Part shown: positions 1 through 64,000 of the stretch, in pieces
How positions within the stretch are numbered: position 1 is the first letter of the stretch
How the letters are laid out: the number at the start of each line of letters is the position of its first letter
NCBI GenBank assembly: GCA_964637955.1
Contig: CAZWXQ010000003.1
Location: forward strand, 95,154-159,153
Direction: 5' to 3'
DNA: 64,000 nt
DNA from: an uncultured Gammaproteobacteria bacterium
Lineage (GTDB): Bacteria > Patescibacteriota > Microgenomatia > Levybacterales > UBA12049
Notes under the pieces: generated by a model
The model's input: only the letters and a program-made list of their open reading frames with translations
Told to the model about the DNA's origin: nothing
The model's database searches: none
Translations under genes and position numbers: made by a program

Positions 1-1
1 T

Positions 2-706
2 CATGCACCTGAAATGGGGCTTTTATATCTTGTTTCATTGCCATTTATTTTACTGGGAATGTACTTTTTTGTTAAAAACAAAATATCGGAATCTGTAGTT
101 ATTTTTATATGGTTATTATTGGCGCCTGTGGCTTCGTCATTGGCTGTTGAAGCTCCAAATGCATCGAGGAGCTTAATATTTTTACCTACTTGGGATATTT
201 TCTTCGCAGCAGGTATTGTTTTTTCTGAAAAAATTATTGCTAAAAAGTATTTAATCTATTTTAGAATTATTTTCTGGGGATTTTTGTTTATAAACTTTTT
301 GTATTTTACTCACCAATATTTTATTCATACTAATCAGTTAACTCAAAAAGATTGGCAATATGGATACAAAGAGGCAGTTGAGTTCGTTGAAAATGCAAGC
401 GCTGAATCTCCAGACGGTAAAATTATTTTTTCTCCTGACATTGAGCAAGGGTATGCATTTTATCTTTTCTACAGTAAATATTCTCCAAGTGAATATATTA
501 AAGAAGGCGGTTCAGATAGAATGTCTAGTGCTTGTTATTCGATAAAAAATTCTTATTTTGGAGATTGTAAGAATAATGCTAAGGCAGGTGACTTATTTGT
601 TACATCAAGAGAAACTCAAAATATTAATGAGCATGGGCTACAAAGTTTAAATGTTATAAAATTTGATAATGGATCGCCTGCAGTAATAATATATAAAGTG
701 AATTAG
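2..706 (+). CDS. C-terminal part of a polytopic membrane protein, GT-C-like glycosyltransferase paralog. N-terminus lies upstream of the window; ORF is open to position 2.
   Basis: TM-rich start followed by a soluble C-domain carrying 'WQYGYKEAVEFV...FYLFYSKYSPSEY'. This parallels the C-terminus of the next gene ('WQYGYKQAVRFA...YYLFFNKISPAQF'). No stop between position 2 and the first Met. Confidence 0.45.
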   Translation, partial: HAPEMGLLYLVSLPFILLGMYFFVKNKISESVVIFIWLLLAPVASSLAVEAPNASRSLIFLPTWDIFFAAGIVFSEKIIAKKYLIYFRIIFWGFLFINFLYFTHQYFIHTNQLTQKDWQYGYKEAVEFVENASAESPDGKIIFSPDIEQGYAFYLFYSKYSPSEYIKEGGSDRMSSACYSIKNSYFGDCKNNAKAGDLFVTSRETQNINEHGLQSLNVIKFDNGSPAVIIYKVN

Positions 707-707
707 T

Positions 708-2381
708 ATGACGCATAAGCAAATTATTAAGTCTCTTCTTGTATTAATTTTCATTCTTGGGTTTGTGGTCAGGTTTTATAAATTAGGCTCTGTTCCACCT
801 TCTTTAAATTGGGATGAAGTAGCATTTGGATATAACGCGTATTCAATTGGAACAACTGGAAGAGATGAATTTGGAAAATTTTTACCATATACAGCACTCG
901 AATCGTTTGGAGATTATAAGCCGCCAGTTTATGCATACCTGGATATAATTCCAATAAAGATATTTGGCCTTAATGAAATTGGCGTGAGATTTCCTTCAGC
1001 ATTTTTTGGAAGTTTGGCTATACTACTTACTTTCTTTTTAGTCAGGCAAATTTTCCCCAAAAAACAAAAGGAAGAGAAAGAGAAGATTGATTTTATAGCA
1101 TTAATGTCTTCATTTTTGCTTGCAATTTCACCGTGGCACATAATGCTTTCTCGAGGGGCCTTTGAAGCTAACATAGCGAGTTTTTTCATAATACTAGGGA
1201 GTTTGTTCTTTTTTCTGGGAATTAACAGTAAGAAGTACTATTTAATTTTTTCAGCAATATTTTTAGCCATTCCATTTTATACATTTAATTCTGCAAGGGT
1301 ATTTATTCCAATTTTTGTATTAGGACTTGGGGTGTTATTTTTTAAGAAATTATTTAACTCAAAAAAAGAAGTGTTAATAGCGACAATGATTGGATTTTTA
1401 TTATTAGCGCCTCTTGTGCCATTCTTACTTTCTCCTCAAGCAGGTACAAGATTTAAAGAAGTTAATATCTTTTCTGACCCTCAAATTGTTATTAATTCCA
1501 ACTCTCAAATAGAAAAACATGGAAATTCAACATTTGCCAAAATAGTATTTAACAGACGAGTTGGATATGGATTGTCGTTTGCTAAGCATTATACTGATAA
1601 TCTTTCTCCTAAGTTTTTATTTATAACAGGAGACGGAAATCCAAGATTTTCAATTCAAAAAGTAGGACAACTTTTGATTTGGGAATTACCATTTTTAATA
1701 TTTGGAATTTATTTCTTACTTAAAAAAAGAGAGGGGTATTGGTATGTTGTTCCGTTCTGGCTTTTGATTGGAATTATTCCAGCAGCAATTGCAAAGGAAA
1801 CACCTCATGCGTTAAGAATAGAATCCGTAATTCCAATGTTCCAGATTCTTGTAGCATATGGATTCGTTTATTTTATGAGCCTGTTTAGTAAAAGATATGT
1901 GAAATTTATCTCAATATTATTAATTTTCTTGCTTCTGATTAATTTTTCTTATTTTTATAAATCACTTATGTACAGCTATCCCAGTAAATATGCATCTGAA
2001 TGGCAATATGGATATAAGCAGGCAGTAAGATTTGCTCGTGAGAATAAGAATAATTATAAAAAGGTTTACTTTACTCAGAGGTTAGGTAGACCGTATGTTT
2101 ACTATTTATTTTTCAATAAAATTTCTCCTGCTCAGTTTAGAGAAGATTCGCTAATAAATAGAGATGTGTTTGGTTTTGTTGATGTAAAGAGAGTAGACGG
2201 AAATATTTTCTTCGTGAATAATCTTAGTGAGATGTACGCAAAAGATCCTGATAATCTATTTATTGAATATTTAGGTGATGAAAAAGATATGAAATTTGAT
2301 GTTCCTGATGGAGCGAGCGTGCTTTATAAAATGTTCTTGCCTAATGGAAAAGGATTGTTTGTCGCGTACACTCGAAAGTAA
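708..2381 (+). CDS. GT-C fold membrane glycosyltransferase (ArnT/PMT_2, GT39/GT83-like)
   Basis: 557 aa with ~11 predicted TM helices. N-terminal 'LNWDEVAFGYNAY' acidic motif in the first loop is typical of polyprenol-P-sugar-dependent GT-C enzymes. C-terminal soluble domain is shared with the upstream paralog. Confidence 0.6.
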   Translation: MTHKQIIKSLLVLIFILGFVVRFYKLGSVPPSLNWDEVAFGYNAYSIGTTGRDEFGKFLPYTALESFGDYKPPVYAYLDIIPIKIFGLNEIGVRFPSAFFGSLAILLTFFLVRQIFPKKQKEEKEKIDFIALMSSFLLAISPWHIMLSRGAFEANIASFFIILGSLFFFLGINSKKYYLIFSAIFLAIPFYTFNSARVFIPIFVLGLGVLFFKKLFNSKKEVLIATMIGFLLLAPLVPFLLSPQAGTRFKEVNIFSDPQIVINSNSQIEKHGNSTFAKIVFNRRVGYGLSFAKHYTDNLSPKFLFITGDGNPRFSIQKVGQLLIWELPFLIFGIYFLLKKREGYWYVVPFWLLIGIIPAAIAKETPHALRIESVIPMFQILVAYGFVYFMSLFSKRYVKFISILLIFLLLINFSYFYKSLMYSYPSKYASEWQYGYKQAVRFARENKNNYKKVYFTQRLGRPYVYYLFFNKISPAQFREDSLINRDVFGFVDVKRVDGNIFFVNNLSEMYAKDPDNLFIEYLGDEKDMKFDVPDGASVLYKMFLPNGKGLFVAYTRK

Positions 2382-2434
2382 AGCTAATCTGTTTATAGAA
2401 TATAATTATTTTATTGTGCTAGAATCAAATTAAT

Positions 2435-4183
2435 ATGGCTTTATTACCTTCTATTAAGAAGCGTCTTTCGCATATTGATCTATCCAGGTCAAATCTCCTT
2501 TCCAAAAATAAAATTGCTTTTTATCTCTTTTTCTTAATAATCACAGCAATATTTTTTATAAATGGTCTTCATGAGAGTTATCCTGATGAATTCGATAATA
2601 TTATGGGTGGCTGGTATTCTCTTCATGGACATTTAATATATAAAGATTGGTTTACTCATCATGGACCGATTGCATATTGGATAGCAGCGATTGTAGAAAT
2701 ATTTAGTGGACAATCTTTCTTCAGGTTCAGAATTATTTATTCAATTTTATTAGTTTTATATATTTTTGGAACCTATTTATATTTAAAAAAAAGCTTGGGA
2801 TTTGAGAGAACCAAATTTTACCTTGCGTTTATAGGAATAGTTTCTGTCGCAGCAACTTACTTTTGGGCGCATATGCTTTTAGCAGATAGTTTATCTGGAT
2901 TTTTACTAGTTCCTGTTTTTGGTTTAATAATCCTTAAAACATATTATAAAAAAAGTCTTTCAATAAAAGATTTAGTTTTTATTTCAGTGCTATGTTTCTT
3001 GTCAATTCTAAGCTCTTTGACTTTTACATATTTGATTGCAGGAATATATTTTACTTCGCTTTTTCTTTATTTCTTTTTTCCTGAAAAGAAAGAGATCTTT
3101 AAACTTAAAAGTTTTTTGCCTTTTATTATTTTAATTTTTCCTTTCTTATGTTTCTTGTTATATCTTGTTCTGACTGGATCATTTGCATATTACATTAAAG
3201 ATGCTGTTGTATTTAACCAGAAATTCTATATTTATAATTATCCACGTCCGGAAGGTCAAACATTCATTAATCCTATAAGATTTGCGATTTTAATTGCTCA
3301 AGAATTCCAAAACAATTTTTCAACGCTTTTGGTTCAAGCAAGAAATTTTGAATTTACATATCCGTTTAATATTACATTGGCGATCATCAACACTTCATTG
3401 GTTATCTATCTTATTCTCAAGAGGCGTTTTGCGCTAGCTCTCTTTGTTGTTTTTTGTTTAATTTACTCAAACGGAAGGAGTAATCCTTTGACTTCAAGAG
3501 AGACCGACTATCAATCTGCGGTTTATATTATGTTCTCATTTTTTAATATGACATTTCTTATCTATGCAATGTATGAAGAGTTAAAGAAAGATTTAGAATA
3601 TCCTAAAAAATTAATAATGTCAGCATTATTTATTTTAGTGCTCATTTATTCATTTTTTTGCACAACTTTTCTCGTGAGGAAGTTTTCTTATAAAGCGTAC
3701 GATAAGTATATGGGTAAATCTCCTACCATATATGATAGGCCTAAAATAGCTCCTATAATAAATAGCATGGTTAGTAAAGATGAATATGCATTAATCGGCC
3801 CCTTTGAATTTGAAGAGCTTTTCTATATGAATGCAAAGCTTCCGACCAAATATCAAATTCTTATTCCTGGAATGGGTAAGTCGCCCGAGATTCAGCAAGA
3901 AATGATTTCTGACTTGCAAAAAAATAAACCTAAAGTCATTTATTTTGATCGAAAATTTTTTATTTTGGGAAGTAATCCAGAAATGCATGGTAAATTTTTC
4001 TTGGACTATTTGGACAATAATTATGTGAAGTTAATGGATTATGATGATGGAGATAATACTTATCATTCTAAAATTCCAATCGATGGTAAACTTGATTTAG
4101 ATGCTAGGCTTTATTTAGATAAAGACCGTGCAGCCGAGATTATCAAGGAGTTACTAGAAAAAAATATTATAGAAGCAAATTAA
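2435..4183 (+). CDS. Polytopic membrane protein, possible GT-C glycosyltransferase; a Wzx/Wzy-type role is not excluded
   Basis: 582 aa, many TM helices, 'YPDEFDNIMGGWY' acidic motif near the N-terminus, C-terminal soluble domain. Confidence 0.35.
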   Translation: MALLPSIKKRLSHIDLSRSNLLSKNKIAFYLFFLIITAIFFINGLHESYPDEFDNIMGGWYSLHGHLIYKDWFTHHGPIAYWIAAIVEIFSGQSFFRFRIIYSILLVLYIFGTYLYLKKSLGFERTKFYLAFIGIVSVAATYFWAHMLLADSLSGFLLVPVFGLIILKTYYKKSLSIKDLVFISVLCFLSILSSLTFTYLIAGIYFTSLFLYFFFPEKKEIFKLKSFLPFIILIFPFLCFLLYLVLTGSFAYYIKDAVVFNQKFYIYNYPRPEGQTFINPIRFAILIAQEFQNNFSTLLVQARNFEFTYPFNITLAIINTSLVIYLILKRRFALALFVVFCLIYSNGRSNPLTSRETDYQSAVYIMFSFFNMTFLIYAMYEELKKDLEYPKKLIMSALFILVLIYSFFCTTFLVRKFSYKAYDKYMGKSPTIYDRPKIAPIINSMVSKDEYALIGPFEFEELFYMNAKLPTKYQILIPGMGKSPEIQQEMISDLQKNKPKVIYFDRKFFILGSNPEMHGKFFLDYLDNNYVKLMDYDDGDNTYHSKIPIDGKLDLDARLYLDKDRAAEIIKELLEKNIIEAN

Positions 4184-4185
4184 TA

Positions 4186-4944
4186 ATGCAAAAAATTTCT
4201 GTAACGCTCGCTACATTAAATGAAGAGAAAAATATTGCTAAGGTTCTTGAATCCGTAAAAGATTTGGCAGACGAGATAGTAATTGTTGACGGTACTTCCA
4301 AAGATAAAACTGTTGAAATTGCAAAAGGATTTGGAGCGCATGTTATTGTTCGGGAAAACCCCAAAATATTCCATATAAATAAACAGATTGCTAATGATAA
4401 TGCTACTATGCCCTGGATTTTACAAATGGATGCGGATGAAAAAATTACTCCAGAATTATCAAGAGAAATTAAAGAAAGAATTGAAAATGAAGAAGTAAAT
4501 GGATATTGGATTCCTCGAAAAAATTATTTCCTTGGTAGATATCTAATGAAAGGTGGACAATATCCAGACTATACGATTAGATTGTACAGAAAAAATAAAG
4601 GAAAGCTCCCGCAGAAAGATGTTCACGAGCAAGCTGAGGTTGAAGGAAAAGTTGAGCATATGAAGCATCCAATGGAACATTTCCCATATGAGAGCTTTTC
4701 AAACTACTTATTTAAGTGGAAGAGATATAATTCGATTTTTGCAGATCAAATTAAAGAAGAGAGAAAAAATAAAAATATACTATTCAAATTAATCAAATCA
4801 ATCGACTATTTAATTATCAAGCCAATTTATTGGTTCTTATTAACTTATTTGAGACATAAAGGATTTATGGATTCATGGCAGGGATTTGTATTTTCATTCT
4901 TTTCAGCTTTGCGTTTTCCTGCCTCGTTTATTAAATCCATTTGA
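4186..4944 (+). CDS. Glycosyltransferase family 2
   Basis: N-terminal 'VTLATLNEEKNIAKVLESV...IVIVDGTSKDKT' GT-A fold and 'QMDADE' DxD-type motif. Size is like LPS-core GT2 enzymes. Confidence 0.7.
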   Translation: MQKISVTLATLNEEKNIAKVLESVKDLADEIVIVDGTSKDKTVEIAKGFGAHVIVRENPKIFHINKQIANDNATMPWILQMDADEKITPELSREIKERIENEEVNGYWIPRKNYFLGRYLMKGGQYPDYTIRLYRKNKGKLPQKDVHEQAEVEGKVEHMKHPMEHFPYESFSNYLFKWKRYNSIFADQIKEERKNKNILFKLIKSIDYLIIKPIYWFLLTYLRHKGFMDSWQGFVFSFFSALRFPASFIKSI

Positions 4945-4988
4945 TATTTTTCTGCAATCAAGTTAATATTGAACGAAATTAGAAATAT

Positions 4989-6158
4989 ATGATTCTGTTA
5001 ATTAAATCAACATTTTATAATGAAGCTGATGTTAAGAAGAAGCTTGCAAAATTTATATTGAAATCAAAAAAACTAAGCTTTGGAGAGGAATGTGTTAAGT
5101 TCGAAAAAAATTTCTCTAAGTATCAATCAAGAAAGAGATGCGTATTCGTTAACAGTGGTAGTTCTGCAAATTTAGCATTAATCCAGGCGTTAATTAATCT
5201 TGGAAGATTGAAAAAAGGAGATAAGGTTGGTTTTTCTTCTTTATCATGGAGCACGAATGCTATGCCTTTAATCCAGTTAGGGCTTAATCCAGTGCCGATT
5301 GATATTGAACTTAATTCTCTGAATGTATCAAGCCACACATTTAAAAAAGTTTTAGAAAAACAAAAATTAAAAGCTTTATTTTTAACAAATTTACTTGGTT
5401 TTTGTGATGATATAGATGAAATTAAAAATATTTGTAAAAAAAATAAAACTATTCTTATTGAGGACAATTGCGAATCTTTAGGGACCTTATATAAGGGTAT
5501 TAAGCTAGGTAATTTTGGATTAGCTTCGACATTCTCATTTTATGTTGGTCATCATATGTCAACCATAGAAGGTGGAGCAATATGCACAGATGATCATGAG
5601 CTGGCAGATATGCTTTCTCTTGTAAGAGCACATGGGTGGGATAGAAATTTAGAATTTGCAAAGCAAGATGAAATTAGAAAAAAATTTAAGGTAAATTCCA
5701 CATTTTATTCAAGATATACTTTTTATGACTTGGGTTATAATTTAAGACCAACTGATATAAGTGGATTTATAGGAAATTTAGAGATTAAACACATTGATGA
5801 GATAAACAAAAAAAGAAATGAAAATTTTCTAGAAATTTCTTCATGGTTATATAAAAATGATAAATATATTCCAATTAAATTTGACCACATAGATTTTATA
5901 TCTAATTTTGCTATACCGGTTTTATGTAAGTCAAAAGAAATAAGGGATGATCTAGTTAGGAGATGTGAAAATAGAGTTGAAATAAGACCGATTGTGGGAG
6001 GAGATTTATCTAGACAACCATTTTTTAAAAAATATGTTAAAAATTCTCTTAAAAATAAAAATTCCAAATTGGTACATGAGCAAGGATTGTATTTCGGAAA
6101 TAATCCTGAACTTACAAAAAAAGACAAAGCAGTTATAAAGAGCATTTTTGCTGATTAA
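4989..6158 (+). CDS. DegT/DnrJ/EryC1/StrS-family PLP/PMP enzyme, most likely a sugar-nucleotide 3-dehydratase (ColD / E1 type)
   Basis: Family motif 'SFYVGHHMSTIEGG' aligns with aminotransferase 'SFH..K.....EGG', but His occupies the Schiff-base Lys position. This is the hallmark of ColD/E1 3-dehydratases. Length of 389 aa is similar to ColD (~388 aa). Confidence 0.6.
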   Translation: MILLIKSTFYNEADVKKKLAKFILKSKKLSFGEECVKFEKNFSKYQSRKRCVFVNSGSSANLALIQALINLGRLKKGDKVGFSSLSWSTNAMPLIQLGLNPVPIDIELNSLNVSSHTFKKVLEKQKLKALFLTNLLGFCDDIDEIKNICKKNKTILIEDNCESLGTLYKGIKLGNFGLASTFSFYVGHHMSTIEGGAICTDDHELADMLSLVRAHGWDRNLEFAKQDEIRKKFKVNSTFYSRYTFYDLGYNLRPTDISGFIGNLEIKHIDEINKKRNENFLEISSWLYKNDKYIPIKFDHIDFISNFAIPVLCKSKEIRDDLVRRCENRVEIRPIVGGDLSRQPFFKKYVKNSLKNKNSKLVHEQGLYFGNNPELTKKDKAVIKSIFAD

Positions 6159-6204
6159 GCATATACCACTTAATATTCCCTACCTATTTGTGTAAAATAG
6201 TTAT

Positions 6205-7182
6205 ATGAAGATACTTGTGACTGGGGGAGCAGGCTATATTGGAAGTTTCATGGTAGATTCCTTAGTAAAAAGAGGTGAAGAGGTTGTCGTAATTGACAAC
6301 TTAGAACGAGGCCATAGAGATGTAGTTAACGAACAGGCAAATTTTATTCAAGCAGATATACGAGATAGTGTAAAATTGGATGAGCTATTTTCGAATAGCA
6401 AGCTTGATGCAATAATACATTTTGCAGGTCTAATTTCCGTAGAAGAATCTACTAGGGAGCCCGAGCTTTATCATGAAATAAACGTAAATGGCTCAAATAA
6501 TTTGTTTACTTGTGCGATAAAGCATGGCATAAAAAATTTTATATTCAGTTCAACCGCGGCAGTTTATGGAAATCCAGAAGCTGTTCCTATTGTTGAAGAT
6601 CATCCTAAGAATCCCACGAGTCCATACGGAGAAACAAAACTTGAAACTGAGCGAAATCTAATTGAGCTTAGGGAAATGGATTCTGAAGTAAGCTTCGCTT
6701 GTCTAAGATATTTCAATGCTTGTGGGGCAGCTTTGGATGGGTCTATGGGGGAAGCGCATAGTCCAGAGACGCATATTATTCCACTTGCTATAAAAGCTAC
6801 GCTTAACAATCAAGCGTTTAAATTATTTGGTACGGATTATGATACCAAGGATGGAACTTGCGTTAGGGATTATATTCATGTTCTTGATTTGATTCAGGCT
6901 CATAATTTAGCGTTAGAAAAAATTTTAAATACCAAAGGTCAATATTTTTATAATGTTGGAACTGGTAATGGAATCACGAATAAAGAAGTTGCGCAAATGG
7001 TTATGAAAGTTAGCAGTTTAGATTTGAAGTTGGAAAATCATCCAAGAAGACCCGGTGATTCAGATAAATTAATAGCTGATTCAACTAAAATTAAAAATGA
7101 GTTAGGGTTTTTACCTGAATACTCAGATTTAGAAACAATAATTGGTTCGGCTTACAAATATCATGCAAAGCAAAGTGCTTAA
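6205..7182 (+). CDS. galE: UDP-glucose 4-epimerase
   Basis: 'MKILVTGGAGYIGS' Rossmann motif, 'YGETKLETE' YxxxK, ~325 aa, good co-linearity with GalE. Confidence 0.75.
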   Translation: MKILVTGGAGYIGSFMVDSLVKRGEEVVVIDNLERGHRDVVNEQANFIQADIRDSVKLDELFSNSKLDAIIHFAGLISVEESTREPELYHEINVNGSNNLFTCAIKHGIKNFIFSSTAAVYGNPEAVPIVEDHPKNPTSPYGETKLETERNLIELREMDSEVSFACLRYFNACGAALDGSMGEAHSPETHIIPLAIKATLNNQAFKLFGTDYDTKDGTCVRDYIHVLDLIQAHNLALEKILNTKGQYFYNVGTGNGITNKEVAQMVMKVSSLDLKLENHPRRPGDSDKLIADSTKIKNELGFLPEYSDLETIIGSAYKYHAKQSA

Positions 7183-7205
7183 TTTCTGCAAATAGCTTGA
7201 AATAA

Positions 7206-8267
7206 ATGAAAATTGGAATTGACATCTCACCATTAACGAGCGGACACTATTTACATCATAGGGTGAGAGGTACAGGATTTTATCTTACAAATTTAAAAGA
7301 TTCATTAGAAAAATATTTCCCTGAGAATGAATATTTATATTTTAAAAGAGGAGATGTAATTCCAAAAGATGTTGACTTGATTCATATTCCATACTTCGAG
7401 CCGTTTTTTTTAACTTTACCAATTATTAATAAACATAAACTCGTTGTTACAGTTCATGATTTAACTCCAATTGTATTTCCTAAAGAATTTCCTGCAGGGA
7501 TCAAAGGCAGATTAAAATGGGAAATGCAAAAAAATATTTTAAAAAGAGTAGATTCGATAATTACTGATTCAATTTCATCCAAAAAAGATCTTGAAAAATT
7601 TATAGGAATTAAATCAAATAAAATTGATGTAGTCCAACTAGCAGCAGCAGAGCATTTTCAAAATACAAAATCTAAAAATTTAAAAATAATTAGAAAATAT
7701 AATCTTCCCGAAAACTTCCTTTTGTATGTAGGAGATGCAACTTGGAATAAAAATCTTCCAAATATGATAAAAGCAGTAAACAAAACTGATTATAGTTTGG
7801 TTATAGTGGGTGGGGCTTTTACTAATAAAAACTATGATAAGAATAATCCTTGGAATAAAGATTTGCATGAGGCTCAGGTACTGGCTTCATCAAATGAAAA
7901 GATTTTACCACTAGGATTTATTCCAGATGAGGATTTGATTGAAATTTATAATCTAGCGACTTCGTTTATTATGCCCTCTTTTTACGAAGGATTTGGTTTG
8001 CCAGTTCTTGAAGCAATGCAGTCGGGATGTCCGGTAATAACTACAAAAGAAGGATCTCTTGCTGAAGTTAGTGACAGTGCGGCATATTTTGTAACTCCAT
8101 CTAGCATAGATTCAATTGAGGATGGAATCAGGGAAGTTATGGAAAGTAAAGATTTGCGTTTGGCGCTTTCAAAAAAAGGACTCGAACAGTCTAAGAAGTT
8201 TTCCTGGAGAGAAACTGCTCATAAAACAAATGAAGTTTATAAAAAGATATTGAATGAAAATTTATAA
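7206..8267 (+). CDS. Glycosyltransferase family 4
   Basis: C-terminal 'SFYEGFGLPVLEAMQSGCPVITT' GT-B/GT4 motif. N-terminal 'MKIGIDISPL' is typical of the WbnK/mannosyltransferase subfamily. Confidence 0.8.
   Translation: MKIGIDISPLTSGHYLHHRVRGTGFYLTNLKDSLEKYFPENEYLYFKRGDVIPKDVDLIHIPYFEPFFLTLPIINKHKLVVTVHDLTPIVFPKEFPAGIKGRLKWEMQKNILKRVDSIITDSISSKKDLEKFIGIKSNKIDVVQLAAAEHFQNTKSKNLKIIRKYNLPENFLLYVGDATWNKNLPNMIKAVNKTDYSLVIVGGAFTNKNYDKNNPWNKDLHEAQVLASSNEKILPLGFIPDEDLIEIYNLATSFIMPSFYEGFGLPVLEAMQSGCPVITTKEGSLAEVSDSAAYFVTPSSIDSIEDGIREVMESKDLRLALSKKGLEQSKKFSWRETAHKTNEVYKKILNENL
7981..8011 (+). repeat. 31-nt stretch identical to 36457..36487 (GT4 'YEGFGLPVLE' region)
   Basis: Exact match 'tttacgaaggatttggtttgccagttcttga' in both paralogous GT4 genes. 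Confidence 0.6.
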
Positions 8268-8299
8268 CATAATTTATATTTAAGGAAATTTCTTCAGTA

Positions 8300-8329
8300 T
8301 TGCTTCCAATTAGTCTTGTGCTGTATTAT
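8300..8329 (+). promoter_or_regulatory. Possible internal promoter: TTGCTT (8300-8305), 18-nt spacer, TATTAT (8324-8329), 10 nt upstream of the 8340 ATG
   Basis: One of the few >50-nt intergenic gaps in the island; hexamers read directly. Confidence 0.25.
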
Positions 8330-8339
8330 TTAAGAGACA

Positions 8340-8897
8340 ATGGAATTAATAAATTTAGAAAATAAAGATTCCCAGAAATTAATAAAAGACTTGATAATAC
8401 GACCCTTAAGGGTTAATTTAGATGAGACTGGAGGAGTTTTAGTGGAAACTCTTAGACGCGATTGGGACGATGTTTATGGTGAAGGACGTGAATTTGCAAT
8501 GCAATATTTTTCCGTTACTTCATCTGGACTTGCGCGTGATGAGAAGGATTGGCATTTGCACCACAAGCAAGAGGATAGGTTTTTAGTTGTTGGAGGAGAG
8601 ATAGTAGTTTCAGTTGCAGATTATAGGAAGGAGTCTGAAACAAATGGAGTATTAAATTTATTTCATATGAAAGCTACGGAAAAACCGTATTTAATTTTAA
8701 TTCCAAAAGGAACACTCCATGGATTTATGGTGGTTGGAGATAGTGATGCAACTTTATTAAATTTTCCAACTCAAGTTTATAATCCAGAAGATGAGCTTAG
8801 AGTTTCACATGAAGAAGCAAGCATAAAAACTTCTAGTGGGCAGTTTTTCACCTGGAATATGGTTAGGGAAAAATTTCCAAATCTAAAAAAACCGTAG
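8340..8897 (+). CDS. RmlC-like cupin (dTDP-4-dehydrorhamnose 3,5-epimerase family sugar epimerase/isomerase)
   Basis: 185 aa. 'DETGGVLVETLR', 'WHLHHKQEDRFLVVGG' and 'ILIPKGTLHGF' match RmlC motifs 'DERGFFMETF', 'LRGLH.Q' and 'IPEGFAHGF'. Confidence 0.55.
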   Translation: MELINLENKDSQKLIKDLIIRPLRVNLDETGGVLVETLRRDWDDVYGEGREFAMQYFSVTSSGLARDEKDWHLHHKQEDRFLVVGGEIVVSVADYRKESETNGVLNLFHMKATEKPYLILIPKGTLHGFMVVGDSDATLLNFPTQVYNPEDELRVSHEEASIKTSSGQFFTWNMVREKFPNLKKP

Positions 8898-8898
8898 T

Positions 8899-9630
8899 AT
8901 GGCACAGCGCCTTTTGTCTCTTGTTTTGCCTGCCTTCAAACAAGAAAAAACAATCACTAAAGATATTAAGAACCTTTCAAAGGTTCTTTCTCTTTTGAAT
9001 TTAAATCACGAAATAATTGTGGTTGTTGATGGATTTGTAGATAAAACTTATCAAAATGTAAAAAGAAATAAAAATCCTCACGTAATTTTAATCGGCTATG
9101 AAAAAAATCAAGGGAAGGGTTATGCTATAAAACGTGGGGTTGAGAAGGCGAATGGAGATATAATTGGATTTATAGATGCCGGAATGGACCTCGATCCTAA
9201 AGAGATATCATTAATGTTAAATATTATGGACTGGAACAAAGCAGATATTGTTCTGGGAAGTAAGCTTCATCCCGATTCAATAATAAATTATCCGACAAGT
9301 AGAAAAATTTTATCGTGGGGTTACAGATTGATTATAAAGATTTTATTTAAATTAAATGTTAAAGATACGCAGGTTGGACTAAAATTATTTAAAAGGAATG
9401 TTGCAAAAAACGTGTTTCCCAAGATTGTAGTAAAAGCGTTCGCGTTTGATGTAGAAGTGTTAGCGGTTGCTCAGTCTTTGGGATACGTGAAGATTTATGA
9501 GGCTCCAATAAAATTAAAGTTTCGACAGGGTTCCATAACATCATCGAACTTTTGGAAAGTAAGCTTTTGGACATTATGGGACACACTGGCTGTATTTTAT
9601 CGAATAAATATACTTAAATATTATAAATAA
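8899..9630 (+). CDS. GT2 glycosyltransferase, DPM1/ArnC-like polyprenol-phosphate sugar synthase candidate lacking C-terminal TM helices
   Basis: GT-A core 'IIVVVDGFVDKT...DIIGFIDAGMD'. Immediately followed by a GT-C-like membrane protein with a TAATG overlap, the classic donor-synthase / GT-C pairing. Confidence 0.55.
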   Translation: MAQRLLSLVLPAFKQEKTITKDIKNLSKVLSLLNLNHEIIVVVDGFVDKTYQNVKRNKNPHVILIGYEKNQGKGYAIKRGVEKANGDIIGFIDAGMDLDPKEISLMLNIMDWNKADIVLGSKLHPDSIINYPTSRKILSWGYRLIIKILFKLNVKDTQVGLKLFKRNVAKNVFPKIVVKAFAFDVEVLAVAQSLGYVKIYEAPIKLKFRQGSITSSNFWKVSFWTLWDTLAVFYRINILKYYK

Positions 9631-10961
9631 TGCACAAGTTATTATTCAAAAATAGAATACAACTGCTATTAATTTCAATAATCTTATTGGGATTGGTATT
9701 AAGAGCGCATAATCTTACAACTTGGCCTAGGTTTGGTGCCACATTTGATGAATATGCATGGACTTGGCTTGGAATAAGTCTTATCAATAATCAAGTGCCT
9801 TCATCATGGTCGAATTATGAGGTGCATATGGGGCACAGAAAGTTTAAAGAATATCAAGATGTGAAATTTTGGATCATAGAGCCATATTTAGAGCATCCTC
9901 CATTATTTGGATTAGTCGCAGGCGGATTTGCAAAGTTAAATGGAGTGGAGGAGATGTTTGATCTAAATATTTATAAAATTCGTCCGTTGGCACTTATTCT
10001 TGGGGTTTTATCTATTGGTGCTTTGTTTATTCTGGTTAAAGAGCTTTATGATGACAAGACAGCGCTTTTGGCAAGTTTATTGTTTGCAACTGTTCCTACT
10101 ATTGTAATTGGATCTAGATTGGTGCAGAATGAGAATTTTTTTATACCACTGTATTTATTGTCTTTATTTTTAATAGCAAGATTTATTAAAAGCAAAAATA
10201 TTAAATATTTGTTGACTGTATCAATAATCTGCGGATTACTTACATTAGCCAAGGTTCCGTGGTTTGCTGCAGGATTGTCTATGGGATTAATACTTCTATT
10301 CAATAAAAAATACAAACATTTGCTTTTATTTTCCGGAATTGTTATATCCATTTTCTCTTTATTTTTAATTTATGGTGCTTATTTTAATTTAGAACTTTTT
10401 GTAAATGTATGGAAGTTCCAAATGGAAAGATATGAAATGACATTTAATAGCGTATTTAGTTTGTTTACTCAGCCATTTTTAGCAGATAGATTTTTTATTG
10501 ATGGATGGATCTATTTTGGCTGGATAGCCTTTATTTTGGTTTTATTGAAAGATATAAAAAAGAATTACATTTTGATTTTTGGATTTTTAGGCTATTTTCT
10601 TATATATGTATTTGCCATACCTGATACGCCAGGCCATGGATGGTATAGGTATCCATTTTATCCTTTCTTGATTATATCCTTAGCAATATTTATTAAAGAA
10701 TATTTTAATAAAAATATTATTCTTACTTTCATGTTTATTTTATTGGTTGGTTTATCTCTTTTAGAGAATTCATTTAAGAGGCAATTTGGATTTTCATTCT
10801 CATTTTTTAGGCTATTTTTAATTGCATCATGCTTTACGCTCCTTCCCTTATTTTTTAAAAGTAAAAGAGTAGCTAATTACTCAAAATTGTTTAGTTTTTT
10901 TATGCTAATATTTCTTTTTGGTCTAAACGTTTGGAGCGTTATGGAGTATAACGAGCAATAA
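9630..10961 (+). CDS. GT-C fold membrane glycosyltransferase (ArnT/PMT-like)
   Basis: 443 aa polytopic protein. 'RFGATFDEYAWTWLG' acidic motif in the first loop. Start codon overlaps the stop of the GT2 at 8899. Confidence 0.55.
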   Translation: MHKLLFKNRIQLLLISIILLGLVLRAHNLTTWPRFGATFDEYAWTWLGISLINNQVPSSWSNYEVHMGHRKFKEYQDVKFWIIEPYLEHPPLFGLVAGGFAKLNGVEEMFDLNIYKIRPLALILGVLSIGALFILVKELYDDKTALLASLLFATVPTIVIGSRLVQNENFFIPLYLLSLFLIARFIKSKNIKYLLTVSIICGLLTLAKVPWFAAGLSMGLILLFNKKYKHLLLFSGIVISIFSLFLIYGAYFNLELFVNVWKFQMERYEMTFNSVFSLFTQPFLADRFFIDGWIYFGWIAFILVLLKDIKKNYILIFGFLGYFLIYVFAIPDTPGHGWYRYPFYPFLIISLAIFIKEYFNKNIILTFMFILLVGLSLLENSFKRQFGFSFSFFRLFLIASCFTLLPLFFKSKRVANYSKLFSFFMLIFLFGLNVWSVMEYNEQ

Positions 10962-12071
10962 ATGCATATTTTAATTTTAAATTGGAGAGACGTTAAAAAT
11001 CCGGCATCAGGTGGTGCTGAAATACTGACCCAAGAAATAGCATCTAGCTTAGTTAAAAAAGGACATAGAGTTAGCTATATTTCATCATATTTTAATAAAT
11101 CTAAGAAGCGTGAGAGTATAGACGGTGTTGAGATAATTAGGGTTGGAGATCCAGACGCAAGGAGGATTTTCAAATCAGTACACTTTAATGCATACAAATT
11201 ATATAAAAATGAATTTAAAGGAAATGTAGATTTAGTAATCGATGAAGTGCATGGAATCCCATTTTTTACCCCTTTTTATGTTAAAGAAAAGAAAATTGCT
11301 TTGATATGTGAGATTGCAGGTGACTTGTGGAGTTTGGCAGTTAGATTTCCGTTTAATTTGCTTGGCCAGCTTATTGAGAGAATTTATCCATATTTCTATA
11401 AAAAAATAAAAGTTATTACTATTTCAGAGTCTTCTAGAAAAGATTTAATCAAATACGGTTTTCCAAGTTCACATGTAAAGATTATACCCATGGGATCAAA
11501 TTCAAAAGTTGTAAGCAGGATTCCTAAAAAAGAAAAAAATAAAACTTTGATTTTTATCTCAAGATTATCGCCAACTAAAGGAGTTAGTGATGCAATTAAA
11601 TCAGTTGAAATTTTAAAAAAGACATTTCCCGATATCAAGCTTTGGATAGTCGGCAGAGGTGAAGATAGTTTTAAGCAAGAATTAAGCGCGTTAGTTAAGG
11701 ATTTGGATTTAACTGAAAATATTAAATTTTATGGGTTTATCTCAGATTCTGAAAAAGAAGAATTGTTATCAAAAGCACATATATTAATAGCACCATCTGT
11801 AAAAGAAGGTTGGGGCCTTACTGTTCATGAGGCAGGAGCACGAGGTACGCCAGCTGTAGTTTATAATGTAGCAGGCTTAAGAGATGTTGTAAAAAATAAT
11901 GTAAATGGATTGGTTTGTACCAGTAATACTCCCCAGATATTAGCAAAAAATATATCTACTATGTTATCAAGTCAAAAATTATATCTGAAACTACAAGCTG
12001 GGGCAATTAATGAGAGAAAAAAACATACTTGGGATAATACAGCTGATAAGTTTTTAGAATATGCAAAATAA
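10962..12071 (+). CDS. Glycosyltransferase family 4
   Basis: 'SVKEGWGLTVHEAGARGTPAVV' GT4 C-terminal motif. Confidence 0.75.
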   Translation: MHILILNWRDVKNPASGGAEILTQEIASSLVKKGHRVSYISSYFNKSKKRESIDGVEIIRVGDPDARRIFKSVHFNAYKLYKNEFKGNVDLVIDEVHGIPFFTPFYVKEKKIALICEIAGDLWSLAVRFPFNLLGQLIERIYPYFYKKIKVITISESSRKDLIKYGFPSSHVKIIPMGSNSKVVSRIPKKEKNKTLIFISRLSPTKGVSDAIKSVEILKKTFPDIKLWIVGRGEDSFKQELSALVKDLDLTENIKFYGFISDSEKEELLSKAHILIAPSVKEGWGLTVHEAGARGTPAVVYNVAGLRDVVKNNVNGLVCTSNTPQILAKNISTMLSSQKLYLKLQAGAINERKKHTWDNTADKFLEYAK

Positions 12072-12900
12072 TAAACCATTAGTTTCTATCATTATTCCAA
12101 CAAGAAACTCTGCTCTCTATTTAGGAAACTGTTTACATTCAATAAAATCACAGACTTACAAGAATATTGAAACAATTATTGTGGATGGTTCCTCGACAGA
12201 CAATATTCTAGAGATTATAAAAAAGTATGAAGTTAGATATTTGAATTTTTCACCAAAAGTGAAAAAAGGAAAATTTGATGCACCACAGAAAAGAAATTTT
12301 GGAGTTAGTAAGTCCAAAGGAAAATTTGTTTATTATGTCGATGCAGATATGGAATTAAGTAAAAATTTGGTTAGTGAAGCTGTAAGGCTTTGCAGCAGTA
12401 CATATGATGGTCTAATTATAGCTGAGGATTCATTTGGGAAGGGGATTTGGGCTAGTGCAAAGAATTTAGAGCGGAAATGTTATTGGGGAGATGATAAGAT
12501 TGAGGCTCCAAGATTTTTTAAGAAAAAAGTTTGGGAAAAGCTTGGAGGACTTGATGAAAGTTTAGGTGGTGGAGGAGATGATTGGGACTTATACCAAAAA
12601 GCATTAAATGATGGATTTAAAATTGGAAGAACAAAAAATATTATTAGGCATAACGAAGGTGATTTGAAATTGATGAACCTTTTTAAAAAAAGATTCAAAT
12701 ATGGAAGAGATTCGGTTAAATATATTTCTAAAAGACCAAAAGAGGGAATCTCTAGTTATTTTCCGATAAGAAAGGCATATATCAAAAATTGGAGATTGTT
12801 TTTAGGACGACCAATTGATTCAATAGCATTTGTTGTAATGAGAACAATTGAATATGCTGCTGGTTTAAGTGGTATATTGTATTCATTAATTAAGAGATGA
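12061..12900 (+). CDS. Glycosyltransferase family 2
   Basis: 'LVSIIIPTRNSALYLGNCLHSIKSQTYKNIETIIVDGSSTD', 'YVDADM' DxD motif. Confidence 0.75.
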   Translation: MQNNKPLVSIIIPTRNSALYLGNCLHSIKSQTYKNIETIIVDGSSTDNILEIIKKYEVRYLNFSPKVKKGKFDAPQKRNFGVSKSKGKFVYYVDADMELSKNLVSEAVRLCSSTYDGLIIAEDSFGKGIWASAKNLERKCYWGDDKIEAPRFFKKKVWEKLGGLDESLGGGGDDWDLYQKALNDGFKIGRTKNIIRHNEGDLKLMNLFKKRFKYGRDSVKYISKRPKEGISSYFPIRKAYIKNWRLFLGRPIDSIAFVVMRTIEYAAGLSGILYSLIKR

Positions 12901-13883
12901 GTAATTATTGGCAAAATAAAAAGGTATTAGTTACAGGTGGAGCTGGATTTATAGGTTCTCATGCTGCTTTAGAGTTATTTAAAAAAAAATCTAAAGTTAC
13001 AATTGTTGTTTCTACTGATACTAAATTGAATAGATTAAGAAAAATTTATGGTTTAAATCTGGAAAAAATAATAGTCAAAAAAATAGATTTGACAAATTTT
13101 GATAGTTTTAAAAATGTTACAAAAGATCAAGAGATAGTTTTAAATTTTGCAGGATTGGATGGAGGATCTAAATTTAAGGTAGAGCATTCAGCGGAAATAT
13201 TTAGGATTAATAATTTGATTACATTAAATTTATTAGAATCTTGCAGAATAAATAAGGTAAATAAGGTTTTAATTATGAGCTCTATCGATATATATACTCA
13301 GAAATTAAAATCACCTATTAGAGAAGATCAATTTTTAATTAATTCTTCAGATGATCTTAATGGTTATTCAATGTCTAAGATTTTTTCTGAAATTGCCGCA
13401 AAATTATATTTTGAACAATACGGTCTACAGATAGCAATTGCGAGATCAGGCAATGTTTATGGGCCAGGTGATTATTCCGGGCTAGAAAAGGGCAGGGTGA
13501 TTCCAACTTTTATTTTAAATGCAAATGAAAATAAAGATATTAAAATCTGGGGTGATGCAGATCAAAAAAAATCATTTATCTATGTTACTGATTTAATAGA
13601 AAACTTACTTAATCTTACGAAGAATTATTCAAATTCTGATCCTGTAAATATTGCAGGAAAAAAATATGTTAGCTTATTGGAATTAGCAAATAAAATTATT
13701 CAAATTACTGAAAGTGATAGTAAGGCTAGTATGTTGAATGTTAACAAGATAAATAAAAAAGAAAGAAAAATTAGCTTAAATAAAGCAAATAAAGTAATTA
13801 AATTTTATGAAAAAACATCGCTTGAAGAGGGTCTGAAAAATATTATATATTCGGAGGATAAAAAAAATGAAAAATGTATTTGA
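12897..13883 (+). CDS. NAD(P)-dependent sugar epimerase/dehydratase/reductase (extended SDR)
   Basis: 'VLVTGGAGFIGSH' and 'YSMSK' YxxxK. Confidence 0.7.
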   Translation: MSNYWQNKKVLVTGGAGFIGSHAALELFKKKSKVTIVVSTDTKLNRLRKIYGLNLEKIIVKKIDLTNFDSFKNVTKDQEIVLNFAGLDGGSKFKVEHSAEIFRINNLITLNLLESCRINKVNKVLIMSSIDIYTQKLKSPIREDQFLINSSDDLNGYSMSKIFSEIAAKLYFEQYGLQIAIARSGNVYGPGDYSGLEKGRVIPTFILNANENKDIKIWGDADQKKSFIYVTDLIENLLNLTKNYSNSDPVNIAGKKYVSLLELANKIIQITESDSKASMLNVNKINKKERKISLNKANKVIKFYEKTSLEEGLKNIIYSEDKKNEKCI

Positions 13884-14436
13884 ACTAATTAATTCTGATT
13901 GGCAAAGATATTATAAGTTACATAAAAAATTAAATATATTAATAAAACTGGTAATCTTTTTTCACAATCCAGGTATGTTATTTTCAATTATATACAGGTT
14001 TGAAAATTATTTATTTCAGAGTAATAATATAATATCGATTGTAATTAGAAATTTATTTTATCCATTTTATTTTATTTTTACATATTATATTCTAAATATA
14101 GATATTCCTCCTCAGGTATCAATCGGAAAAGGATTATATGTTCACAATAGAGGAATAATTTTCTCTCAATCAGTAAAAGCAGGAGACAACTTAACATTAA
14201 TTGGGCCTTTAACAATTGGAATGAAGGGTACAGTGACCGGTGGTGGACTTACACCATCGCTTGGAAATGACGTATTCGTTTTTTCAGGGGCTAGAGTTAT
14301 AGGGGGAATTAAAGTAGGCAATAATGTTTATATAGGAGCAAATGCGGTTGTTCTAAAAAACGTTCCTTCAAATTGTGTTGTTGGTGGGGTTCCGGCAAAA
14401 ATTATTAAAAGGTTGAAGAGAAATGAAATACTATAA
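13867..14436 (+). CDS. Hexapeptide-repeat (LbH) acetyltransferase, serine/sugar O-acetyltransferase-like
   Basis: Membrane-associated N-terminal half followed by 'IGKGLYVHNRGIIFSQ...GARVIGGIKVGNNVYIGANAVV...GGVPAKII' hexapeptide repeats. Confidence 0.65.
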   Translation: MKNVFELINSDWQRYYKLHKKLNILIKLVIFFHNPGMLFSIIYRFENYLFQSNNIISIVIRNLFYPFYFIFTYYILNIDIPPQVSIGKGLYVHNRGIIFSQSVKAGDNLTLIGPLTIGMKGTVTGGGLTPSLGNDVFVFSGARVIGGIKVGNNVYIGANAVVLKNVPSNCVVGGVPAKIIKRLKRNEIL

Positions 14437-14443
14437 TTAAGAT

Positions 14444-15178
14444 ATGAAGTTTATAAATATATTTAAAATAAAATATTCAAATCCAATGGAAATGATTTCT
14501 ATTATTAAGGATATTTTTGTTTTTCAGGAATATAAATTTACTTCAAAAAAAAAGAAACCATTTATAATTGACTGTGGATCTCATATTGGCCTTAGCATAA
14601 TTTATTTCAAAAAACTTTATCCGTCTGCATCAATAATAGGATTTGAGGCTAATCCGAAAACATATGCTCTTCTAGTTGAAAATATATCTAGAGACTCACT
14701 GACTAACGTAGAATTAGTAAATAAAGCTGTGGGAAAGTCATACGGGAAAATTGATTACTATGTTTCAGCTTTAACTAAAAATGCTTGGAGTTGGGGAGAT
14801 TCTGGGGTTAAAAATGCTTGGTATAACAGTCGTGACTATAAAACCATACAGGTGCCTTGTGTTAAGTTATCCAAATACATTAACAAAGAAGTTGATTTGA
14901 TAAAAATTGATATCGAAGGAATGGAGGAGATTGTTCTTCAGGAAATAAAACCTAAGCTTAAATATGTTAATGAAATTATAATGGAATATCATGGAAGTAA
15001 AAAAAGTAAAAATAATCAACTTAAAAACATACTTAATACATTAGAGGAAAATGGATTCGATTATAGGTTAAAATATCCATCATCTTTATTGCATCCATTT
15101 AGAAAAGAGATATCAAATATAGGGGATATTAAAACTGATGTTTATTTTTTAATTATTCATGCTCGAAAGATTGACTAA
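14444..15178 (+). CDS. FkbM-family SAM-dependent methyltransferase (sugar O-methyltransferase candidate)
   Basis: 'PFIIDCGSHIGLSIIYFKKLYPSASIIGFEANPKTYALL' is the FkbM-domain signature. Confidence 0.65.
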   Translation: MKFINIFKIKYSNPMEMISIIKDIFVFQEYKFTSKKKKPFIIDCGSHIGLSIIYFKKLYPSASIIGFEANPKTYALLVENISRDSLTNVELVNKAVGKSYGKIDYYVSALTKNAWSWGDSGVKNAWYNSRDYKTIQVPCVKLSKYINKEVDLIKIDIEGMEEIVLQEIKPKLKYVNEIIMEYHGSKKSKNNQLKNILNTLEENGFDYRLKYPSSLLHPFRKEISNIGDIKTDVYFLIIHARKID

Positions 15179-15246
15179 TTTTAAAATAAATTCTATAAAT
15201 GTAAATTGTAATCAATAATTACATTTGTTAATATTTAAATGTTTAA

Positions 15247-16044
15247 ATGGTAAAGAAAAAAATAGTTAATAAATCAATTCCAGTTGTAATATTCTGTGGA
15301 GGGCAAGGAACTCGAATGAAAGAAGAAACAGAATTTCGTCCAAAGCCAATGGTTTCTGTTGGTGGTATGCCAATTTTACTCCACATAATGAAAATATATT
15401 CCTATTATGGATTTAATAATTTTATTATTGCATTGGGATATAAAGGAGATTATATTAAAAATTATTTTATAGAAGAGGAATATCTGGCTCACGATTTTAC
15501 TATAAATACAAAGACTGGAAAAAAAGTTTTATATAGAAAAACAGGAGAGAGAAATGATGATTTTAATATAACTTTTGTAGATACAGGTCTTGAGACGTTA
15601 ACAGCTGAAAGACTTATTAAAGTTAAGTCATATATTAAATCTGATACTTTTATGGCAACTTATGGAGATGGTGTAGGTAGTGTTTCTATTGATAAATTAT
15701 TGGATTTTCATAAAAGCAAAAATATTATAGGAACGCTAACTGGTGTACATCCAAAATCTAAATGGGGTTTGGTTATTTCTGATAAAGAGAATATAGTCAA
15801 GAAGTTTGAGCAAAAACCTCAACTTAATCAGTATGTTAATGGAGGCTTTATGGTATTTAATAAAAAGATATTCGATTTTATTAAGCCAAATGAAATGATA
15901 GAGGTAGGACTGAATAGACTAATTGATAAAAGTCAGCTTGGTGTGTTTATTCATGATGGTTATTGGTCCGCGATGGACACATATCAAGATGTAGAGGAGA
16001 TGAATAATCAGTGGAATAATGATCCAAAATGGAAAGTCTGGTAG
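15247..16044 (+). CDS. rfbF: Glucose-1-phosphate cytidylyltransferase (CDP-glucose pyrophosphorylase)
   Basis: 'VVIFCGGQGTRMKEETEFRPKPMVSVGGMPILLHIMKIYSYYGFNNFIIALGYKGDYIKNYF' is co-linear with Salmonella RfbF ('AVILAGGLGTRLSEET..KPKPMVEIGGKPILWHIMK.YS..G..DFIIC.GYKG'). 265 aa. Confidence 0.8.
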   Translation: MVKKKIVNKSIPVVIFCGGQGTRMKEETEFRPKPMVSVGGMPILLHIMKIYSYYGFNNFIIALGYKGDYIKNYFIEEEYLAHDFTINTKTGKKVLYRKTGERNDDFNITFVDTGLETLTAERLIKVKSYIKSDTFMATYGDGVGSVSIDKLLDFHKSKNIIGTLTGVHPKSKWGLVISDKENIVKKFEQKPQLNQYVNGGFMVFNKKIFDFIKPNEMIEVGLNRLIDKSQLGVFIHDGYWSAMDTYQDVEEMNNQWNNDPKWKVW

Positions 16045-16141
16045 ACTTTTGTAAGAATCATTCAAACATTTGCTGATTAAATTTTGGAATAATCTACGCA
16101 AATTAATGCTTGAAAGTGATTTAGGATTTTAAAAAATAATT

Positions 16142-17170
16142 ATGAGAAATGTATTAGTTACAGGAGATCTAGGATATATAGGTTCAGTTTTGGTTCCTAA
16201 GATTATTGATAAAGGATTTGAAGTTATCGGTTTTGATACTGGTTATTTTGAAGAAATGATTGATGATAATCATAAGAAGCCAGTTTATAAAACAATTAAG
16301 AAAGATATTAGAAAAATAACAAAAAAAGATTTAGAAGGCATTGACTCAATTATTCATCTAAGTGCTTTGTCAAATGATCCAATGGGAGAAATTAATCCAA
16401 TGCTGACTGAAGAAATTAATTATAAAGCTTCGGTAAGGCTTGCAAGATTAGCAAAAGAGGCAGGAGTTAAAAGGTTTATTTTTTCTTCATCATGCAGCGT
16501 GTATGGATTTTCAGAGAATGGAATTGTTTCTGAAGAATCAAAAGCTAATCCTTTAACTGCGTATGCAGAGTCAAAAATTAAAACTGAGAAAAAAATTTCA
16601 AAACTTGCTGACGATAAATTTTTTGTAGGTATTCTTAGAAACTCTACAGTATATGGTTATTCCCCACGTTTTAGAAGTGATCTAGTGGTAAATAATTTAG
16701 TTTTATCAGCGTTACTTCACGATGAAATCAGAATAATGAGTGATGGTAGTCCATGGAGACCGCTTATTGATGTTAGAGATTTAAGTGATATTTTTATTCT
16801 ATTTTTAGAAACTAAAAAGAAGAGTTTAAATGGTAAAGTTGTAAATATTGGATTTGAGGAAAATAATTTTCAAGTTAAAAACTTGGCAAATATAATTAAA
16901 AAACAAATCCCAACCTGCAAGATTGTTTATACAGGTGAGCATGGTAAGGATAGCAGGAGTTATAAGGTAGACTTTACATTATTTAAAAATCTATTTCCTG
17001 ATCAAAAACAAAACTGGAACATGAATAAATCTGTAAAAAATTTAATTAAAGAACTCAAGAGTCTGGGTGTTGAAGACTCAAATTATAATTTGAATAATTT
17101 AATCAGAATAGAAGTTCTTAAGGACCTAATTAAGGATAAAAAAATAAATAATGAATTATATTGGATTTAG
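16142..17170 (+). CDS. NAD-dependent sugar-nucleotide epimerase/dehydratase (extended SDR)
   Basis: 'VLVTGDLGYIGS', 'SSCSVYG', 'YAESK'. Follows rfbF, so it could act as the 4,6-dehydratase step; that is unproven. Confidence 0.65.
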   Translation: MRNVLVTGDLGYIGSVLVPKIIDKGFEVIGFDTGYFEEMIDDNHKKPVYKTIKKDIRKITKKDLEGIDSIIHLSALSNDPMGEINPMLTEEINYKASVRLARLAKEAGVKRFIFSSSCSVYGFSENGIVSEESKANPLTAYAESKIKTEKKISKLADDKFFVGILRNSTVYGYSPRFRSDLVVNNLVLSALLHDEIRIMSDGSPWRPLIDVRDLSDIFILFLETKKKSLNGKVVNIGFEENNFQVKNLANIIKKQIPTCKIVYTGEHGKDSRSYKVDFTLFKNLFPDQKQNWNMNKSVKNLIKELKSLGVEDSNYNLNNLIRIEVLKDLIKDKKINNELYWI

Positions 17171-17239
17171 AACCAATTTCAATAAAATTTATATTTATTC
17201 TAGTTACAATTTATGCTAATATAACTTAATAATTGAATT

Positions 17240-17689
17240 ATGATTGATGGAGTAATAATTAAACAACTTAAAAAAATTCCCGATGAAAGAGGTACGATAA
17301 TGCATGTCCTTAGATCTGATGATAGTGAATTTACTAAATTCGGGGAAGTTTATATTTCAAAAGCATATCCAGGAGTAATTAAAGGATGGCACTTGCATAC
17401 CAAGATGACGCTTAATTACTGCGTGATAGAAGGAATGGCTAAATTAGTTTTATGTGATGATAGAAAAAAGTCTAAAACTTATAAAGAAATTCAGGAAATA
17501 TTTATGGGTGAAGACAATTACTGCTTAGTTCAGATTCCTCCTGGAGTTATGAATGGATATAAGACTATTGGCACTAAGCCTTCACTATTAATAAATTGTC
17601 CTGATTCTGCTCATGATCCTAAGGAGATGTTAAGATTCGATCCTCTTAGTAAAAAAGTACCTTATTCTTGGGATCTTGTTATGAGATAA
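17240..17689 (+). CDS. Small RmlC/FdtA-like cupin (sugar-nucleotide epimerase or 3,4-ketoisomerase)
   Basis: 149 aa. 'KIPDERGTIMHV' and 'GWHLH' match the cupin sugar-isomerase family. Confidence 0.5.
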   Translation: MIDGVIIKQLKKIPDERGTIMHVLRSDDSEFTKFGEVYISKAYPGVIKGWHLHTKMTLNYCVIEGMAKLVLCDDRKKSKTYKEIQEIFMGEDNYCLVQIPPGVMNGYKTIGTKPSLLINCPDSAHDPKEMLRFDPLSKKVPYSWDLVMR

Positions 17690-17723
17690 GCTGTCCAACG
17701 GGTCTCCGCAATGAATTTATTAC

Positions 17724-18593
17724 ATGAAAATATTTCTTATTGGTAAAAATGGACAACTCGGACATGAAATCGAGAAGCTCTCATTAAAAAATAATTATAA
17801 AATTTCCTCATTTGGTAAAGATGAATTAGATATCTTAAATTATAAGGATGTTAAAAAAAAGATATTAAGATTAAAGCCCGATGTTGTAATTAATACAGCT
17901 GCAATGCATGTTGTGCCCGACTGTGAGACAGATCCTATTAAAGCATTTCAAATAAATTCTTTTGCTCAAAAAAATATCGCTGAGATTTGTAATGAAAATA
18001 ATATTAAATCCGTTTATATCTCTACTGATAAGGTATTTGATGGTACAAAAAAAACTCCATACTCAGAAACTGATAGGCCAAATCCAATTCAAAATTATGG
18101 ATTATCAAAGCTTGCTGGGGAATTTTTAACTCTAAATAATAACAAAAATAGTTTAGTTATAAGAACATCGATTATATTTGGAGGGCTAGCTGGTAGCAGG
18201 CAGAAAAAAGGAAATTTCGTTTTGTACATTTTAAACAAAGCGAAAGAAGAAAAGCGATTGGAAATTTCCTCTGAGCAAATTACGAGCTTTGTATATGCTG
18301 ATGATTTAGCAAAATCTATTCTTGGGTTGGTTAAGAAGAAAAAAAATGGTATTTATAATGTTTCGAATCAGAAACATTCTTCATCAGCAATATTTGCAAA
18401 AGAAATTATAAAAATAAGAAGCTTAGATCTTAAAATAATCCCAGTTGATAGAGGAGGCTTTTATGGGCAAATGAGAACTCCAATCTTTACGGCTCTAAGT
18501 ACATCGAAATTAAAATCCGCAGGGATTACGCTTCCTGATTGGCAGACAAGTCTTAAGTGCTATTTAAAATATTTGGAGTCAAATGGGATATGA
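17724..18593 (+). CDS. RmlD-like NAD(P)H sugar-nucleotide 4-reductase (dTDP-4-dehydrorhamnose reductase family)
   Basis: 'MKIFLIGKNGQLG', 'YGLSKLAGE', ~289 aa. The same fold includes CDP-abequose/paratose synthases. Confidence 0.6.
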   Translation: MKIFLIGKNGQLGHEIEKLSLKNNYKISSFGKDELDILNYKDVKKKILRLKPDVVINTAAMHVVPDCETDPIKAFQINSFAQKNIAEICNENNIKSVYISTDKVFDGTKKTPYSETDRPNPIQNYGLSKLAGEFLTLNNNKNSLVIRTSIIFGGLAGSRQKKGNFVLYILNKAKEEKRLEISSEQITSFVYADDLAKSILGLVKKKKNGIYNVSNQKHSSSAIFAKEIIKIRSLDLKIIPVDRGGFYGQMRTPIFTALSTSKLKSAGITLPDWQTSLKCYLKYLESNGI

Positions 18594-19612
18594 GTAAACC
18601 ACTCGTATCTATAGTGATTTTAAATTGGAATGGTAAAAAAAGGCTTGAAGCGTGCTTAAAATCTCTAAAAAAAATTAAGTACCCCTCGATAGAGATTGTG
18701 CTTGTTAATAATGGTTCAACAGACAAAAGTAAAGAATTTGTTGAAAAAAATTACCCACAAATTAAGCTTATTAACTTAATAGATAATATTGGTTATGCGG
18801 GTGGAAAAAATCTTGGAGTAAAGCACGCATCCGGAAAATATATTCTTGCGTTAGATAATGATACGGTTGTTACTCCTGATTTTGTAGATGTTTTAGTTAA
18901 AGATTTAGAAAAGGATAAATCAATCGGAATAGTTCAGCCACAGATAAGAAGTATGTCAAATGAAAAATTATTAGACTCAGTAGTTTCATTTTTTACATTC
19001 ACTGGATTTTTATATCACTTTGGATATATGAAATCACACGAGAATAAAATTTATCAAACAAAAATGTTTGGGTATTCCATAAAAGGAGCCTGTTTTATGA
19101 TTTCAAAAGCTGATTATTTGAAGCTCGGGGGGCTGGACGAGTTATTTCTTTCTTATGTAGAGGAGACAGATCTCTGTCATAGGATGTGGATGTATGGGAA
19201 AAAAGTTTTATACGATCCGGAAAGTGTAATTTACCATTTTGGTGGAGGAGATACTTTGACCATGACAACAAGTAATGACTCTCTTTTTAGAGCATTTCGA
19301 AATAGATATTACTCATACATAAAAAATTTTAGCACTCTATATTTAATTAAAATTTTACCAGTCCATTTTATTATGTGTGAAATGTTTGTTGTTTTCTCTC
19401 TTCTCAAAAGAAATTTTAAACAGGCATATTATGTTCAAAAAGGGACGCTTTGTTGGGTATTGAAGTTACCAGCTCTATTAAAGAAGCGAAAATTAATTCA
19501 GAAAAAAATTAGAAAAAAGACTGATTCACAAATTGTTCCAGTTTTTACTAAAAATCCTAGATTTTCATATTATTTTTACCTAGGGAGTGGATTAGTAAAC
19601 TTTAAAGATTAA
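18590..19612 (+). CDS. Glycosyltransferase family 2 (rhamnosyltransferase-like). Start assigned to the ATG in the ATGA overlap with the upstream stop.
   Basis: 'PLVSIVILNWNGKKRLEACLKSL...IEIVLVNNGSTD', 'LDNDTVV' DxD motif. The ORF-track start at 18557 lies inside the previous gene. Confidence 0.7.
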   Translation: MSKPLVSIVILNWNGKKRLEACLKSLKKIKYPSIEIVLVNNGSTDKSKEFVEKNYPQIKLINLIDNIGYAGGKNLGVKHASGKYILALDNDTVVTPDFVDVLVKDLEKDKSIGIVQPQIRSMSNEKLLDSVVSFFTFTGFLYHFGYMKSHENKIYQTKMFGYSIKGACFMISKADYLKLGGLDELFLSYVEETDLCHRMWMYGKKVLYDPESVIYHFGGGDTLTMTTSNDSLFRAFRNRYYSYIKNFSTLYLIKILPVHFIMCEMFVVFSLLKRNFKQAYYVQKGTLCWVLKLPALLKKRKLIQKKIRKKTDSQIVPVFTKNPRFSYYFYLGSGLVNFKD

Positions 19613-19614
19613 TA

Positions 19615-22600
19615 ATGGAATTTCTAAAAAATAAAAAAACAATTCTTTTTGAAATATTATTCCTTTTTCTCCTTAGCCTTGTTCCACTGCTTTGGTTTGA
19701 TTCTGGAAAAGTTGTTGTAGGGCTTGATTCTGGTTATGCAATAGATCATCTTCAGTATTTTCTTCAAAGATCGTTTACATGGTTTGCTCCGCATAATTTT
19801 GGTGTTGATATGTCAATAGAAATTGGTGCTGTTATTTTTAGTTTGATACCGGCACTAGTTACGTTAATTGGATTACCTGATTTTCAAGTTCAAAAGGTTG
19901 TATTTGTATTTTGGTTTTTCATTTTGTCCTTGTCAATGTACTGCTTAACAAGTTATGTTTTTCCAAAAAGAGATCAATGGGGTATTAGAATCCTAGGTGT
20001 TATTTTATATATTTTTAATTTACATATTTATTCATTTTGGCTTCAAGGAGAACAAGCAATTTTCGCATCATATGCACTTTTACCACTAATTTTATTGGTT
20101 CTATTTAGGTTTGTTGATGAAAAAACTACACTTCTAAAGTACGCAATTTATCTAAATATAGTATATTTTCTATTTTCTTCAGGTGGTATAAGAGGAGTAT
20201 CGTTAGTAGGATCAACCTTAGCTTGTTTTTCTTTTGTGTTTTTATATTTTTTTATAGTTAATTTAAAACACAGTAGATTGGCATTCGTTAAAAGATTCTC
20301 CTCTTTACTACTCGTAAGTTTAATAATTTTTATATTCGTGAATATGTATTTCCTTCTTCCATTTCTTGCTTCTTTTGCAATGCAATATGGGAATCAAGTG
20401 AATATTGCAGGTGGAGTTGGTGGGGCTGTTGAATGGGCTCGCTCAATTAGTATTCACACGAGTTTAATAAATATTTTTAGATTAACAGGGGATAATAATT
20501 GGTATGATAAAAATTTTCTATGGTCTTATTCATACTTAACTAACTGGGGTTTGATTTCAATTAGTTTTATATTTCCAATTCTTGCATACACGTCAGTTCT
20601 ACTAGTTAAAGTAAAAAAAGAAAAAGTACTTATTTACTTTTTTGCTCTTTTAAGTCTTCTGGCGATTTTTCTTTCAGCAGGAACACACTCACCGCTAGGA
20701 GGATTGTATGTTTTTCTGATGGAAAAAGTCCCTGGCTTTGCGACTTTTAGGTCTCCATATTATAAATTCATGCCACTCGTATATTTAAGTTATGCATTTT
20801 TAATAAGTGCATCCGTATATTATCTGATTGAAAAATATAACAAAAATAAAAAAAATTTAATATATTCATTAGTCATATTAGGAGTTTTATTTTATAATTA
20901 TCCATTTTTTACTAAATCCAATTTCGTTTTTGATTTTCCGTTTCGATCAATGATGAAAGTACCAGACTATGTAAAGGAACTGCCTAAAGATGAGAAGATA
21001 GATCCTAAATATAGAACTTTAGTTGTTCCGCCATCAAGTTACTTTGCAAATTTACAAGCTTTTAAATGGGGCTATTGGGCAGGATACCCAATTTACTCAT
21101 TAGTTTCAGACAAGCAATTTATTACTAATGATGCATTTGGATTCCAAAAAAATGAAGATGATGTAATAAATGCATTTTATTCAGCTCTTCGAAACGAGCA
21201 ATTTGATCAGTTTAAAATCTTATCAAATAAAACCGCTACAAAATACATTTTAGTAACTAGAGATTTTGCCTATGATTATGACAAGTCAATTACTGAAAAT
21301 CCAGAAATTTATAATCAAATATTAAATAAAAATGATAAAATTTTTAAGAAAGTTCTGACAAAAGGTGAATGGGACTTATACGAAATAAATGACACAAGTC
21401 CTGAGATAATTAGAGTAATTGACAGTTTAGCTTCAATTTCTGAAAAAACTGATTTAGCGAATGCTTCAAGTGCTATAACAACTGATTTTGTATCAGAAAA
21501 AGATATATCAAATGTAAGACTTCCAATTAATGGTAGATTTACTAGTATAAATTGCTTGAGCTGTGATGTATTAGATCAAGGGTTAAGTAGTGATATTTTT
21601 GTGCCTCGTATAATGCCAAAATCGTTTTTTTATCCATACAAGATAAAACGGGAGAAAAATAATTTAAGTAAAATTAACGATAAAGAAGAAAAGCTTAATT
21701 ATTTATTAGGCTTATCGTTGAAAAGAGTTAATGAAATCCAAACAATTGATGTCAAAAGTGATTCATACGATGAATGGATAAATTCAGTAAATTTATGGAA
21801 ATCAAATTGGAATGAAATAAACAAAATTTACTTAGAGAATTATAATAATGAACAAAATCTTGTAATTTTAAAAAGAATATCTGATTACGCCGATCTGGAA
21901 GCAAATATAATAAATAGTAAATTAGATTTAACAAATATAGAACCTGAGAATAAATTGGGTAATTCTATATTGGAAAGTTTAAGCCAAATTAATTCTATTA
22001 ATAAATCTACTCAACAAGTGTTAAATTTTGCCAAATGGAAAGGGAAATATGTTTACGATGTTTCTGAAGTAAATCAAAAGATATATATAAACAAGACTAC
22101 TCTGCAAAAAAAATCTGATGGTGAAGTTTTATATCCAATCTCGTACGAAATTAATGGTGAAACTATAGAATATTCTCCGGAAGATAAATTTATAAAAATC
22201 CCTGAAAAAAATGACGGTAAATTAATTCTAAATTTTAATCTCCCTAACTTGTTTGCTGATGTAAAAAATATAAATTATATAGTTAAAGGGGAATCTAGAA
22301 AATGTTTAAGTTCTAGGGTTCCAGAATATTCTGGATATAAAAAATATTTTATAACTGCAGATCTAATTAAGGATAAAGAGGGTGAAGTTTATATAATTCG
22401 TAAGTTTAGTACTCTAAAAAATCAAAGTATTTCAAATGTTAATGATAAATCGTTAACGAGCTCTACAGCTACGTATAAGTATCCAAGCCCAAAATCAAAT
22501 GGTATTAGTATAAAATTTTCAGGTAATCTCAAAGACGAGAGCGTAGATATTTTATTTTGCTCAAATCAAGATAATATTCCCGAGGAGGTTTTTGATAAAA

Positions 22601-22995
22601 TCGTCGTGAATGAAATCTCAAAACCATCTTTATATGAGTATGAAATAGGAAATGCTAATGCAAATAGTCTGCCCAAAATCACATACGAAAAGATTAATCC
22701 TACAAAATATTCTGTTAAGATAAATGACGCAAAGCAGCCGTTTGTATTAAATTTTTCTGAGAGGTTTTCAACGATTTGGGGACTTAAGGTGAATGGCGAA
22801 AAAAATAATACCCATATAATGTTAAATGGTTTTTCGAATGGTTGGTATATAGATAAAAAAGGCAGTTATGAGATTATAATTTATTTTAATAATCAAAAAT
22901 TATTTAAAGTTGGATTGATTATAAGTTTGATTACATTTTTAATAATCTCAGCTTATTTAATTTGGGATTTTTTAAAGAAAAATGATAGAAAATAA
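19615..22995 (+). CDS. Giant membrane protein (1126 aa): N-terminal multi-TM domain, ~650-aa extracytoplasmic region, C-terminal TM anchor. GT-C-like / YfhO-like candidate.
   Basis: ~14 hydrophobic helices in residues 1-450, long hydrophilic K/N-rich middle, C-terminal 'FKVGLIISLITFLIISAYLIWDFLKK'. Architecture and C-terminal anchor are shared with 30670..32751. Confidence 0.4.
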   Translation: MEFLKNKKTILFEILFLFLLSLVPLLWFDSGKVVVGLDSGYAIDHLQYFLQRSFTWFAPHNFGVDMSIEIGAVIFSLIPALVTLIGLPDFQVQKVVFVFWFFILSLSMYCLTSYVFPKRDQWGIRILGVILYIFNLHIYSFWLQGEQAIFASYALLPLILLVLFRFVDEKTTLLKYAIYLNIVYFLFSSGGIRGVSLVGSTLACFSFVFLYFFIVNLKHSRLAFVKRFSSLLLVSLIIFIFVNMYFLLPFLASFAMQYGNQVNIAGGVGGAVEWARSISIHTSLINIFRLTGDNNWYDKNFLWSYSYLTNWGLISISFIFPILAYTSVLLVKVKKEKVLIYFFALLSLLAIFLSAGTHSPLGGLYVFLMEKVPGFATFRSPYYKFMPLVYLSYAFLISASVYYLIEKYNKNKKNLIYSLVILGVLFYNYPFFTKSNFVFDFPFRSMMKVPDYVKELPKDEKIDPKYRTLVVPPSSYFANLQAFKWGYWAGYPIYSLVSDKQFITNDAFGFQKNEDDVINAFYSALRNEQFDQFKILSNKTATKYILVTRDFAYDYDKSITENPEIYNQILNKNDKIFKKVLTKGEWDLYEINDTSPEIIRVIDSLASISEKTDLANASSAITTDFVSEKDISNVRLPINGRFTSINCLSCDVLDQGLSSDIFVPRIMPKSFFYPYKIKREKNNLSKINDKEEKLNYLLGLSLKRVNEIQTIDVKSDSYDEWINSVNLWKSNWNEINKIYLENYNNEQNLVILKRISDYADLEANIINSKLDLTNIEPENKLGNSILESLSQINSINKSTQQVLNFAKWKGKYVYDVSEVNQKIYINKTTLQKKSDGEVLYPISYEINGETIEYSPEDKFIKIPEKNDGKLILNFNLPNLFADVKNINYIVKGESRKCLSSRVPEYSGYKKYFITADLIKDKEGEVYIIRKFSTLKNQSISNVNDKSLTSSTATYKYPSPKSNGISIKFSGNLKDESVDILFCSNQDNIPEEVFDKIVVNEISKPSLYEYEIGNANANSLPKITYEKINPTKYSVKINDAKQPFVLNFSERFSTIWGLKVNGEKNNTHIMLNGFSNGWYIDKKGSYEIIIYFNNQKLFKVGLIISLITFLIISAYLIWDFLKKNDRK

Positions 22996-23308
22996 AATTT
23001 ATTTCGAGAAAAGAAGATTTTACTTAGGCTTACTTATTATATTTTTGAGTTTTGTTGTCCTGCCTCAAATTCCTTATTTAAATTTGATATTAACTTATTT
23101 AATGACAGGATTTATTTGTTTTGGAATAATATTAATTGTTGGATTTCGAGGATTGGATCTAGTAAGAGCTGGGATTTTATTGTTTGTGTGTATGCTATTT
23201 CTTGAATTATTTGGAAGTTCATATTTAGTTGAGGTTCTTGGAAATGTTGCTTATTTTATAATCCTGATAGGGTTACTTAGTCTAATTAGGTCACTTATTA
23301 AAAAATGA
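22982..23308 (+). CDS. Small membrane protein (108 aa, 3-4 TM), unknown function
   Basis: Hydrophobic segments only; translationally coupled to flanking genes. Confidence 0.3.
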   Translation: MIENKIYFEKRRFYLGLLIIFLSFVVLPQIPYLNLILTYLMTGFICFGIILIVGFRGLDLVRAGILLFVCMLFLELFGSSYLVEVLGNVAYFIILIGLLSLIRSLIKK

Positions 23309-23922
23309 ATATTACTAAAAGTTTTAAAAATAAAGGATTTAGGCTATCATCCTATTTGATATTCAAAGTTTTTTTAAATCGAATTCGTTCGAATTTAAGA
23401 ATATTGTTTTTTAATTTTTTAGGATTTAAAATTGATTCTTCCGTAACACTCGAAAAAAATATTGAACTATTCCAGGGTAAAAAAAACGCAATAAAAATTG
23501 GAGAGAAATCATTCATTGGGTATGGTGTAAGAATTAAAGCTGGATTTGATGGCGAGATAGAAATTGGCAAAAATGTTTACGTTCATGATTACACTTTTAT
23601 TTTTGCACATAGCAAGTTAATCATTGGTGACAATACGCTTATTTCGCCAAATGTTTTTATTACTGATTTTGATCATAAGTATCCTCACTCTAAATATAAA
23701 AATTTATTATCTAGTAAGGATGGTTATGTAGATAAAACTGTTTTTATCGGTAAAAATGTTTGGATCGGAGCTAATTCAGTGATTTTGCCAGGTGTTTCTA
23801 TCGGAGATGATTCTGTAGTCGGAGCTGGTTCAATTGTAACTAAAAATGTTCCTTCTGGTTCTATTGCTGTAGGAAATCCAGCAAGGGTTGTGAAAAAGAT
23901 TTATGAAACAAAAAAAAGATAA
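23305..23922 (+). CDS. Hexapeptide-repeat acetyltransferase (maltose/galactoside O-acetyltransferase-like)
   Basis: 'GKNVWIGANSVILPGVSIGDDSVVGAGSIVTKNVPSGSIAVGNPARVV'. Confidence 0.75.
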   Translation: MNITKSFKNKGFRLSSYLIFKVFLNRIRSNLRILFFNFLGFKIDSSVTLEKNIELFQGKKNAIKIGEKSFIGYGVRIKAGFDGEIEIGKNVYVHDYTFIFAHSKLIIGDNTLISPNVFITDFDHKYPHSKYKNLLSSKDGYVDKTVFIGKNVWIGANSVILPGVSIGDDSVVGAGSIVTKNVPSGSIAVGNPARVVKKIYETKKR

Positions 23923-24970
23923 ATACCCTCTAGTAAATATTATAATTTTAACTTTTAACCAGTTTAATTTTGTTGGGGAATGCATAGAAGCAGTAATCAA
24001 GAGTAATTATCCAAATTTAAAATTTTATTTGGTTGATAATAATTCGAATCATTCTGACTATAAAGAATTTTATGAGAAATTTAAAAATACGAATAATATT
24101 GAATTTTTTAGACTTAAAGAAAATATTGGTTTTGCTGGCGGATGTAACTATGCGTTAAAAAAAATTAAATCTGGATATATAGTTTTTTTAAATGATGATG
24201 TTATCGTAGATAAAGATTGGTTAATGCCAATAATTTCATACATGGAAGAAAATCCTGAAGTGGGTGCATGTCAGCCGAAGATAAAAAATATGAGAAAAAA
24301 GAATGAATTTGAGTACGCCGGTGCAGCAGGAGGATTTATGGATGTATATGGATATCCATTTGCGAGAGGTAGATTATTTTTTAACTATGAAAAAGATAAA
24401 GGTCAATATGATTCGATTACTGATTTAGTTTGGTGCTCTGGAGCATGTTTAATTACAAATGTAAATGTTATTAAAAATGTAGGTCTATTTGATGAAATAT
24501 TTTTTATATATGGAGATGAATCTGATTTATGTTGGCGTATGCATTTAAAAGGATACAAGTTAAAATACATTCCCGCTTCTGTCGTTTATCATCATGGATC
24601 GGGGACTATGAGTAAATTTAAATTTAAAAAAACATTTTTGCATCACAGAAATGGTCTTATTTTGCTTTTGAAAAATTATAGATTACATGAGTTGATTCGC
24701 TATCTACCTATTAGAATAGTTTTTGATTACATAGCTTTTTGGTATTATCTTTTAGTTAATCGTGAAATTAAAAATGCGATTGCAGTTCCGTTAGCGCATT
24801 TAAGTGTTCTATATAATTTTCCTTATTTATATTCATATAGAAAAAAAACGCTGAGAGATAATTTAAATTTTTCTGGTTACCCTTTGTATAAAAAAAGTAT
24901 AATAATAGAATATTTTTTACTTGGAAAGAAAAAATTTAGTCAATTAGATGATGGTAAATTTGTAAGATGA
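23903..24970 (+). CDS. Glycosyltransferase family 2
   Basis: 'LVNIIILTFNQFNFVGECIEAVIKSNYPNLKFYLVDNNS', 'LNDDVIV' DxD motif. Confidence 0.7.
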   Translation: MKQKKDKYPLVNIIILTFNQFNFVGECIEAVIKSNYPNLKFYLVDNNSNHSDYKEFYEKFKNTNNIEFFRLKENIGFAGGCNYALKKIKSGYIVFLNDDVIVDKDWLMPIISYMEENPEVGACQPKIKNMRKKNEFEYAGAAGGFMDVYGYPFARGRLFFNYEKDKGQYDSITDLVWCSGACLITNVNVIKNVGLFDEIFFIYGDESDLCWRMHLKGYKLKYIPASVVYHHGSGTMSKFKFKKTFLHHRNGLILLLKNYRLHELIRYLPIRIVFDYIAFWYYLLVNREIKNAIAVPLAHLSVLYNFPYLYSYRKKTLRDNLNFSGYPLYKKSIIIEYFLLGKKKFSQLDDGKFVR

Positions 24971-26004
24971 AAAAAAATACTAAACCAATATTAATAACAG
25001 GTGGTTGTGGATTTGTTGGTCGGAACCTGATCCGAAAATTAAAAAGCGAAAAAGATATTTGGGTGATTGATGATTTATCAATCGGTCAAGATCCTAAGAG
25101 ATGGTTGGGATCTTATAAATTAAAAAATAAGAAGAAAAACATGACTATTTATGAAGATAAAAATCAGTCAATAACTTTTATTAAAGCAGATTTGATAGAT
25201 GTTTTAAGAGCTGAAGAAAAAGATAAAAGATTGCCTAATTTTAATAAGATATATCATTTCGCATCAATAGTGGGGGGTAGAGCATTAATCGATGGAGATC
25301 CAATTCGGATTGGTAAAGATCTAGCTATTGATTCAATTTTCTTTTTTTGGCTAACCCAATTTAATAGAGAGGTCGATGGAGTCCTTTATGCCAGTTCCAG
25401 CGCTGCCTATCCAGTTTCTATTCAGAATAAGAAGAATGCAAAAGCATTAAAAGAAAAAGATTTAGATTTTTCATTAAATTTAGGAGTTCCCGATATGACA
25501 TATGGATGGAGTAAGTTAACTGGTGAATATCTAAGTAGATTAGCAGCCCAAAGGTATTCAATTCCAGTCTCTTGTGTGAGGCCATTTTCAGGGTATGGAG
25601 AAGATCAGGATTTCACTTATCCAATACCTGCAATTGCGAAAAGAGCAGTTCTTAAGGAGAATCCTTTTGATGTTTGGGGCAATGGAAAGCAAGGTAGAGA
25701 TTTTGTGCATATTGATGATTGTATCGCTGCATTTTTTATTATTATGAAAAATATTAAAGACGGTAAAGCATGTAATATTGGTAGCGGAAAGCTTACAACG
25801 TTTATCGATGTCATTAAAATTTTTACTTCTTTTTCTGATTATAGTCCAAAGATAAATAAACTTATAGATAAGCCAACTGGTGTTTCAGCCAGATATGCCG
25901 ATACTAAATTAATAAACAGTTTTGGGTGGAAGCCTAAAATTTCAAATACAGAGGGTTTTAAGCGCGTTTTTGATTATGTAAATGAAAGTATAATGGATAA
26001 ATAA
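24967..26004 (+). CDS. NAD-dependent sugar-nucleotide epimerase/dehydratase (extended SDR)
   Basis: 'ILITGGCGFVGRNL', 'YGWSKLTGE'. Confidence 0.65.
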   Translation: MKKNTKPILITGGCGFVGRNLIRKLKSEKDIWVIDDLSIGQDPKRWLGSYKLKNKKKNMTIYEDKNQSITFIKADLIDVLRAEEKDKRLPNFNKIYHFASIVGGRALIDGDPIRIGKDLAIDSIFFFWLTQFNREVDGVLYASSSAAYPVSIQNKKNAKALKEKDLDFSLNLGVPDMTYGWSKLTGEYLSRLAAQRYSIPVSCVRPFSGYGEDQDFTYPIPAIAKRAVLKENPFDVWGNGKQGRDFVHIDDCIAAFFIIMKNIKDGKACNIGSGKLTTFIDVIKIFTSFSDYSPKINKLIDKPTGVSARYADTKLINSFGWKPKISNTEGFKRVFDYVNESIMDK

Positions 26005-26005
26005 T

Positions 26006-27211
26006 ATGAAAACTGTTTTTGTAGCCAATTTTTTACCAGATACAAATTATACGAGAGATCTTAGTCAGGGTTTTATACAGATCATGAAAAAGAATGATGA
26101 ATTGTATCTTTGTGGAAGAAAAAATGAACCTGTTTTAGATGGAAAAATGCCTGAGGTAGATTTAGTTTGGAAAAAAGGGGTTTTCCCATATATTTCTATT
26201 ATCAAATATATATATTCTAAAAAGGCTCAAGTAGTACATGTTCAGCATGAATTCAAGACGTATGGAGGAATACTTTCGGCAATTCTTTTCCCATGGTTTA
26301 TACTAGCATTAAGATTATTGCGTCTTAAGGTAGTTATTACGTCTCATGGAATAGTTTCTAGAAAGCAGTTATCGAAAGATTTTCTAGAAGGTTTTGGTCT
26401 TAGCTATAATTTGTTAAATCTATTTTTAGTAAAAAGTTTTTTAACGTACAGCTATAAATTAATAATTTATTTTGCAAATTGCACTACGGTTCATTCGCCA
26501 TTTCTTAGAGAGATATTAACAAATGAGTATAAATGTAGTCCTAAGAAAGTAGTTTTTGTTGAACATGGAATTAGAGAAATTAAGGACATTTCACTTCTTC
26601 CTAAAAATCCTAAGATTTATAAAAAATATCCAAAACTTAAAAATAAGAATATTATTTTAGTCTTTGGATATTTTTCTCCGCGTAAAGGATTTGAATTTTT
26701 ACTCGAAGGATTTTCAGATTTAATAAAATCTGAAAAAGTTGATAATTGGATAATGGTTTTTGCTGGAGATGTGAATAAAGAATTTTTGCCATATAAATTA
26801 AAAATTGATAAATTAATAAAAAATAAAAAGCTTGATAAGTACACGCTGATTACTGGGTTTATAGATGCGGTTGAAGTTGACGAATTTTATAGACTGGCAA
26901 AAATTTCAGTAATTCCAGCTGCATATTCATTTAATACAAGTGGGGCTCTTGCTATGACTCTTGCATATAGAAAGCCTTTAATGGTTTCAAATGTTAAACC
27001 AATTTCTGAAGAAATAAGATTAAATAAATTCGGATTACTATACGATTTAGGTGGAAAAAATTCATTTGAAAATCAATTCAAGAAAATGATATCTGATAAG
27101 AAAACTTATTCTTTGATTAAGTCAACCCTAGATAAAGAAACTCCTAGAAGATTTTGGAAAAATATAGCACTTGAACACTATAAACTGTATTCTAAAATTT
27201 TAAAATCATGA
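26006..27211 (+). CDS. GT-B-fold glycosyltransferase (GT4-like, divergent)
   Basis: Two-domain size. C-terminal 'KISVIPAAYSFNTSGALAMTLAYRKPLMVS' resembles the GT4 C-terminal motif but lacks the E-x7-E. Confidence 0.45.
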   Translation: MKTVFVANFLPDTNYTRDLSQGFIQIMKKNDELYLCGRKNEPVLDGKMPEVDLVWKKGVFPYISIIKYIYSKKAQVVHVQHEFKTYGGILSAILFPWFILALRLLRLKVVITSHGIVSRKQLSKDFLEGFGLSYNLLNLFLVKSFLTYSYKLIIYFANCTTVHSPFLREILTNEYKCSPKKVVFVEHGIREIKDISLLPKNPKIYKKYPKLKNKNIILVFGYFSPRKGFEFLLEGFSDLIKSEKVDNWIMVFAGDVNKEFLPYKLKIDKLIKNKKLDKYTLITGFIDAVEVDEFYRLAKISVIPAAYSFNTSGALAMTLAYRKPLMVSNVKPISEEIRLNKFGLLYDLGGKNSFENQFKKMISDKKTYSLIKSTLDKETPRRFWKNIALEHYKLYSKILKS

Positions 27212-29007
27212 AGATATTAGGTATTCACTTAAGAACTCATGATACTTCTGTTGTTTTCATAGAAGATGGAAAAGTAGTTTATGGCGCTTCAAATGAACGA
27301 TTTTCTCGAGTAAAAATGGATAGAAATGCTCCTATTGGTGCATTAAAAAACTTTTTAGAATATACAAAAATAAAACCAAAGGATATAGATATAGTAACCT
27401 ATGTTGAAGATCCATTTCCAAAGTCACTGCTTTTAAATTTTAAGGAAAATAGTTGGCCAATAACGTCAACTAGAGGAGAATATTTATTGTGGCTTAAAAA
27501 GCCTTCGCTAATTATTGCAGAAATGTTAATTGCACCTGGAATTTTGAGCTATTTATATAGATATATCTATGCAAGGCTAAAGGTAAGAGGGTTACTGAAG
27601 GGGTTTAAAGGAAAAACTTATCTTGATCATCATCATATGGCTCATCTGCACTCAGCTTATTACACCTCTGGTTGGAAGGATTGTTTGGTAATGGCGAACG
27701 AAGGATCAGGTTTTCCTCAAACTCTTTCTATATATCATGTAAATAATGGAGTTTGGGAAAAGATTATTGAGAATAAGCTACCAAACTCGATGGGCAAATT
27801 TTATGAATTAGTTACTGAAATTCTTGGATTTAATAGGCATAGGCATCCAGGTAAGATAACTGGATTATCAGCATATGGAAACTCGAAAATCGCATATGGA
27901 TTCGTCAAGAAATTAATGTGGGTTAAGAATGACAAATTAATTTTGAACCACAGAATGTATCTTAAAATTTTAGCCTATTATCTTAATAATAAAAAAATCC
28001 CACCCGAGCTTAAGAATTATAAAAGAGAGGATATTTCCGCTGCTTTTCAAAAGCGCCTCGAAGATTGTATTTGCGAATTGGTCTCTTATGCAGCTAAAAA
28101 GACAGGTGAAAATAAAATTGCATTAGCTGGAGGAGTAGCAGCAAACGTTAAGGCGAACCAAAAAATATATGAGTTACCAGAAATTAAAGAAATATTTATT
28201 CATCAAGCAATGGGTGATGATGGTTTGGCAACCGGTGCAGCAATGCATGCTGCTTATTTGAATGGGGAAAATATTAAAAAGCCATCAAATGTTTACTTAG
28301 GACCCGATTTTTCAAATGTACAAATTGAAAAAACATTAAAGAAATTTAGTTTAAGATATAAAAAAGTTACAAATATTGAAAAGAAAGTCGCCGAAATACT
28401 TTCTGATGGAAAAGTAGTTGCTCGTTTTGAAGGTAGAATGGAGTACGGACCCAGAGCTTTAGGAAATAGGTCAATTTTATTCCATACTAAGGATAAAAGC
28501 GTAAATGATTGGCTTAATAAAAAATTAAAAAGAACCGAGTTTATGCCATTTGCTCCAGTTACACTCGAAGAATATGCAAATAATTGTTATAAAAATCTTG
28601 ATGGGGCAATGCACGCTGCTAAGTTCATGACCCTGACATTTGAATGCACGCCTTACATGAAAAAAGTAAGTCCAGCATGTGTTCATGTGGATAATACTGC
28701 TCGACCTCAAATAATTACAAAAACAGATAATCCAAAATATTATAAATTGTTATCCGAATATTTTAAACTAACTGGGATACCAAGCCTTGTTAATACAAGT
28801 TTTAACATGCATGAAGAGCCAATTGTTTGCACTCCAGATGACGCAGTGAGAGCATTTTTATCATCGCAAATTGACTACTTATCAATTGGTGATTTTTTAA
28901 TTAGTATTGATCAGAATATTAAGGTTTCTGAAAATTTCATAATGAATTTAGAAATAAAAAATAAAAATAAATCCAATAGTAATTTTATTAATTTTTTAAA
29001 TCATTAA
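27208..29007 (+). CDS. NodU/CmcH-family carbamoyltransferase
   Basis: N-terminal 'MKILGIHLRTHDTSVVFIEDGKVVYGASNERFSRVK' and 'HHHMAHLHSAYYTSG' HxxAH motif. ~599 aa is typical of O-carbamoyltransferases. Confidence 0.75.
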   Translation: MKILGIHLRTHDTSVVFIEDGKVVYGASNERFSRVKMDRNAPIGALKNFLEYTKIKPKDIDIVTYVEDPFPKSLLLNFKENSWPITSTRGEYLLWLKKPSLIIAEMLIAPGILSYLYRYIYARLKVRGLLKGFKGKTYLDHHHMAHLHSAYYTSGWKDCLVMANEGSGFPQTLSIYHVNNGVWEKIIENKLPNSMGKFYELVTEILGFNRHRHPGKITGLSAYGNSKIAYGFVKKLMWVKNDKLILNHRMYLKILAYYLNNKKIPPELKNYKREDISAAFQKRLEDCICELVSYAAKKTGENKIALAGGVAANVKANQKIYELPEIKEIFIHQAMGDDGLATGAAMHAAYLNGENIKKPSNVYLGPDFSNVQIEKTLKKFSLRYKKVTNIEKKVAEILSDGKVVARFEGRMEYGPRALGNRSILFHTKDKSVNDWLNKKLKRTEFMPFAPVTLEEYANNCYKNLDGAMHAAKFMTLTFECTPYMKKVSPACVHVDNTARPQIITKTDNPKYYKLLSEYFKLTGIPSLVNTSFNMHEEPIVCTPDDAVRAFLSSQIDYLSIGDFLISIDQNIKVSENFIMNLEIKNKNKSNSNFINFLNH

Positions 29008-30680
29008 TGTTAAAAAAATACAGAATTTATTTGTTATATTTCTTATTATTTTTTGGGTTAATTTTATTATTCACAAACGGACTTTTTAATAATTTTTTTG
29101 AACAAGATGAGTGGGGTGCTTTTGGAGATATAATCTATTTTCATAATCTAAATCCTATCGACTTTTTTATAAGTAAAGGTATCCATTTTACTCCGTTTGG
29201 ATTTATTTATTGGTTTATTCTTTATAAAATTTTTGCATTCAATGCTCAAGTATATATTTTAATTGAACTTCTGGTTCATACTTTTGCAAGTTTATTAGTT
29301 GTAATTCTTGCAACAAGACTTACTGGAAATAAAAAAATTGGTTTGTTAACTGGAATATTGTTTGCAACTAACGGTAGGGCTAATCAAGCATTCACTCATC
29401 TTGCAATTTTTTCTACGACAATTTCTGCATTTATTTTAATAATCTCCTTTTTTATCTATCTTAGTTATATTAAGGAGAAGAAAATATCTTATAAAAATAT
29501 TATTATTCTTTTTTTAATTTTTATCTCAGCACTCTTTTTTAGAGAAGAATGTTTTATAATAATCCCATTATTTATTTATTATTTATTTTTCTTCGATAGG
29601 TCTAAAATAAGTTCAAAAAATATACCTCAATTTTCATTATTTGCAGGCGGAATTATTTTATTTATTGTCTTTAGATTCGTATCGCAAATCTTCAATACGA
29701 CTCCCATACCCGTGGGGAGTGGAGTTTATAAATTATCAATTATTTATAACTTAGTTACATTACCATTTAAATTTATTGTTTTAAATTTAGTTGACGGAAT
29801 CAGAATTTTAAACTTCTTTGTTATCAACAGTCAAAGAATATATAACGACCAGCAAATTAATTTTATTCAAAATTATCCAGTTTTCATCGATATGGCGGTA
29901 TTTTTTATATTTTCAATCATTGGTATTTTATTTTCATTTTGGTTGTATAAATTTAATAATAAAAAAATATTAATTATTTTAGGATTTTCTTTGCTTTGGA
30001 TTTTATCTAATGTTCTTATTTTGTCAATTGTCGGAAGAAATTTATATGTCGTTGAGAGAAGATATTTATACTTCTCAAGCTTTCCAGTGCTTATGGTACT
30101 TTCTATGGTTTTATATTATGTTTATACATCTACATCATCGAAATTATTAACTTCTTATATAAAAAAATTTATTGTAATTTGCACTATTGCGATATTATTA
30201 ATTACATCTTATTCTGAGATTCAGCAAGAGGTTGCTTATAAAGAAAAGAATGCCAATGTAAGAAAAAAAATAATAAGCAGTATGCTTGAAAATTATCCTA
30301 CAATTCCCAAAGATACGATTTTTTATATCAATTGTAAGAATAAATGCTATAGCAATGTGACTTTTGGTATTCCAAATGAATATGTTTTGCCATTTTCTTC
30401 AGGTCCTGGTTGGATAATACTTACTCAGTACGCCAAGGGAAATGAGAAGACGTGGGGAAAATTATTAACAAATAATTTCCTCTTGGGACTTGGAAGTGAA
30501 GGATATAATAAGGAAGGTGATTATGGTTTTGGGTATTTTGTAGATTACAATAATCTGAAGTCTACCTTGAAAGAAAAAAAAATACCTACAAGTACTGTGA
30601 TTGCATTAAAATATGATGAGAAGAACTTTAAATTCATTGATGTTTCAAAGCAGATTAGAAATAAATTAAATGAAAATTAA
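29007..30680 (+). CDS. Polytopic membrane protein, GT-C-like glycosyltransferase candidate
   Basis: 557 aa, >10 TM helices, 'FFEQDEWGAFGD' acidic motif in the first loop, C-terminal soluble domain. Confidence 0.4.
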   Translation: MLKKYRIYLLYFLLFFGLILLFTNGLFNNFFEQDEWGAFGDIIYFHNLNPIDFFISKGIHFTPFGFIYWFILYKIFAFNAQVYILIELLVHTFASLLVVILATRLTGNKKIGLLTGILFATNGRANQAFTHLAIFSTTISAFILIISFFIYLSYIKEKKISYKNIIILFLIFISALFFREECFIIIPLFIYYLFFFDRSKISSKNIPQFSLFAGGIILFIVFRFVSQIFNTTPIPVGSGVYKLSIIYNLVTLPFKFIVLNLVDGIRILNFFVINSQRIYNDQQINFIQNYPVFIDMAVFFIFSIIGILFSFWLYKFNNKKILIILGFSLLWILSNVLILSIVGRNLYVVERRYLYFSSFPVLMVLSMVLYYVYTSTSSKLLTSYIKKFIVICTIAILLITSYSEIQQEVAYKEKNANVRKKIISSMLENYPTIPKDTIFYINCKNKCYSNVTFGIPNEYVLPFSSGPGWIILTQYAKGNEKTWGKLLTNNFLLGLGSEGYNKEGDYGFGYFVDYNNLKSTLKEKKIPTSTVIALKYDEKNFKFIDVSKQIRNKLNEN

Positions 30681-32751
30681 AATATTAACTTTTTTCGGAA
30701 TTCTTTTATTAATATTTATTGTTTTCAGAAATTGGTTTAGTTTAAATCCACTTTCGGCTGGGGACTGGGGTTATAAATTTTCAGAAACTATTGGAAAATA
30801 TCCCATCTTTCCATATGCTTGGGATTCGACAGGATTCTCAACGGGGCTTGGAAAAATTGTTATTTTTTTAATCGGCTTAAATTCATATTTTCTATCAACC
30901 ACCTCTTTATTATTTAATAATTTAAATATTCCATGGGTTTTAATTGAAAGGCTGATTTGGTTTTGGCCATTTTTATTCATCAGTTTAATAGCGCCATATC
31001 TTTTATTCTCAAAAATATTTTCAAAAAAATTTGCTTTTATATCTTCGCTCGTTTTTCTTTTTAATTCATACATCCTAATGATAGTTGGTGGTGGTCAAAT
31101 GGGAATTGCAATGGCTTACTCTTTAGCGCCTTTAATATTACTCGCAGAAATTACTTTATTAAGAAATTTAGATACAAATAAAATTTCAAGGTTGACTGAT
31201 AGGGAGCAATTAAATAGATCAATTTTACTTGGATTCTTATTTTGTTTTCAATTAATTTTAGATATAAGAATTGCTTATATAACAATTGCTATGATTCTTA
31301 TTTATCTTGGTCTATGGATTTTTACTTTCTCTTTAAATAATGGATCAAAAATCGGTAAAATAAAATTTTTAATTAAAATTATTTTTTATTCATTATTTTT
31401 ACCAGGATTAATAAGCTTACTGCTTAATTTATTTTGGATACTTCCAGGAATAATTTCAGGTAGTAATCCGATTAATGATTTAGGATCTGCATATTCATCG
31501 ATTGAAGCTGTTAAATTTTTCAGTTTTGTAAAATTAGAAAATTCTCTCAGTCTAATGCATCCATATTGGTCGGATAATATTTTTGGAAAAACACGTTTTC
31601 TTGATCCAATATTTATAATTATTCCCATTCTCGCATTCAGTTCTCTTATCTACATTAAAAACTTATCAAAAGAAAAGAAATTTTTTATTATATTTTTCAA
31701 CCTCCTTGGATTAATTGGTATTTTCTTAGCGAAGGGTTCAAGTGATCCTTTGGGAGAGATATATTTGTGGTTATTTAACTATTTTCCTGGATTTTTTATG
31801 TTTAGAGATTCATCTAAATGGTACTTATTCATAGTAATTTCTTATAGCATTTTGATTCCATTTACTATTAGTAAAATTTATGAGAGTATCGAAAAATTTG
31901 ATAATGTTAAAAAATTTACAAAAAATAAAATATTAAATCTTCAGAACATATTTTTAATTTTAATAGGTATTTATTTCTTAACTCTTTTAAAGCCTGCGCT
32001 ATTAGGTCAACTTAACGGTACATTTAAGTCAGCTCAAGTTCCATTTGAATATATTCAACTCAAGAATTTACTAGAGAAGGATAAAAATTTTTCGAGAGTA
32101 TTATGGGTACCTCAAGCATCTCGTTATGGATATTATTCAGGTGATCATCCTGCTGTTTTGGCACAAGATTATTTAAAAATTTACGACTCAGAAAAAATTA
32201 TAAAAGAACTTAAGCAAAATAAATCAAAAGACGTATTTAGTCGTGCAGGGGTTAAATATATTATTGTTCCATATGATAATTTAGGAGAAATATTTTTAGA
32301 AGATAGAAAATATAGTGATAAAAATTATTCACATTATGTAAATAGCTTGAATTCGATAGGATGGATAAAAAGAGTTGGAAATTTTGGGAAAATTGTAATT
32401 TATGAAGCTCAAGATCCAAAAGATCATTTTTGGTGTGATTGTAATGCCCAGATAAATTTTAAATATATAAATTCTACGCTTTATACAGTTAATCTAAAAA
32501 ATGTAAATAAAGGAGATAAGTTAATTTTTAACGAAGCATACGACAAAAAATGGATTATGAAAAATTCCAATTTAAATATAAATTCAGAAAAATATGATAA
32601 GAAATACAATAGTTTTGTTCTTCCCGAAGGCTCATATTCTGCTCAGATATATTATTCAGCTCAAGACTGGCTTAGGATTGGGTTGATAATAAGCTTAATA
32701 ACATTTTTTAGTTTAATGATTATTATTTTTTACTTATATAAGAAGTATTAA
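30670..32751 (+). CDS. Large membrane protein (693 aa), paralog of the C-terminal architecture of 19615..22995. GT-C/YfhO-like candidate.
   Basis: N-terminal multi-TM region ('LSAGDWGYKF' near the start), extracytoplasmic domain, C-terminal anchor 'LRIGLIISLITFFSLMIIIFYLYKKY' nearly identical in pattern to 'FKVGLIISLITFLIISAYLIW'. Confidence 0.4.
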   Translation: MKIKILTFFGILLLIFIVFRNWFSLNPLSAGDWGYKFSETIGKYPIFPYAWDSTGFSTGLGKIVIFLIGLNSYFLSTTSLLFNNLNIPWVLIERLIWFWPFLFISLIAPYLLFSKIFSKKFAFISSLVFLFNSYILMIVGGGQMGIAMAYSLAPLILLAEITLLRNLDTNKISRLTDREQLNRSILLGFLFCFQLILDIRIAYITIAMILIYLGLWIFTFSLNNGSKIGKIKFLIKIIFYSLFLPGLISLLLNLFWILPGIISGSNPINDLGSAYSSIEAVKFFSFVKLENSLSLMHPYWSDNIFGKTRFLDPIFIIIPILAFSSLIYIKNLSKEKKFFIIFFNLLGLIGIFLAKGSSDPLGEIYLWLFNYFPGFFMFRDSSKWYLFIVISYSILIPFTISKIYESIEKFDNVKKFTKNKILNLQNIFLILIGIYFLTLLKPALLGQLNGTFKSAQVPFEYIQLKNLLEKDKNFSRVLWVPQASRYGYYSGDHPAVLAQDYLKIYDSEKIIKELKQNKSKDVFSRAGVKYIIVPYDNLGEIFLEDRKYSDKNYSHYVNSLNSIGWIKRVGNFGKIVIYEAQDPKDHFWCDCNAQINFKYINSTLYTVNLKNVNKGDKLIFNEAYDKKWIMKNSNLNINSEKYDKKYNSFVLPEGSYSAQIYYSAQDWLRIGLIISLITFFSLMIIIFYLYKKY

Positions 32752-32787
32752 TAATACATTTAATATGATATTATTTTTTACGAAATT

Positions 32788-33810
32788 ATGAAAATACTTG
32801 TAACTGGAGCAGGGGGCTTTATGGGGAGCCATTTGGTGGATGGGCTTGTTAAAGAGAATCAAAAAGTTTTTGCAGTAGATGATTTGTCTGGAGGATTTAA
32901 AGAAAATTTAAATTCAAAAAGTTATTTCACAAAGCTTGATTTAAGAGATGAAAAAAAAGTTTCTAAATATATACAAGAAATAAAGCCTGATGTTATTTAT
33001 CATCTTGCAGCAGATGCAACAGAAGGCAGAAGTCAGTTTACCCCTATAAATTGTACAGCAAGAAATTATATGGCTTATCTTAATCTTCTTGTGCCAGCTA
33101 TAAATAATGGATTAAAGAAAATAATTTTAACCTCCTCAATGAGCGTATATGGTTCACAGAAGCCTCCTTTTAATGAGGACATGGAGAGATTGCCAGATGA
33201 CATTTATGGAGTGTCTAAAGCGTCAATGGAGAAATCGACTGAAATTCTATCAAGTGTCCATGGATTTAAATATGTAATTATCAGACCTCATAATGTTTAT
33301 GGACCCAGACAAAATATGCAAGATCCCTACAGAAACGTCATAGCAATCTTTATTAACTGCTTGTTGGGAAATAAAAACTATTATATATATGGAGAAGGGA
33401 AACAAAAAAGAGCGTTTACATATATAGATGATTTTACGCCATATATTATTAAAGCTGGGAATTTAAAGAAGGCAGAAGGTGAAATTTTCAACATTGGTCC
33501 TATGCAAGAATATACTATTAAAGAGCTGTCAGATATAATCTTAAGAAATTTTTTTCCAGATGGAGATATTCCAAAAAAATTACTACCAAAATATTTGCCA
33601 ATTAGGCCAATGGAAGTTGTTGATGCCTGGAGCACTGTTAGTAAGGCGGAAAAAATGCTCGGTTATAAAACCTCTGTTAACCTTGAAGATGGAGTTTCTA
33701 AAATGATTCAGTGGGCTAAGCCAAAAGGATATTCGAAGTTCAAGTACTTGTCTGACTTAGAAATAAACAGTGATAAAACCCCAAATACTTGGAAGAAAAA
33801 ACTAATTTAG
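32788..33810 (+). CDS. NAD-dependent sugar-nucleotide epimerase/dehydratase (extended SDR)
   Basis: 'MKILVTGAGGFMGSHL', 'YGVSKASME'. Confidence 0.7.
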   Translation: MKILVTGAGGFMGSHLVDGLVKENQKVFAVDDLSGGFKENLNSKSYFTKLDLRDEKKVSKYIQEIKPDVIYHLAADATEGRSQFTPINCTARNYMAYLNLLVPAINNGLKKIILTSSMSVYGSQKPPFNEDMERLPDDIYGVSKASMEKSTEILSSVHGFKYVIIRPHNVYGPRQNMQDPYRNVIAIFINCLLGNKNYYIYGEGKQKRAFTYIDDFTPYIIKAGNLKKAEGEIFNIGPMQEYTIKELSDIILRNFFPDGDIPKKLLPKYLPIRPMEVVDAWSTVSKAEKMLGYKTSVNLEDGVSKMIQWAKPKGYSKFKYLSDLEINSDKTPNTWKKKLI

Positions 33811-33837
33811 TCATTTAAATGATATAATTAGATTCAT

Positions 33838-34767
33838 ATGTTAAGTGTAGTTATTCCTGTTTTCAATGAAGAAGAAAGCATTGCTCATTTCTATGAGGAG
33901 CTAAAAAAGCTTCTTCCATCTATTTCAAAAGAAAACGAAATAATATTTGTTGATGATGGATCATTTGATAGCACTTTAGGTATTATTAAAGACTTTGAAA
34001 AAAAAGATAAGTCAGTGAGTGTATTTTCATTTAGGAGAAACCATGGAAAAGCAGAAGCATTAACTTATGGTTTTCAAAAAGCAGAAGGCGATTTGGTTCT
34101 AACACTTGATGCAGATCTTCAAGATAAGCCCTCTGAAGTACACAAATTACTGGAAAAACAAAAAGAAGGATATGATTTGGTTTCTGGATGGAGAAAAAAT
34201 AGAAAAGATTCATTTGCAAAAATAATATTTTCAAAGACTTTTAACGCAGTGGCAAGGGCTTTTTGGAAAACAAAACTTCATGATTATAATTGCGGGCTGA
34301 AGCTTTATACCAGAGATGCAGCAAAATCTCTAAATCTATATGGTGGAATGCATAGATTTATTCCGCTGCTGCTTGCTCAAGAGGGATTTAGAATAACAGA
34401 AGTAGCAGTTGAACATGATGTAAGGCGTTTTGGTAAGTCGAAATACAGTGCATGGAAGGTTCTTACGCAACTTCCAGATATGATGACTATGTTATTTTTG
34501 AGTAAATTTTCCCAAAGGCCTTCTCATTTTTTTGGATTCTTGGGGGCCGTAATGTCATTTTTTGGGATTTTAATATTATTTTATCTAACTATCATACATT
34601 TCCAAGGAGAATCAATTGGCACAAGGCCACTTTTGAATCTTGGAATGCTCTTAATAATAGCTGGAATTCAAGTAGGGCTAACGGGGCTAATTGGAGATAT
34701 GATTTTAAGTACATCCAAAAAAGACCAAGTAAAAATGATGGATTTAAAATACCCTGAAAGTGAGTGA
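33838..34767 (+). CDS. Polyprenol-phosphate glycosyltransferase (GT2; ArnC/GtrB/DPM1 family) with C-terminal TM helices
   Basis: 'MLSVVIPVFNEEESIAHFYEEL...EIIFVDDGSFDST...FRRNHGKAEALTYGFQKAEGDLVLTLDADLQD' plus two C-terminal TM helices, the canonical GtrB/ArnC layout. Confidence 0.8.
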   Translation: MLSVVIPVFNEEESIAHFYEELKKLLPSISKENEIIFVDDGSFDSTLGIIKDFEKKDKSVSVFSFRRNHGKAEALTYGFQKAEGDLVLTLDADLQDKPSEVHKLLEKQKEGYDLVSGWRKNRKDSFAKIIFSKTFNAVARAFWKTKLHDYNCGLKLYTRDAAKSLNLYGGMHRFIPLLLAQEGFRITEVAVEHDVRRFGKSKYSAWKVLTQLPDMMTMLFLSKFSQRPSHFFGFLGAVMSFFGILILFYLTIIHFQGESIGTRPLLNLGMLLIIAGIQVGLTGLIGDMILSTSKKDQVKMMDLKYPESE

Positions 34768-34994
34768 TGTATATAAAACCTCAAGATATTCTATTTATCT
34801 TAATATTGATTCCACTTCTATATAAGAGAAGTCCAAAATACTTTGTAATCGCAGGACTTACCTGTCTTTTAATTTCAATGCCTCTGTTTTATAAATGGAT
34901 TTTTTTCACTGCACAAAGGTTTACTCTTTATGCATTTATTTTTCTATTTATTGCAGTTCTTTTAAATCTACTTAAGATTAGGCATAATAAGTAA
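34764..34994 (+). CDS. Small membrane protein (76 aa, 2-3 TM), unknown. Positioned like a GtrA-type accessory protein.
   Basis: Hydrophobic helices; ATGA-type overlap with the upstream Und-P glycosyltransferase. Confidence 0.3.
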   Translation: MMYIKPQDILFILILIPLLYKRSPKYFVIAGLTCLLISMPLFYKWIFFTAQRFTLYAFIFLFIAVLLNLLKIRHNK

Positions 34995-35000
34995 ATGAGG

Positions 35001-35030
35001 CCCCGTTAGATTAATTTAATGGGGTTGTCT
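35001..35030 (+). terminator. Candidate intrinsic terminator: stem CCCCGUU/AAUGGGG (one G-U pair), 10-nt loop, followed by UUGUCUU
   Basis: Read directly from the sequence; the only GC-rich hairpin plus U-run seen inside the island. Confidence 0.3.
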
Positions 35031-35031
35031 T

Positions 35032-35601
35032 ATGGATAATATTAATAGTAAATCTAACGGGATAAAAATCGGAATTGATGTTAGTCAGCTTGCATACCCA
35101 AATACCGGAGTAGCAAATATTCTTAAAAATTTAATAAATACACTTCTTGAAACAGATAGAAAAAACGAATATGTTTTTTTCTTTTCGAGTTTACGCGGTA
35201 ATCTTGATCCAGAATTTTTAAAGCATCAAAAAAATCCTCAAGTGGAAATAAAAATGTTTAAATTTCCACCTTCTTTTTTAAACTTTTTATGGAACAAGCT
35301 TCATATCCTGCCTATAAATTATTTAATTGGCCCCGTTGATTTGTTTATTACTTCTGACTGGACTGAGCCCCCAATTAAAAAATCTAAAAAATTAACAATA
35401 ATTTATGATTTAGTTATTTTTAAAAGTCCCGAAGAAACGCATAATAAAATAGTAGAAACTCAAAAAAGAAAGCTTAAATGGGTAAAGAAGGAATCCGATA
35501 TGATTATAACTATTTCGCAGTCTAGCAAAAGAGATATTGAGAATATACTTCATATAGATTCTAAAAAAATAAGAGTAATATATCCCGGATTTAGCTTATG
35601 A
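35032..35601 (+). pseudogene. Truncated GT4 glycosyltransferase (N-terminal Rossmann domain only)
   Basis: 189 aa 'IGIDVSQLAYPNTGVANILKNL...NEYVFFF' aligns to the N-domains of the GT4s at 7206, 35598 and 44918. It ends ('IRVIYPGFSL*') where their C-terminal catalytic domain begins; no EGFG motif. Confidence 0.5.
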
Positions 35602-36737
35602 ATATAGGAATAAACGGTTATGAAGCAGTAGTTCCAAGGTTTGGATTTGAAAAGAACACAGGACTTCCAAATAGAGTGGGAAGTAGTGAGTTTTGTTATC
35701 AGCTTCTAATGGCACTCTCAAAAGTTGAGAATAAGAATAAATATTTTATTTATCTTCCAGTTGAGCCAACTTCAGATATGCCAAAAGAAACTTCTAATTG
35801 GAAATACGAAGTAATTAAGTCGAAGAAAATCTGGACAATTACAGCTTTGGGTAAAAAACTCATAAAAAATAATGACAAACTCGATGTATTTTTTAGTCCT
35901 ACTCACTATGTTCCATTTATGTTTTCAATTCCGACTGTAATTTCAATTCTAGATGTGTCTTATATTCATTTTCCAAAATTATTTAATAACAAAGATCTGA
36001 TAAAGTTAAAGTATTGGGGAAAATATTCGATTGGAAGATCTAAGAAAATTATTACGATAAGCGAATCAAGTAAGAGTGATATAATCAAAACATATCAGTT
36101 AAATTCCGAAACAGTAGAGGTAGTTTACCCCGGAGTTAAGAACGATCTGAATAAGAGTAAAAAAGAATTAAGTATGGATGATTTGAGTAAAAATTTTGGT
36201 GTCGATGAAAAATATATCCTGTTTGTTGGTACTCTTCAGCCTCGAAAAAATATCGTAAGACTTATTGAAGCATTTTCAAAAATTGACAGTAACGTATTGC
36301 TTGTAATAATTGGTCGAAAAGGATGGCAATTTGAAGAAATATTAGATGCACCGAATAAGTTTGAAGTTAAAGAAAGGGTGATATTCTTAGAAAATATTGT
36401 GGATGAGGATTTACCCGCGTTTTATGAAAATGCAGAGTTTTTTATTCTTCCAAGTCTTTACGAAGGATTTGGTTTGCCAGTTCTTGAGGCCATGAAGTAC
36501 GATTGTCCTGTCATAACAAGTAACGTAAGTAGTCTCCCAGAGGCAGGAGGGAACGCAGCTCTTTATGTGGATCCTAAAGACACAGATGATATTTCTAAAA
36601 ATATGCAAAAATTACTTGATGATAAAGAGTTGAGGTCTGAATTAGTAAAAAAAGGAAAAGAGCAAATTAAAAAATTCTCATGGCAGCAGTCTGCAAAAGA
36701 TACACTTAAGGTTTTAGAGGAGGTAGCAAATGCTTAG
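35598..36737 (+). CDS. Glycosyltransferase family 4
   Basis: 'SLYEGFGLPVLEAMKYDCPVITSNVSSLPE'; ATGA overlap with the upstream fragment. Confidence 0.8.
   Translation: MNIGINGYEAVVPRFGFEKNTGLPNRVGSSEFCYQLLMALSKVENKNKYFIYLPVEPTSDMPKETSNWKYEVIKSKKIWTITALGKKLIKNNDKLDVFFSPTHYVPFMFSIPTVISILDVSYIHFPKLFNNKDLIKLKYWGKYSIGRSKKIITISESSKSDIIKTYQLNSETVEVVYPGVKNDLNKSKKELSMDDLSKNFGVDEKYILFVGTLQPRKNIVRLIEAFSKIDSNVLLVIIGRKGWQFEEILDAPNKFEVKERVIFLENIVDEDLPAFYENAEFFILPSLYEGFGLPVLEAMKYDCPVITSNVSSLPEAGGNAALYVDPKDTDDISKNMQKLLDDKELRSELVKKGKEQIKKFSWQQSAKDTLKVLEEVANA
36457..36487 (+). repeat. 31-nt stretch identical to 7981..8011
   Basis: Exact match 'tttacgaaggatttggtttgccagttcttga'. Confidence 0.6.
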
Positions 36738-37284
36738 GAAGATTAAAAGAAGAACGAGTACTTTAATAAGAGAATTTGAGAATATGTTAATGGCTTGGTG
36801 TGGGCATGTTCCTTCTCATCATTTCAGAAGATTTATTTACCGACTTGGAGGAATGAAGATTGGAAAAGGATCCACAATTCATACAGAAGCCAAATTTTAT
36901 AATGCAAAAAATATAAAAATTGGAAAAGATACCATTATAGGAGAAGGAGCTGTTCTTGACGGACGCGATAAACTTCTGATTGGTGATCACGTGGATTTAG
37001 CATCAGAAGTGATGATTTATAATTGTGAACATGATGTTAATGATCCTGATTTCAAGTCGTCCTGTGGGGTTGTTGAAATTGGAGATTATGTATTCATCGG
37101 TCCAAGGGTGATAATTCTTCCTGGGGTAAAGATTGGAAAAGGAGCTGTAGTCGGGGCTGGAGCAGTTGTTACTAAAGACATCGAAGAATTTAAGATAGTT
37201 GGTGGAGTTCCCGCAAAAGAAATTGGTGAGCGAAAAAATAAAACCCCAAATTATAAATTAGGAAGAGCTGCCTGGTTTAGATAG
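36730..37284 (+). CDS. Hexapeptide-repeat (LbH) acetyltransferase
   Basis: 'VFIGPRVIILPGVKIGKGAVVGAGAVVTKDIEEFKIVGGVPAKEI'. Confidence 0.75.
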   Translation: MLRKIKRRTSTLIREFENMLMAWCGHVPSHHFRRFIYRLGGMKIGKGSTIHTEAKFYNAKNIKIGKDTIIGEGAVLDGRDKLLIGDHVDLASEVMIYNCEHDVNDPDFKSSCGVVEIGDYVFIGPRVIILPGVKIGKGAVVGAGAVVTKDIEEFKIVGGVPAKEIGERKNKTPNYKLGRAAWFR

Positions 37285-37285
37285 T

Positions 37286-38137
37286 ATGCCGGAAGTCACG
37301 ATAATTATTCTTACATATAACTCCGAAAGCTACATTGAAAGCTTACTAAAAAGTCTTAAGGATTTTGCAAAAGGTCAGGAGATTATCGTCGTGGATAATG
37401 CTTCGTCAGACGAAACTACAAAAATTGCTAAAAAATTTGATTCTTCAAAAGTTATAGAAACTGGAGAAAATTTAGGCTTTGCTAAAGGAATTAATTTGGG
37501 TTCTAAAAAAGCAAGAGGAAGGTTTTTGTTATTTTTAAATCCTGATGCAGCTTTTGAAAAAGGTAATATTGAAGATTTGACTAAGATATTTGAATCGCAT
37601 GAAAAAGTTGGCGTAGTAGGAGGCAAACTAATTGGGAAAGATGGAAAGCCTGAAAAATCTGCAGGCAAGTTTTTTAATTTTTTTGAAGTAGTAATGATTG
37701 CACTCGGACTCGATGAAAAATTTGGGCTGAGATATTCTCCTGAAAAAATCACCAAAGTTGATTTTGTAAGCGGTGGATTTATGATGGCAGAAAAAGAATT
37801 GTTCCAAAAATTAAGCGGCTTTGATGAAAATTTCTTTATGTACGTCGAGGATATGGAGCTTTGCTATAGAGTAAAGAAAAGTGGATATAAAGTTTATTTT
37901 ACACCTGAAGTAGTAATTTCACATGTTGGACAAGGAAGTAGTAATAGAAGTTTTGCCGTCATCAATATTTATAAAGGTATAATTTATTTCTTCAAAAAAC
38001 AAAAATATCCTATTGAATACTTTACTGTAAAATTGATATTTTGCTCTAAGGCTATTACGCTTTACTTACTAGGAATAATTTTAAATAACAGTTATTATAA
38101 AAGCACTTACAAAGAAGCTTTTAAAGCAATTAAATAA
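37286..38137 (+). CDS. Glycosyltransferase family 2
   Basis: 'VTIIILTYNSESYIESLLKSLKDF..EIIVVDNASSDET', 'YVEDMELCYR'. Confidence 0.75.
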   Translation: MPEVTIIILTYNSESYIESLLKSLKDFAKGQEIIVVDNASSDETTKIAKKFDSSKVIETGENLGFAKGINLGSKKARGRFLLFLNPDAAFEKGNIEDLTKIFESHEKVGVVGGKLIGKDGKPEKSAGKFFNFFEVVMIALGLDEKFGLRYSPEKITKVDFVSGGFMMAEKELFQKLSGFDENFFMYVEDMELCYRVKKSGYKVYFTPEVVISHVGQGSSNRSFAVINIYKGIIYFFKKQKYPIEYFTVKLIFCSKAITLYLLGIILNNSYYKSTYKEAFKAIK

Positions 38138-38138
38138 T

Positions 38139-41100
38139 ATGAAAAAGGTACTTAAACTTATTTGGGATAATATTTTATTCATAGAAACAATATTTCTGTT
38201 AATATTTATTCCACTTTATCCTAAGCTTCCACTTCTGGATATACGAAACACATGGGTGTATATAAGAGCTGAAGATTTTATAGTTTTTTTCGTTTTAATC
38301 TCATGGATCATCCTTTTAATAAAAGAAAAAATCACATTTAAGACTCCACTAACTATTCCAATTCTCCTGTTTTGGATAATTGGTGCTATCGCGACTACTC
38401 ATGGTGTTCTTCTTATCTTTCCTGAAATTTCAAATGTTTATCCGAATGTAGCTTTCCTGAGTCTAGTCAGACATATCGAATATATGAGCGTGTTCTTCAT
38501 CGCGTTCGCAGCGATAAAAACAAAGAAACAACTAAATATCGTTCTTGCAACAGTAGTAGGTACGCTAGTTGGGGTAATATTCTATGGTTTTGGTCAGAAA
38601 TATCTTGGATTCCCTGCATACCTTACAATGAACGAAGAGTTTGCGAAGGGAGTTCCATTGAAGCTGTCTGAATTATCTCGTGTCCCGTCGACTTTTGCAG
38701 GACATTATGATCTTGCAGCATATTTAGTTTTCGTTATTCCAATTCTAATAAGTCTTTTCTTTGGTGTAAAAAATTGGATTATTAAAATTGTGCTGCTCGT
38801 AATTTCATTTTTAGGCTTCATTTTGTTGTTTATGACAGTTTCAAGGGTTTCTTTCGTCGTTTTATTTGCTGCACTTTTGGTAGTTTTCTTTTTTCAAAAA
38901 AAGAAACTTGTTTTGCTTTCAATTCCTCTAGGAATCATATTTGTTGTATTCCTTCTTACTTTCCAGTCATCACTTTTTGATAGATTTAAGAGTACCGTTT
39001 CTGAGGTTGATGTAGTAGTTGATGCGAAAACCGGTGAATCGCTGGGGCATGTTAAGTTTGTAGATAAAGGGTATCTTAAAGATAAATTAGTTCTTCAAAA
39101 CCGAGTTAAGGATAGTAAAGAATTGGCAAAAGCTATTACAGATTTAGAGGGAAATTCCGAATATTATTCATCTTCATCTGCAATACTTCCATTCAGATAC
39201 ATTCCTCCTGAGGTTCCATTAGTTCAATCTGTAAACATATCAAACGGAGAAAGTCTCGGACAAGGAACAGGATATATCAATTTATATTTGTCACCAGTTG
39301 TAAAGAGAATTGGGAATTTTTATTTAGAACTTCCTCCTGATTTCAAATCATCTCCCTCCGCGCAATTTTTAGTGCTTCATGGAGATTTCATTGTAAAAAG
39401 AGCTTCTGCCTATGATTTATCTTTTACGACTAGATTCCAAGGAGAATGGCCGCATGCAATTGAGGCATTTAAGAGAAATGTCCTATTTGGTAGTGGTTAT
39501 GGCTCGGTAAGTCTAGCTGTGGATAATAATTATCTTAGAATTCTTGGGGAGATTGGAATCGTTGGATTCTTATCATTTTTCTTGATATTTCTTAGCCTCG
39601 CAATTTACATCAGGAAAGTTTTTCCAGACATAGATTCAAAATTTGTTAAAAGTTATATTATTGGGTTTGGTGCAGGTGTAATCGGGCTTGCTTTAAATGC
39701 AACTTTAATTGATGTTTTTGAAGCTTCAAAGATAGCATTTCTTCTTTGGATTATGTCAGGAGTTACTTTTGGGGTCCTTCTTTTATATCAAAAAACTAAA
39801 TTTGATCTTTTTGATGAAATTAAAAAAGTTGCCACTTCGACATATGCAATCATTATTTATTTATTCTTTGCATGTCTTCTTTTATTTTCACCTACCTTAA
39901 GTAATTATTTTGTTGGAGATGATTTTACTTGGCTGCGTTGGGCTGCAGATCCACAAGGGTCAAACTTTCTCTCTATTGTCACAAATTACTTTACGAAGTC
40001 AGATGGGTTCTTCTACAGACCAGGAACCAAATTGCTCTTTTATTTAATGTATGAATCATTTTGGCTAAATCAAATCATGTATCATCTAGTTTCGATGCTT
40101 CTTCATTTCAGTGTTGCTGCATTGTTTTATCTTCTTGCAAGAAAGATTTTTAAGAATAATGTCCTTGCAGCTACATCTGCATTTATTTTTGTAATTTTGA
40201 GTGGAACTGCAGAGGCTATTCTTTGGATTTCTTCAATTGGCCACTTGATTACAGCGGCGCTTGGACTTTTGGGCCTATTATTCTTTACTCTTTGGGACGA
40301 AAAGAAGAAAATATATTATTTCATTGGCACTATAATTTCATTTTCTCTAGCACTTCTTTTCCAGGAAATTTCAATCGCATTTCCGCTTCTCATCCCAGCC
40401 TATATTTTATTTAAAGATACTTCACTTGCTTCTCTCAAAAGTGCTCTAAAAAGATGGGACTTTTTAGCCCTGTTTATACCGGTATTAATTTATTTAGGAA
40501 TGAGATTTGTATCTCAAAGTCATTGGACAGGAGGAGATTATAGTTATAATCTTATCCTTTTACCTTTTAATTTCATTGGAAACGCTGTTGGATATGCGTT
40601 ACTAACGTTACTAGGTCCTTTGTCGATCTCGATTTATAACATTCTTAGAAATGTTATGCGAGAGAATATAGTTGTTGCCATTATAGCTTTACCTTTCATT
40701 GCTTTGTTTATATACGCTTCATATAAATTTATCTATAAATCATTAAATAAAAATGAAAAGAGCATTGTTATTTTTGGTCTTCTACTTTTTATAATTACTT
40801 TACTTCCAGTAATTGGGCTTGGCAATATAGCTTCCCGACACGCTTATTTTGCATCAATGGGGTTAGTTCTTGTTTTTGTTCTAGGACTTAAGAAAATATA
40901 TGAATATCTGCTTAGTAGTGGAAAAGAGATTGCGATAGGCACTGTTGTAGTGATATTTTCCGTTTTTGCACTTTTCCATATTATTCAAGTTCAGCAAAGT
41001 TATTTCGAATGGAGAGAAGCTGGAAATAGGGTAAAGAATTTCTTTATCTCCTATGATGCATTATATGAGTCGCAGTGGACAAGCCCTGAGGCACAATTTC

Positions 41101-41342
41101 ATTTTGTAAATGTTCCAACAAAAATCGGAAATGCATGGATATTTCCAGTAGGAATTAATGACGCAGTTTGGTTCGCATTTAGGAATAAAGATGCGAAGGT
41201 TTTTGTGCATCAAGATCTTAAAAATGCACTTGATCAAGCAGGATATTATAAATCCAGGCCAATTCTTCAGTTTAATGAAGATGGTTCTGTAAAACAGATT
41301 GATAAATTTAGAGGAGTACCTCCGGAATTGATAAAGCCGTAG
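38139..41342 (+). CDS. Fusion membrane protein (1067 aa): N-terminal O-antigen ligase/Wzy_C-like domain plus C-terminal GT-C-like domain
   Basis: Residues ~1-520: multi-TM with a large loop and terminal 'LFGSGYGSVSLAVDNNYLRILGEIGIVGFLSF' (compare WaaL/Wzy_C 'GxGxG..HNxYLqxLxExGiiG'). Residues ~570-1067: a second multi-TM module starting 'YFVGDDFTWLRWAADPQG' (GT-C acidic loop motif) with a C-terminal soluble domain. Confidence 0.5.
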   Translation: MKKVLKLIWDNILFIETIFLLIFIPLYPKLPLLDIRNTWVYIRAEDFIVFFVLISWIILLIKEKITFKTPLTIPILLFWIIGAIATTHGVLLIFPEISNVYPNVAFLSLVRHIEYMSVFFIAFAAIKTKKQLNIVLATVVGTLVGVIFYGFGQKYLGFPAYLTMNEEFAKGVPLKLSELSRVPSTFAGHYDLAAYLVFVIPILISLFFGVKNWIIKIVLLVISFLGFILLFMTVSRVSFVVLFAALLVVFFFQKKKLVLLSIPLGIIFVVFLLTFQSSLFDRFKSTVSEVDVVVDAKTGESLGHVKFVDKGYLKDKLVLQNRVKDSKELAKAITDLEGNSEYYSSSSAILPFRYIPPEVPLVQSVNISNGESLGQGTGYINLYLSPVVKRIGNFYLELPPDFKSSPSAQFLVLHGDFIVKRASAYDLSFTTRFQGEWPHAIEAFKRNVLFGSGYGSVSLAVDNNYLRILGEIGIVGFLSFFLIFLSLAIYIRKVFPDIDSKFVKSYIIGFGAGVIGLALNATLIDVFEASKIAFLLWIMSGVTFGVLLLYQKTKFDLFDEIKKVATSTYAIIIYLFFACLLLFSPTLSNYFVGDDFTWLRWAADPQGSNFLSIVTNYFTKSDGFFYRPGTKLLFYLMYESFWLNQIMYHLVSMLLHFSVAALFYLLARKIFKNNVLAATSAFIFVILSGTAEAILWISSIGHLITAALGLLGLLFFTLWDEKKKIYYFIGTIISFSLALLFQEISIAFPLLIPAYILFKDTSLASLKSALKRWDFLALFIPVLIYLGMRFVSQSHWTGGDYSYNLILLPFNFIGNAVGYALLTLLGPLSISIYNILRNVMRENIVVAIIALPFIALFIYASYKFIYKSLNKNEKSIVIFGLLLFIITLLPVIGLGNIASRHAYFASMGLVLVFVLGLKKIYEYLLSSGKEIAIGTVVVIFSVFALFHIIQVQQSYFEWREAGNRVKNFFISYDALYESQWTSPEAQFHFVNVPTKIGNAWIFPVGINDAVWFAFRNKDAKVFVHQDLKNALDQAGYYKSRPILQFNEDGSVKQIDKFRGVPPELIKP

Positions 41343-41362
41343 CTTTAGATTAGAATAAATTA

Positions 41363-42838
41363 ATGAAAAGACTGACAATCCTTCTTTTTCTCGGAATTCT
41401 TGCCCTTGGATTTCTTCTTAGACTTTATAGATTTGATAATCCAATTGCAGATTGGCATTCGTGGCGTCAAGTTGATACATCTTCTGTTTCAAGAAATTTT
41501 GCTGAAAATGGATTTGATTTACTTCACCCAAAATATCATGATTTATCAAATGTTCCTTCAGGGAAAGAAAATCCAAATGGTTATAGGTTCGTAGAGTTCC
41601 CAATATATAATGTTTTTCAAGCCGGAGGTTTTAAGTTAATTGGAATCATGTCGCTTGAAGAATGGGGAAGATTGGTGACCATAATCACCTCACTCTTTTC
41701 AATTACTTTCATATTCTTGTTGCTTAGAAAATATGCTGATGACAAAGTGGCCCTTTTTTCATCATTTTTGTTTGCTGTTATTCCTTACAATATTTACTAT
41801 GGTCGAGTTGTATTGCCAGATCCACTTATGGTGACAGCTGTACTTGGTGGAATTTATTTCTTTGATTTATGGATAAATAATGGGAAAAAACTTAATTTAT
41901 CTAAAGAGATTTTATTTGCAATCTTAACTCTTATTTTTACCGTGGGTGCATTTTTACTAAAACCATATGCTTTGATTTTTACACTTCCAATCGTTGCTAT
42001 TGCATACAATGCTTATGGTTTTTCAATGTTTAAAAAATGGAAACTTTGGGTTTTTGGAGTTCTTGCTATTTTGCCATTGGTTTTTTGGAGAATATGGATG
42101 CTAAATTATCCAGAAGGAATTCCTGTAAGCGACTGGCTCTTGAATGGAGGAGGTATAAGATTCAAGGGAGCATTTTTTTATTGGATTTTTGAAAACAGAA
42201 TTGGTGGATTAATTTTAAGTTTCTGGGGAGCGGGACTACTTGTTATGGGGCTACTTATAAATTCTAATTCTGAAAAATCTTATGGATTCAAGAAAGGTCA
42301 AATGCTTATTTTTTGGTCGTTTTTAGTTTCATCATTGGCATATCTAGTTATAATTGCGAGGGGAAATGTTCAACATGATTATTATCAGATTCTAATTATG
42401 CCAACACTTGTAATCTTTGCAGGTCTTGGTGCAAAATTATTCATAGATCCACCTTTTGATTTAATTAAAAAATATGTAAGTTACCCAATGCTTGCGGTTA
42501 TTACTTTTTTCATGATAGCTTTTGGGTGGTACGGTGTTCGAGACTATTTTAATATAAATAGATCCTCAATTTTAGTTGCCGGTGCAGCAGCAGATAGATT
42601 GCTTCCAAAAGACGCTTTAGTAATAGCCAACTACGAAGGAGACACCACATTTCTATATCAAACGAAAAGAAGTGGTTGGGCAAGCTACACAAAGGAGCTT
42701 CCTGAAATGATCAATATGGGTGCAGATTATTTGATTTTAGCGGATCCTAAGGAATCAGATTTAGAATTTGGAAATACCTATAAAATAATAGATCAAAAAC
42801 CAGAATACATAATTTTTGATCTTCATCAAAATCCATGA
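41363..42838 (+). CDS. GT-C fold membrane glycosyltransferase (ArnT/PMT_2-like)
   Basis: 491 aa polytopic protein. 'LRLYRFDNPIADWHSWRQVDTSSVSRNF' is typical of GT39/83-type N-termini. Confidence 0.5.
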   Translation: MKRLTILLFLGILALGFLLRLYRFDNPIADWHSWRQVDTSSVSRNFAENGFDLLHPKYHDLSNVPSGKENPNGYRFVEFPIYNVFQAGGFKLIGIMSLEEWGRLVTIITSLFSITFIFLLLRKYADDKVALFSSFLFAVIPYNIYYGRVVLPDPLMVTAVLGGIYFFDLWINNGKKLNLSKEILFAILTLIFTVGAFLLKPYALIFTLPIVAIAYNAYGFSMFKKWKLWVFGVLAILPLVFWRIWMLNYPEGIPVSDWLLNGGGIRFKGAFFYWIFENRIGGLILSFWGAGLLVMGLLINSNSEKSYGFKKGQMLIFWSFLVSSLAYLVIIARGNVQHDYYQILIMPTLVIFAGLGAKLFIDPPFDLIKKYVSYPMLAVITFFMIAFGWYGVRDYFNINRSSILVAGAAADRLLPKDALVIANYEGDTTFLYQTKRSGWASYTKELPEMINMGADYLILADPKESDLEFGNTYKIIDQKPEYIIFDLHQNP

Positions 42839-44007
42839 AAATTTTAGTGGTTTCATCATACCTTCCATATCCGTTAATTGATGGAGGAAAAATAAGATTA
42901 TTTAATATTCTAAAAATTTTAAGCGAAAACCATGAAATAACTTTAATTTGCGAAAAAAGGTCAAATCAAACGCAAAAAGATATTGCGGAAGTTTCTAAGA
43001 TTTGCAAAAAAGTTATTTATGTGGAAAGACCAAAAGCATGGTCTATATCTAATGTTTCCAAATCGCTTTTAACATTAGATCCTCTGTTAACAATCACCCA
43101 CTCAAGCAGGGAAATGAAATCTAAAATTTCTCAAGAGTTAAAAAATGAAAACTACGATCTTATTCATATTGAAACTTTTTACGTCATGCAAAATTTACCC
43201 AAAACTAGTATTCCAATTGTTCTTGCGGAGCATAATATTGAATACCAAGTTTATGAAAAATACGCATCCAAGGCATCAATTCTGATTCGTCCTGGATTAA
43301 AGTTTGATATTTTCAAATTAAAAAGACGCGAAATTCAGGCTTGGAAAAGAGCATCTAAAGTAGTTTCTGTTTCTCCAAAAGAACAAAAATTAATTGGTCC
43401 TAAAACAGGTCTAGTGTCAAATGGAGTTGATTTAAATAGATTTAAATTTGTAAAGAAAAATTTAAACAAGAAAGAGAAAAAAGTACTATTCATCGGAAAT
43501 TTTAGTTGGGTTCAAAATCGTGATTCAGTAGCATTCATAATAAGAAATATTTGGCCAAAGATAATTTTAAAAAATGAAAATTATAAGCTTTGGATTGTTG
43601 GGAAAAAAATTCCAGATTCTTTAAAAGTTCTTTCAGATAAATCAATTATTTTTGATGAAAACGCTCCAAGTGAAACTGAACTAATTTTCCAGGAAGCAGA
43701 TCTTCTTCTTTCTCCAATCCGAGTTGGGGGTGGAACCAATTTTAAAATACTTGAATCAATGGCAGTTGGGACGCCCGTGATTACTAGCTTTCTTGGAAAT
43801 GAAGGGTTAAGCGCTCAAAATATGAGTGAAATTTTAATTGCAGAAAAACCCGAAGAGTATGCCAGACTTTCATCGCAAATTCTTAATGATAATTATCTAT
43901 ATGAAAAAATTACTAGAAATGCAAGGACATTTATTGAAGAAAATTATGATTGGGTTAAAATTACTCAAAAATTAGAATCAATTTATAAAGAGGTAGTGAG
44001 AAAATAA
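42835..44007 (+). CDS. Glycosyltransferase family 4
   Basis: 'GGGTNFKILESMAVGTPVITS'. Confidence 0.75.
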   Translation: MKILVVSSYLPYPLIDGGKIRLFNILKILSENHEITLICEKRSNQTQKDIAEVSKICKKVIYVERPKAWSISNVSKSLLTLDPLLTITHSSREMKSKISQELKNENYDLIHIETFYVMQNLPKTSIPIVLAEHNIEYQVYEKYASKASILIRPGLKFDIFKLKRREIQAWKRASKVVSVSPKEQKLIGPKTGLVSNGVDLNRFKFVKKNLNKKEKKVLFIGNFSWVQNRDSVAFIIRNIWPKIILKNENYKLWIVGKKIPDSLKVLSDKSIIFDENAPSETELIFQEADLLLSPIRVGGGTNFKILESMAVGTPVITSFLGNEGLSAQNMSEILIAEKPEEYARLSSQILNDNYLYEKITRNARTFIEENYDWVKITQKLESIYKEVVRK

Positions 44008-44048
44008 TCTTTCGACTTCCTTAGGGTTATATTAATTATGTTTGAATT

Positions 44049-44921
44049 ATGAAAAAACTGACAATTTCGATTGTTAATTACAACAGTGGTGAGTATCTGA
44101 TAAATTGTCTTGAGTCGTTGAGAAAAATAAATTCAGAATTAGAATTTGACGTTATCATTCTTGATAATGATTCCAGCGATGAAAGTTTCATTATTGCTAA
44201 AAATAAATTTCCACAATTTGAATTTATAGATAATGAAGATAATTTAGGATTTGGTAAAGCACATAATATAGCTTTAAAAAAAGCAAAAACGTCATATCTG
44301 TTAACGCTTAATCCGGACTGTGAAGTTCCACCTAAAACTCTCAAATTTATTTATGATTTTATGGAGGAAAATTCTGATGTAGGAGTGGCAACGAGTAAGG
44401 TTGAAAAAGCAGATGGAACACTCGATATTGCTTCTCACAGAGGATTCCCGACTCCTAGAGCATCTTTCAAATATTTTTTTCTCAAAGACGATAAAGAGTA
44501 TCACCTGACAGATCGCGATATGAACGAAACACATGAAATCGACTCCGCTGTTGGAGCATTTATGTTTATGAGAAAAGAAGTGCTAGATAAAGTGGGATAT
44601 TTTGATGAAGATTATTTTCTTTATGGAGAAGATTTAGATTTATGTTTTAGGATTAAAAAAGCTGGATTTAAAGTAATCTATATACCGCAGGTAAAAGTGT
44701 TACACATAAAAGGAGTTTCTTCAGGAATTAAAAAGCATAGTCAGAATGTTTCCGGGGCAAATGAAAAAACAAAAAGCTTATCTACTTTTTATTTTTATGA
44801 CACAATGAAGATTTTTTACAAAAAACATTATGCAAAAAATTATCCGGGAATTTTTAACTGGTTTATTTATAGGGGAATTGATCTCAAACTTTTTATGGCA
44901 AAAAGAAAGAAAAATGTATGA
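44049..44921 (+). CDS. Glycosyltransferase family 2
   Basis: 'LTISIVNYNSGEYLINCLESL...DVIILDNDSSDES', 'GEDLDLCFR'. Confidence 0.75.
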   Translation: MKKLTISIVNYNSGEYLINCLESLRKINSELEFDVIILDNDSSDESFIIAKNKFPQFEFIDNEDNLGFGKAHNIALKKAKTSYLLTLNPDCEVPPKTLKFIYDFMEENSDVGVATSKVEKADGTLDIASHRGFPTPRASFKYFFLKDDKEYHLTDRDMNETHEIDSAVGAFMFMRKEVLDKVGYFDEDYFLYGEDLDLCFRIKKAGFKVIYIPQVKVLHIKGVSSGIKKHSQNVSGANEKTKSLSTFYFYDTMKIFYKKHYAKNYPGIFNWFIYRGIDLKLFMAKRKKNV

Positions 44922-46051
44922 CTATCGGAATTGATGCTAGGCTTTGGAATCAAACTGGAGTAGGAAGATATATAAGAAATTTGACTCTTAATTTACTTGA
45001 TATCGACAAAGAAAATAGTTATGTCTTATTTGTAAGAGCGTTAGATAGAGATGAAATCGAGAGTCAAATTTCTAAATTTAAAATTAAAAATTTAAAATTA
45101 GAAATTGTTATTGCCAATATTGCTTGGCATTCTCTTAAAGAGCAATTAAATTTCCCAAAAATAATTGATAAAGAAAATGTTGACGTAATGCATTTCACTT
45201 ATCAGCAAAGTGTCCCGATCTTTTATAAAAAACCCTATGTAATTACGATTCATGATTTAATAAAACATCATTATATAACCGGAAGATCTTCCACTAATCC
45301 ATATTGGCTTTTGGGATTTAAAATGATTGCGTATAAAACGCTTATAAATATCGGAAGTAAGAATGCAAATAAAATCATTGCTGTTTCCCAGAGTACAAGA
45401 GATGAGATAGTTGATCACCTCACTGTCAATAAAAGAAATATAGATGTAATTTATGAAGGGGTTGATGATTTTAAAATCTCAAAACCTGGAAAAAATGAAA
45501 TTGGGGATTATTTTTTATTTGTTGGAAATGTGTTTCAGCATAAAAATACAAATAATCTCATTAAAGCTTTTAAAAAAGTAATAGAAGCAAAAGATGTTAA
45601 ATTAGTTTTTCTTGGGAGACAGGATTATTTCTTAGAAAAACTTAAAAAGGATGTTAAAAAATTAATTGATTCAAATCAGATAATGTTTATAGAAAGTGCA
45701 AGCGATAGTGAAATGGCCACTTTGTATAAAAACTCAATCTGCTTGATTCGTCCATCTTTTATGGAGGGTTTTAGTCTTCCTCCTCTTGAGGCTTTTGAAT
45801 CTGGTACTTTGGCACTTGTTTCTGATATTCCAGTACACAAAGAAATTCTTAAAGACTTTGCAATTTATTTTAATCCGAGAGACTTCGTTGACATGGAAAG
45901 CAAAATGAATTATGTTTTAAGTCTAGATAAAAAGAAGCGCGAAGCAATGATTAAAAATGGCAAGAATCTTGCAGATAAATTTTCTTGGAAAAAAACAGCA
46001 GAAGAGACGCTTAAAGTTTATGAAAATATATTTTCTTTAAATTCAATCTGA
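44918..46051 (+). CDS. Glycosyltransferase family 4
   Basis: 'MTIGIDARLWNQTGVGRY' N-domain and 'SFMEGFSLPPLEAFESGT' C-motif. Confidence 0.75.
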   Translation: MTIGIDARLWNQTGVGRYIRNLTLNLLDIDKENSYVLFVRALDRDEIESQISKFKIKNLKLEIVIANIAWHSLKEQLNFPKIIDKENVDVMHFTYQQSVPIFYKKPYVITIHDLIKHHYITGRSSTNPYWLLGFKMIAYKTLINIGSKNANKIIAVSQSTRDEIVDHLTVNKRNIDVIYEGVDDFKISKPGKNEIGDYFLFVGNVFQHKNTNNLIKAFKKVIEAKDVKLVFLGRQDYFLEKLKKDVKKLIDSNQIMFIESASDSEMATLYKNSICLIRPSFMEGFSLPPLEAFESGTLALVSDIPVHKEILKDFAIYFNPRDFVDMESKMNYVLSLDKKKREAMIKNGKNLADKFSWKKTAEETLKVYENIFSLNSI

Positions 46052-46069
46052 TATCTTCTTAAGACAGAA

Positions 46070-47149
46070 ATGAAAGTTGCGATAGTTTATGACAGGTTAA
46101 ATAAGTGGGGTGGTGCAGAAAGAGTTCTCTTAGCGCTGCATAAAATATTTCCAGAAGCTCCTCTTTTTACCTCAGTTTACAGTAAAGATGGAACTGCTTG
46201 GGCGGATTCTTTCGATGTGAAACCATCTTTTCTTCAGAATTTAAAATTTATGCAAAAACATAATGAAATGCTTGCGCTTCTAATGCCAGTTTCATTTGAG
46301 TCATTTAATTTTGATGAGTATGATTTGGTTATTTCTGTAACGAGTGAGTCTGCAAATGGAATTATTACTAAGCCTGGTACACTTCATGTTTGTTACTGTC
46401 TCACCCCCACAAGGTACCTGTGGAGCGGGTATGATGAGTATTTTAGAGGAGGATTTATGAAAACTATGTCATTGCCTGCGTTAAAATACTTGAGGCGATG
46501 GGATAAATTATCTTCTTCTAGGCCTGATGATTATATTGCTATATCTACTGAGGTGAAGAATAGAATAAAGAAATTTTATGATAAGGATTCCGAAATAATT
46601 TTCCCGCCAGTTATGATTGATCAAAAGGTTTTAAAAAAAGAAAAAAGCGAGGATTTTTATCTCCTAGTCTCAAGATTGTCGCGTCTTTCTTATTATAAAA
46701 AGGTTGATTTGGCGATCGATGCATTTAATAAAACTGGTTTAAATCTGAAAATTGTTGGAAGTGGTCCACTTGAAAAAAAACTTAAGAAAAATGCACGAAG
46801 TAATATAGAATTTTTAGGGCATTTGACAGATGATGCACTTAGCTATTACTATGAAAAGTGCAAAGCTTTAGTGTTTCCAGGTCTCGAAGATTTTGGACTC
46901 GTAATGGCAGAAGCACAGTTATTTGGAAAGCCTGTTATAGCATATGGAGCAGGTGGAGCTCTTGATATAGTAAAAGATGGAAAGACTGGAAAATTGTTTT
47001 ATAAGCAGGAAACAGATGTGCTTGTCAATGCATTGAAAAGCTTCGATGAAAGTGTTTATAATAAGCGGGATATTCAAGAAAGCGCGAAGAGATTTAGCTT
47101 TGAAAAGTTCAAGTTAGATTTAGAAAATTATATAAGTAAAAGAATATAA
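46070..47149 (+). CDS. Glycosyltransferase family 4
   Basis: 'GLEDFGLVMAEAQLFGKPVIAYGAGGALDIV'. Confidence 0.7.
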   Translation: MKVAIVYDRLNKWGGAERVLLALHKIFPEAPLFTSVYSKDGTAWADSFDVKPSFLQNLKFMQKHNEMLALLMPVSFESFNFDEYDLVISVTSESANGIITKPGTLHVCYCLTPTRYLWSGYDEYFRGGFMKTMSLPALKYLRRWDKLSSSRPDDYIAISTEVKNRIKKFYDKDSEIIFPPVMIDQKVLKKEKSEDFYLLVSRLSRLSYYKKVDLAIDAFNKTGLNLKIVGSGPLEKKLKKNARSNIEFLGHLTDDALSYYYEKCKALVFPGLEDFGLVMAEAQLFGKPVIAYGAGGALDIVKDGKTGKLFYKQETDVLVNALKSFDESVYNKRDIQESAKRFSFEKFKLDLENYISKRI

Positions 47150-47151
47150 AT

Positions 47152-48237
47152 ATGAAAGTTGTTATTTTTGCAGGGGGAGTAGGAACAAGACTTTGGCCAT
47201 TGAGCCGAAAAAATTCCCCAAAGCAATTTGAAAAAATTGTTGGTGATAATTCGATGATTCAAATTGCGGTAAATAAATTAATGCCCGATTTCTCGTGGAA
47301 CGATATTTACATCTCTACGGGTAAAGACTATGCAAGTTTGTTAAAAGATCAGCTTCCAAATCTTCCTGAAGAAAATATTATAGTTGAGCCTGCAACTCGT
47401 GATGTAGGTCCAGCGGTGGGTTTAGTTACAGCAAAATTTGTTAAAGAGTTTCCAGATGAGCCTTTTGCGATTCTTTGGGGAAGTGACCATTTGGTAAAAG
47501 AGGAAGATTTATTTAGAAGAACACTTCTTGCTGCAGAGCAAGTGGTTAAAGACGATTCGAATAAGATCGTATTTGTAGGTCAAAAGCCAAGATTTGCAAG
47601 TCAGAATTTGGGATATATAGAATTTGGCGATAAAATATCTGAAGTAAATGGAACTTCTGTTTTTGAATTTAGCGGATTTAAGTATAGACCCGACCTTGAA
47701 ACAGCGGAAGAGTTTTTAAATGATGGAAAGCACTCATGGAACTTGGGTTACTTCGTAACTACTCCTAAATTTCTTTGGAAATGTTTTGAGCAGTCAGAGC
47801 CAGGTCTTTTTGCTCAGCTTTCAGAAATTAATAAAGCTGTTGGAACTGATAAATTTGACCAAGTTTTAAATGAAATTTATCCTACCATTGATAAGATTTC
47901 ATTTGATAATGCAATTTTAGAGAAACTTGATAAGAAATTTGGAAATGTTATTTCAGTAGATATGGGATGGAGCGATATTGGGGCATGGGAAGCATTAAAA
48001 GAGGCTCTCTCTGAATCCGCGGATGAAAATGTTACGAAAGGACACGTCATGATTGAAGATTCACGTGACAGCTTGATGTTTAATTATACTAAGCAACTTG
48101 TTGTAGGAATTGATTTGGAAGAAATGCTCGTAATTAGTACTGATGATGTTGTCTTGGTGTGCCCCAAAACTTCGGTTCCAAAAATAAAAAAACTTGTTGA
48201 GAGTTTAGCAGGAACTCCCCTTGAGCATCTTACTTAA
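47152..48237 (+). CDS. manC: Mannose-1-phosphate guanylyltransferase (nucleotidyltransferase domain only, no PMI domain)
   Basis: 'MKVVIFAGGVGTRLWPLSRKNSPKQF' and 'VDMGWSDIGAWEAL' match ManC/GMP motifs ('GGSGSRLWPLSR', 'MDAGWSDVGSW'). Confidence 0.75.
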   Translation: MKVVIFAGGVGTRLWPLSRKNSPKQFEKIVGDNSMIQIAVNKLMPDFSWNDIYISTGKDYASLLKDQLPNLPEENIIVEPATRDVGPAVGLVTAKFVKEFPDEPFAILWGSDHLVKEEDLFRRTLLAAEQVVKDDSNKIVFVGQKPRFASQNLGYIEFGDKISEVNGTSVFEFSGFKYRPDLETAEEFLNDGKHSWNLGYFVTTPKFLWKCFEQSEPGLFAQLSEINKAVGTDKFDQVLNEIYPTIDKISFDNAILEKLDKKFGNVISVDMGWSDIGAWEALKEALSESADENVTKGHVMIEDSRDSLMFNYTKQLVVGIDLEEMLVISTDDVVLVCPKTSVPKIKKLVESLAGTPLEHLT

Positions 48238-48240
48238 TTT

Positions 48241-48906
48241 ATGCCCTACGTTGAAATAAAAAAAAGCTTTTTTTACGAAACTATTAAAAGGGTTATTGAT
48301 ATAGTTTTATCTATTGTTTTAATACTTTTATTTTCTCCAGTTATTATTATTGTTGCTATTGCAATAAAAATAAATTCTAAAGGTCCTATTCTTGCAGATA
48401 CACCAGAGAGGGTAGGAAGAAGTGGAACTTTATTTAAGATGTATAAGTTTCGCTCCATGGTCGAGAATGCACATGAATTGCTTCGTGAAGACCCTGAATT
48501 TGCACAGCTTTATAAGGACTATAAAAAAGGTAGTTATAAATTAAAAGATGACCCAAGAATTACTGGAGTTGGTCATTTCATTAGAAAGCACTCTCTTGAT
48601 GAAGTGCCTCAATTTTTTAATATTTTAAAAGGGGAGATGAGTTTAGTCGGACCCCGAGCATACTATCCTGATGAATTACGTGATCAGCAGTTAAGATATC
48701 CGCACACAAGAGAATCAGTAAAAGTCGTGCTTTCTGTGCGTCCTGGTGTAACCGGCTTCTGGCAGGTTTCAGGAAGAAGTGAGATAAACTTTGATAAAAG
48801 AATAGAAATGGATGCCGAATATGTTAAAAAAAGATCAATTATTTATGACATGAAGCTTATCTTCAGAACCCCAGGTGCCATGATCTCCGGTAAAGGCGCA
48901 CTTTAG
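48241..48906 (+). CDS. Small monotopic polyprenyl-phosphate phosphoglycosyltransferase (PglC/WbaP C-domain type 'bacterial sugar transferase')
   Basis: 'KGPILADTPERVGRSGTLFKMYKFRSM' and 'DEVPQFFNILKGEMSLVGPR' signature; 221 aa with one N-terminal membrane helix. Confidence 0.85.
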   Translation: MPYVEIKKSFFYETIKRVIDIVLSIVLILLFSPVIIIVAIAIKINSKGPILADTPERVGRSGTLFKMYKFRSMVENAHELLREDPEFAQLYKDYKKGSYKLKDDPRITGVGHFIRKHSLDEVPQFFNILKGEMSLVGPRAYYPDELRDQQLRYPHTRESVKVVLSVRPGVTGFWQVSGRSEINFDKRIEMDAEYVKKRSIIYDMKLIFRTPGAMISGKGAL

Positions 48907-48907
48907 A

Positions 48908-48936
48908 TTGACACGGCAGGTGAATCGTGATAAATT
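48908..48936 (+). promoter_or_regulatory. Sigma70-like promoter candidate: TTGACA (48908-48913), 17-nt spacer, TAAATT (48931-48936). ATG at 48945, only 8 nt downstream, so leaderless-type.
   Basis: Hexamers and spacing read directly; no SD possible in the 8-nt gap. Confidence 0.4.
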
Positions 48937-48944
48937 GTCTGATT

Positions 48945-49787
48945 ATGGCAAGTGAAGAAGGAAGATTAATTAGTGACCAAAGTGGATTTGTAGCAATTGG
49001 AGTAAATCCTCCCAGTGAGCAAGAACTATCTGACTCAGTAGATATTCTTTTACCGGTTCCTAATCTCAGACAAGAAGCTTATGCTGTTTTGTCAAACGCA
49101 AGACCTCCTACGCAGGAAGAAAAAAGAGCGTTTGGATCTCAGTGGGAGTTTTATAATACAGAACCACTTTCAGTAAGACAGATATTGGCTCGAGCACAGG
49201 GAGTCGACCTTTATGGGGAAGATGAAGCATTACGTAGGTACTATCTGGATAGTGGTTATGTTCCTGCGGCTCTTACAGTAGCTTTTCAAACCGCTTTATA
49301 TGATCAAAGAGCGGGAGACCTAACTGTAACTAACGATTTTACGCCACTTCCTCAGCAGTTAGATCAAATCGAAGAGCTTTCAAGGCAGGCTCAAAGCATA
49401 GCTCCTGACGCGCGTCTAATTATGCCACCTGCATCTGTGTATTTGCAGGCAGCGATTCAAAGCTTTCGAAGAACAGGTCACCCCATAAACACAAGATCAC
49501 GTTTTGTTACTTCCGAGAAGACGACTAGAGGCATGAATTACGTAACAGTGCTAGACGCGACTGATCCAGGTTCCGTTGGAGCTGTTAAGACCACTATTTC
49601 TAATCGTCTTGATCGAAGAAGATCCAGTAATCAGACGCTTATGAGCTTAGAAGTTTTTGGACACGATCCCAGGAATCCAGATTTTCCGCTCCAAATGGAT
49701 ATAGATTTTAATGGTTGGCAAACTGTTGTGGGTGGATCAGCTGCAGTTCCAGCTTTAGTTTTTGTTAATCCTCGTATGCAAGCCTAG
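48945..49787 (+). CDS. Hypothetical protein, compositional outlier (Q/R/A/P-rich, only a few Lys). ORF-track start 48927 is a GTG inside the promoter; the ATG at 48945 is preferred.
   Basis: 280 aa with no TM and no motif recognised. Visibly higher GC and different amino-acid usage than every neighbour. Confidence 0.4.
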   Translation: MASEEGRLISDQSGFVAIGVNPPSEQELSDSVDILLPVPNLRQEAYAVLSNARPPTQEEKRAFGSQWEFYNTEPLSVRQILARAQGVDLYGEDEALRRYYLDSGYVPAALTVAFQTALYDQRAGDLTVTNDFTPLPQQLDQIEELSRQAQSIAPDARLIMPPASVYLQAAIQSFRRTGHPINTRSRFVTSEKTTRGMNYVTVLDATDPGSVGAVKTTISNRLDRRRSSNQTLMSLEVFGHDPRNPDFPLQMDIDFNGWQTVVGGSAAVPALVFVNPRMQA

Positions 49788-49789
49788 AT

Positions 49790-49819
49790 TTGACACGCCT
49801 TAAGCTTAATTAGTAAAAT
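49790..49819 (+). promoter_or_regulatory. Sigma70-like promoter candidate: TTGACA (49790-49795), 18-nt spacer, TAAAAT (49814-49819). ATG at 49826, 6 nt downstream (leaderless-type).
   Basis: Read directly from the sequence. Confidence 0.4.
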
Positions 49820-49825
49820 ATCTAG

Positions 49826-51793
49826 ATGGACGGATTTGAAAAAATTGAACTAAGCTCTACTCCTAATAAGGCCAGCTCTCCAGAGAAAGCTCAAAAAACC
49901 CAGCTAGACGCAGTAAATAAAAAGCCAAAGAAGTCAAAATTCAGGAGATTAAAAAATAAAAAAGTTGTAGGAGTGATAGTTGGAGTATTTATAATACTTT
50001 TGGTTTTATTCGTGATTCCTTCGCTTCTAGTTTATTCATCAGCTAAAAAAACCTATGCTCAGGCAAAAGTTACTTCAGCTGCATTAAAAAATCAGGACAT
50101 AGAGCAAGCTCAAGTTGAGCTTAAAAAAACCCGTGAAAGACTTAAGGATACTCAAAGTAAAATGAATCTTTTGGTGGCGCTTAAATTTGTTCCAGGTCCA
50201 AATATTTATTATAACGATGCACAGCATATGATTAAAGCTGGTTTTTATGGTCTGGATGCTGCTGATACTTTTGTAGCTTCAGTTGAACCTTATGCAGATG
50301 TACTTGGGCTTAAGGGGGGGGATTCATTCACCGGAGGATCTGCTGAAAATAGAATTGAAACCGCTGTAAAAACCCTAGATAAGGTAACTCCTAAAATTGA
50401 CGATATATCTGAAGATATGAAGAAGGCTCAAAAAGAGATTGCTTACGTAAATCCTGATGATTATCCGTCTTTCATAGCGGGCGGGAAAGTTCATGAAGGA
50501 ATGAAGACTATGAGAACTCTTGCAGATGATGGTACAACTTTTATTGATCAGGCAAGGCCACTTATTAAAGTTCTTCCAGAGCTTTTGGGGCAACCAAATT
50601 CTAAAAAATATTTAGTTGTTTTCCAAAACGATAAAGAGCTTAGGCCAACAGGTGGATTCTTAACAGCATACGCTATTTTTAGAATTGATAAAGGTGTAAT
50701 TCATGTTGAGCAATCTGAAGATATTTATAAACTCGATGCTTCAGTCCCAAATAAGCAAAAGGCGCCAGCTCCAATTCTAAAATATCTTCCTAAGGTTTAC
50801 GAATTAAATTTAAGAGATAGTAATCTTTCGCCTGATTTCCAGGAATCTATGAAAGAATTCAGAGAAATTTATGATACTGCTGGAAATAAAGTAGATGTTG
50901 ATGGAATCGTAGCTCTTGATACGAGTGCATTGGTAGCAGTCATGCAGATCCTAGGAGATGTTGAGGTAAATGGAAAGAAATTGACCACGCAAACTGATCC
51001 GCGATGTGATTGTCCTCAGGTAATTTATGAATTAGAGTCAGAAGCCGGAACTAGAACCCAATATATAAGAGAAGACAGAAAAAGCATAATCGGAGATCTT
51101 ATGTATGCGATCATGAATAAAGCTTTCTCATCATCCCCATCTCAATATTGGGGGCCACTAGTTCAAGTTATGTTTGGTCAAATTGCTCAGAAGCATGTAC
51201 TGTTTAGTCTAGAAAATAAAGATGCTCAAAAAGGACTTTCAGCGGTTAACGCAGCTGGCGAAATAAAACCATTTGAAGGTGATTATCTTCATATTAACGA
51301 AGCAAATTTTGGAGGAGCTAAATCAAATCTTTTCGTTGATCAAGGAGTCGAGCAGGAATACAATGTGTCTAAAGATGGAACTATCACTAAAACTGTAACT
51401 GTAAGCTACAAGAATCCTCATGCTCCTTCCAATTGTAATCTCGAAAAAGAGTTTGCGCTTTGTCTTAATGCGCCACTTAGAGATTGGGTAAGAATTTATG
51501 TCCCAGAAGGAAGTAAATTAACTGACTCAAGTGGCTCTGAGGTTAAAATGAGCACTTATAAAGAACTTGGAAAAACAGTATTTGAAGGATTTACTACGAT
51601 AAGACCTCTTGGAGTTGGAAAGTACAGTATTACTTATACTCTTCCATTTAAGCTTAAGAAAGACTCTCCTCTACCTCTCATGATTCAAAAACAACCAGGA
51701 ACTGCAGAAGATGAGTACAGCATAAAAGTCAACGGGAAGCTAAAAGAAAAGTTTGTGCTTGACACAGACAAGACTTTAAATCTAGACTTTTAA
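49826..51793 (+). CDS. Membrane-anchored extracytoplasmic protein (655 aa), unknown function. A DUF4012-like architecture is possible but unverified.
   Basis: Charged N-terminus, single TM 'VVGVIVGVFIILLVLFVIPSLLVY', then a large hydrophilic domain with coiled-coil-like segment. Confidence 0.35.
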   Translation: MDGFEKIELSSTPNKASSPEKAQKTQLDAVNKKPKKSKFRRLKNKKVVGVIVGVFIILLVLFVIPSLLVYSSAKKTYAQAKVTSAALKNQDIEQAQVELKKTRERLKDTQSKMNLLVALKFVPGPNIYYNDAQHMIKAGFYGLDAADTFVASVEPYADVLGLKGGDSFTGGSAENRIETAVKTLDKVTPKIDDISEDMKKAQKEIAYVNPDDYPSFIAGGKVHEGMKTMRTLADDGTTFIDQARPLIKVLPELLGQPNSKKYLVVFQNDKELRPTGGFLTAYAIFRIDKGVIHVEQSEDIYKLDASVPNKQKAPAPILKYLPKVYELNLRDSNLSPDFQESMKEFREIYDTAGNKVDVDGIVALDTSALVAVMQILGDVEVNGKKLTTQTDPRCDCPQVIYELESEAGTRTQYIREDRKSIIGDLMYAIMNKAFSSSPSQYWGPLVQVMFGQIAQKHVLFSLENKDAQKGLSAVNAAGEIKPFEGDYLHINEANFGGAKSNLFVDQGVEQEYNVSKDGTITKTVTVSYKNPHAPSNCNLEKEFALCLNAPLRDWVRIYVPEGSKLTDSSGSEVKMSTYKELGKTVFEGFTTIRPLGVGKYSITYTLPFKLKKDSPLPLMIQKQPGTAEDEYSIKVNGKLKEKFVLDTDKTLNLDF

Positions 51794-51794
51794 T

Positions 51795-52331
51795 ATGAGG
51801 TCATTTCGACTCGAGGCGATAATAATAAAAAGAAAAGATATCGGTGAAGCAGATCGTATCCTCACATTAATGACTCGCCACCAAGGAAAAATTAGTGTAG
51901 TTGCTAAGGGAGTAAGGAAAATAAATAGTAGACGCGCAGCTCACATAGAACTTCTTAATCATTGCATCTTAAATCTTCATGAATCAAGGCTTCCAATTGT
52001 TACTGAAGCCGAAACTTTAAATCATTTCTCGGTTCTTAAAAATGATCTGAATAGAGCGGGATACGCTTTTTATATTTGTGAGCTTGTGGATGGTCTTATC
52101 GCAGACCATCAGGAAAATAGGATGGCATTTGAACTCGTTGAAAAAACTTTAAAAAGACTTGAAGCTAGCGAAAATCCAAAAATGCTTATAAAAGGTTTTG
52201 AGCAGGAGCTCTTGACGCTCCTAGGATTCTGGCCAGAAAAACAACAGCTTGCTATCCAAGACAGTGATGCATTTATAGAAAGCATCATCGAGCGAAAAAT
52301 AAAAACCAAAAGAATCCTCAATCTCATCTAA
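51795..52331 (+). CDS. recO: RecO-like DNA repair protein (short form, 178 aa)
   Basis: 'FRLEAIIIKRKDIGEADRILTLMTRHQGKISVVAKGVRK' is co-linear with E. coli RecO '[36 protein letters not shown]'. 'YICELVDGL' matches 'YINELLSRV'. Confidence 0.65.
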   Translation: MRSFRLEAIIIKRKDIGEADRILTLMTRHQGKISVVAKGVRKINSRRAAHIELLNHCILNLHESRLPIVTEAETLNHFSVLKNDLNRAGYAFYICELVDGLIADHQENRMAFELVEKTLKRLEASENPKMLIKGFEQELLTLLGFWPEKQQLAIQDSDAFIESIIERKIKTKRILNLI

Positions 52332-52351
52332 TGACTCGTGAATATTAAATT

Positions 52352-52942
52352 ATGGAAGAAGTAGTAGATTTAGCTCCAGAAGCGAGTTCTCTTCAATTAG
52401 AAGGTGGTATTGTTACGCCAAGATTAGAAGAGCAATTAAGAGAAGTTTATAGTCCGGATTTTTCTACCTTAGGACATGGAACTATTCCTGAGGTTGCTGA
52501 GGAGATTATGTTAACTGGGCTAAGATATAAAGATCCTGATTTATCATTAACCGCCGTTCCTCTATATGACGCAAAAATTCCTTACGACGAGCAATCGGGA
52601 GAAGTTGTTCAGAAAATTACTCATTGGCCCCATAAAGATCGAAAGGGAGTAGTGATTTTGATGATACCAAATCCCGCGGAAGATCAGCAGGGAGGAAACG
52701 CTTATTTTAATTCGGTTTTTGAAGAAAGACCTATTGAAGGAAGAAGTGATAGATACATAATTGATCCAAAATACATAAAAGGATATGTGGATGTTGAAGC
52801 AGGAAAATTCGTGCCTAATCCAAATTTTAATCCAACTCCTATAGTTTTCAAAGGAGGATTACAGGAAACGAAAATTAATGCTTCTGCAGTATCCCAACAG
52901 GTGCCAATTCCTTCTGCATCTGGGTTAAGTGAAGTTTGGTAA
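52352..52942 (+). CDS. Hypothetical soluble protein (196 aa)
   Basis: ORF with coding-like composition; no motif recognised. Confidence 0.35.
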   Translation: MEEVVDLAPEASSLQLEGGIVTPRLEEQLREVYSPDFSTLGHGTIPEVAEEIMLTGLRYKDPDLSLTAVPLYDAKIPYDEQSGEVVQKITHWPHKDRKGVVILMIPNPAEDQQGGNAYFNSVFEERPIEGRSDRYIIDPKYIKGYVDVEAGKFVPNPNFNPTPIVFKGGLQETKINASAVSQQVPIPSASGLSEVW

Positions 52943-53031
52943 AAGTCTGAAAAACCTCAAGGGAACTTGCTTCATTGAAGCGACGTAAATTCAGGATGAC
53001 AGCAAGGCTATTTTTTTGTTATCATTGCCGT

Positions 53032-54414
53032 ATGGATGACAAAATGCACAAAGTAATAGCGCTGACCAAGAGGCGTGGTTTTATTTATCCTGGAAGTGAT
53101 ATCTATGGTGGTTTGGCAAATAGTTATGACTACGGACCACTTGGAGCAGAGCTTCTTAGGAATCTTCGAAATCTTTGGTGGAAATTCTTTATTCAGAATA
53201 GGTCAGATATGGTAGGTCTTGACTCCAGTATTATTTCTCACCACAAGGTTTGGGAGGCCTCAGGACATGTAGCAGGATTTGCCGATGCCATGATTGATTG
53301 CAAAAACTGTAAGGCTAGAATGAGAGCTGATCATTTGATCGAAGGTTACTTTGAAAAGAAAGGTGAAAAAAAACAGGTGGAAGGTTTGTCTCCTGAGGAG
53401 CTGAGTCAAATAATTAAAGAAAATGAAATAAAGTGCCCGGTTTGCAGAAAATTTGACTGGACTGATGTTAGAAGGTTTAATCTTCTTTTTCCAGTTCAGC
53501 TAGGAATCGTAGAAGGTGAACAGGGACAGGCCTATTTAAGGGGGGAAACAGCTCAAGGAATATTTATTAATTTTAAAAATGTAATAGATTCCAATCGCGT
53601 TAAATTGCCCTTCGGTATTGGTCAAATAGGAAAAAGTTTTCGTAATGAAATTACTCCGGGAAATTCTATTTTTAGGACTATCGAATTTGAGCAAGCTGAA
53701 ATAGAATATTTCTTTGATCCTGAAAGGTCAAATTGGGAAGAGCTTTTTAATGAATGGAAAGAGCGAATCTTCGAGTTTGTGCTAAAAGACTTAGGAATTA
53801 ATGAAGAAAATCTTAGATGGCGTGAGCATGATGAAAAAGAAAGGTCATTTTATAGTAAAAGAACAGAGGACTTGGAATATAACTTTCCATTTGGATTTAA
53901 AGAGCTATGGGGGCTCGCATACCGAACTAACTATGATTTGACCAAGCATTCTGATGCTTCGAAAAAAGATTTAACCATAATGGACCCAGTAACTAACGAG
54001 AAAATTCTTCCCCATGTTATAGAGCCAGCAGTAGGAATTAATCGTTTACTCTTAATGACATTGATTGATTCATATACCGAAAATGATGGTAGAGTGCTAT
54101 TGAAATTAAATCCTAAGCTTTCTCCATACAAAGCTGCTATATTTCCACTTCTAGCAAATAAGCCTGAGCTTGTAGAGAAAGCCAGGGGTATTTTTGATGA
54201 TCTTAAATCTGAATTTAACGTGGCTTGGGATGACAGGGGAAACATAGGAAAGCGTTATCTATCTCAAGATGAAGCAGGAACGCCATATTGCATTACGGTG
54301 GACTTTGAAACTCTTGAAGATGACGCTGTTACAATTAGAGACCGTGACACTGCTACTCAGGAGAGAATAAAAATAGATGAGCTCAAAGTCTACATTTCAT
54401 CCAAATTATCCTAG
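53032..54414 (+). CDS. glyQS: Glycine--tRNA ligase (alpha2 GlyQS type). Start placed at the internal ATG (53032; 53044 is also possible), not the ORF-track start 52975.
   Basis: 'RRGFIYPGSDIYGGLANSYDYGPLGAELLRNL...WW' and 'DSSIISHHKVWEASGHVAGFAD...DCKNCK...R' are class II GlyRS motifs. Confidence 0.8.
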   Translation: MDDKMHKVIALTKRRGFIYPGSDIYGGLANSYDYGPLGAELLRNLRNLWWKFFIQNRSDMVGLDSSIISHHKVWEASGHVAGFADAMIDCKNCKARMRADHLIEGYFEKKGEKKQVEGLSPEELSQIIKENEIKCPVCRKFDWTDVRRFNLLFPVQLGIVEGEQGQAYLRGETAQGIFINFKNVIDSNRVKLPFGIGQIGKSFRNEITPGNSIFRTIEFEQAEIEYFFDPERSNWEELFNEWKERIFEFVLKDLGINEENLRWREHDEKERSFYSKRTEDLEYNFPFGFKELWGLAYRTNYDLTKHSDASKKDLTIMDPVTNEKILPHVIEPAVGINRLLLMTLIDSYTENDGRVLLKLNPKLSPYKAAIFPLLANKPELVEKARGIFDDLKSEFNVAWDDRGNIGKRYLSQDEAGTPYCITVDFETLEDDAVTIRDRDTATQERIKIDELKVYISSKLS

Positions 54415-54415
54415 C

Positions 54416-54444
54416 TTGACAACCAAAACGTAAAAATGTATATT
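54416..54444 (+). promoter_or_regulatory. Sigma70-like promoter candidate: TTGACA (54416-54421), 17-nt spacer, TATATT (54439-54444). ATG at 54453, 8 nt downstream (leaderless-type).
   Basis: Read directly from the sequence. Confidence 0.4.
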
Positions 54445-54452
54445 TCGTGGAT

Positions 54453-54974
54453 ATGTCACGAAGTTTAGAGGTCAGGTCTTATAATCCAGAACGAGAACAA
54501 ACAGAGCATGGTTTATTGGCTGAAGATGTATATCAAAATATTGCAGAAGTTTTAGGATCAAATCCTGACTTTCAAAAAGCACTTGCGAAAGCTTTTTTTG
54601 CCCCAAAAGATATCCATTCAGAGAAAAAAGTTAGAGAAATGTATGAATTAATTCCTGATTTTGAAGTGGAATATCCTGGTTCGAATGGAGACTTAGTTAT
54701 AGTTGGTGTTAAAAGTACTAAGCAAACGGAAGGTTATAATAGGAGATGGATGTCTCAAGAATTAAGTTATAAGACGCGTGGACTTGAATTTTTGGTAACT
54801 TCTAGCTATTACCAATTTCTTAATGAACCTACAAAAAATCACTATGGAGAAATACTTTTAAGAGATAGTAAAGGGCATCAAATTGCTTCTGGTTTAGAGG
54901 CGCTTGCTAAGTCTGCTGAGCTTCTGCCTGAGCTGGGTATTGAAGTTCCCTTACATCCTCAAGCCACTCCTTGA
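54453..54974 (+). CDS. Hypothetical soluble protein (~173 aa from the ATG at 54453)
   Basis: ORF; no motif recognised. Confidence 0.35.
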   Translation: MSRSLEVRSYNPEREQTEHGLLAEDVYQNIAEVLGSNPDFQKALAKAFFAPKDIHSEKKVREMYELIPDFEVEYPGSNGDLVIVGVKSTKQTEGYNRRWMSQELSYKTRGLEFLVTSSYYQFLNEPTKNHYGEILLRDSKGHQIASGLEALAKSAELLPELGIEVPLHPQATP

Positions 54975-54999
54975 CTTGATAGTTAAATCAAAGTAATAT
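54971..54999 (+). promoter_or_regulatory. Sigma70-like promoter candidate: TTGACT (54971-54976), 17-nt spacer, TAATAT (54994-54999). ATG at 55013, a 13-nt leader with no SD.
   Basis: Read directly from the sequence. Confidence 0.35.
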
Positions 55000-55012
55000 G
55001 GCTATGGAATAA

Positions 55013-56068
55013 ATGGGACCTATAAAACTCGCATTATCATATAACGATGTACTTCTTGTCCCACAGTACTCAGAAATTTCTTCACGAGGTGATGTAGATC
55101 TTTCTACGCAAATTGCTCCAGATATTACTTTAAAAATTCCTTTAATCGCAGCAAATATGGACACTGTTACAGGTGTAGAAATGGCTGTAGCTATGAATAA
55201 GCTTGGAGGGATGGCATTTATTGGTCGTTTTGATACTCCAAAAATTCAAGCCGATAAAGTTGCAAAAATTAAGAAGAAAGGGGCAGAGTCTATTGGAGTG
55301 ATTGGAGTTAAAGACGATTATATTAAAAGAGCAGAAATGCTTCTCAAGGCAGGTTCAATTGCGCTTCACTTAGATATTGCTCATGCACATGCAGCGCACG
55401 GTATAAAAGTTATAAGAGACGTTAAAAAGGCATATCCAAAAATAGCTCTTATTGCAGGTACAGTAGCTTCGTATCAGGGCGCATATGATCTTTTAGAGGC
55501 TGGAGCAGATACGCTGAAAGTAGGAATAGGTGCAGGATCAATTTGTATAACTAGAGTAGCAACTGGTCATGGAGTTCCTCAAATAACGGCTGTTATGGAA
55601 GCTGTGAGAGCAAAAAATAAGTTTAAAAATCGATTTATTATTGCTGATGCTGGAGCTTCAAATTCGGGAGATATTGTTAAAGTGTTAGCTGCTGGAGCGA
55701 GCGCGTATGAAGGTGGATCTCTTTTTGCAGGAACTGATGAGACACCTGGTAAAATAATTCGAAGAAATGGAATTTTTTATAAAGAATATAATGGTTCAAC
55801 TTCTCTTGAAGAAAAAGTTAGACAGCTTAAAAAAGACGCTACAAACAAAAAACCACATTATGCTATTCATGTAGAAGGAGTTGAGGCTATGGTTAAGTAT
55901 AAGGGCCCGCTTGGTGAGGTCGTAGATTCACTTACAGCTGGAATTAAAAGCGGGTATAGCTATTCAGGCGCTAAGAATATAAAAGAGCTTTGGAAAAAAG
56001 CGCAGTTTATTCAAATAACTGGAGCTGGATACAGGGAAAGTCAGTCTCACGATGTAATTTTGAGGTAG
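55013..56068 (+). CDS. IMP dehydrogenase / GMP reductase family TIM-barrel enzyme (no CBS domains, 351 aa)
   Basis: 'YNDVLLVPQYSEISSR.DVDLST', 'IPLIAANMDTVTG', 'GIGAGSICITR' catalytic-Cys loop. Confidence 0.75.
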   Translation: MGPIKLALSYNDVLLVPQYSEISSRGDVDLSTQIAPDITLKIPLIAANMDTVTGVEMAVAMNKLGGMAFIGRFDTPKIQADKVAKIKKKGAESIGVIGVKDDYIKRAEMLLKAGSIALHLDIAHAHAAHGIKVIRDVKKAYPKIALIAGTVASYQGAYDLLEAGADTLKVGIGAGSICITRVATGHGVPQITAVMEAVRAKNKFKNRFIIADAGASNSGDIVKVLAAGASAYEGGSLFAGTDETPGKIIRRNGIFYKEYNGSTSLEEKVRQLKKDATNKKPHYAIHVEGVEAMVKYKGPLGEVVDSLTAGIKSGYSYSGAKNIKELWKKAQFIQITGAGYRESQSHDVILR

Positions 56069-56099
56069 GATTCGAGCCTTACTGATCTATTTGCACTTT

Positions 56100-56215
56100 T
56101 CTCACCTGCTTTGCATGTGTTCGAAGAGTACTGCGCGCATAAGCGCTTGCACCGCTTGCTTCGCAACGGCACTGCGTCGGTCGTCAAGGGTGACCTCCTT
56201 GACAACTAATCAAAT
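56100..56215. other. GC-rich intergenic island, candidate structured ncRNA or RNA element (unclassified)
   Basis: The ~165-nt gap between the guaB-like gene and the next gene contains a segment far more GC-rich than any flanking DNA ('ctgcgcgcataagcgcttgcaccgcttgcttcgcaacggcactgcgtcggtcgtcaagggtgacc'). It has a GCGC-ataa-GCGC hairpin and other short stems. No ORF of 60 aa or more on the + strand. Confidence 0.2.
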
Positions 56216-56235
56216 TTTCCTATATTCTTGTATCA

Positions 56236-56742
56236 ATGGAATCACTTAAAAATAAAAAAATACTCTCAATAATTGCAGTAATTGCGGTAGTTCTTCTTCT
56301 TGTGGGCGGAGGGTTCTTCTTTTTTAAAAACCAGTCATCAAGCGCTTCTGATGAAAGTGAAAATGAACTAATGGATGCTTCTGATCTTCCTGAGTTGTCT
56401 CCTGAGGAAATTGGGATGATAGTGACTCTTCGAAAAGATAATAAAGCTCTGATGTTCGAGCTTACTAAAGCAAGTAAGATTGAAAAAGTAGAATATACCA
56501 TTGAATATGAGGCTACTACTGACGAAGGTACTGCGAATCAAGGTATTTTTGGAGAAATGAATATTGGAAAAGACGGTATTACTAAAACGGACTTTAGAGA
56601 ATTTGGGACATGTTCAGCAGGGAAATGCAGATATGATAATGTGTCCTCAGACGTAACTATAAATCTAAAAGTCACAATGAAAGATGGTAAAGAGTATCAA
56701 GTTAAAAAAGTCGTAAAACTTTCAGAACCTTCTGATGAATGA
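56236..56742 (+). CDS. Small membrane-anchored/secreted protein (168 aa), unknown function
   Basis: N-terminal TM 'ILSIIAVIAVVLLLVGGGFFFF' then acidic soluble domain; overlaps the next gene (ATGA). Confidence 0.4.
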   Translation: MESLKNKKILSIIAVIAVVLLLVGGGFFFFKNQSSSASDESENELMDASDLPELSPEEIGMIVTLRKDNKALMFELTKASKIEKVEYTIEYEATTDEGTANQGIFGEMNIGKDGITKTDFREFGTCSAGKCRYDNVSSDVTINLKVTMKDGKEYQVKKVVKLSEPSDE

Positions 56743-58202
56743 AAAGTTCTAGCTTAGTTAAGAACTTAAAATCTACTATAAAGAAAAAACCCGATTACTT
56801 GATTGCTTTTTTTGTCTGTTCAGTATTTTTGTTAGCATATCTAACTCTCTCATTAATTAAACATACACATTTTGGAACTGGATATGATCTTGCAATAGCC
56901 AATCAAGTGGTATGGGAATATAGCAAATTTTTATCTCCAATTTCTTCAGTACATGCATTTGCTTTTTCTTCAGTTCTTGTAGATCACATTGAATTCATTT
57001 ACATTTTTCTTTCGCCTCTTTATTGGTTATTTCCTGATGCAAAAACTTTGATAATCTTGCAATCTATCTTAATTGGTGTGTCAGGAATACCAATTTATTT
57101 GCTGGCCAGAAAATACAAAATTAATATTTACTTAAGTTTAAGTATTTTGATTTCTTATTTCATGTTTTATGGGGTTCAGAATGCTTTGTGGTCAGATGTT
57201 CATAGCTTGGTTTTCGGAGCAGTTTTTTTAAGTTTCTTTATTTTCTTTCTAGATACTGATAGGAAATTGCCAACGATATTATTTTTTTTCTTGGCAATCA
57301 CTTCAAAAGAAGACATAGCACTATTAACATTTTTAATTTCATTGGTTTACTTTATACGTACCAGAAATAGATTGCCAATTTATTTAATGCTTGGTTCCAT
57401 TATCTATTCTTTTTTAATTTTCTTTGTTTATTTCCCGCATATGGGTGGATATAGGTTTGCTAATGAAAATGGACTCCTTTCAAACATAAATTTACTAAAT
57501 TTTTTTAATACAAGAGAAAAAATCAATGTTTTCTTTTACTCTTTCTTGTCTTTTGGATTTTTACCTGTTCTAAATCCTCTTGCTTTGATTCCATTTCTGG
57601 GAGATTTAGCGCATTATTTTATTCTGGGAAATGATACTGTCACATCTGCGCAGTCAATTTTTATGCATTATAGAGTTACAGACGCGCTTTTATTGACGTG
57701 GCCTTTAATATTAGTGATTGGAAAATATAATAGATTAAACAATAAGTACCTATCTGTCTATTTACTGGGTTTTGCATTTCTGACTACATATCTGCTTCAT
57801 GCTCCTTTAACTTATCTATCTAAGTCTTGGTTTTGGACTAGACCATCTGGAGTAAATAATATAAATCAAGCAATTAGTTTTATTCCAAGTGACGCATACG
57901 TAGCTACGCAAACAAATATTTCCCCTCACATCTCAAATAGACGAATGATAGTTACTATGTGGGGAGAGAGAAAAGATTTCAATTTGGTTGATTCACCTTG
58001 CGGAAAAGTAAATTGCGCATGGTTTAAATGGGCAGGAAAGCCAGAGTATATTATCGTAGACACTTCTCCGGAATGGGATGCACGTCATTTGCTTGCAAAT
58101 AGACCAGATTTCATTGAAGGTTTGGAAAATATGGAAAAAGCAGGGAAAATCAAACTAATTAAAGAATTTAATACCTCAAAAATTTATAAGATCATCTATT
58201 AG
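56739..58202 (+). CDS. Polytopic membrane protein, DUF2079-like (GT-C-related predicted membrane glycosyltransferase)
   Basis: 487 aa. N-terminal 'HTHFGTGYDLAIANQVVWEY' resembles the DUF2079 family start; many TM helices and a C-terminal soluble domain. Confidence 0.45.
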   Translation: MKSSSLVKNLKSTIKKKPDYLIAFFVCSVFLLAYLTLSLIKHTHFGTGYDLAIANQVVWEYSKFLSPISSVHAFAFSSVLVDHIEFIYIFLSPLYWLFPDAKTLIILQSILIGVSGIPIYLLARKYKINIYLSLSILISYFMFYGVQNALWSDVHSLVFGAVFLSFFIFFLDTDRKLPTILFFFLAITSKEDIALLTFLISLVYFIRTRNRLPIYLMLGSIIYSFLIFFVYFPHMGGYRFANENGLLSNINLLNFFNTREKINVFFYSFLSFGFLPVLNPLALIPFLGDLAHYFILGNDTVTSAQSIFMHYRVTDALLLTWPLILVIGKYNRLNNKYLSVYLLGFAFLTTYLLHAPLTYLSKSWFWTRPSGVNNINQAISFIPSDAYVATQTNISPHISNRRMIVTMWGERKDFNLVDSPCGKVNCAWFKWAGKPEYIIVDTSPEWDARHLLANRPDFIEGLENMEKAGKIKLIKEFNTSKIYKIIY

Positions 58203-58281
58203 TAATTTGTAGCAAATTAATATAAGCCTATTAGATATAGTGTTTGATTTTTATTGCAACGCTATTTTGCCTTATTACCTA

Positions 58282-58310
58282 TTGACACTTTTCACAAAAA
58301 ATTTCACAAT
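58282..58310 (+). promoter_or_regulatory. mraZ promoter candidate: -35 TTGACA (58282-58287), 17-nt spacer, weak -10 CACAAT (58305-58310)
   Basis: Read directly from the sequence; lies 110 nt upstream of mraZ. Confidence 0.3.
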
Positions 58311-58318
58311 GTAAATAT

Positions 58319-58360
58319 TGATTCAAAGTGGGAAAAAGTGGGAAATAAATCTTTGAATCA
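58319..58360 (+). promoter_or_regulatory. Probable MraZ operator: two direct AAAGTGGG boxes (58325-58332, 58335-58342; 10-bp period) enclosed by a perfect 10-bp inverted repeat TGATTCAAAG / CTTTGAATCA (58319-58328 / 58351-58360)
   Basis: GTGGG direct repeats at 10-bp spacing upstream of mraZ are the known MraZ binding-site architecture (E. coli, Mollicutes). Repeats and IR read directly from the sequence. Confidence 0.55.
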
Positions 58361-58396
58361 CCACAGGCAGTCCCGTCTGTTGACGGGATAGGAAAT

Positions 58397-58852
58397 ATGT
58401 TACTCGGGCAGGTTAACAATAAGCTGGATGATAAGAACAGGCTTTCTTTTCCTTCGAAATTTCGAAAGGAATTGGGAAATAATTTAATTATTACTCAAAA
58501 TATGGAAGGTTCGCTTTTGGTAGTCTCCGAGAGTCGCTATAAGACGCTTTTAGAGGGTACCGAAAACAAGCCATTCATTTTAAAAGAAGTTCGTGAAGTT
58601 CAAAGATTTTTGTTTGGCTCTGCAGTTGAAATTGAGCTAGATGAAAAAGGAAGATTTATTCTTCCAGAACATTTAAAAGTTTATAGTGGAATTGAATCTG
58701 AAGCAGTTTTTGTTGGCGTTTATAACAGAGTTGAGATTTGGGACAAGCAGCGTTGGGAAGAGTATAATAAGAGCCATTTGAATAAGCATATTTCAGAAAT
58801 ATCACAGAAACTGTCCAGAGATGCAGGAGGCGTCTTGGAAGATAAGAGATGA
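58397..58852 (+). CDS. mraZ: Transcriptional regulator MraZ
   Basis: 'MLLGQVNNKLDDKNRLSFPSKFR' and a second 'LDEKGRFILPEHL' half-domain (duplicated DxxxR motifs). First gene of the dcw cluster. Confidence 0.85.
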   Translation: MLLGQVNNKLDDKNRLSFPSKFRKELGNNLIITQNMEGSLLVVSESRYKTLLEGTENKPFILKEVREVQRFLFGSAVEIELDEKGRFILPEHLKVYSGIESEAVFVGVYNRVEIWDKQRWEEYNKSHLNKHISEISQKLSRDAGGVLEDKR

Positions 58853-59739
58853 ATTATCACATAAGCGTACTTTTACATGAAGCGATTGACAGTTTAAAAG
58901 TCAAAAGCGGACAAAAATACATAGATGCAACTCTTGGAGGAGGTGGTCATACTAAAGAAATTTTAAGTCTTGGAGGAGTTGTTCTTGGAATCGATCAAGA
59001 TCAGGATGCCATTGATTACGTAAGCGAAAATTTGAAATTTGAAATTCGAAATTTGAAATTGAATTTAGCACGAGGAAACTTTAGCGATATTGATCAAATA
59101 GCAAATGAGAATGGGTTTGAGAAAGTCTCTGGAATATTATTCGACTTAGGAGTTTCATCGCATCAGATCGATAGCAAAGATCGAGGGTTTTCCTACCTTA
59201 GCTCTGGGCCTTTGGACATGAGAATGGATCAAAGACTAGGAGTTAAGGCAGCAGATTTAGTAAATGCGTTAGGAAAGAAAGAACTATATGATTTATTTAG
59301 AACGCTTGGTGACGAGCGTAATGCTCATGATATTAGTGAGCGTATTGTTAATGAGCGCAAGATAAAGCCGTTTGAAACGACTGATGAACTAGCAAGAGTA
59401 CTCGCCCACTCTTATGGTTTTTCTGAACCTTCAGATTTTGCGAAAGCAACTTCGGGGAAAAAAGTCTTTCAAGCGCTTAGGATTGCGGTGAATGATGAGC
59501 TGGGAAGCTTAGAAGATGCTCTTCCAAAAGCTTTGGAGCTGTTGGAAGAAAATGGAAAACTGGTAATTATTACTTTTCATTCCCTAGAAGACAGGATAGT
59601 CAAAAGAGCATTTCTTGAATTTGAGAGAGAAGGAAAAGGAAAAGTAGTTACCAAAAAACCAATATTACCAAGTAGAGAAGAAACTGACGAAAACTCAAGA
59701 AGTAAAAGTGCAAAGCTGCGGGTTTTCGAACGTTCTTAA
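58849..59739 (+). CDS. rsmH: 16S rRNA (cytosine1402-N4)-methyltransferase RsmH/MraW
   Basis: 'HISVLLHEAIDSL', 'YIDATLGGGGHT', 'GILFDLGVSSHQID', 'ITFHSLEDRIVK'. Confidence 0.9.
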   Translation: MNYHISVLLHEAIDSLKVKSGQKYIDATLGGGGHTKEILSLGGVVLGIDQDQDAIDYVSENLKFEIRNLKLNLARGNFSDIDQIANENGFEKVSGILFDLGVSSHQIDSKDRGFSYLSSGPLDMRMDQRLGVKAADLVNALGKKELYDLFRTLGDERNAHDISERIVNERKIKPFETTDELARVLAHSYGFSEPSDFAKATSGKKVFQALRIAVNDELGSLEDALPKALELLEENGKLVIITFHSLEDRIVKRAFLEFEREGKGKVVTKKPILPSREETDENSRSKSAKLRVFERS

Positions 59740-59747
59740 AAAGAATA

Positions 59748-60035
59748 ATGAAAAAACCGTTTTTTGTAATATTTTTACTATTTTTAACAATTGGAGTGCT
59801 TCTTGGAGTTAGAACAGTGGTATCTGCTAGAATTACTACATCTGGTTTAGAGCTTGGAAAAATTCAAGATGAAGCAAATGAAATAAAGACCCAAAATGCT
59901 ATTTTAAAGGAAAAGATTTTTTCATTGTCTTCTTTGACACATGTTTCAGAAATTGCTTCAAAGGATGGGTTTGTGGAAAGCAAGCAAGCCTTTGCAGTCT
60001 CCGGCGCTCGCCCAATTGCTAGAGCAAATGATTAG
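59748..60035 (+). CDS. ftsL: FtsL-like cell-division protein (small bitopic membrane protein)
   Basis: 95 aa: N-terminal TM, then a coiled-coil-like segment. Position between rsmH and ftsI; stop overlaps the ftsI start (ATGATTAG). Confidence 0.5.
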   Translation: MKKPFFVIFLLFLTIGVLLGVRTVVSARITTSGLELGKIQDEANEIKTQNAILKEKIFSLSSLTHVSEIASKDGFVESKQAFAVSGARPIARAND

Positions 60036-61710
60036 ATATAGGACAGTACTTTTTGTAATAACATTATTTTTCGGATTAATTTTGCTTCGTCTTTTTTACT
60101 GGCAAGTAGTAAAAGCTGATGAGTTAGCTAGTCTTGGCCAAACTCAATACGGAAAATCCATAAAAATAGAGCCAATCCGTGGAGAAATAAAAACGTCTGA
60201 TGGATTTCCAATTGTCGCAAATAAGATCTCATATCTCCTTTATGCAAATCCAAAAGAAGTAGAAAATAAGAACGTTTTGGCTTCATTTCTCGCACAAAAG
60301 CTTAAAGTAGATGAAGCTTCAGTTAGCGCACAACTTTCTCAAGATCTTTTTTGGGTTCCTTTAGGGAGGCATCTTGAATCTAGCGTAAAAGATGAGATAG
60401 AAAAGAGTGAATTTAAAGGACTTGGATTTGAGCAGGAGTTTGAAAGGTATTATCCAGAAGCATCTATGGCTGCAAATCTACTTGGATTTGTGGGAAGAGA
60501 TGAAAGTGGGAATACTAAGGGTTATTTTGGGATAGAAGGGTATTATGATCGACTTCTTCGTGGGAAAAGCAGTAGTGCGGTCCAAATTAATGATGCATTG
60601 GGGCGTCCCATACTAGCTAGGGTTGATAATAAAGATTCATTTGGTACAGACGGTAGCAGCCTTGTCCTTAATGTTAATCGTTCAATCCAGTTTCTGGCAG
60701 AAAAAGAGCTGAAAGAAGGAATTGAGCGCTACGGTGCAGTTGGAGGAATGGTGGGAATTATGGATCCAAAAACAGGAGCAGTTCTCGCAATGGTAAATTA
60801 TCCAACTTTTGATCCAAGGCAGTATCAAGAATATACAGATGATTTATATAAAAATAAGTTTATATCTAATCTGTACGAGCCTGGATCTACATTTAAGCCG
60901 CTCGTAATGTCAAGTGCATTTAATGAAAAGTTATTTACTCCCAAAAGTAAATGTCCAATATGTGGGGGTCCCGTTTCAGTGGGTGGTTATGATCTTCACA
61001 CTTGGGATGATAAATATTTTGCAGATACCACTATGCTTGAGGTTATTCAGCATTCTGATAATACGGGAATGGTATATACGGCTCAGAAATTGGGACTCTC
61101 AAGAATGCTTAAATATATAAATGCTTTTGGTATTGGAAAGATCACGGGTATTGATTTGGAGGGGGAAGTCGCACCAGAAATAAAACCTCAAAATGATTGG
61201 CATGAAGTAGATTTAGCAACAACAGGATTTGGTCAAGGAATATCAGTAACTCCAATTGAATTAATGAGCGCATTTTCATCAATCGCAAATAAGGGAGTCA
61301 TGATGGAGCCTCGCATAGTTTCTTCAGTAGTCGATGTTAATGGAAAAGAAACCAAAATTGAGCCCAAAGAAATTGGTCGTCCTATCTCTCAGGAAACTGC
61401 AGCAGTTATGACTGAAGTTTTGGTTAACGCAGTAAGCAAAGGAGAGGCAAAATGGGCGAAAATTCCGGGTTACAGAGTGGCTGGAAAAACTGGCACAGCC
61501 TCTATTCCTATTGAAGGCAAATATGATCCTACAAAAACAATAGCTTCATTTATAGGGTTTGCACCTGCAAATAATCCAAAATTCATAATGTTAGTGATTT
61601 TAGACCGTCCAACTGCTAGAATATATGGCGCAGAAACTGCAGCGCCTGTATTCTTTGCAATTGCTAAGAATTTGTTTACTTATTATGGCTTAGCGCCTGA
61701 TGAAAAGTAG
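60028..61710 (+). CDS. ftsI: Penicillin-binding protein 2 / FtsI-type class B transpeptidase. Start set at the ATG overlapping the ftsL stop.
   Basis: TM 'VLFVITLFFGLILLRLFYWQV', then 'GSTFKP' (SxxK), 'HSDN' (SxN) and 'AGKTGTA' (KTG) motifs. Confidence 0.85.
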   Translation: MIRYRTVLFVITLFFGLILLRLFYWQVVKADELASLGQTQYGKSIKIEPIRGEIKTSDGFPIVANKISYLLYANPKEVENKNVLASFLAQKLKVDEASVSAQLSQDLFWVPLGRHLESSVKDEIEKSEFKGLGFEQEFERYYPEASMAANLLGFVGRDESGNTKGYFGIEGYYDRLLRGKSSSAVQINDALGRPILARVDNKDSFGTDGSSLVLNVNRSIQFLAEKELKEGIERYGAVGGMVGIMDPKTGAVLAMVNYPTFDPRQYQEYTDDLYKNKFISNLYEPGSTFKPLVMSSAFNEKLFTPKSKCPICGGPVSVGGYDLHTWDDKYFADTTMLEVIQHSDNTGMVYTAQKLGLSRMLKYINAFGIGKITGIDLEGEVAPEIKPQNDWHEVDLATTGFGQGISVTPIELMSAFSSIANKGVMMEPRIVSSVVDVNGKETKIEPKEIGRPISQETAAVMTEVLVNAVSKGEAKWAKIPGYRVAGKTGTASIPIEGKYDPTKTIASFIGFAPANNPKFIMLVILDRPTARIYGAETAAPVFFAIAKNLFTYYGLAPDEK

Positions 61711-61712
61711 TT

Positions 61713-63041
61713 ATGAAAAAATATTTTATTAATGTATTTCTTTGGTATTTGAGATCTCTTGCTAAGATCCAACTCAATAAAATTAATCCAGTTATAGTTG
61801 GAATTGGGGGAGCAAGCGGAAAAAGTTCATTAACGCAAATTACTTCAGATTTATTAAGTCAAAAATACACAGTGAAGCAAGGAAAAGGGAAAAATAGCGA
61901 AACCGGAATTCCTTTAAACATCCTAGACATAGATATTGAAAATTATGATTTAAAAAGTTGGATAAAAATTGCTTTCTTAGCTCCATTAAAGTTAATAACA
62001 AACAATAAAAAATATGACATTTTCGTGATGGAAATGGGGATTGATAGTCCGTATCCTCCCAAAAACATGAGCTATTTGCTTAGTTTTATAAAGCCTAGGA
62101 TTGGGGTTCTTACGAACATAACTATTGAGCATTCTGGAAGTTTTGAAGAATTTTCAAAGAGTGAGGATTCTGATTCGAGAAAAAATGAAATCCTTGAAAA
62201 AATAGCATCTGAAGAAAAACTACTTATTACTTCTATTGATTCCTCAGGACGCGCGATCATTAACTTAGATGATCCCTATATTAAAAGTACAATGCCAACA
62301 GTAGCAAAAGCTTTAACTGTATCTATGTCCGATAGGAGTGCAGATTTTTATATTGAAAAAACTGTAACTACTGAAAGTTCATTTAATATTAAATTTACTT
62401 TTCTTAAAGAAAATTATCAAATCACTATTAGCCAGCCTCTTCCAAAATATTATTCCCATGTGTTTATTTATGCCATAGCTATAGCATTTTCAAATGAAAT
62501 CAATATAAGTGATTCTATTAATTTTATTCAGAATAATTTTAAACTTCCTCCTGGTAGATTTAGCGTATTGAAAGGTATAAAAAGTTCAACAATTTTTGAT
62601 TCATCATATAATTCATCTCTGGAGGCAGCAGTTGGAGCTATTGATGTGCTGAAGGAAATTGGAAAAGACAAAAGAAAAGTTGGAGTTTTAGGAGACATGA
62701 GAGAGCTTGGAAGTTTAAGTCAGATACAGCATGAATTATTAGCAAAAGAGATTGTAAGAAAGTTGGATTTTACAATTTTAATTGGTCCTCAAATGAAAGA
62801 ATATGTAATTCCAATTCTTGAAAAAAATAACTTTCCATTTAAATCATTTGAAAATTTTAAAGAAGCAAAAGAATTTATTCCTGAGTTTGTTAAAAGAAAT
62901 GATTTGATTTTGGTAAAAGGTTCTCAGAATACTTTATTTTTGGAAAGAGCTGTTGAATTATTACTATTTGATAAAAAAGATAAGGAATTTTTATGTCGAC
63001 GAGGTAAGTATTGGGATACCCAGAGGCAAAGAGCAAATTAG
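61713..63041 (+). CDS. murF: Mur ligase, MurF-like (UDP-MurNAc-tripeptide--D-Ala-D-Ala ligase family)
   Basis: 'VGIGGASGKSSLTQITSDLLSQ' matches 'LTGSSGKTSVKEMTAAILSQ'. 'NSETGIPLNIL', 'FDSSYNSSLEAAVGAIDVL' and 'VGVLGDMRELG' are co-linear with E. coli MurF. The P-loop sits ~30 aa from the N-terminus. Confidence 0.6.
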   Translation: MKKYFINVFLWYLRSLAKIQLNKINPVIVGIGGASGKSSLTQITSDLLSQKYTVKQGKGKNSETGIPLNILDIDIENYDLKSWIKIAFLAPLKLITNNKKYDIFVMEMGIDSPYPPKNMSYLLSFIKPRIGVLTNITIEHSGSFEEFSKSEDSDSRKNEILEKIASEEKLLITSIDSSGRAIINLDDPYIKSTMPTVAKALTVSMSDRSADFYIEKTVTTESSFNIKFTFLKENYQITISQPLPKYYSHVFIYAIAIAFSNEINISDSINFIQNNFKLPPGRFSVLKGIKSSTIFDSSYNSSLEAAVGAIDVLKEIGKDKRKVGVLGDMRELGSLSQIQHELLAKEIVRKLDFTILIGPQMKEYVIPILEKNNFPFKSFENFKEAKEFIPEFVKRNDLILVKGSQNTLFLERAVELLLFDKKDKEFLCRRGKYWDTQRQRAN

Positions 63042-63057
63042 GTAGTATAATAATTAA

Positions 63058-63999
63058 ATGATTAGAAAAGCCAAAAACTTTTATCATAAAATAAACGCTT
63101 CAATCTCAAATCTAATATACTTTTTCCCTGGGAAGAAACTAAAAGTAATTGGAGTTACAGGTACAGACGGTAAAACTACAACAGTTAATCTTATATACCA
63201 TATTTTAAAGGAAAACAATAAATCAGTATCTATGCTGACTAGTATTGGTGCTGTGGTAGGATCTGTAAAGTATGATACTGGCTTTCACGTCACAACTCCT
63301 AGTTCATACATGCTCCAGAAGCTTCTTCGTAAAGCTGTAAAAGAAAAATCTGAATACTTCGTGCTTGAAGTAACCTCGCATGCTCTAGATCAATATAGAG
63401 TTCTGGGGATACCGTTTTCTATTGGAATTATAACCAATGTTACAAGTGAACATTTGGATTATCATAAAACATTTGATAATTATTTAAGGACGAAGGAAAA
63501 GCTCTTAAAGATGTCAGAAGTAGCAGTGGTAAATAAGGATGATGCTTCCTATACATTGTTCTCTGTATCAAAGAATCAAAAAAGTAATTCTAACTGGATC
63601 ACTTATGGTTTTTCTGATTCTTCTGATGTGAATTTAAATAATTTTTATTTTGAGTCAAAAAACTTATTGGGAGATTTTAATAAGTATAATGTTCTTGCAG
63701 CTGTTGCATGTTGTAGGAAATTGGGCCTCTTGGATAATGAAATACGATCTGCATTAAAGACATTTAAGATGCCACTTGGTAGAGTTGACTTTGTTTATCA
63801 AAATGATTATTCCGTTATAATAGATTTTGCGCATACTCCAAATGCTTTTGAACAACTTTTATCATCACTTCGAAAAACCACTAATGGTCGAATAATTCAT
63901 GTGTTCGGATCTGCAGGAGAACGCGATCATGCTAAGAGACCTTTTATGGGAGAAATTTCTTCTAAGTACGCGGACATTTTATTCTTAACAGCTGAAGAT
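63058..63999 (+). CDS. murE: Mur ligase, MurE-like (UDP-MurNAc-dipeptide--diamino-acid ligase); 3' end beyond the window
   Basis: 'VIGVTGTDGKTTT', 'VLEVTSHALDQYRV' and 'IITNVTSEHLDYH' match MurE 'GITGTNGKTTT', 'MEVSSHGLVQHRV' and 'FTNLSRDHLDYH'. No stop before the window end. Confidence 0.6.
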   Translation, partial: MIRKAKNFYHKINASISNLIYFFPGKKLKVIGVTGTDGKTTTVNLIYHILKENNKSVSMLTSIGAVVGSVKYDTGFHVTTPSSYMLQKLLRKAVKEKSEYFVLEVTSHALDQYRVLGIPFSIGIITNVTSEHLDYHKTFDNYLRTKEKLLKMSEVAVVNKDDASYTLFSVSKNQKSNSNWITYGFSDSSDVNLNNFYFESKNLLGDFNKYNVLAAVACCRKLGLLDNEIRSALKTFKMPLGRVDFVYQNDYSVIIDFAHTPNAFEQLLSSLRKTTNGRIIHVFGSAGERDHAKRPFMGEISSKYADILFLTAED

Positions 64000-64000
64000 C

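Follow-up and report, generated by a model that had tools for sequence, protein, structure and literature searches.

Gene X, a 280-aa coding sequence lying between genes for a phosphoglycosyl transferase (PGT) and a DUF4012 membrane protein, is best explained as an old, lineage-restricted insertion and is, taken as a whole, most probably a Lys-poor, long-branch member of a small protein family of Microgenomates, with a high GC content that stems from its amino acids. The gene was found in the window, i.e. the whole stretch of 64,000 nucleotides that was analysed, which is AT-rich (31.8% GC) and carries all of its sizeable genes on the + strand. The positions of X and of the adjoining features are given in Table 1.

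Table 1. Gene X and adjoining features in the window.
Feature	Position	Strand	Description or basis
PGT gene, left flank (Bac_transf, PF02397)	48241..48906	+	80-84% identical to Levybacteria homologs
Left copy of imperfect direct repeat, TAGATTGACACGG	48904..48916	+	PGT stop codon and -35 box of X; read directly
Promoter of X, sigma-70-type, TTGACA-N17-TG-extended TAAATT	48908..48936	+	Consensus scan; conserved in L001 and L002
Gene X, CDS, 280 aa	48945..49787	+	Acidic, soluble; 3 Lys, 0 Cys, pI 4.9
Right copy of direct repeat, TAGATTTGACACGC	49785..49798	+	Stop codon of X and -35 box of DUF4012; in all three X-bearing loci
Promoter of DUF4012, TTGACA-N18-TAAAAT	49790..49819	+	6 nt before ATG at 49826; consensus scan
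DUF4012 membrane protein gene (PF13196), right flank; then RecO and GlyRS	49826..51793	+	Domain match

The composition of X was compared with that of the other window ORFs that reach 100 aa (55, or 56 with X). As the initial annotation had stated, X is the GC-richest coding stretch (0.433, z +3.1; the maximum among the other ORFs is 0.386) and is almost free of Lys, with 3 residues of 280 (1.1%, z -3.4), the lowest share of the 56 ORFs, against a mean of 9.7%. The K/(K+R) ratio is 0.12 as compared with a background of 0.72 (z -5.9), Gln accounts for 7.1% of the residues (z +5.4), and the pI of the product lies far from the ORF mean of 8.5. The excess of GC is located at codon positions 1 and 2 (GC1 0.579, z +2.6; GC2 0.450, z +4.1). 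At the third position the GC content is 0.271, which gives z +1.1 relative to the window ORFs and z +0.2 relative to the local genes of the GC-richer right-hand part of the window, and at four-fold degenerate sites it is 0.235 against 0.20 +/- 0.05 per gene. AGA makes up 50% of the Arg codons (47-58% elsewhere), CGC and CGG do not occur, and a CAI-like index is low-normal and does not leave the range observed (z -1.8). Synonymous-site composition and codon usage are thus native and not those of an alien gene: X is an outlier in amino-acid composition, not foreign DNA, and its GC content is high because Arg, Gln, Ala and Pro replace the Lys, Ile and Asn of its neighbours. The composition check that had been proposed therefore gave a divided answer, with overall GC and amino-acid content out of range and GC3 and codon statistics within it.

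The ATG at 48945 was taken as the start codon of X, because both orthologs (see below) begin with MA(I/S)E and because the GTG at 48927, a possible longer start, lies upstream of the -10 box of the promoter. The earlier statements that the product has no TM helix and no motif that could be placed also held: no segment was predicted with a 19-residue Kyte-Doolittle window (maximum 1.13), and there was no match in Pfam, NCBIfam, PHROGs, PADLOC or PDB sequences.

Three X sequences were found by a word-indexed search of 5.8 billion proteins, namely the window's own, P0002 (77% identical) and P0003 (62%). The two ortholog contigs, L002 (77% identity to X) and L001 (62%), show the same arrangement, with the order NTP-transferase, PGT, X and the 5' end of DUF4012 in L001, and the 3' end of PGT, X and the 5' end of DUF4012 in L002. 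In pairwise comparisons of the three lineages over 272-276 aligned codons, dN/dS was 0.15-0.20 and dS 0.8-1.4. Hence, as judged by the shared PGT/X/DUF4012 slot, the 62-77% identity and these rates, X is real and old in its position, and it codes for a protein on which purifying selection acts. Between the window and L001, identity is 82% for PGT, 78% for the NTP-transferase, 59-62% for the DUF4012 N-terminus and 62-65% for X, so that X and the genes beside it diverged at a roughly similar pace. The pS of X is 0.61 compared with 0.74-0.78 in the neighbours, a difference of ~2 SE that is confounded by differences in codon degeneracy. Beyond the orthologs, the next-nearest relatives of X are about 30% identical.

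To place the locus among its relatives, the PGT protein was scanned against one genome per GTDB species, which yielded about 57 loci from Candidatus Levybacteria/Levyibacteriota, a few other Microgenomates (Roizmanbacteria, Gottesmanbacteria) and some MAGs labelled 'uncultured Gammaproteobacteria'. All of these keep GT4, NTP-transferase, PGT, DUF4012 and RecO genes, usually with GlyRS next, and the gap between PGT and DUF4012 is usually 40-110 bp. No X homolog was detected in the ~57 related loci by tblastn or with the family HMM on six-frame ORFs; the only carriers are the window's genome and the two diverged lineages. This conserved PGT-DUF4012 block without X indicates that X is an insertion, and the suggestion that it had been inserted between PGT and the 655-aa protein (DUF4012) is borne out by the adjacency of the pair, without X, in most of the ~57 relatives. 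The synteny check thus cut both ways, as most relatives are devoid of X and orthologs in the same position do exist (L001 and L002).

The history of the insertion is less simple. Compared with an X-less group (L005-L012/L018), L001 shows identities of 85-89% for PGT, 66-70% for the DUF4012 N-terminus and 62-63% for the NTP-transferase, as against 82%, 59% and 78%, respectively, when compared with the window. PGT and the DUF4012 N-terminus therefore place L001 nearer to X-less genomes, and the NTP-transferase pairs the window and L001 as sisters. From these sequence comparisons, the presence and absence of X may be read as an ancient gain followed by losses, with a degree of recombination within the glycan cluster. 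Transfer of X between lineages by recombination in its flanks would be an alternative that is not separable from one gain followed by losses, and the pattern is ambiguous in this respect. In the window, no integrase, tRNA or transposase lies beside X, no Y1 transposase or REP-like hairpin was found around it, and the entire stretch contains no tRNA and no Rfam family.

The promoter of X consists of TTGACA at 48908-48913, a 17-nt spacer and TGaTAAATT with the -10 box at 48931-48936. The -10 box ends 8 nt upstream of the ATG, which leaves a leader of ~0-2 nt, and the mRNA would thus be essentially leaderless. An own promoter with a very short or absent leader had been noted previously and is conserved in both orthologs. 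A short-leader promoter is not a foreign signature of X, since it is the native habit of an almost SD-less genome: Shine-Dalgarno sequences are nearly absent from the window (~3 of 56 genes), and ~7 window genes, including DUF4012, have a consensus promoter with a -10 box ending 2-13 nt 5' of the start codon. The DUF4012 promoter is conserved across the Levybacteria loci as ATTTGACA...TAGTATCATATATTAATGGA and is the ancestral one, located directly 3' of PGT in X-less relatives.

Both sides of X are marked by a 12-13 nt, imperfect direct repeat, TAGATT(T)GACACG. In all three X-bearing loci, TAGATTGACA is present 3' of the PGT stop codon and TAGATTTGACA 3' of X. In X-less genomes, such as L030 and L057, the TAG of PGT is followed directly by ATTTGACA, the DUF4012 promoter; L030, for example, reads TAGATTTGACA. 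As read from these sequences, the repeat would fit either target duplication or promoter capture; it is composed of a stop codon and a -35 box and could hence have been kept by function rather than reflect a target duplication. At the corresponding position of the X-less locus L006, AGATTGAC-N14-GTGAT is preserved exactly, and this skeleton of the X promoter points to a deletion of X there. The possibility that the N-terminus of X is a duplicate of the DUF4012 promoter and 5' end was rejected, as an alignment in the window gave p = 0.015 but L001 and L002 gave no signal.

In Levybacteria, single orphan genes and REP/RayT elements have landed repeatedly in the spacers of the PGT-DUF4012-RecO-GlyRS block. 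The PGT/DUF4012 gap holds a 282-aa low-Lys ORF, a fragment of a RayT-like Y1 transposase and a duplicated PGT 3' end in L010, a 365-aa ORF in L012, intact RayT-like genes between REP-like hairpins in L013 and L047, a gene for a 217-aa membrane protein in L037, and two small ORFs in L041. In the window, the RecO/GlyRS spacer contains a second orphan, an acidic ORF (52352-52942) without annotation that no other locus carries. Neither this orphan nor the gap ORFs of L010 (282 aa) and L012 (365 aa) are hidden relatives of X, as the hhalign probability was <=0.3% for each.

Distant relatives of X were obtained when 1.84 billion cluster representatives were searched exhaustively in HMMER with a profile of the three orthologs; the search returned one X-type representative and 16 proteins of 198-259 aa at E values of 1e-9 to 5e-4. 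These 16 are colinear with X over the full length, from LRQxxYxxL to a C-terminal VPAVVF, with 24-32% identity. An 811-aa HTH-repeat protein (P0004; E 3e-11 over 7 short stretches) was discarded as a repeat artefact. A further word-index search among 5.8 billion proteins retrieved 68 family clusters at 90% identity, and the family in total comprises about 80 such clusters of proteins of about 200-260 aa, including the named members UU73_C0002G0190 (P0042) of Candidatus Daviesbacteria GW2011_GWA1_41_6 and ACD_38C00161G0006 (P0088). An 80-member profile built without the X clade matches X with 69 bits, which at full database size corresponds to E 3e-14. In metagenomes, the 10 closest family members retrieved one contig only. 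Pfam searches on all 28 members at E <=5 revealed no recurrent family, none of the members being assignable to a Pfam family, and PADLOC gave no match for X or for two family members. The taxonomy of most members was inferred from gene context and from the two named records; on this basis the family is, as far as detected, confined to Microgenomates-type CPR genomes.

The homology of X with the family, colinear over the full length at 24-31% identity, extends to the motifs LRQxxYxxL, R-x-P-xxx-E, YxP, QLxxIE, PDAR-x-x-M-x-PAS-x-Y-x-Q, LD and C-terminal VPAxVF, and to a promoter of the same architecture that abuts the start codon. In the family contexts, the X clade included, this promoter is TTGACA-N17-(TG)ATAAAT followed by 8-11 nt ending in aATT-ATG. 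X differs from the other members in its length, which is greater by 20-80 aa with insertions near residues 85-100, 180-197 and 220-250, and in being acidic. Its depletion of Lys is common to all three orthologs of the clade (0.7-2.2% as compared with 3.5-8% in other family members), and the Lys positions of the family are mostly Arg in X. A 3' flank motif, TTTTGGATTTTTnCTTCTTGGTTTCC, in which no stable or covarying hairpin or terminator structure was found, is kept by the family outside the X clade; in the X clade it is missing, and the DUF4012 promoter lies directly after the stop codon of X.

With only the three orthologs, AlphaFold2 gave a pLDDT of 30; with 28 sequences, the model of X reached a pTM of 0.72 and a mean pLDDT of 70, with 73 residues at pLDDT >=90. 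Residues 41-80 and 141-170 score above 90 and roughly one residue in four below 50; confidence is low in the N-terminal 38 residues and in the X-specific insertions. The predicted fold has alternating beta strands and helices, a confident alpha/beta core and a beta-rich C-terminal part. Foldseek searches with the model had best E values of 0.55 against PDB (TM <=0.15) and 0.84 against BFVD, and the profile matched PDB sequences at E >=0.029 over short stretches only. Among the sequence matches judged to be due to chance were NadA (profile, E 0.03 over 40 residues), a coiled-coil protein (profile, E 2.3) and the EPEC Map effector (single sequence, E 0.36). Of the residues that are near-invariant in the family, X keeps R53, P55, E59, F69, Y105, P107, Q138, S146, P154, P162, Q168, G178, L203, D204, G263, V272 and F273. 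In the X clade, D170, which is Asp in 97% of the family, is changed to Ala and the Arg of 'VGR' is replaced, for which reason the specificity or activity of the clade has probably diverged from that of the family; further changes are S131 to D, F88 to D and T45 to A.

Family genes behave as nomadic single-gene units. They were found between nusA-infB-hypothetical gene and rpsO-pnp, between rpsO-pnp and an AAA gene followed by the gene for RNase J, between transketolase and glycerate kinase genes, between dnaJ-SpoIIM and VTT-UPF0182, between an IS1595 transposase and a reverse transcriptase (L093/94), and between prfA and a Y1 transposase with hairpins (L095/96). One contig carries two family paralogs, two contigs carry family fragments just 3' of the full gene, and a degraded copy is present in the RecO/GlyRS gap of L041, a Levybacteria locus.

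These contexts raise the question of whether X and its relatives travel as cargo or addiction/defence-type genes with mobile elements, for instance through REP/RayT activity, and function in genetic conflict. The neighbourhood of Y1_Tnp with REP-like hairpins and of IS1595 with reverse transcriptase would be in line with this, as would the proximity of a family gene to AbiEii (L087), the RayT-like genes with REP hairpins in the very gap that X occupies (L010, L013, L047), the paralogs, fragments and pseudogene remnant, and the 5' promoter and 3' flank motif that travel with the family gene. However, only two or three of ~7 contexts include an adjacent mobile gene, no partner gene is consistently adjacent, neither PADLOC nor PHROGs provided a match, and X itself adjoins no transposase, REP hairpin or 3' motif, so this origin is considered rather unlikely.

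A role with PGT and DUF4012, with X serving the envelope-glycan machinery as an accessory subunit or a regulator specific to the lineage, would agree with the location of X, which is co-oriented with both genes at 38 bp from each and keeps its position in all three X-bearing lineages. DUF4012, moreover, is enriched in CPR and has been linked to CPS/EPS clusters (PMC6744442). Nevertheless, most relatives run the PGT-DUF4012 pair without X, X and DUF4012 each have a promoter of their own, X has no membrane segment, none of the other family members found adjoins glycan genes, and cargo unrelated to X occupies this gap elsewhere among the lineages, all of which makes such a role improbable.

An action of the family in RNA metabolism or ribosome biogenesis, with X as a relocated copy, is more doubtful still. 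It would account for three contexts in the nusA-infB-...-rpsO-pnp-...-RNase J neighbourhood (L085, L087, L092), but these may come from related organisms, the family gene there is placed variably (before rpsO or after pnp), the remaining contexts are unrelated, and a family of 68 clusters among 5.8 billion proteins is much too rare to serve a core function.

A recent horizontal transfer from a phage or host, which the initial annotation had favoured and by which the GC-rich DNA would be foreign and not yet ameliorated, is very improbable. The top GC content in the window, the extreme amino-acid composition and the absence of X from the 57 related species genomes would be in line with such an event. 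Against it stand the native GC3, four-fold GC3 and codon choice, the orthologs in the same slot that are just 62-77% identical at a dS of 0.8-1.4, and the lack of an integrase, tRNA or transposase beside X in the window. A phage or host source is likewise not supported, as relatives of X are absent from IMG/VR, INPHARED phages, PLSDB plasmids and PHROGs, and every detectable homolog lies in a CPR-type context beside ordinary bacterial housekeeping genes. Finally, the notion of a spurious or decaying ORF without function, for which the missing annotation or domain match and the low-confidence three-sequence model could be cited, is dismissed in view of the purifying selection over 272-276 codons in three lineages, the conserved promoter, the full-length homology to about 80 family clusters and the core that folds confidently with the deeper alignment of 28 sequences.

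The old, lineage-restricted insertion may thus be pictured as follows. X is a long-branch, Lys-depleted member of an unannotated alpha/beta family of Microgenomates-type CPR bacteria, the genes of which appear to move as single units with their own promoter between unrelated housekeeping genes, sometimes beside transposases. In a Levybacteria lineage, one such unit was probably inserted into the PGT/DUF4012 spacer at a time so remote that the orthologs have since fallen to 62% identity and synonymous sites have come near to saturation; it was then retained in a few lineages and lost from, or never present in, most. The product is predicted to be soluble, acidic and cytoplasmic and to act by itself, outside the glycan pathway, and a putative site may be formed by the family-invariant polar residues it has retained, R53, E59, Y105, Q138, Q168 and D204. 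Its role is tentatively proposed to be accessory or conflict-type rather than housekeeping.

X resembles classical alien genes of genomic islands in that it breaks synteny, is absent from most relatives and has an atypical total GC content, but differs from them in its native synonymous sites, its deeply diverged orthologs and the lack of mobility genes or a tRNA at its borders. It shares with the CPR-enriched families of Meheust et al. 2019 (PMC6744442) the character of a functionally unassigned family that is restricted to a lineage and occurs in a small, symbiont-type genome. Those families were chosen as being widespread in CPR, whereas the family of X is rare and patchy (68 clusters, one X clade), which places it among accessory genes outside the CPR core set. 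The composition also recalls the Lys-poor A chains of AB toxins (cholera toxin A1, ricin A), for which a limitation of Lys ubiquitination after entry into the target cell has been proposed (PMC3153193). Both are soluble with a strong bias for Arg over Lys, a likeness in composition only; unlike the A chains, X has no secretion signal or B-subunit partner and no similarity to them in sequence or fold, and nothing indicates that it leaves the cell. A bolder and highly improbable scenario would be that the family is a new fold that moves in Microgenomates as a cassette of promoter, ORF and 3' motif by an undescribed, possibly REP/RayT-assisted mechanism, and that the Lys avoidance of the X clade, kept against a strong AT mutation pressure favouring Lys across saturated synonymous divergence, is an escape from Lys-directed tagging or modification, e.g. 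of a protein that, like the A chains, acts inside another cell, here the bacterial host of the episymbiont.

The results for X are modest, and no long-standing question is as yet answered by them. Their main value is a correction, in that a striking deviation in GC and amino-acid content does not show a gene of an AT-rich CPR genome to be foreign DNA of recent arrival; the separation of GC3 from GC1 and GC2, together with a check of synteny, settles that question. Newly defined is a Microgenomates-only family of ~80 clusters with a predicted alpha/beta core, conserved flanking DNA motifs and no match in Pfam, PDB or BFVD, within which the X clade shows an unusually strict avoidance of Lys. X itself, the reality and age of which are well supported, is an accessory gene restricted to its lineage, of the kind that is common in CPR genomes (PMC6744442).

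The spacer between the PGT and DUF4012 genes, which in the window is occupied by the Lys-poor 280-aa ORF designated X, is an insertion hotspot among other Levybacteria. The inserts found at this position in related loci (see table) carry either unrelated ORFs or genes for RayT-like Y1 transposases. The 282-aa and 365-aa cargo ORFs are low in Lys and have a GC content above that of their own genomes, one further ORF encodes a 217-aa TM protein, and the promoter TGATATAATTCCC is common to the cargo genes of L010 and L012. The Y1 transposase genes in L013, L010 and L095, the last a contig bearing a distant relative of X, are bracketed by GC-rich REP-like hairpins, and similar hairpins (TAGCCTC...) are located 3' of the PGT stop codon in several genomes without X (L006, L008 and L011). 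L010 also includes a duplicated C-terminal fragment of PGT (...FGKGAL). The X-promoter skeleton, AGATTGAC-N14-GTGAT, recurs without mismatch in the PGT|DUF4012 spacer of L006, and this match is possibly the scar of an X deletion.

The RecO|GlyRS spacer of the window contains another ORF without annotation (196 aa; Lys 5%, GC1 0.55). This ORF had no matches in Pfam, NCBIfam, PHROGs or PADLOC, and was not found by tblastn in any of the 57 related loci. A comparison with the X family revealed no relationship. The same spacer in L041, from a Levybacteria genome, is occupied by a degraded X-family cassette, which consists of a family-type promoter, a remnant of ~300 bp full of stop codons, and the 3' motif of the family.

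This motif, TTTTGGATTTTTnCTTCTTGGTTTCC(C)GAAAATTTT, is conserved directly 3' of the stop codons of X-family genes across unrelated genomic contexts. Structure prediction gave no conserved hairpin for it, and it is not present after X itself. One contig, L087, includes two X-family paralogs with rpsO-pnp in between, and partial X-family fragments lie directly downstream of the full-length genes in L093 and L089.

Residues 1-38 of X are predicted to be disordered (pLDDT <50) and are not present in the wider family. They are strongly conserved across three orthologs (DQSG[FY]V..GV.PP.EQELSDSVD.LLP.PN), and this segment may represent an interaction peptide. In a comparison of the window with L001, the proportion of synonymous differences in X (pS 0.50-0.63) was below that of the neighbouring genes (0.74-0.78). 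This gap of about 2 SE is confounded by codon degeneracy, as X uses more four- and six-fold codons than its neighbours.

The Levybacteria-type GT4-NTP-PGT-DUF4012-RecO-GlyRS block was found in numerous MAGs deposited as TPA records under the title 'uncultured Gammaproteobacteria bacterium' (L005-L010, L012, L015, L017-L019 and others), with block proteins 80-87% identical to those of the window. These titles look mislabelled.

Features identified in the window and in related loci (L numbers)
Feature	Locus	Position	Strand
PGT|DUF4012 insert	L010	2128-3877	
PGT|DUF4012 insert	L012	6663-7848	
PGT|DUF4012 insert	L013	1012-1841	
PGT|DUF4012 insert	L037	6657-7457	
PGT|DUF4012 insert	L041	6654-7370	
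PGT|DUF4012 insert	L047	4826-5700	
REP-like hairpins	L013	1012-1045, 1745-1800	
REP-like hairpins	L010	2128-2160, 2860-2890	
REP-like hairpins	L095	6555-6575, 7240-7262	
PGT fragment	L010	2786-2944	
X-promoter match	L006	6687-6713	
196-aa ORF	window	52352-52942	+
Degraded cassette	L041	10356-10720	
3' motif	L085	10619-10660	
3' motif	L086	1720-1760	
3' motif	L087	1986-2007	
3' motif	L089	6744-6765	
3' motif	L093	1729-1750	
X-family paralogs	L087	1228-1974, 6119-6790	
X-family fragment	L093	2013-2300	
X-family fragment	L089	7028-7333	
X	window	48945-49787	+
X residues 1-38	window	48945-49058	+
X ortholog	L001	1932-2768	
GlyRS ORF	window	52975-54414	+
Starts with abutting promoter	window	41363, 48945, 49826, 51795, 54447, 55013, 56236	

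A step in base composition separates positions 1-46000 of the window from positions 46000-61500. The left ~46 kb, rich in glycosyltransferase genes, has 25-33% GC, and the right part, with housekeeping genes from the NTP-transferase onward, has 36-39%; X lies just within the GC-richer part. For the glycyl-tRNA synthetase ORF, the mechanically assigned TTG start probably lies too far upstream. The tblastn alignments of most homologs begin only at residues 13-24 of this ORF. Judging by the window, where they precede ~3 of 56 genes, Shine-Dalgarno motifs are nearly missing genome-wide. At seven starts in the window, a TTGACA-N16-18-TAnnnT promoter ends 2-13 nt upstream of the start codon, which suggests that leaderless or very-short-leader mRNAs are widespread in this genome.
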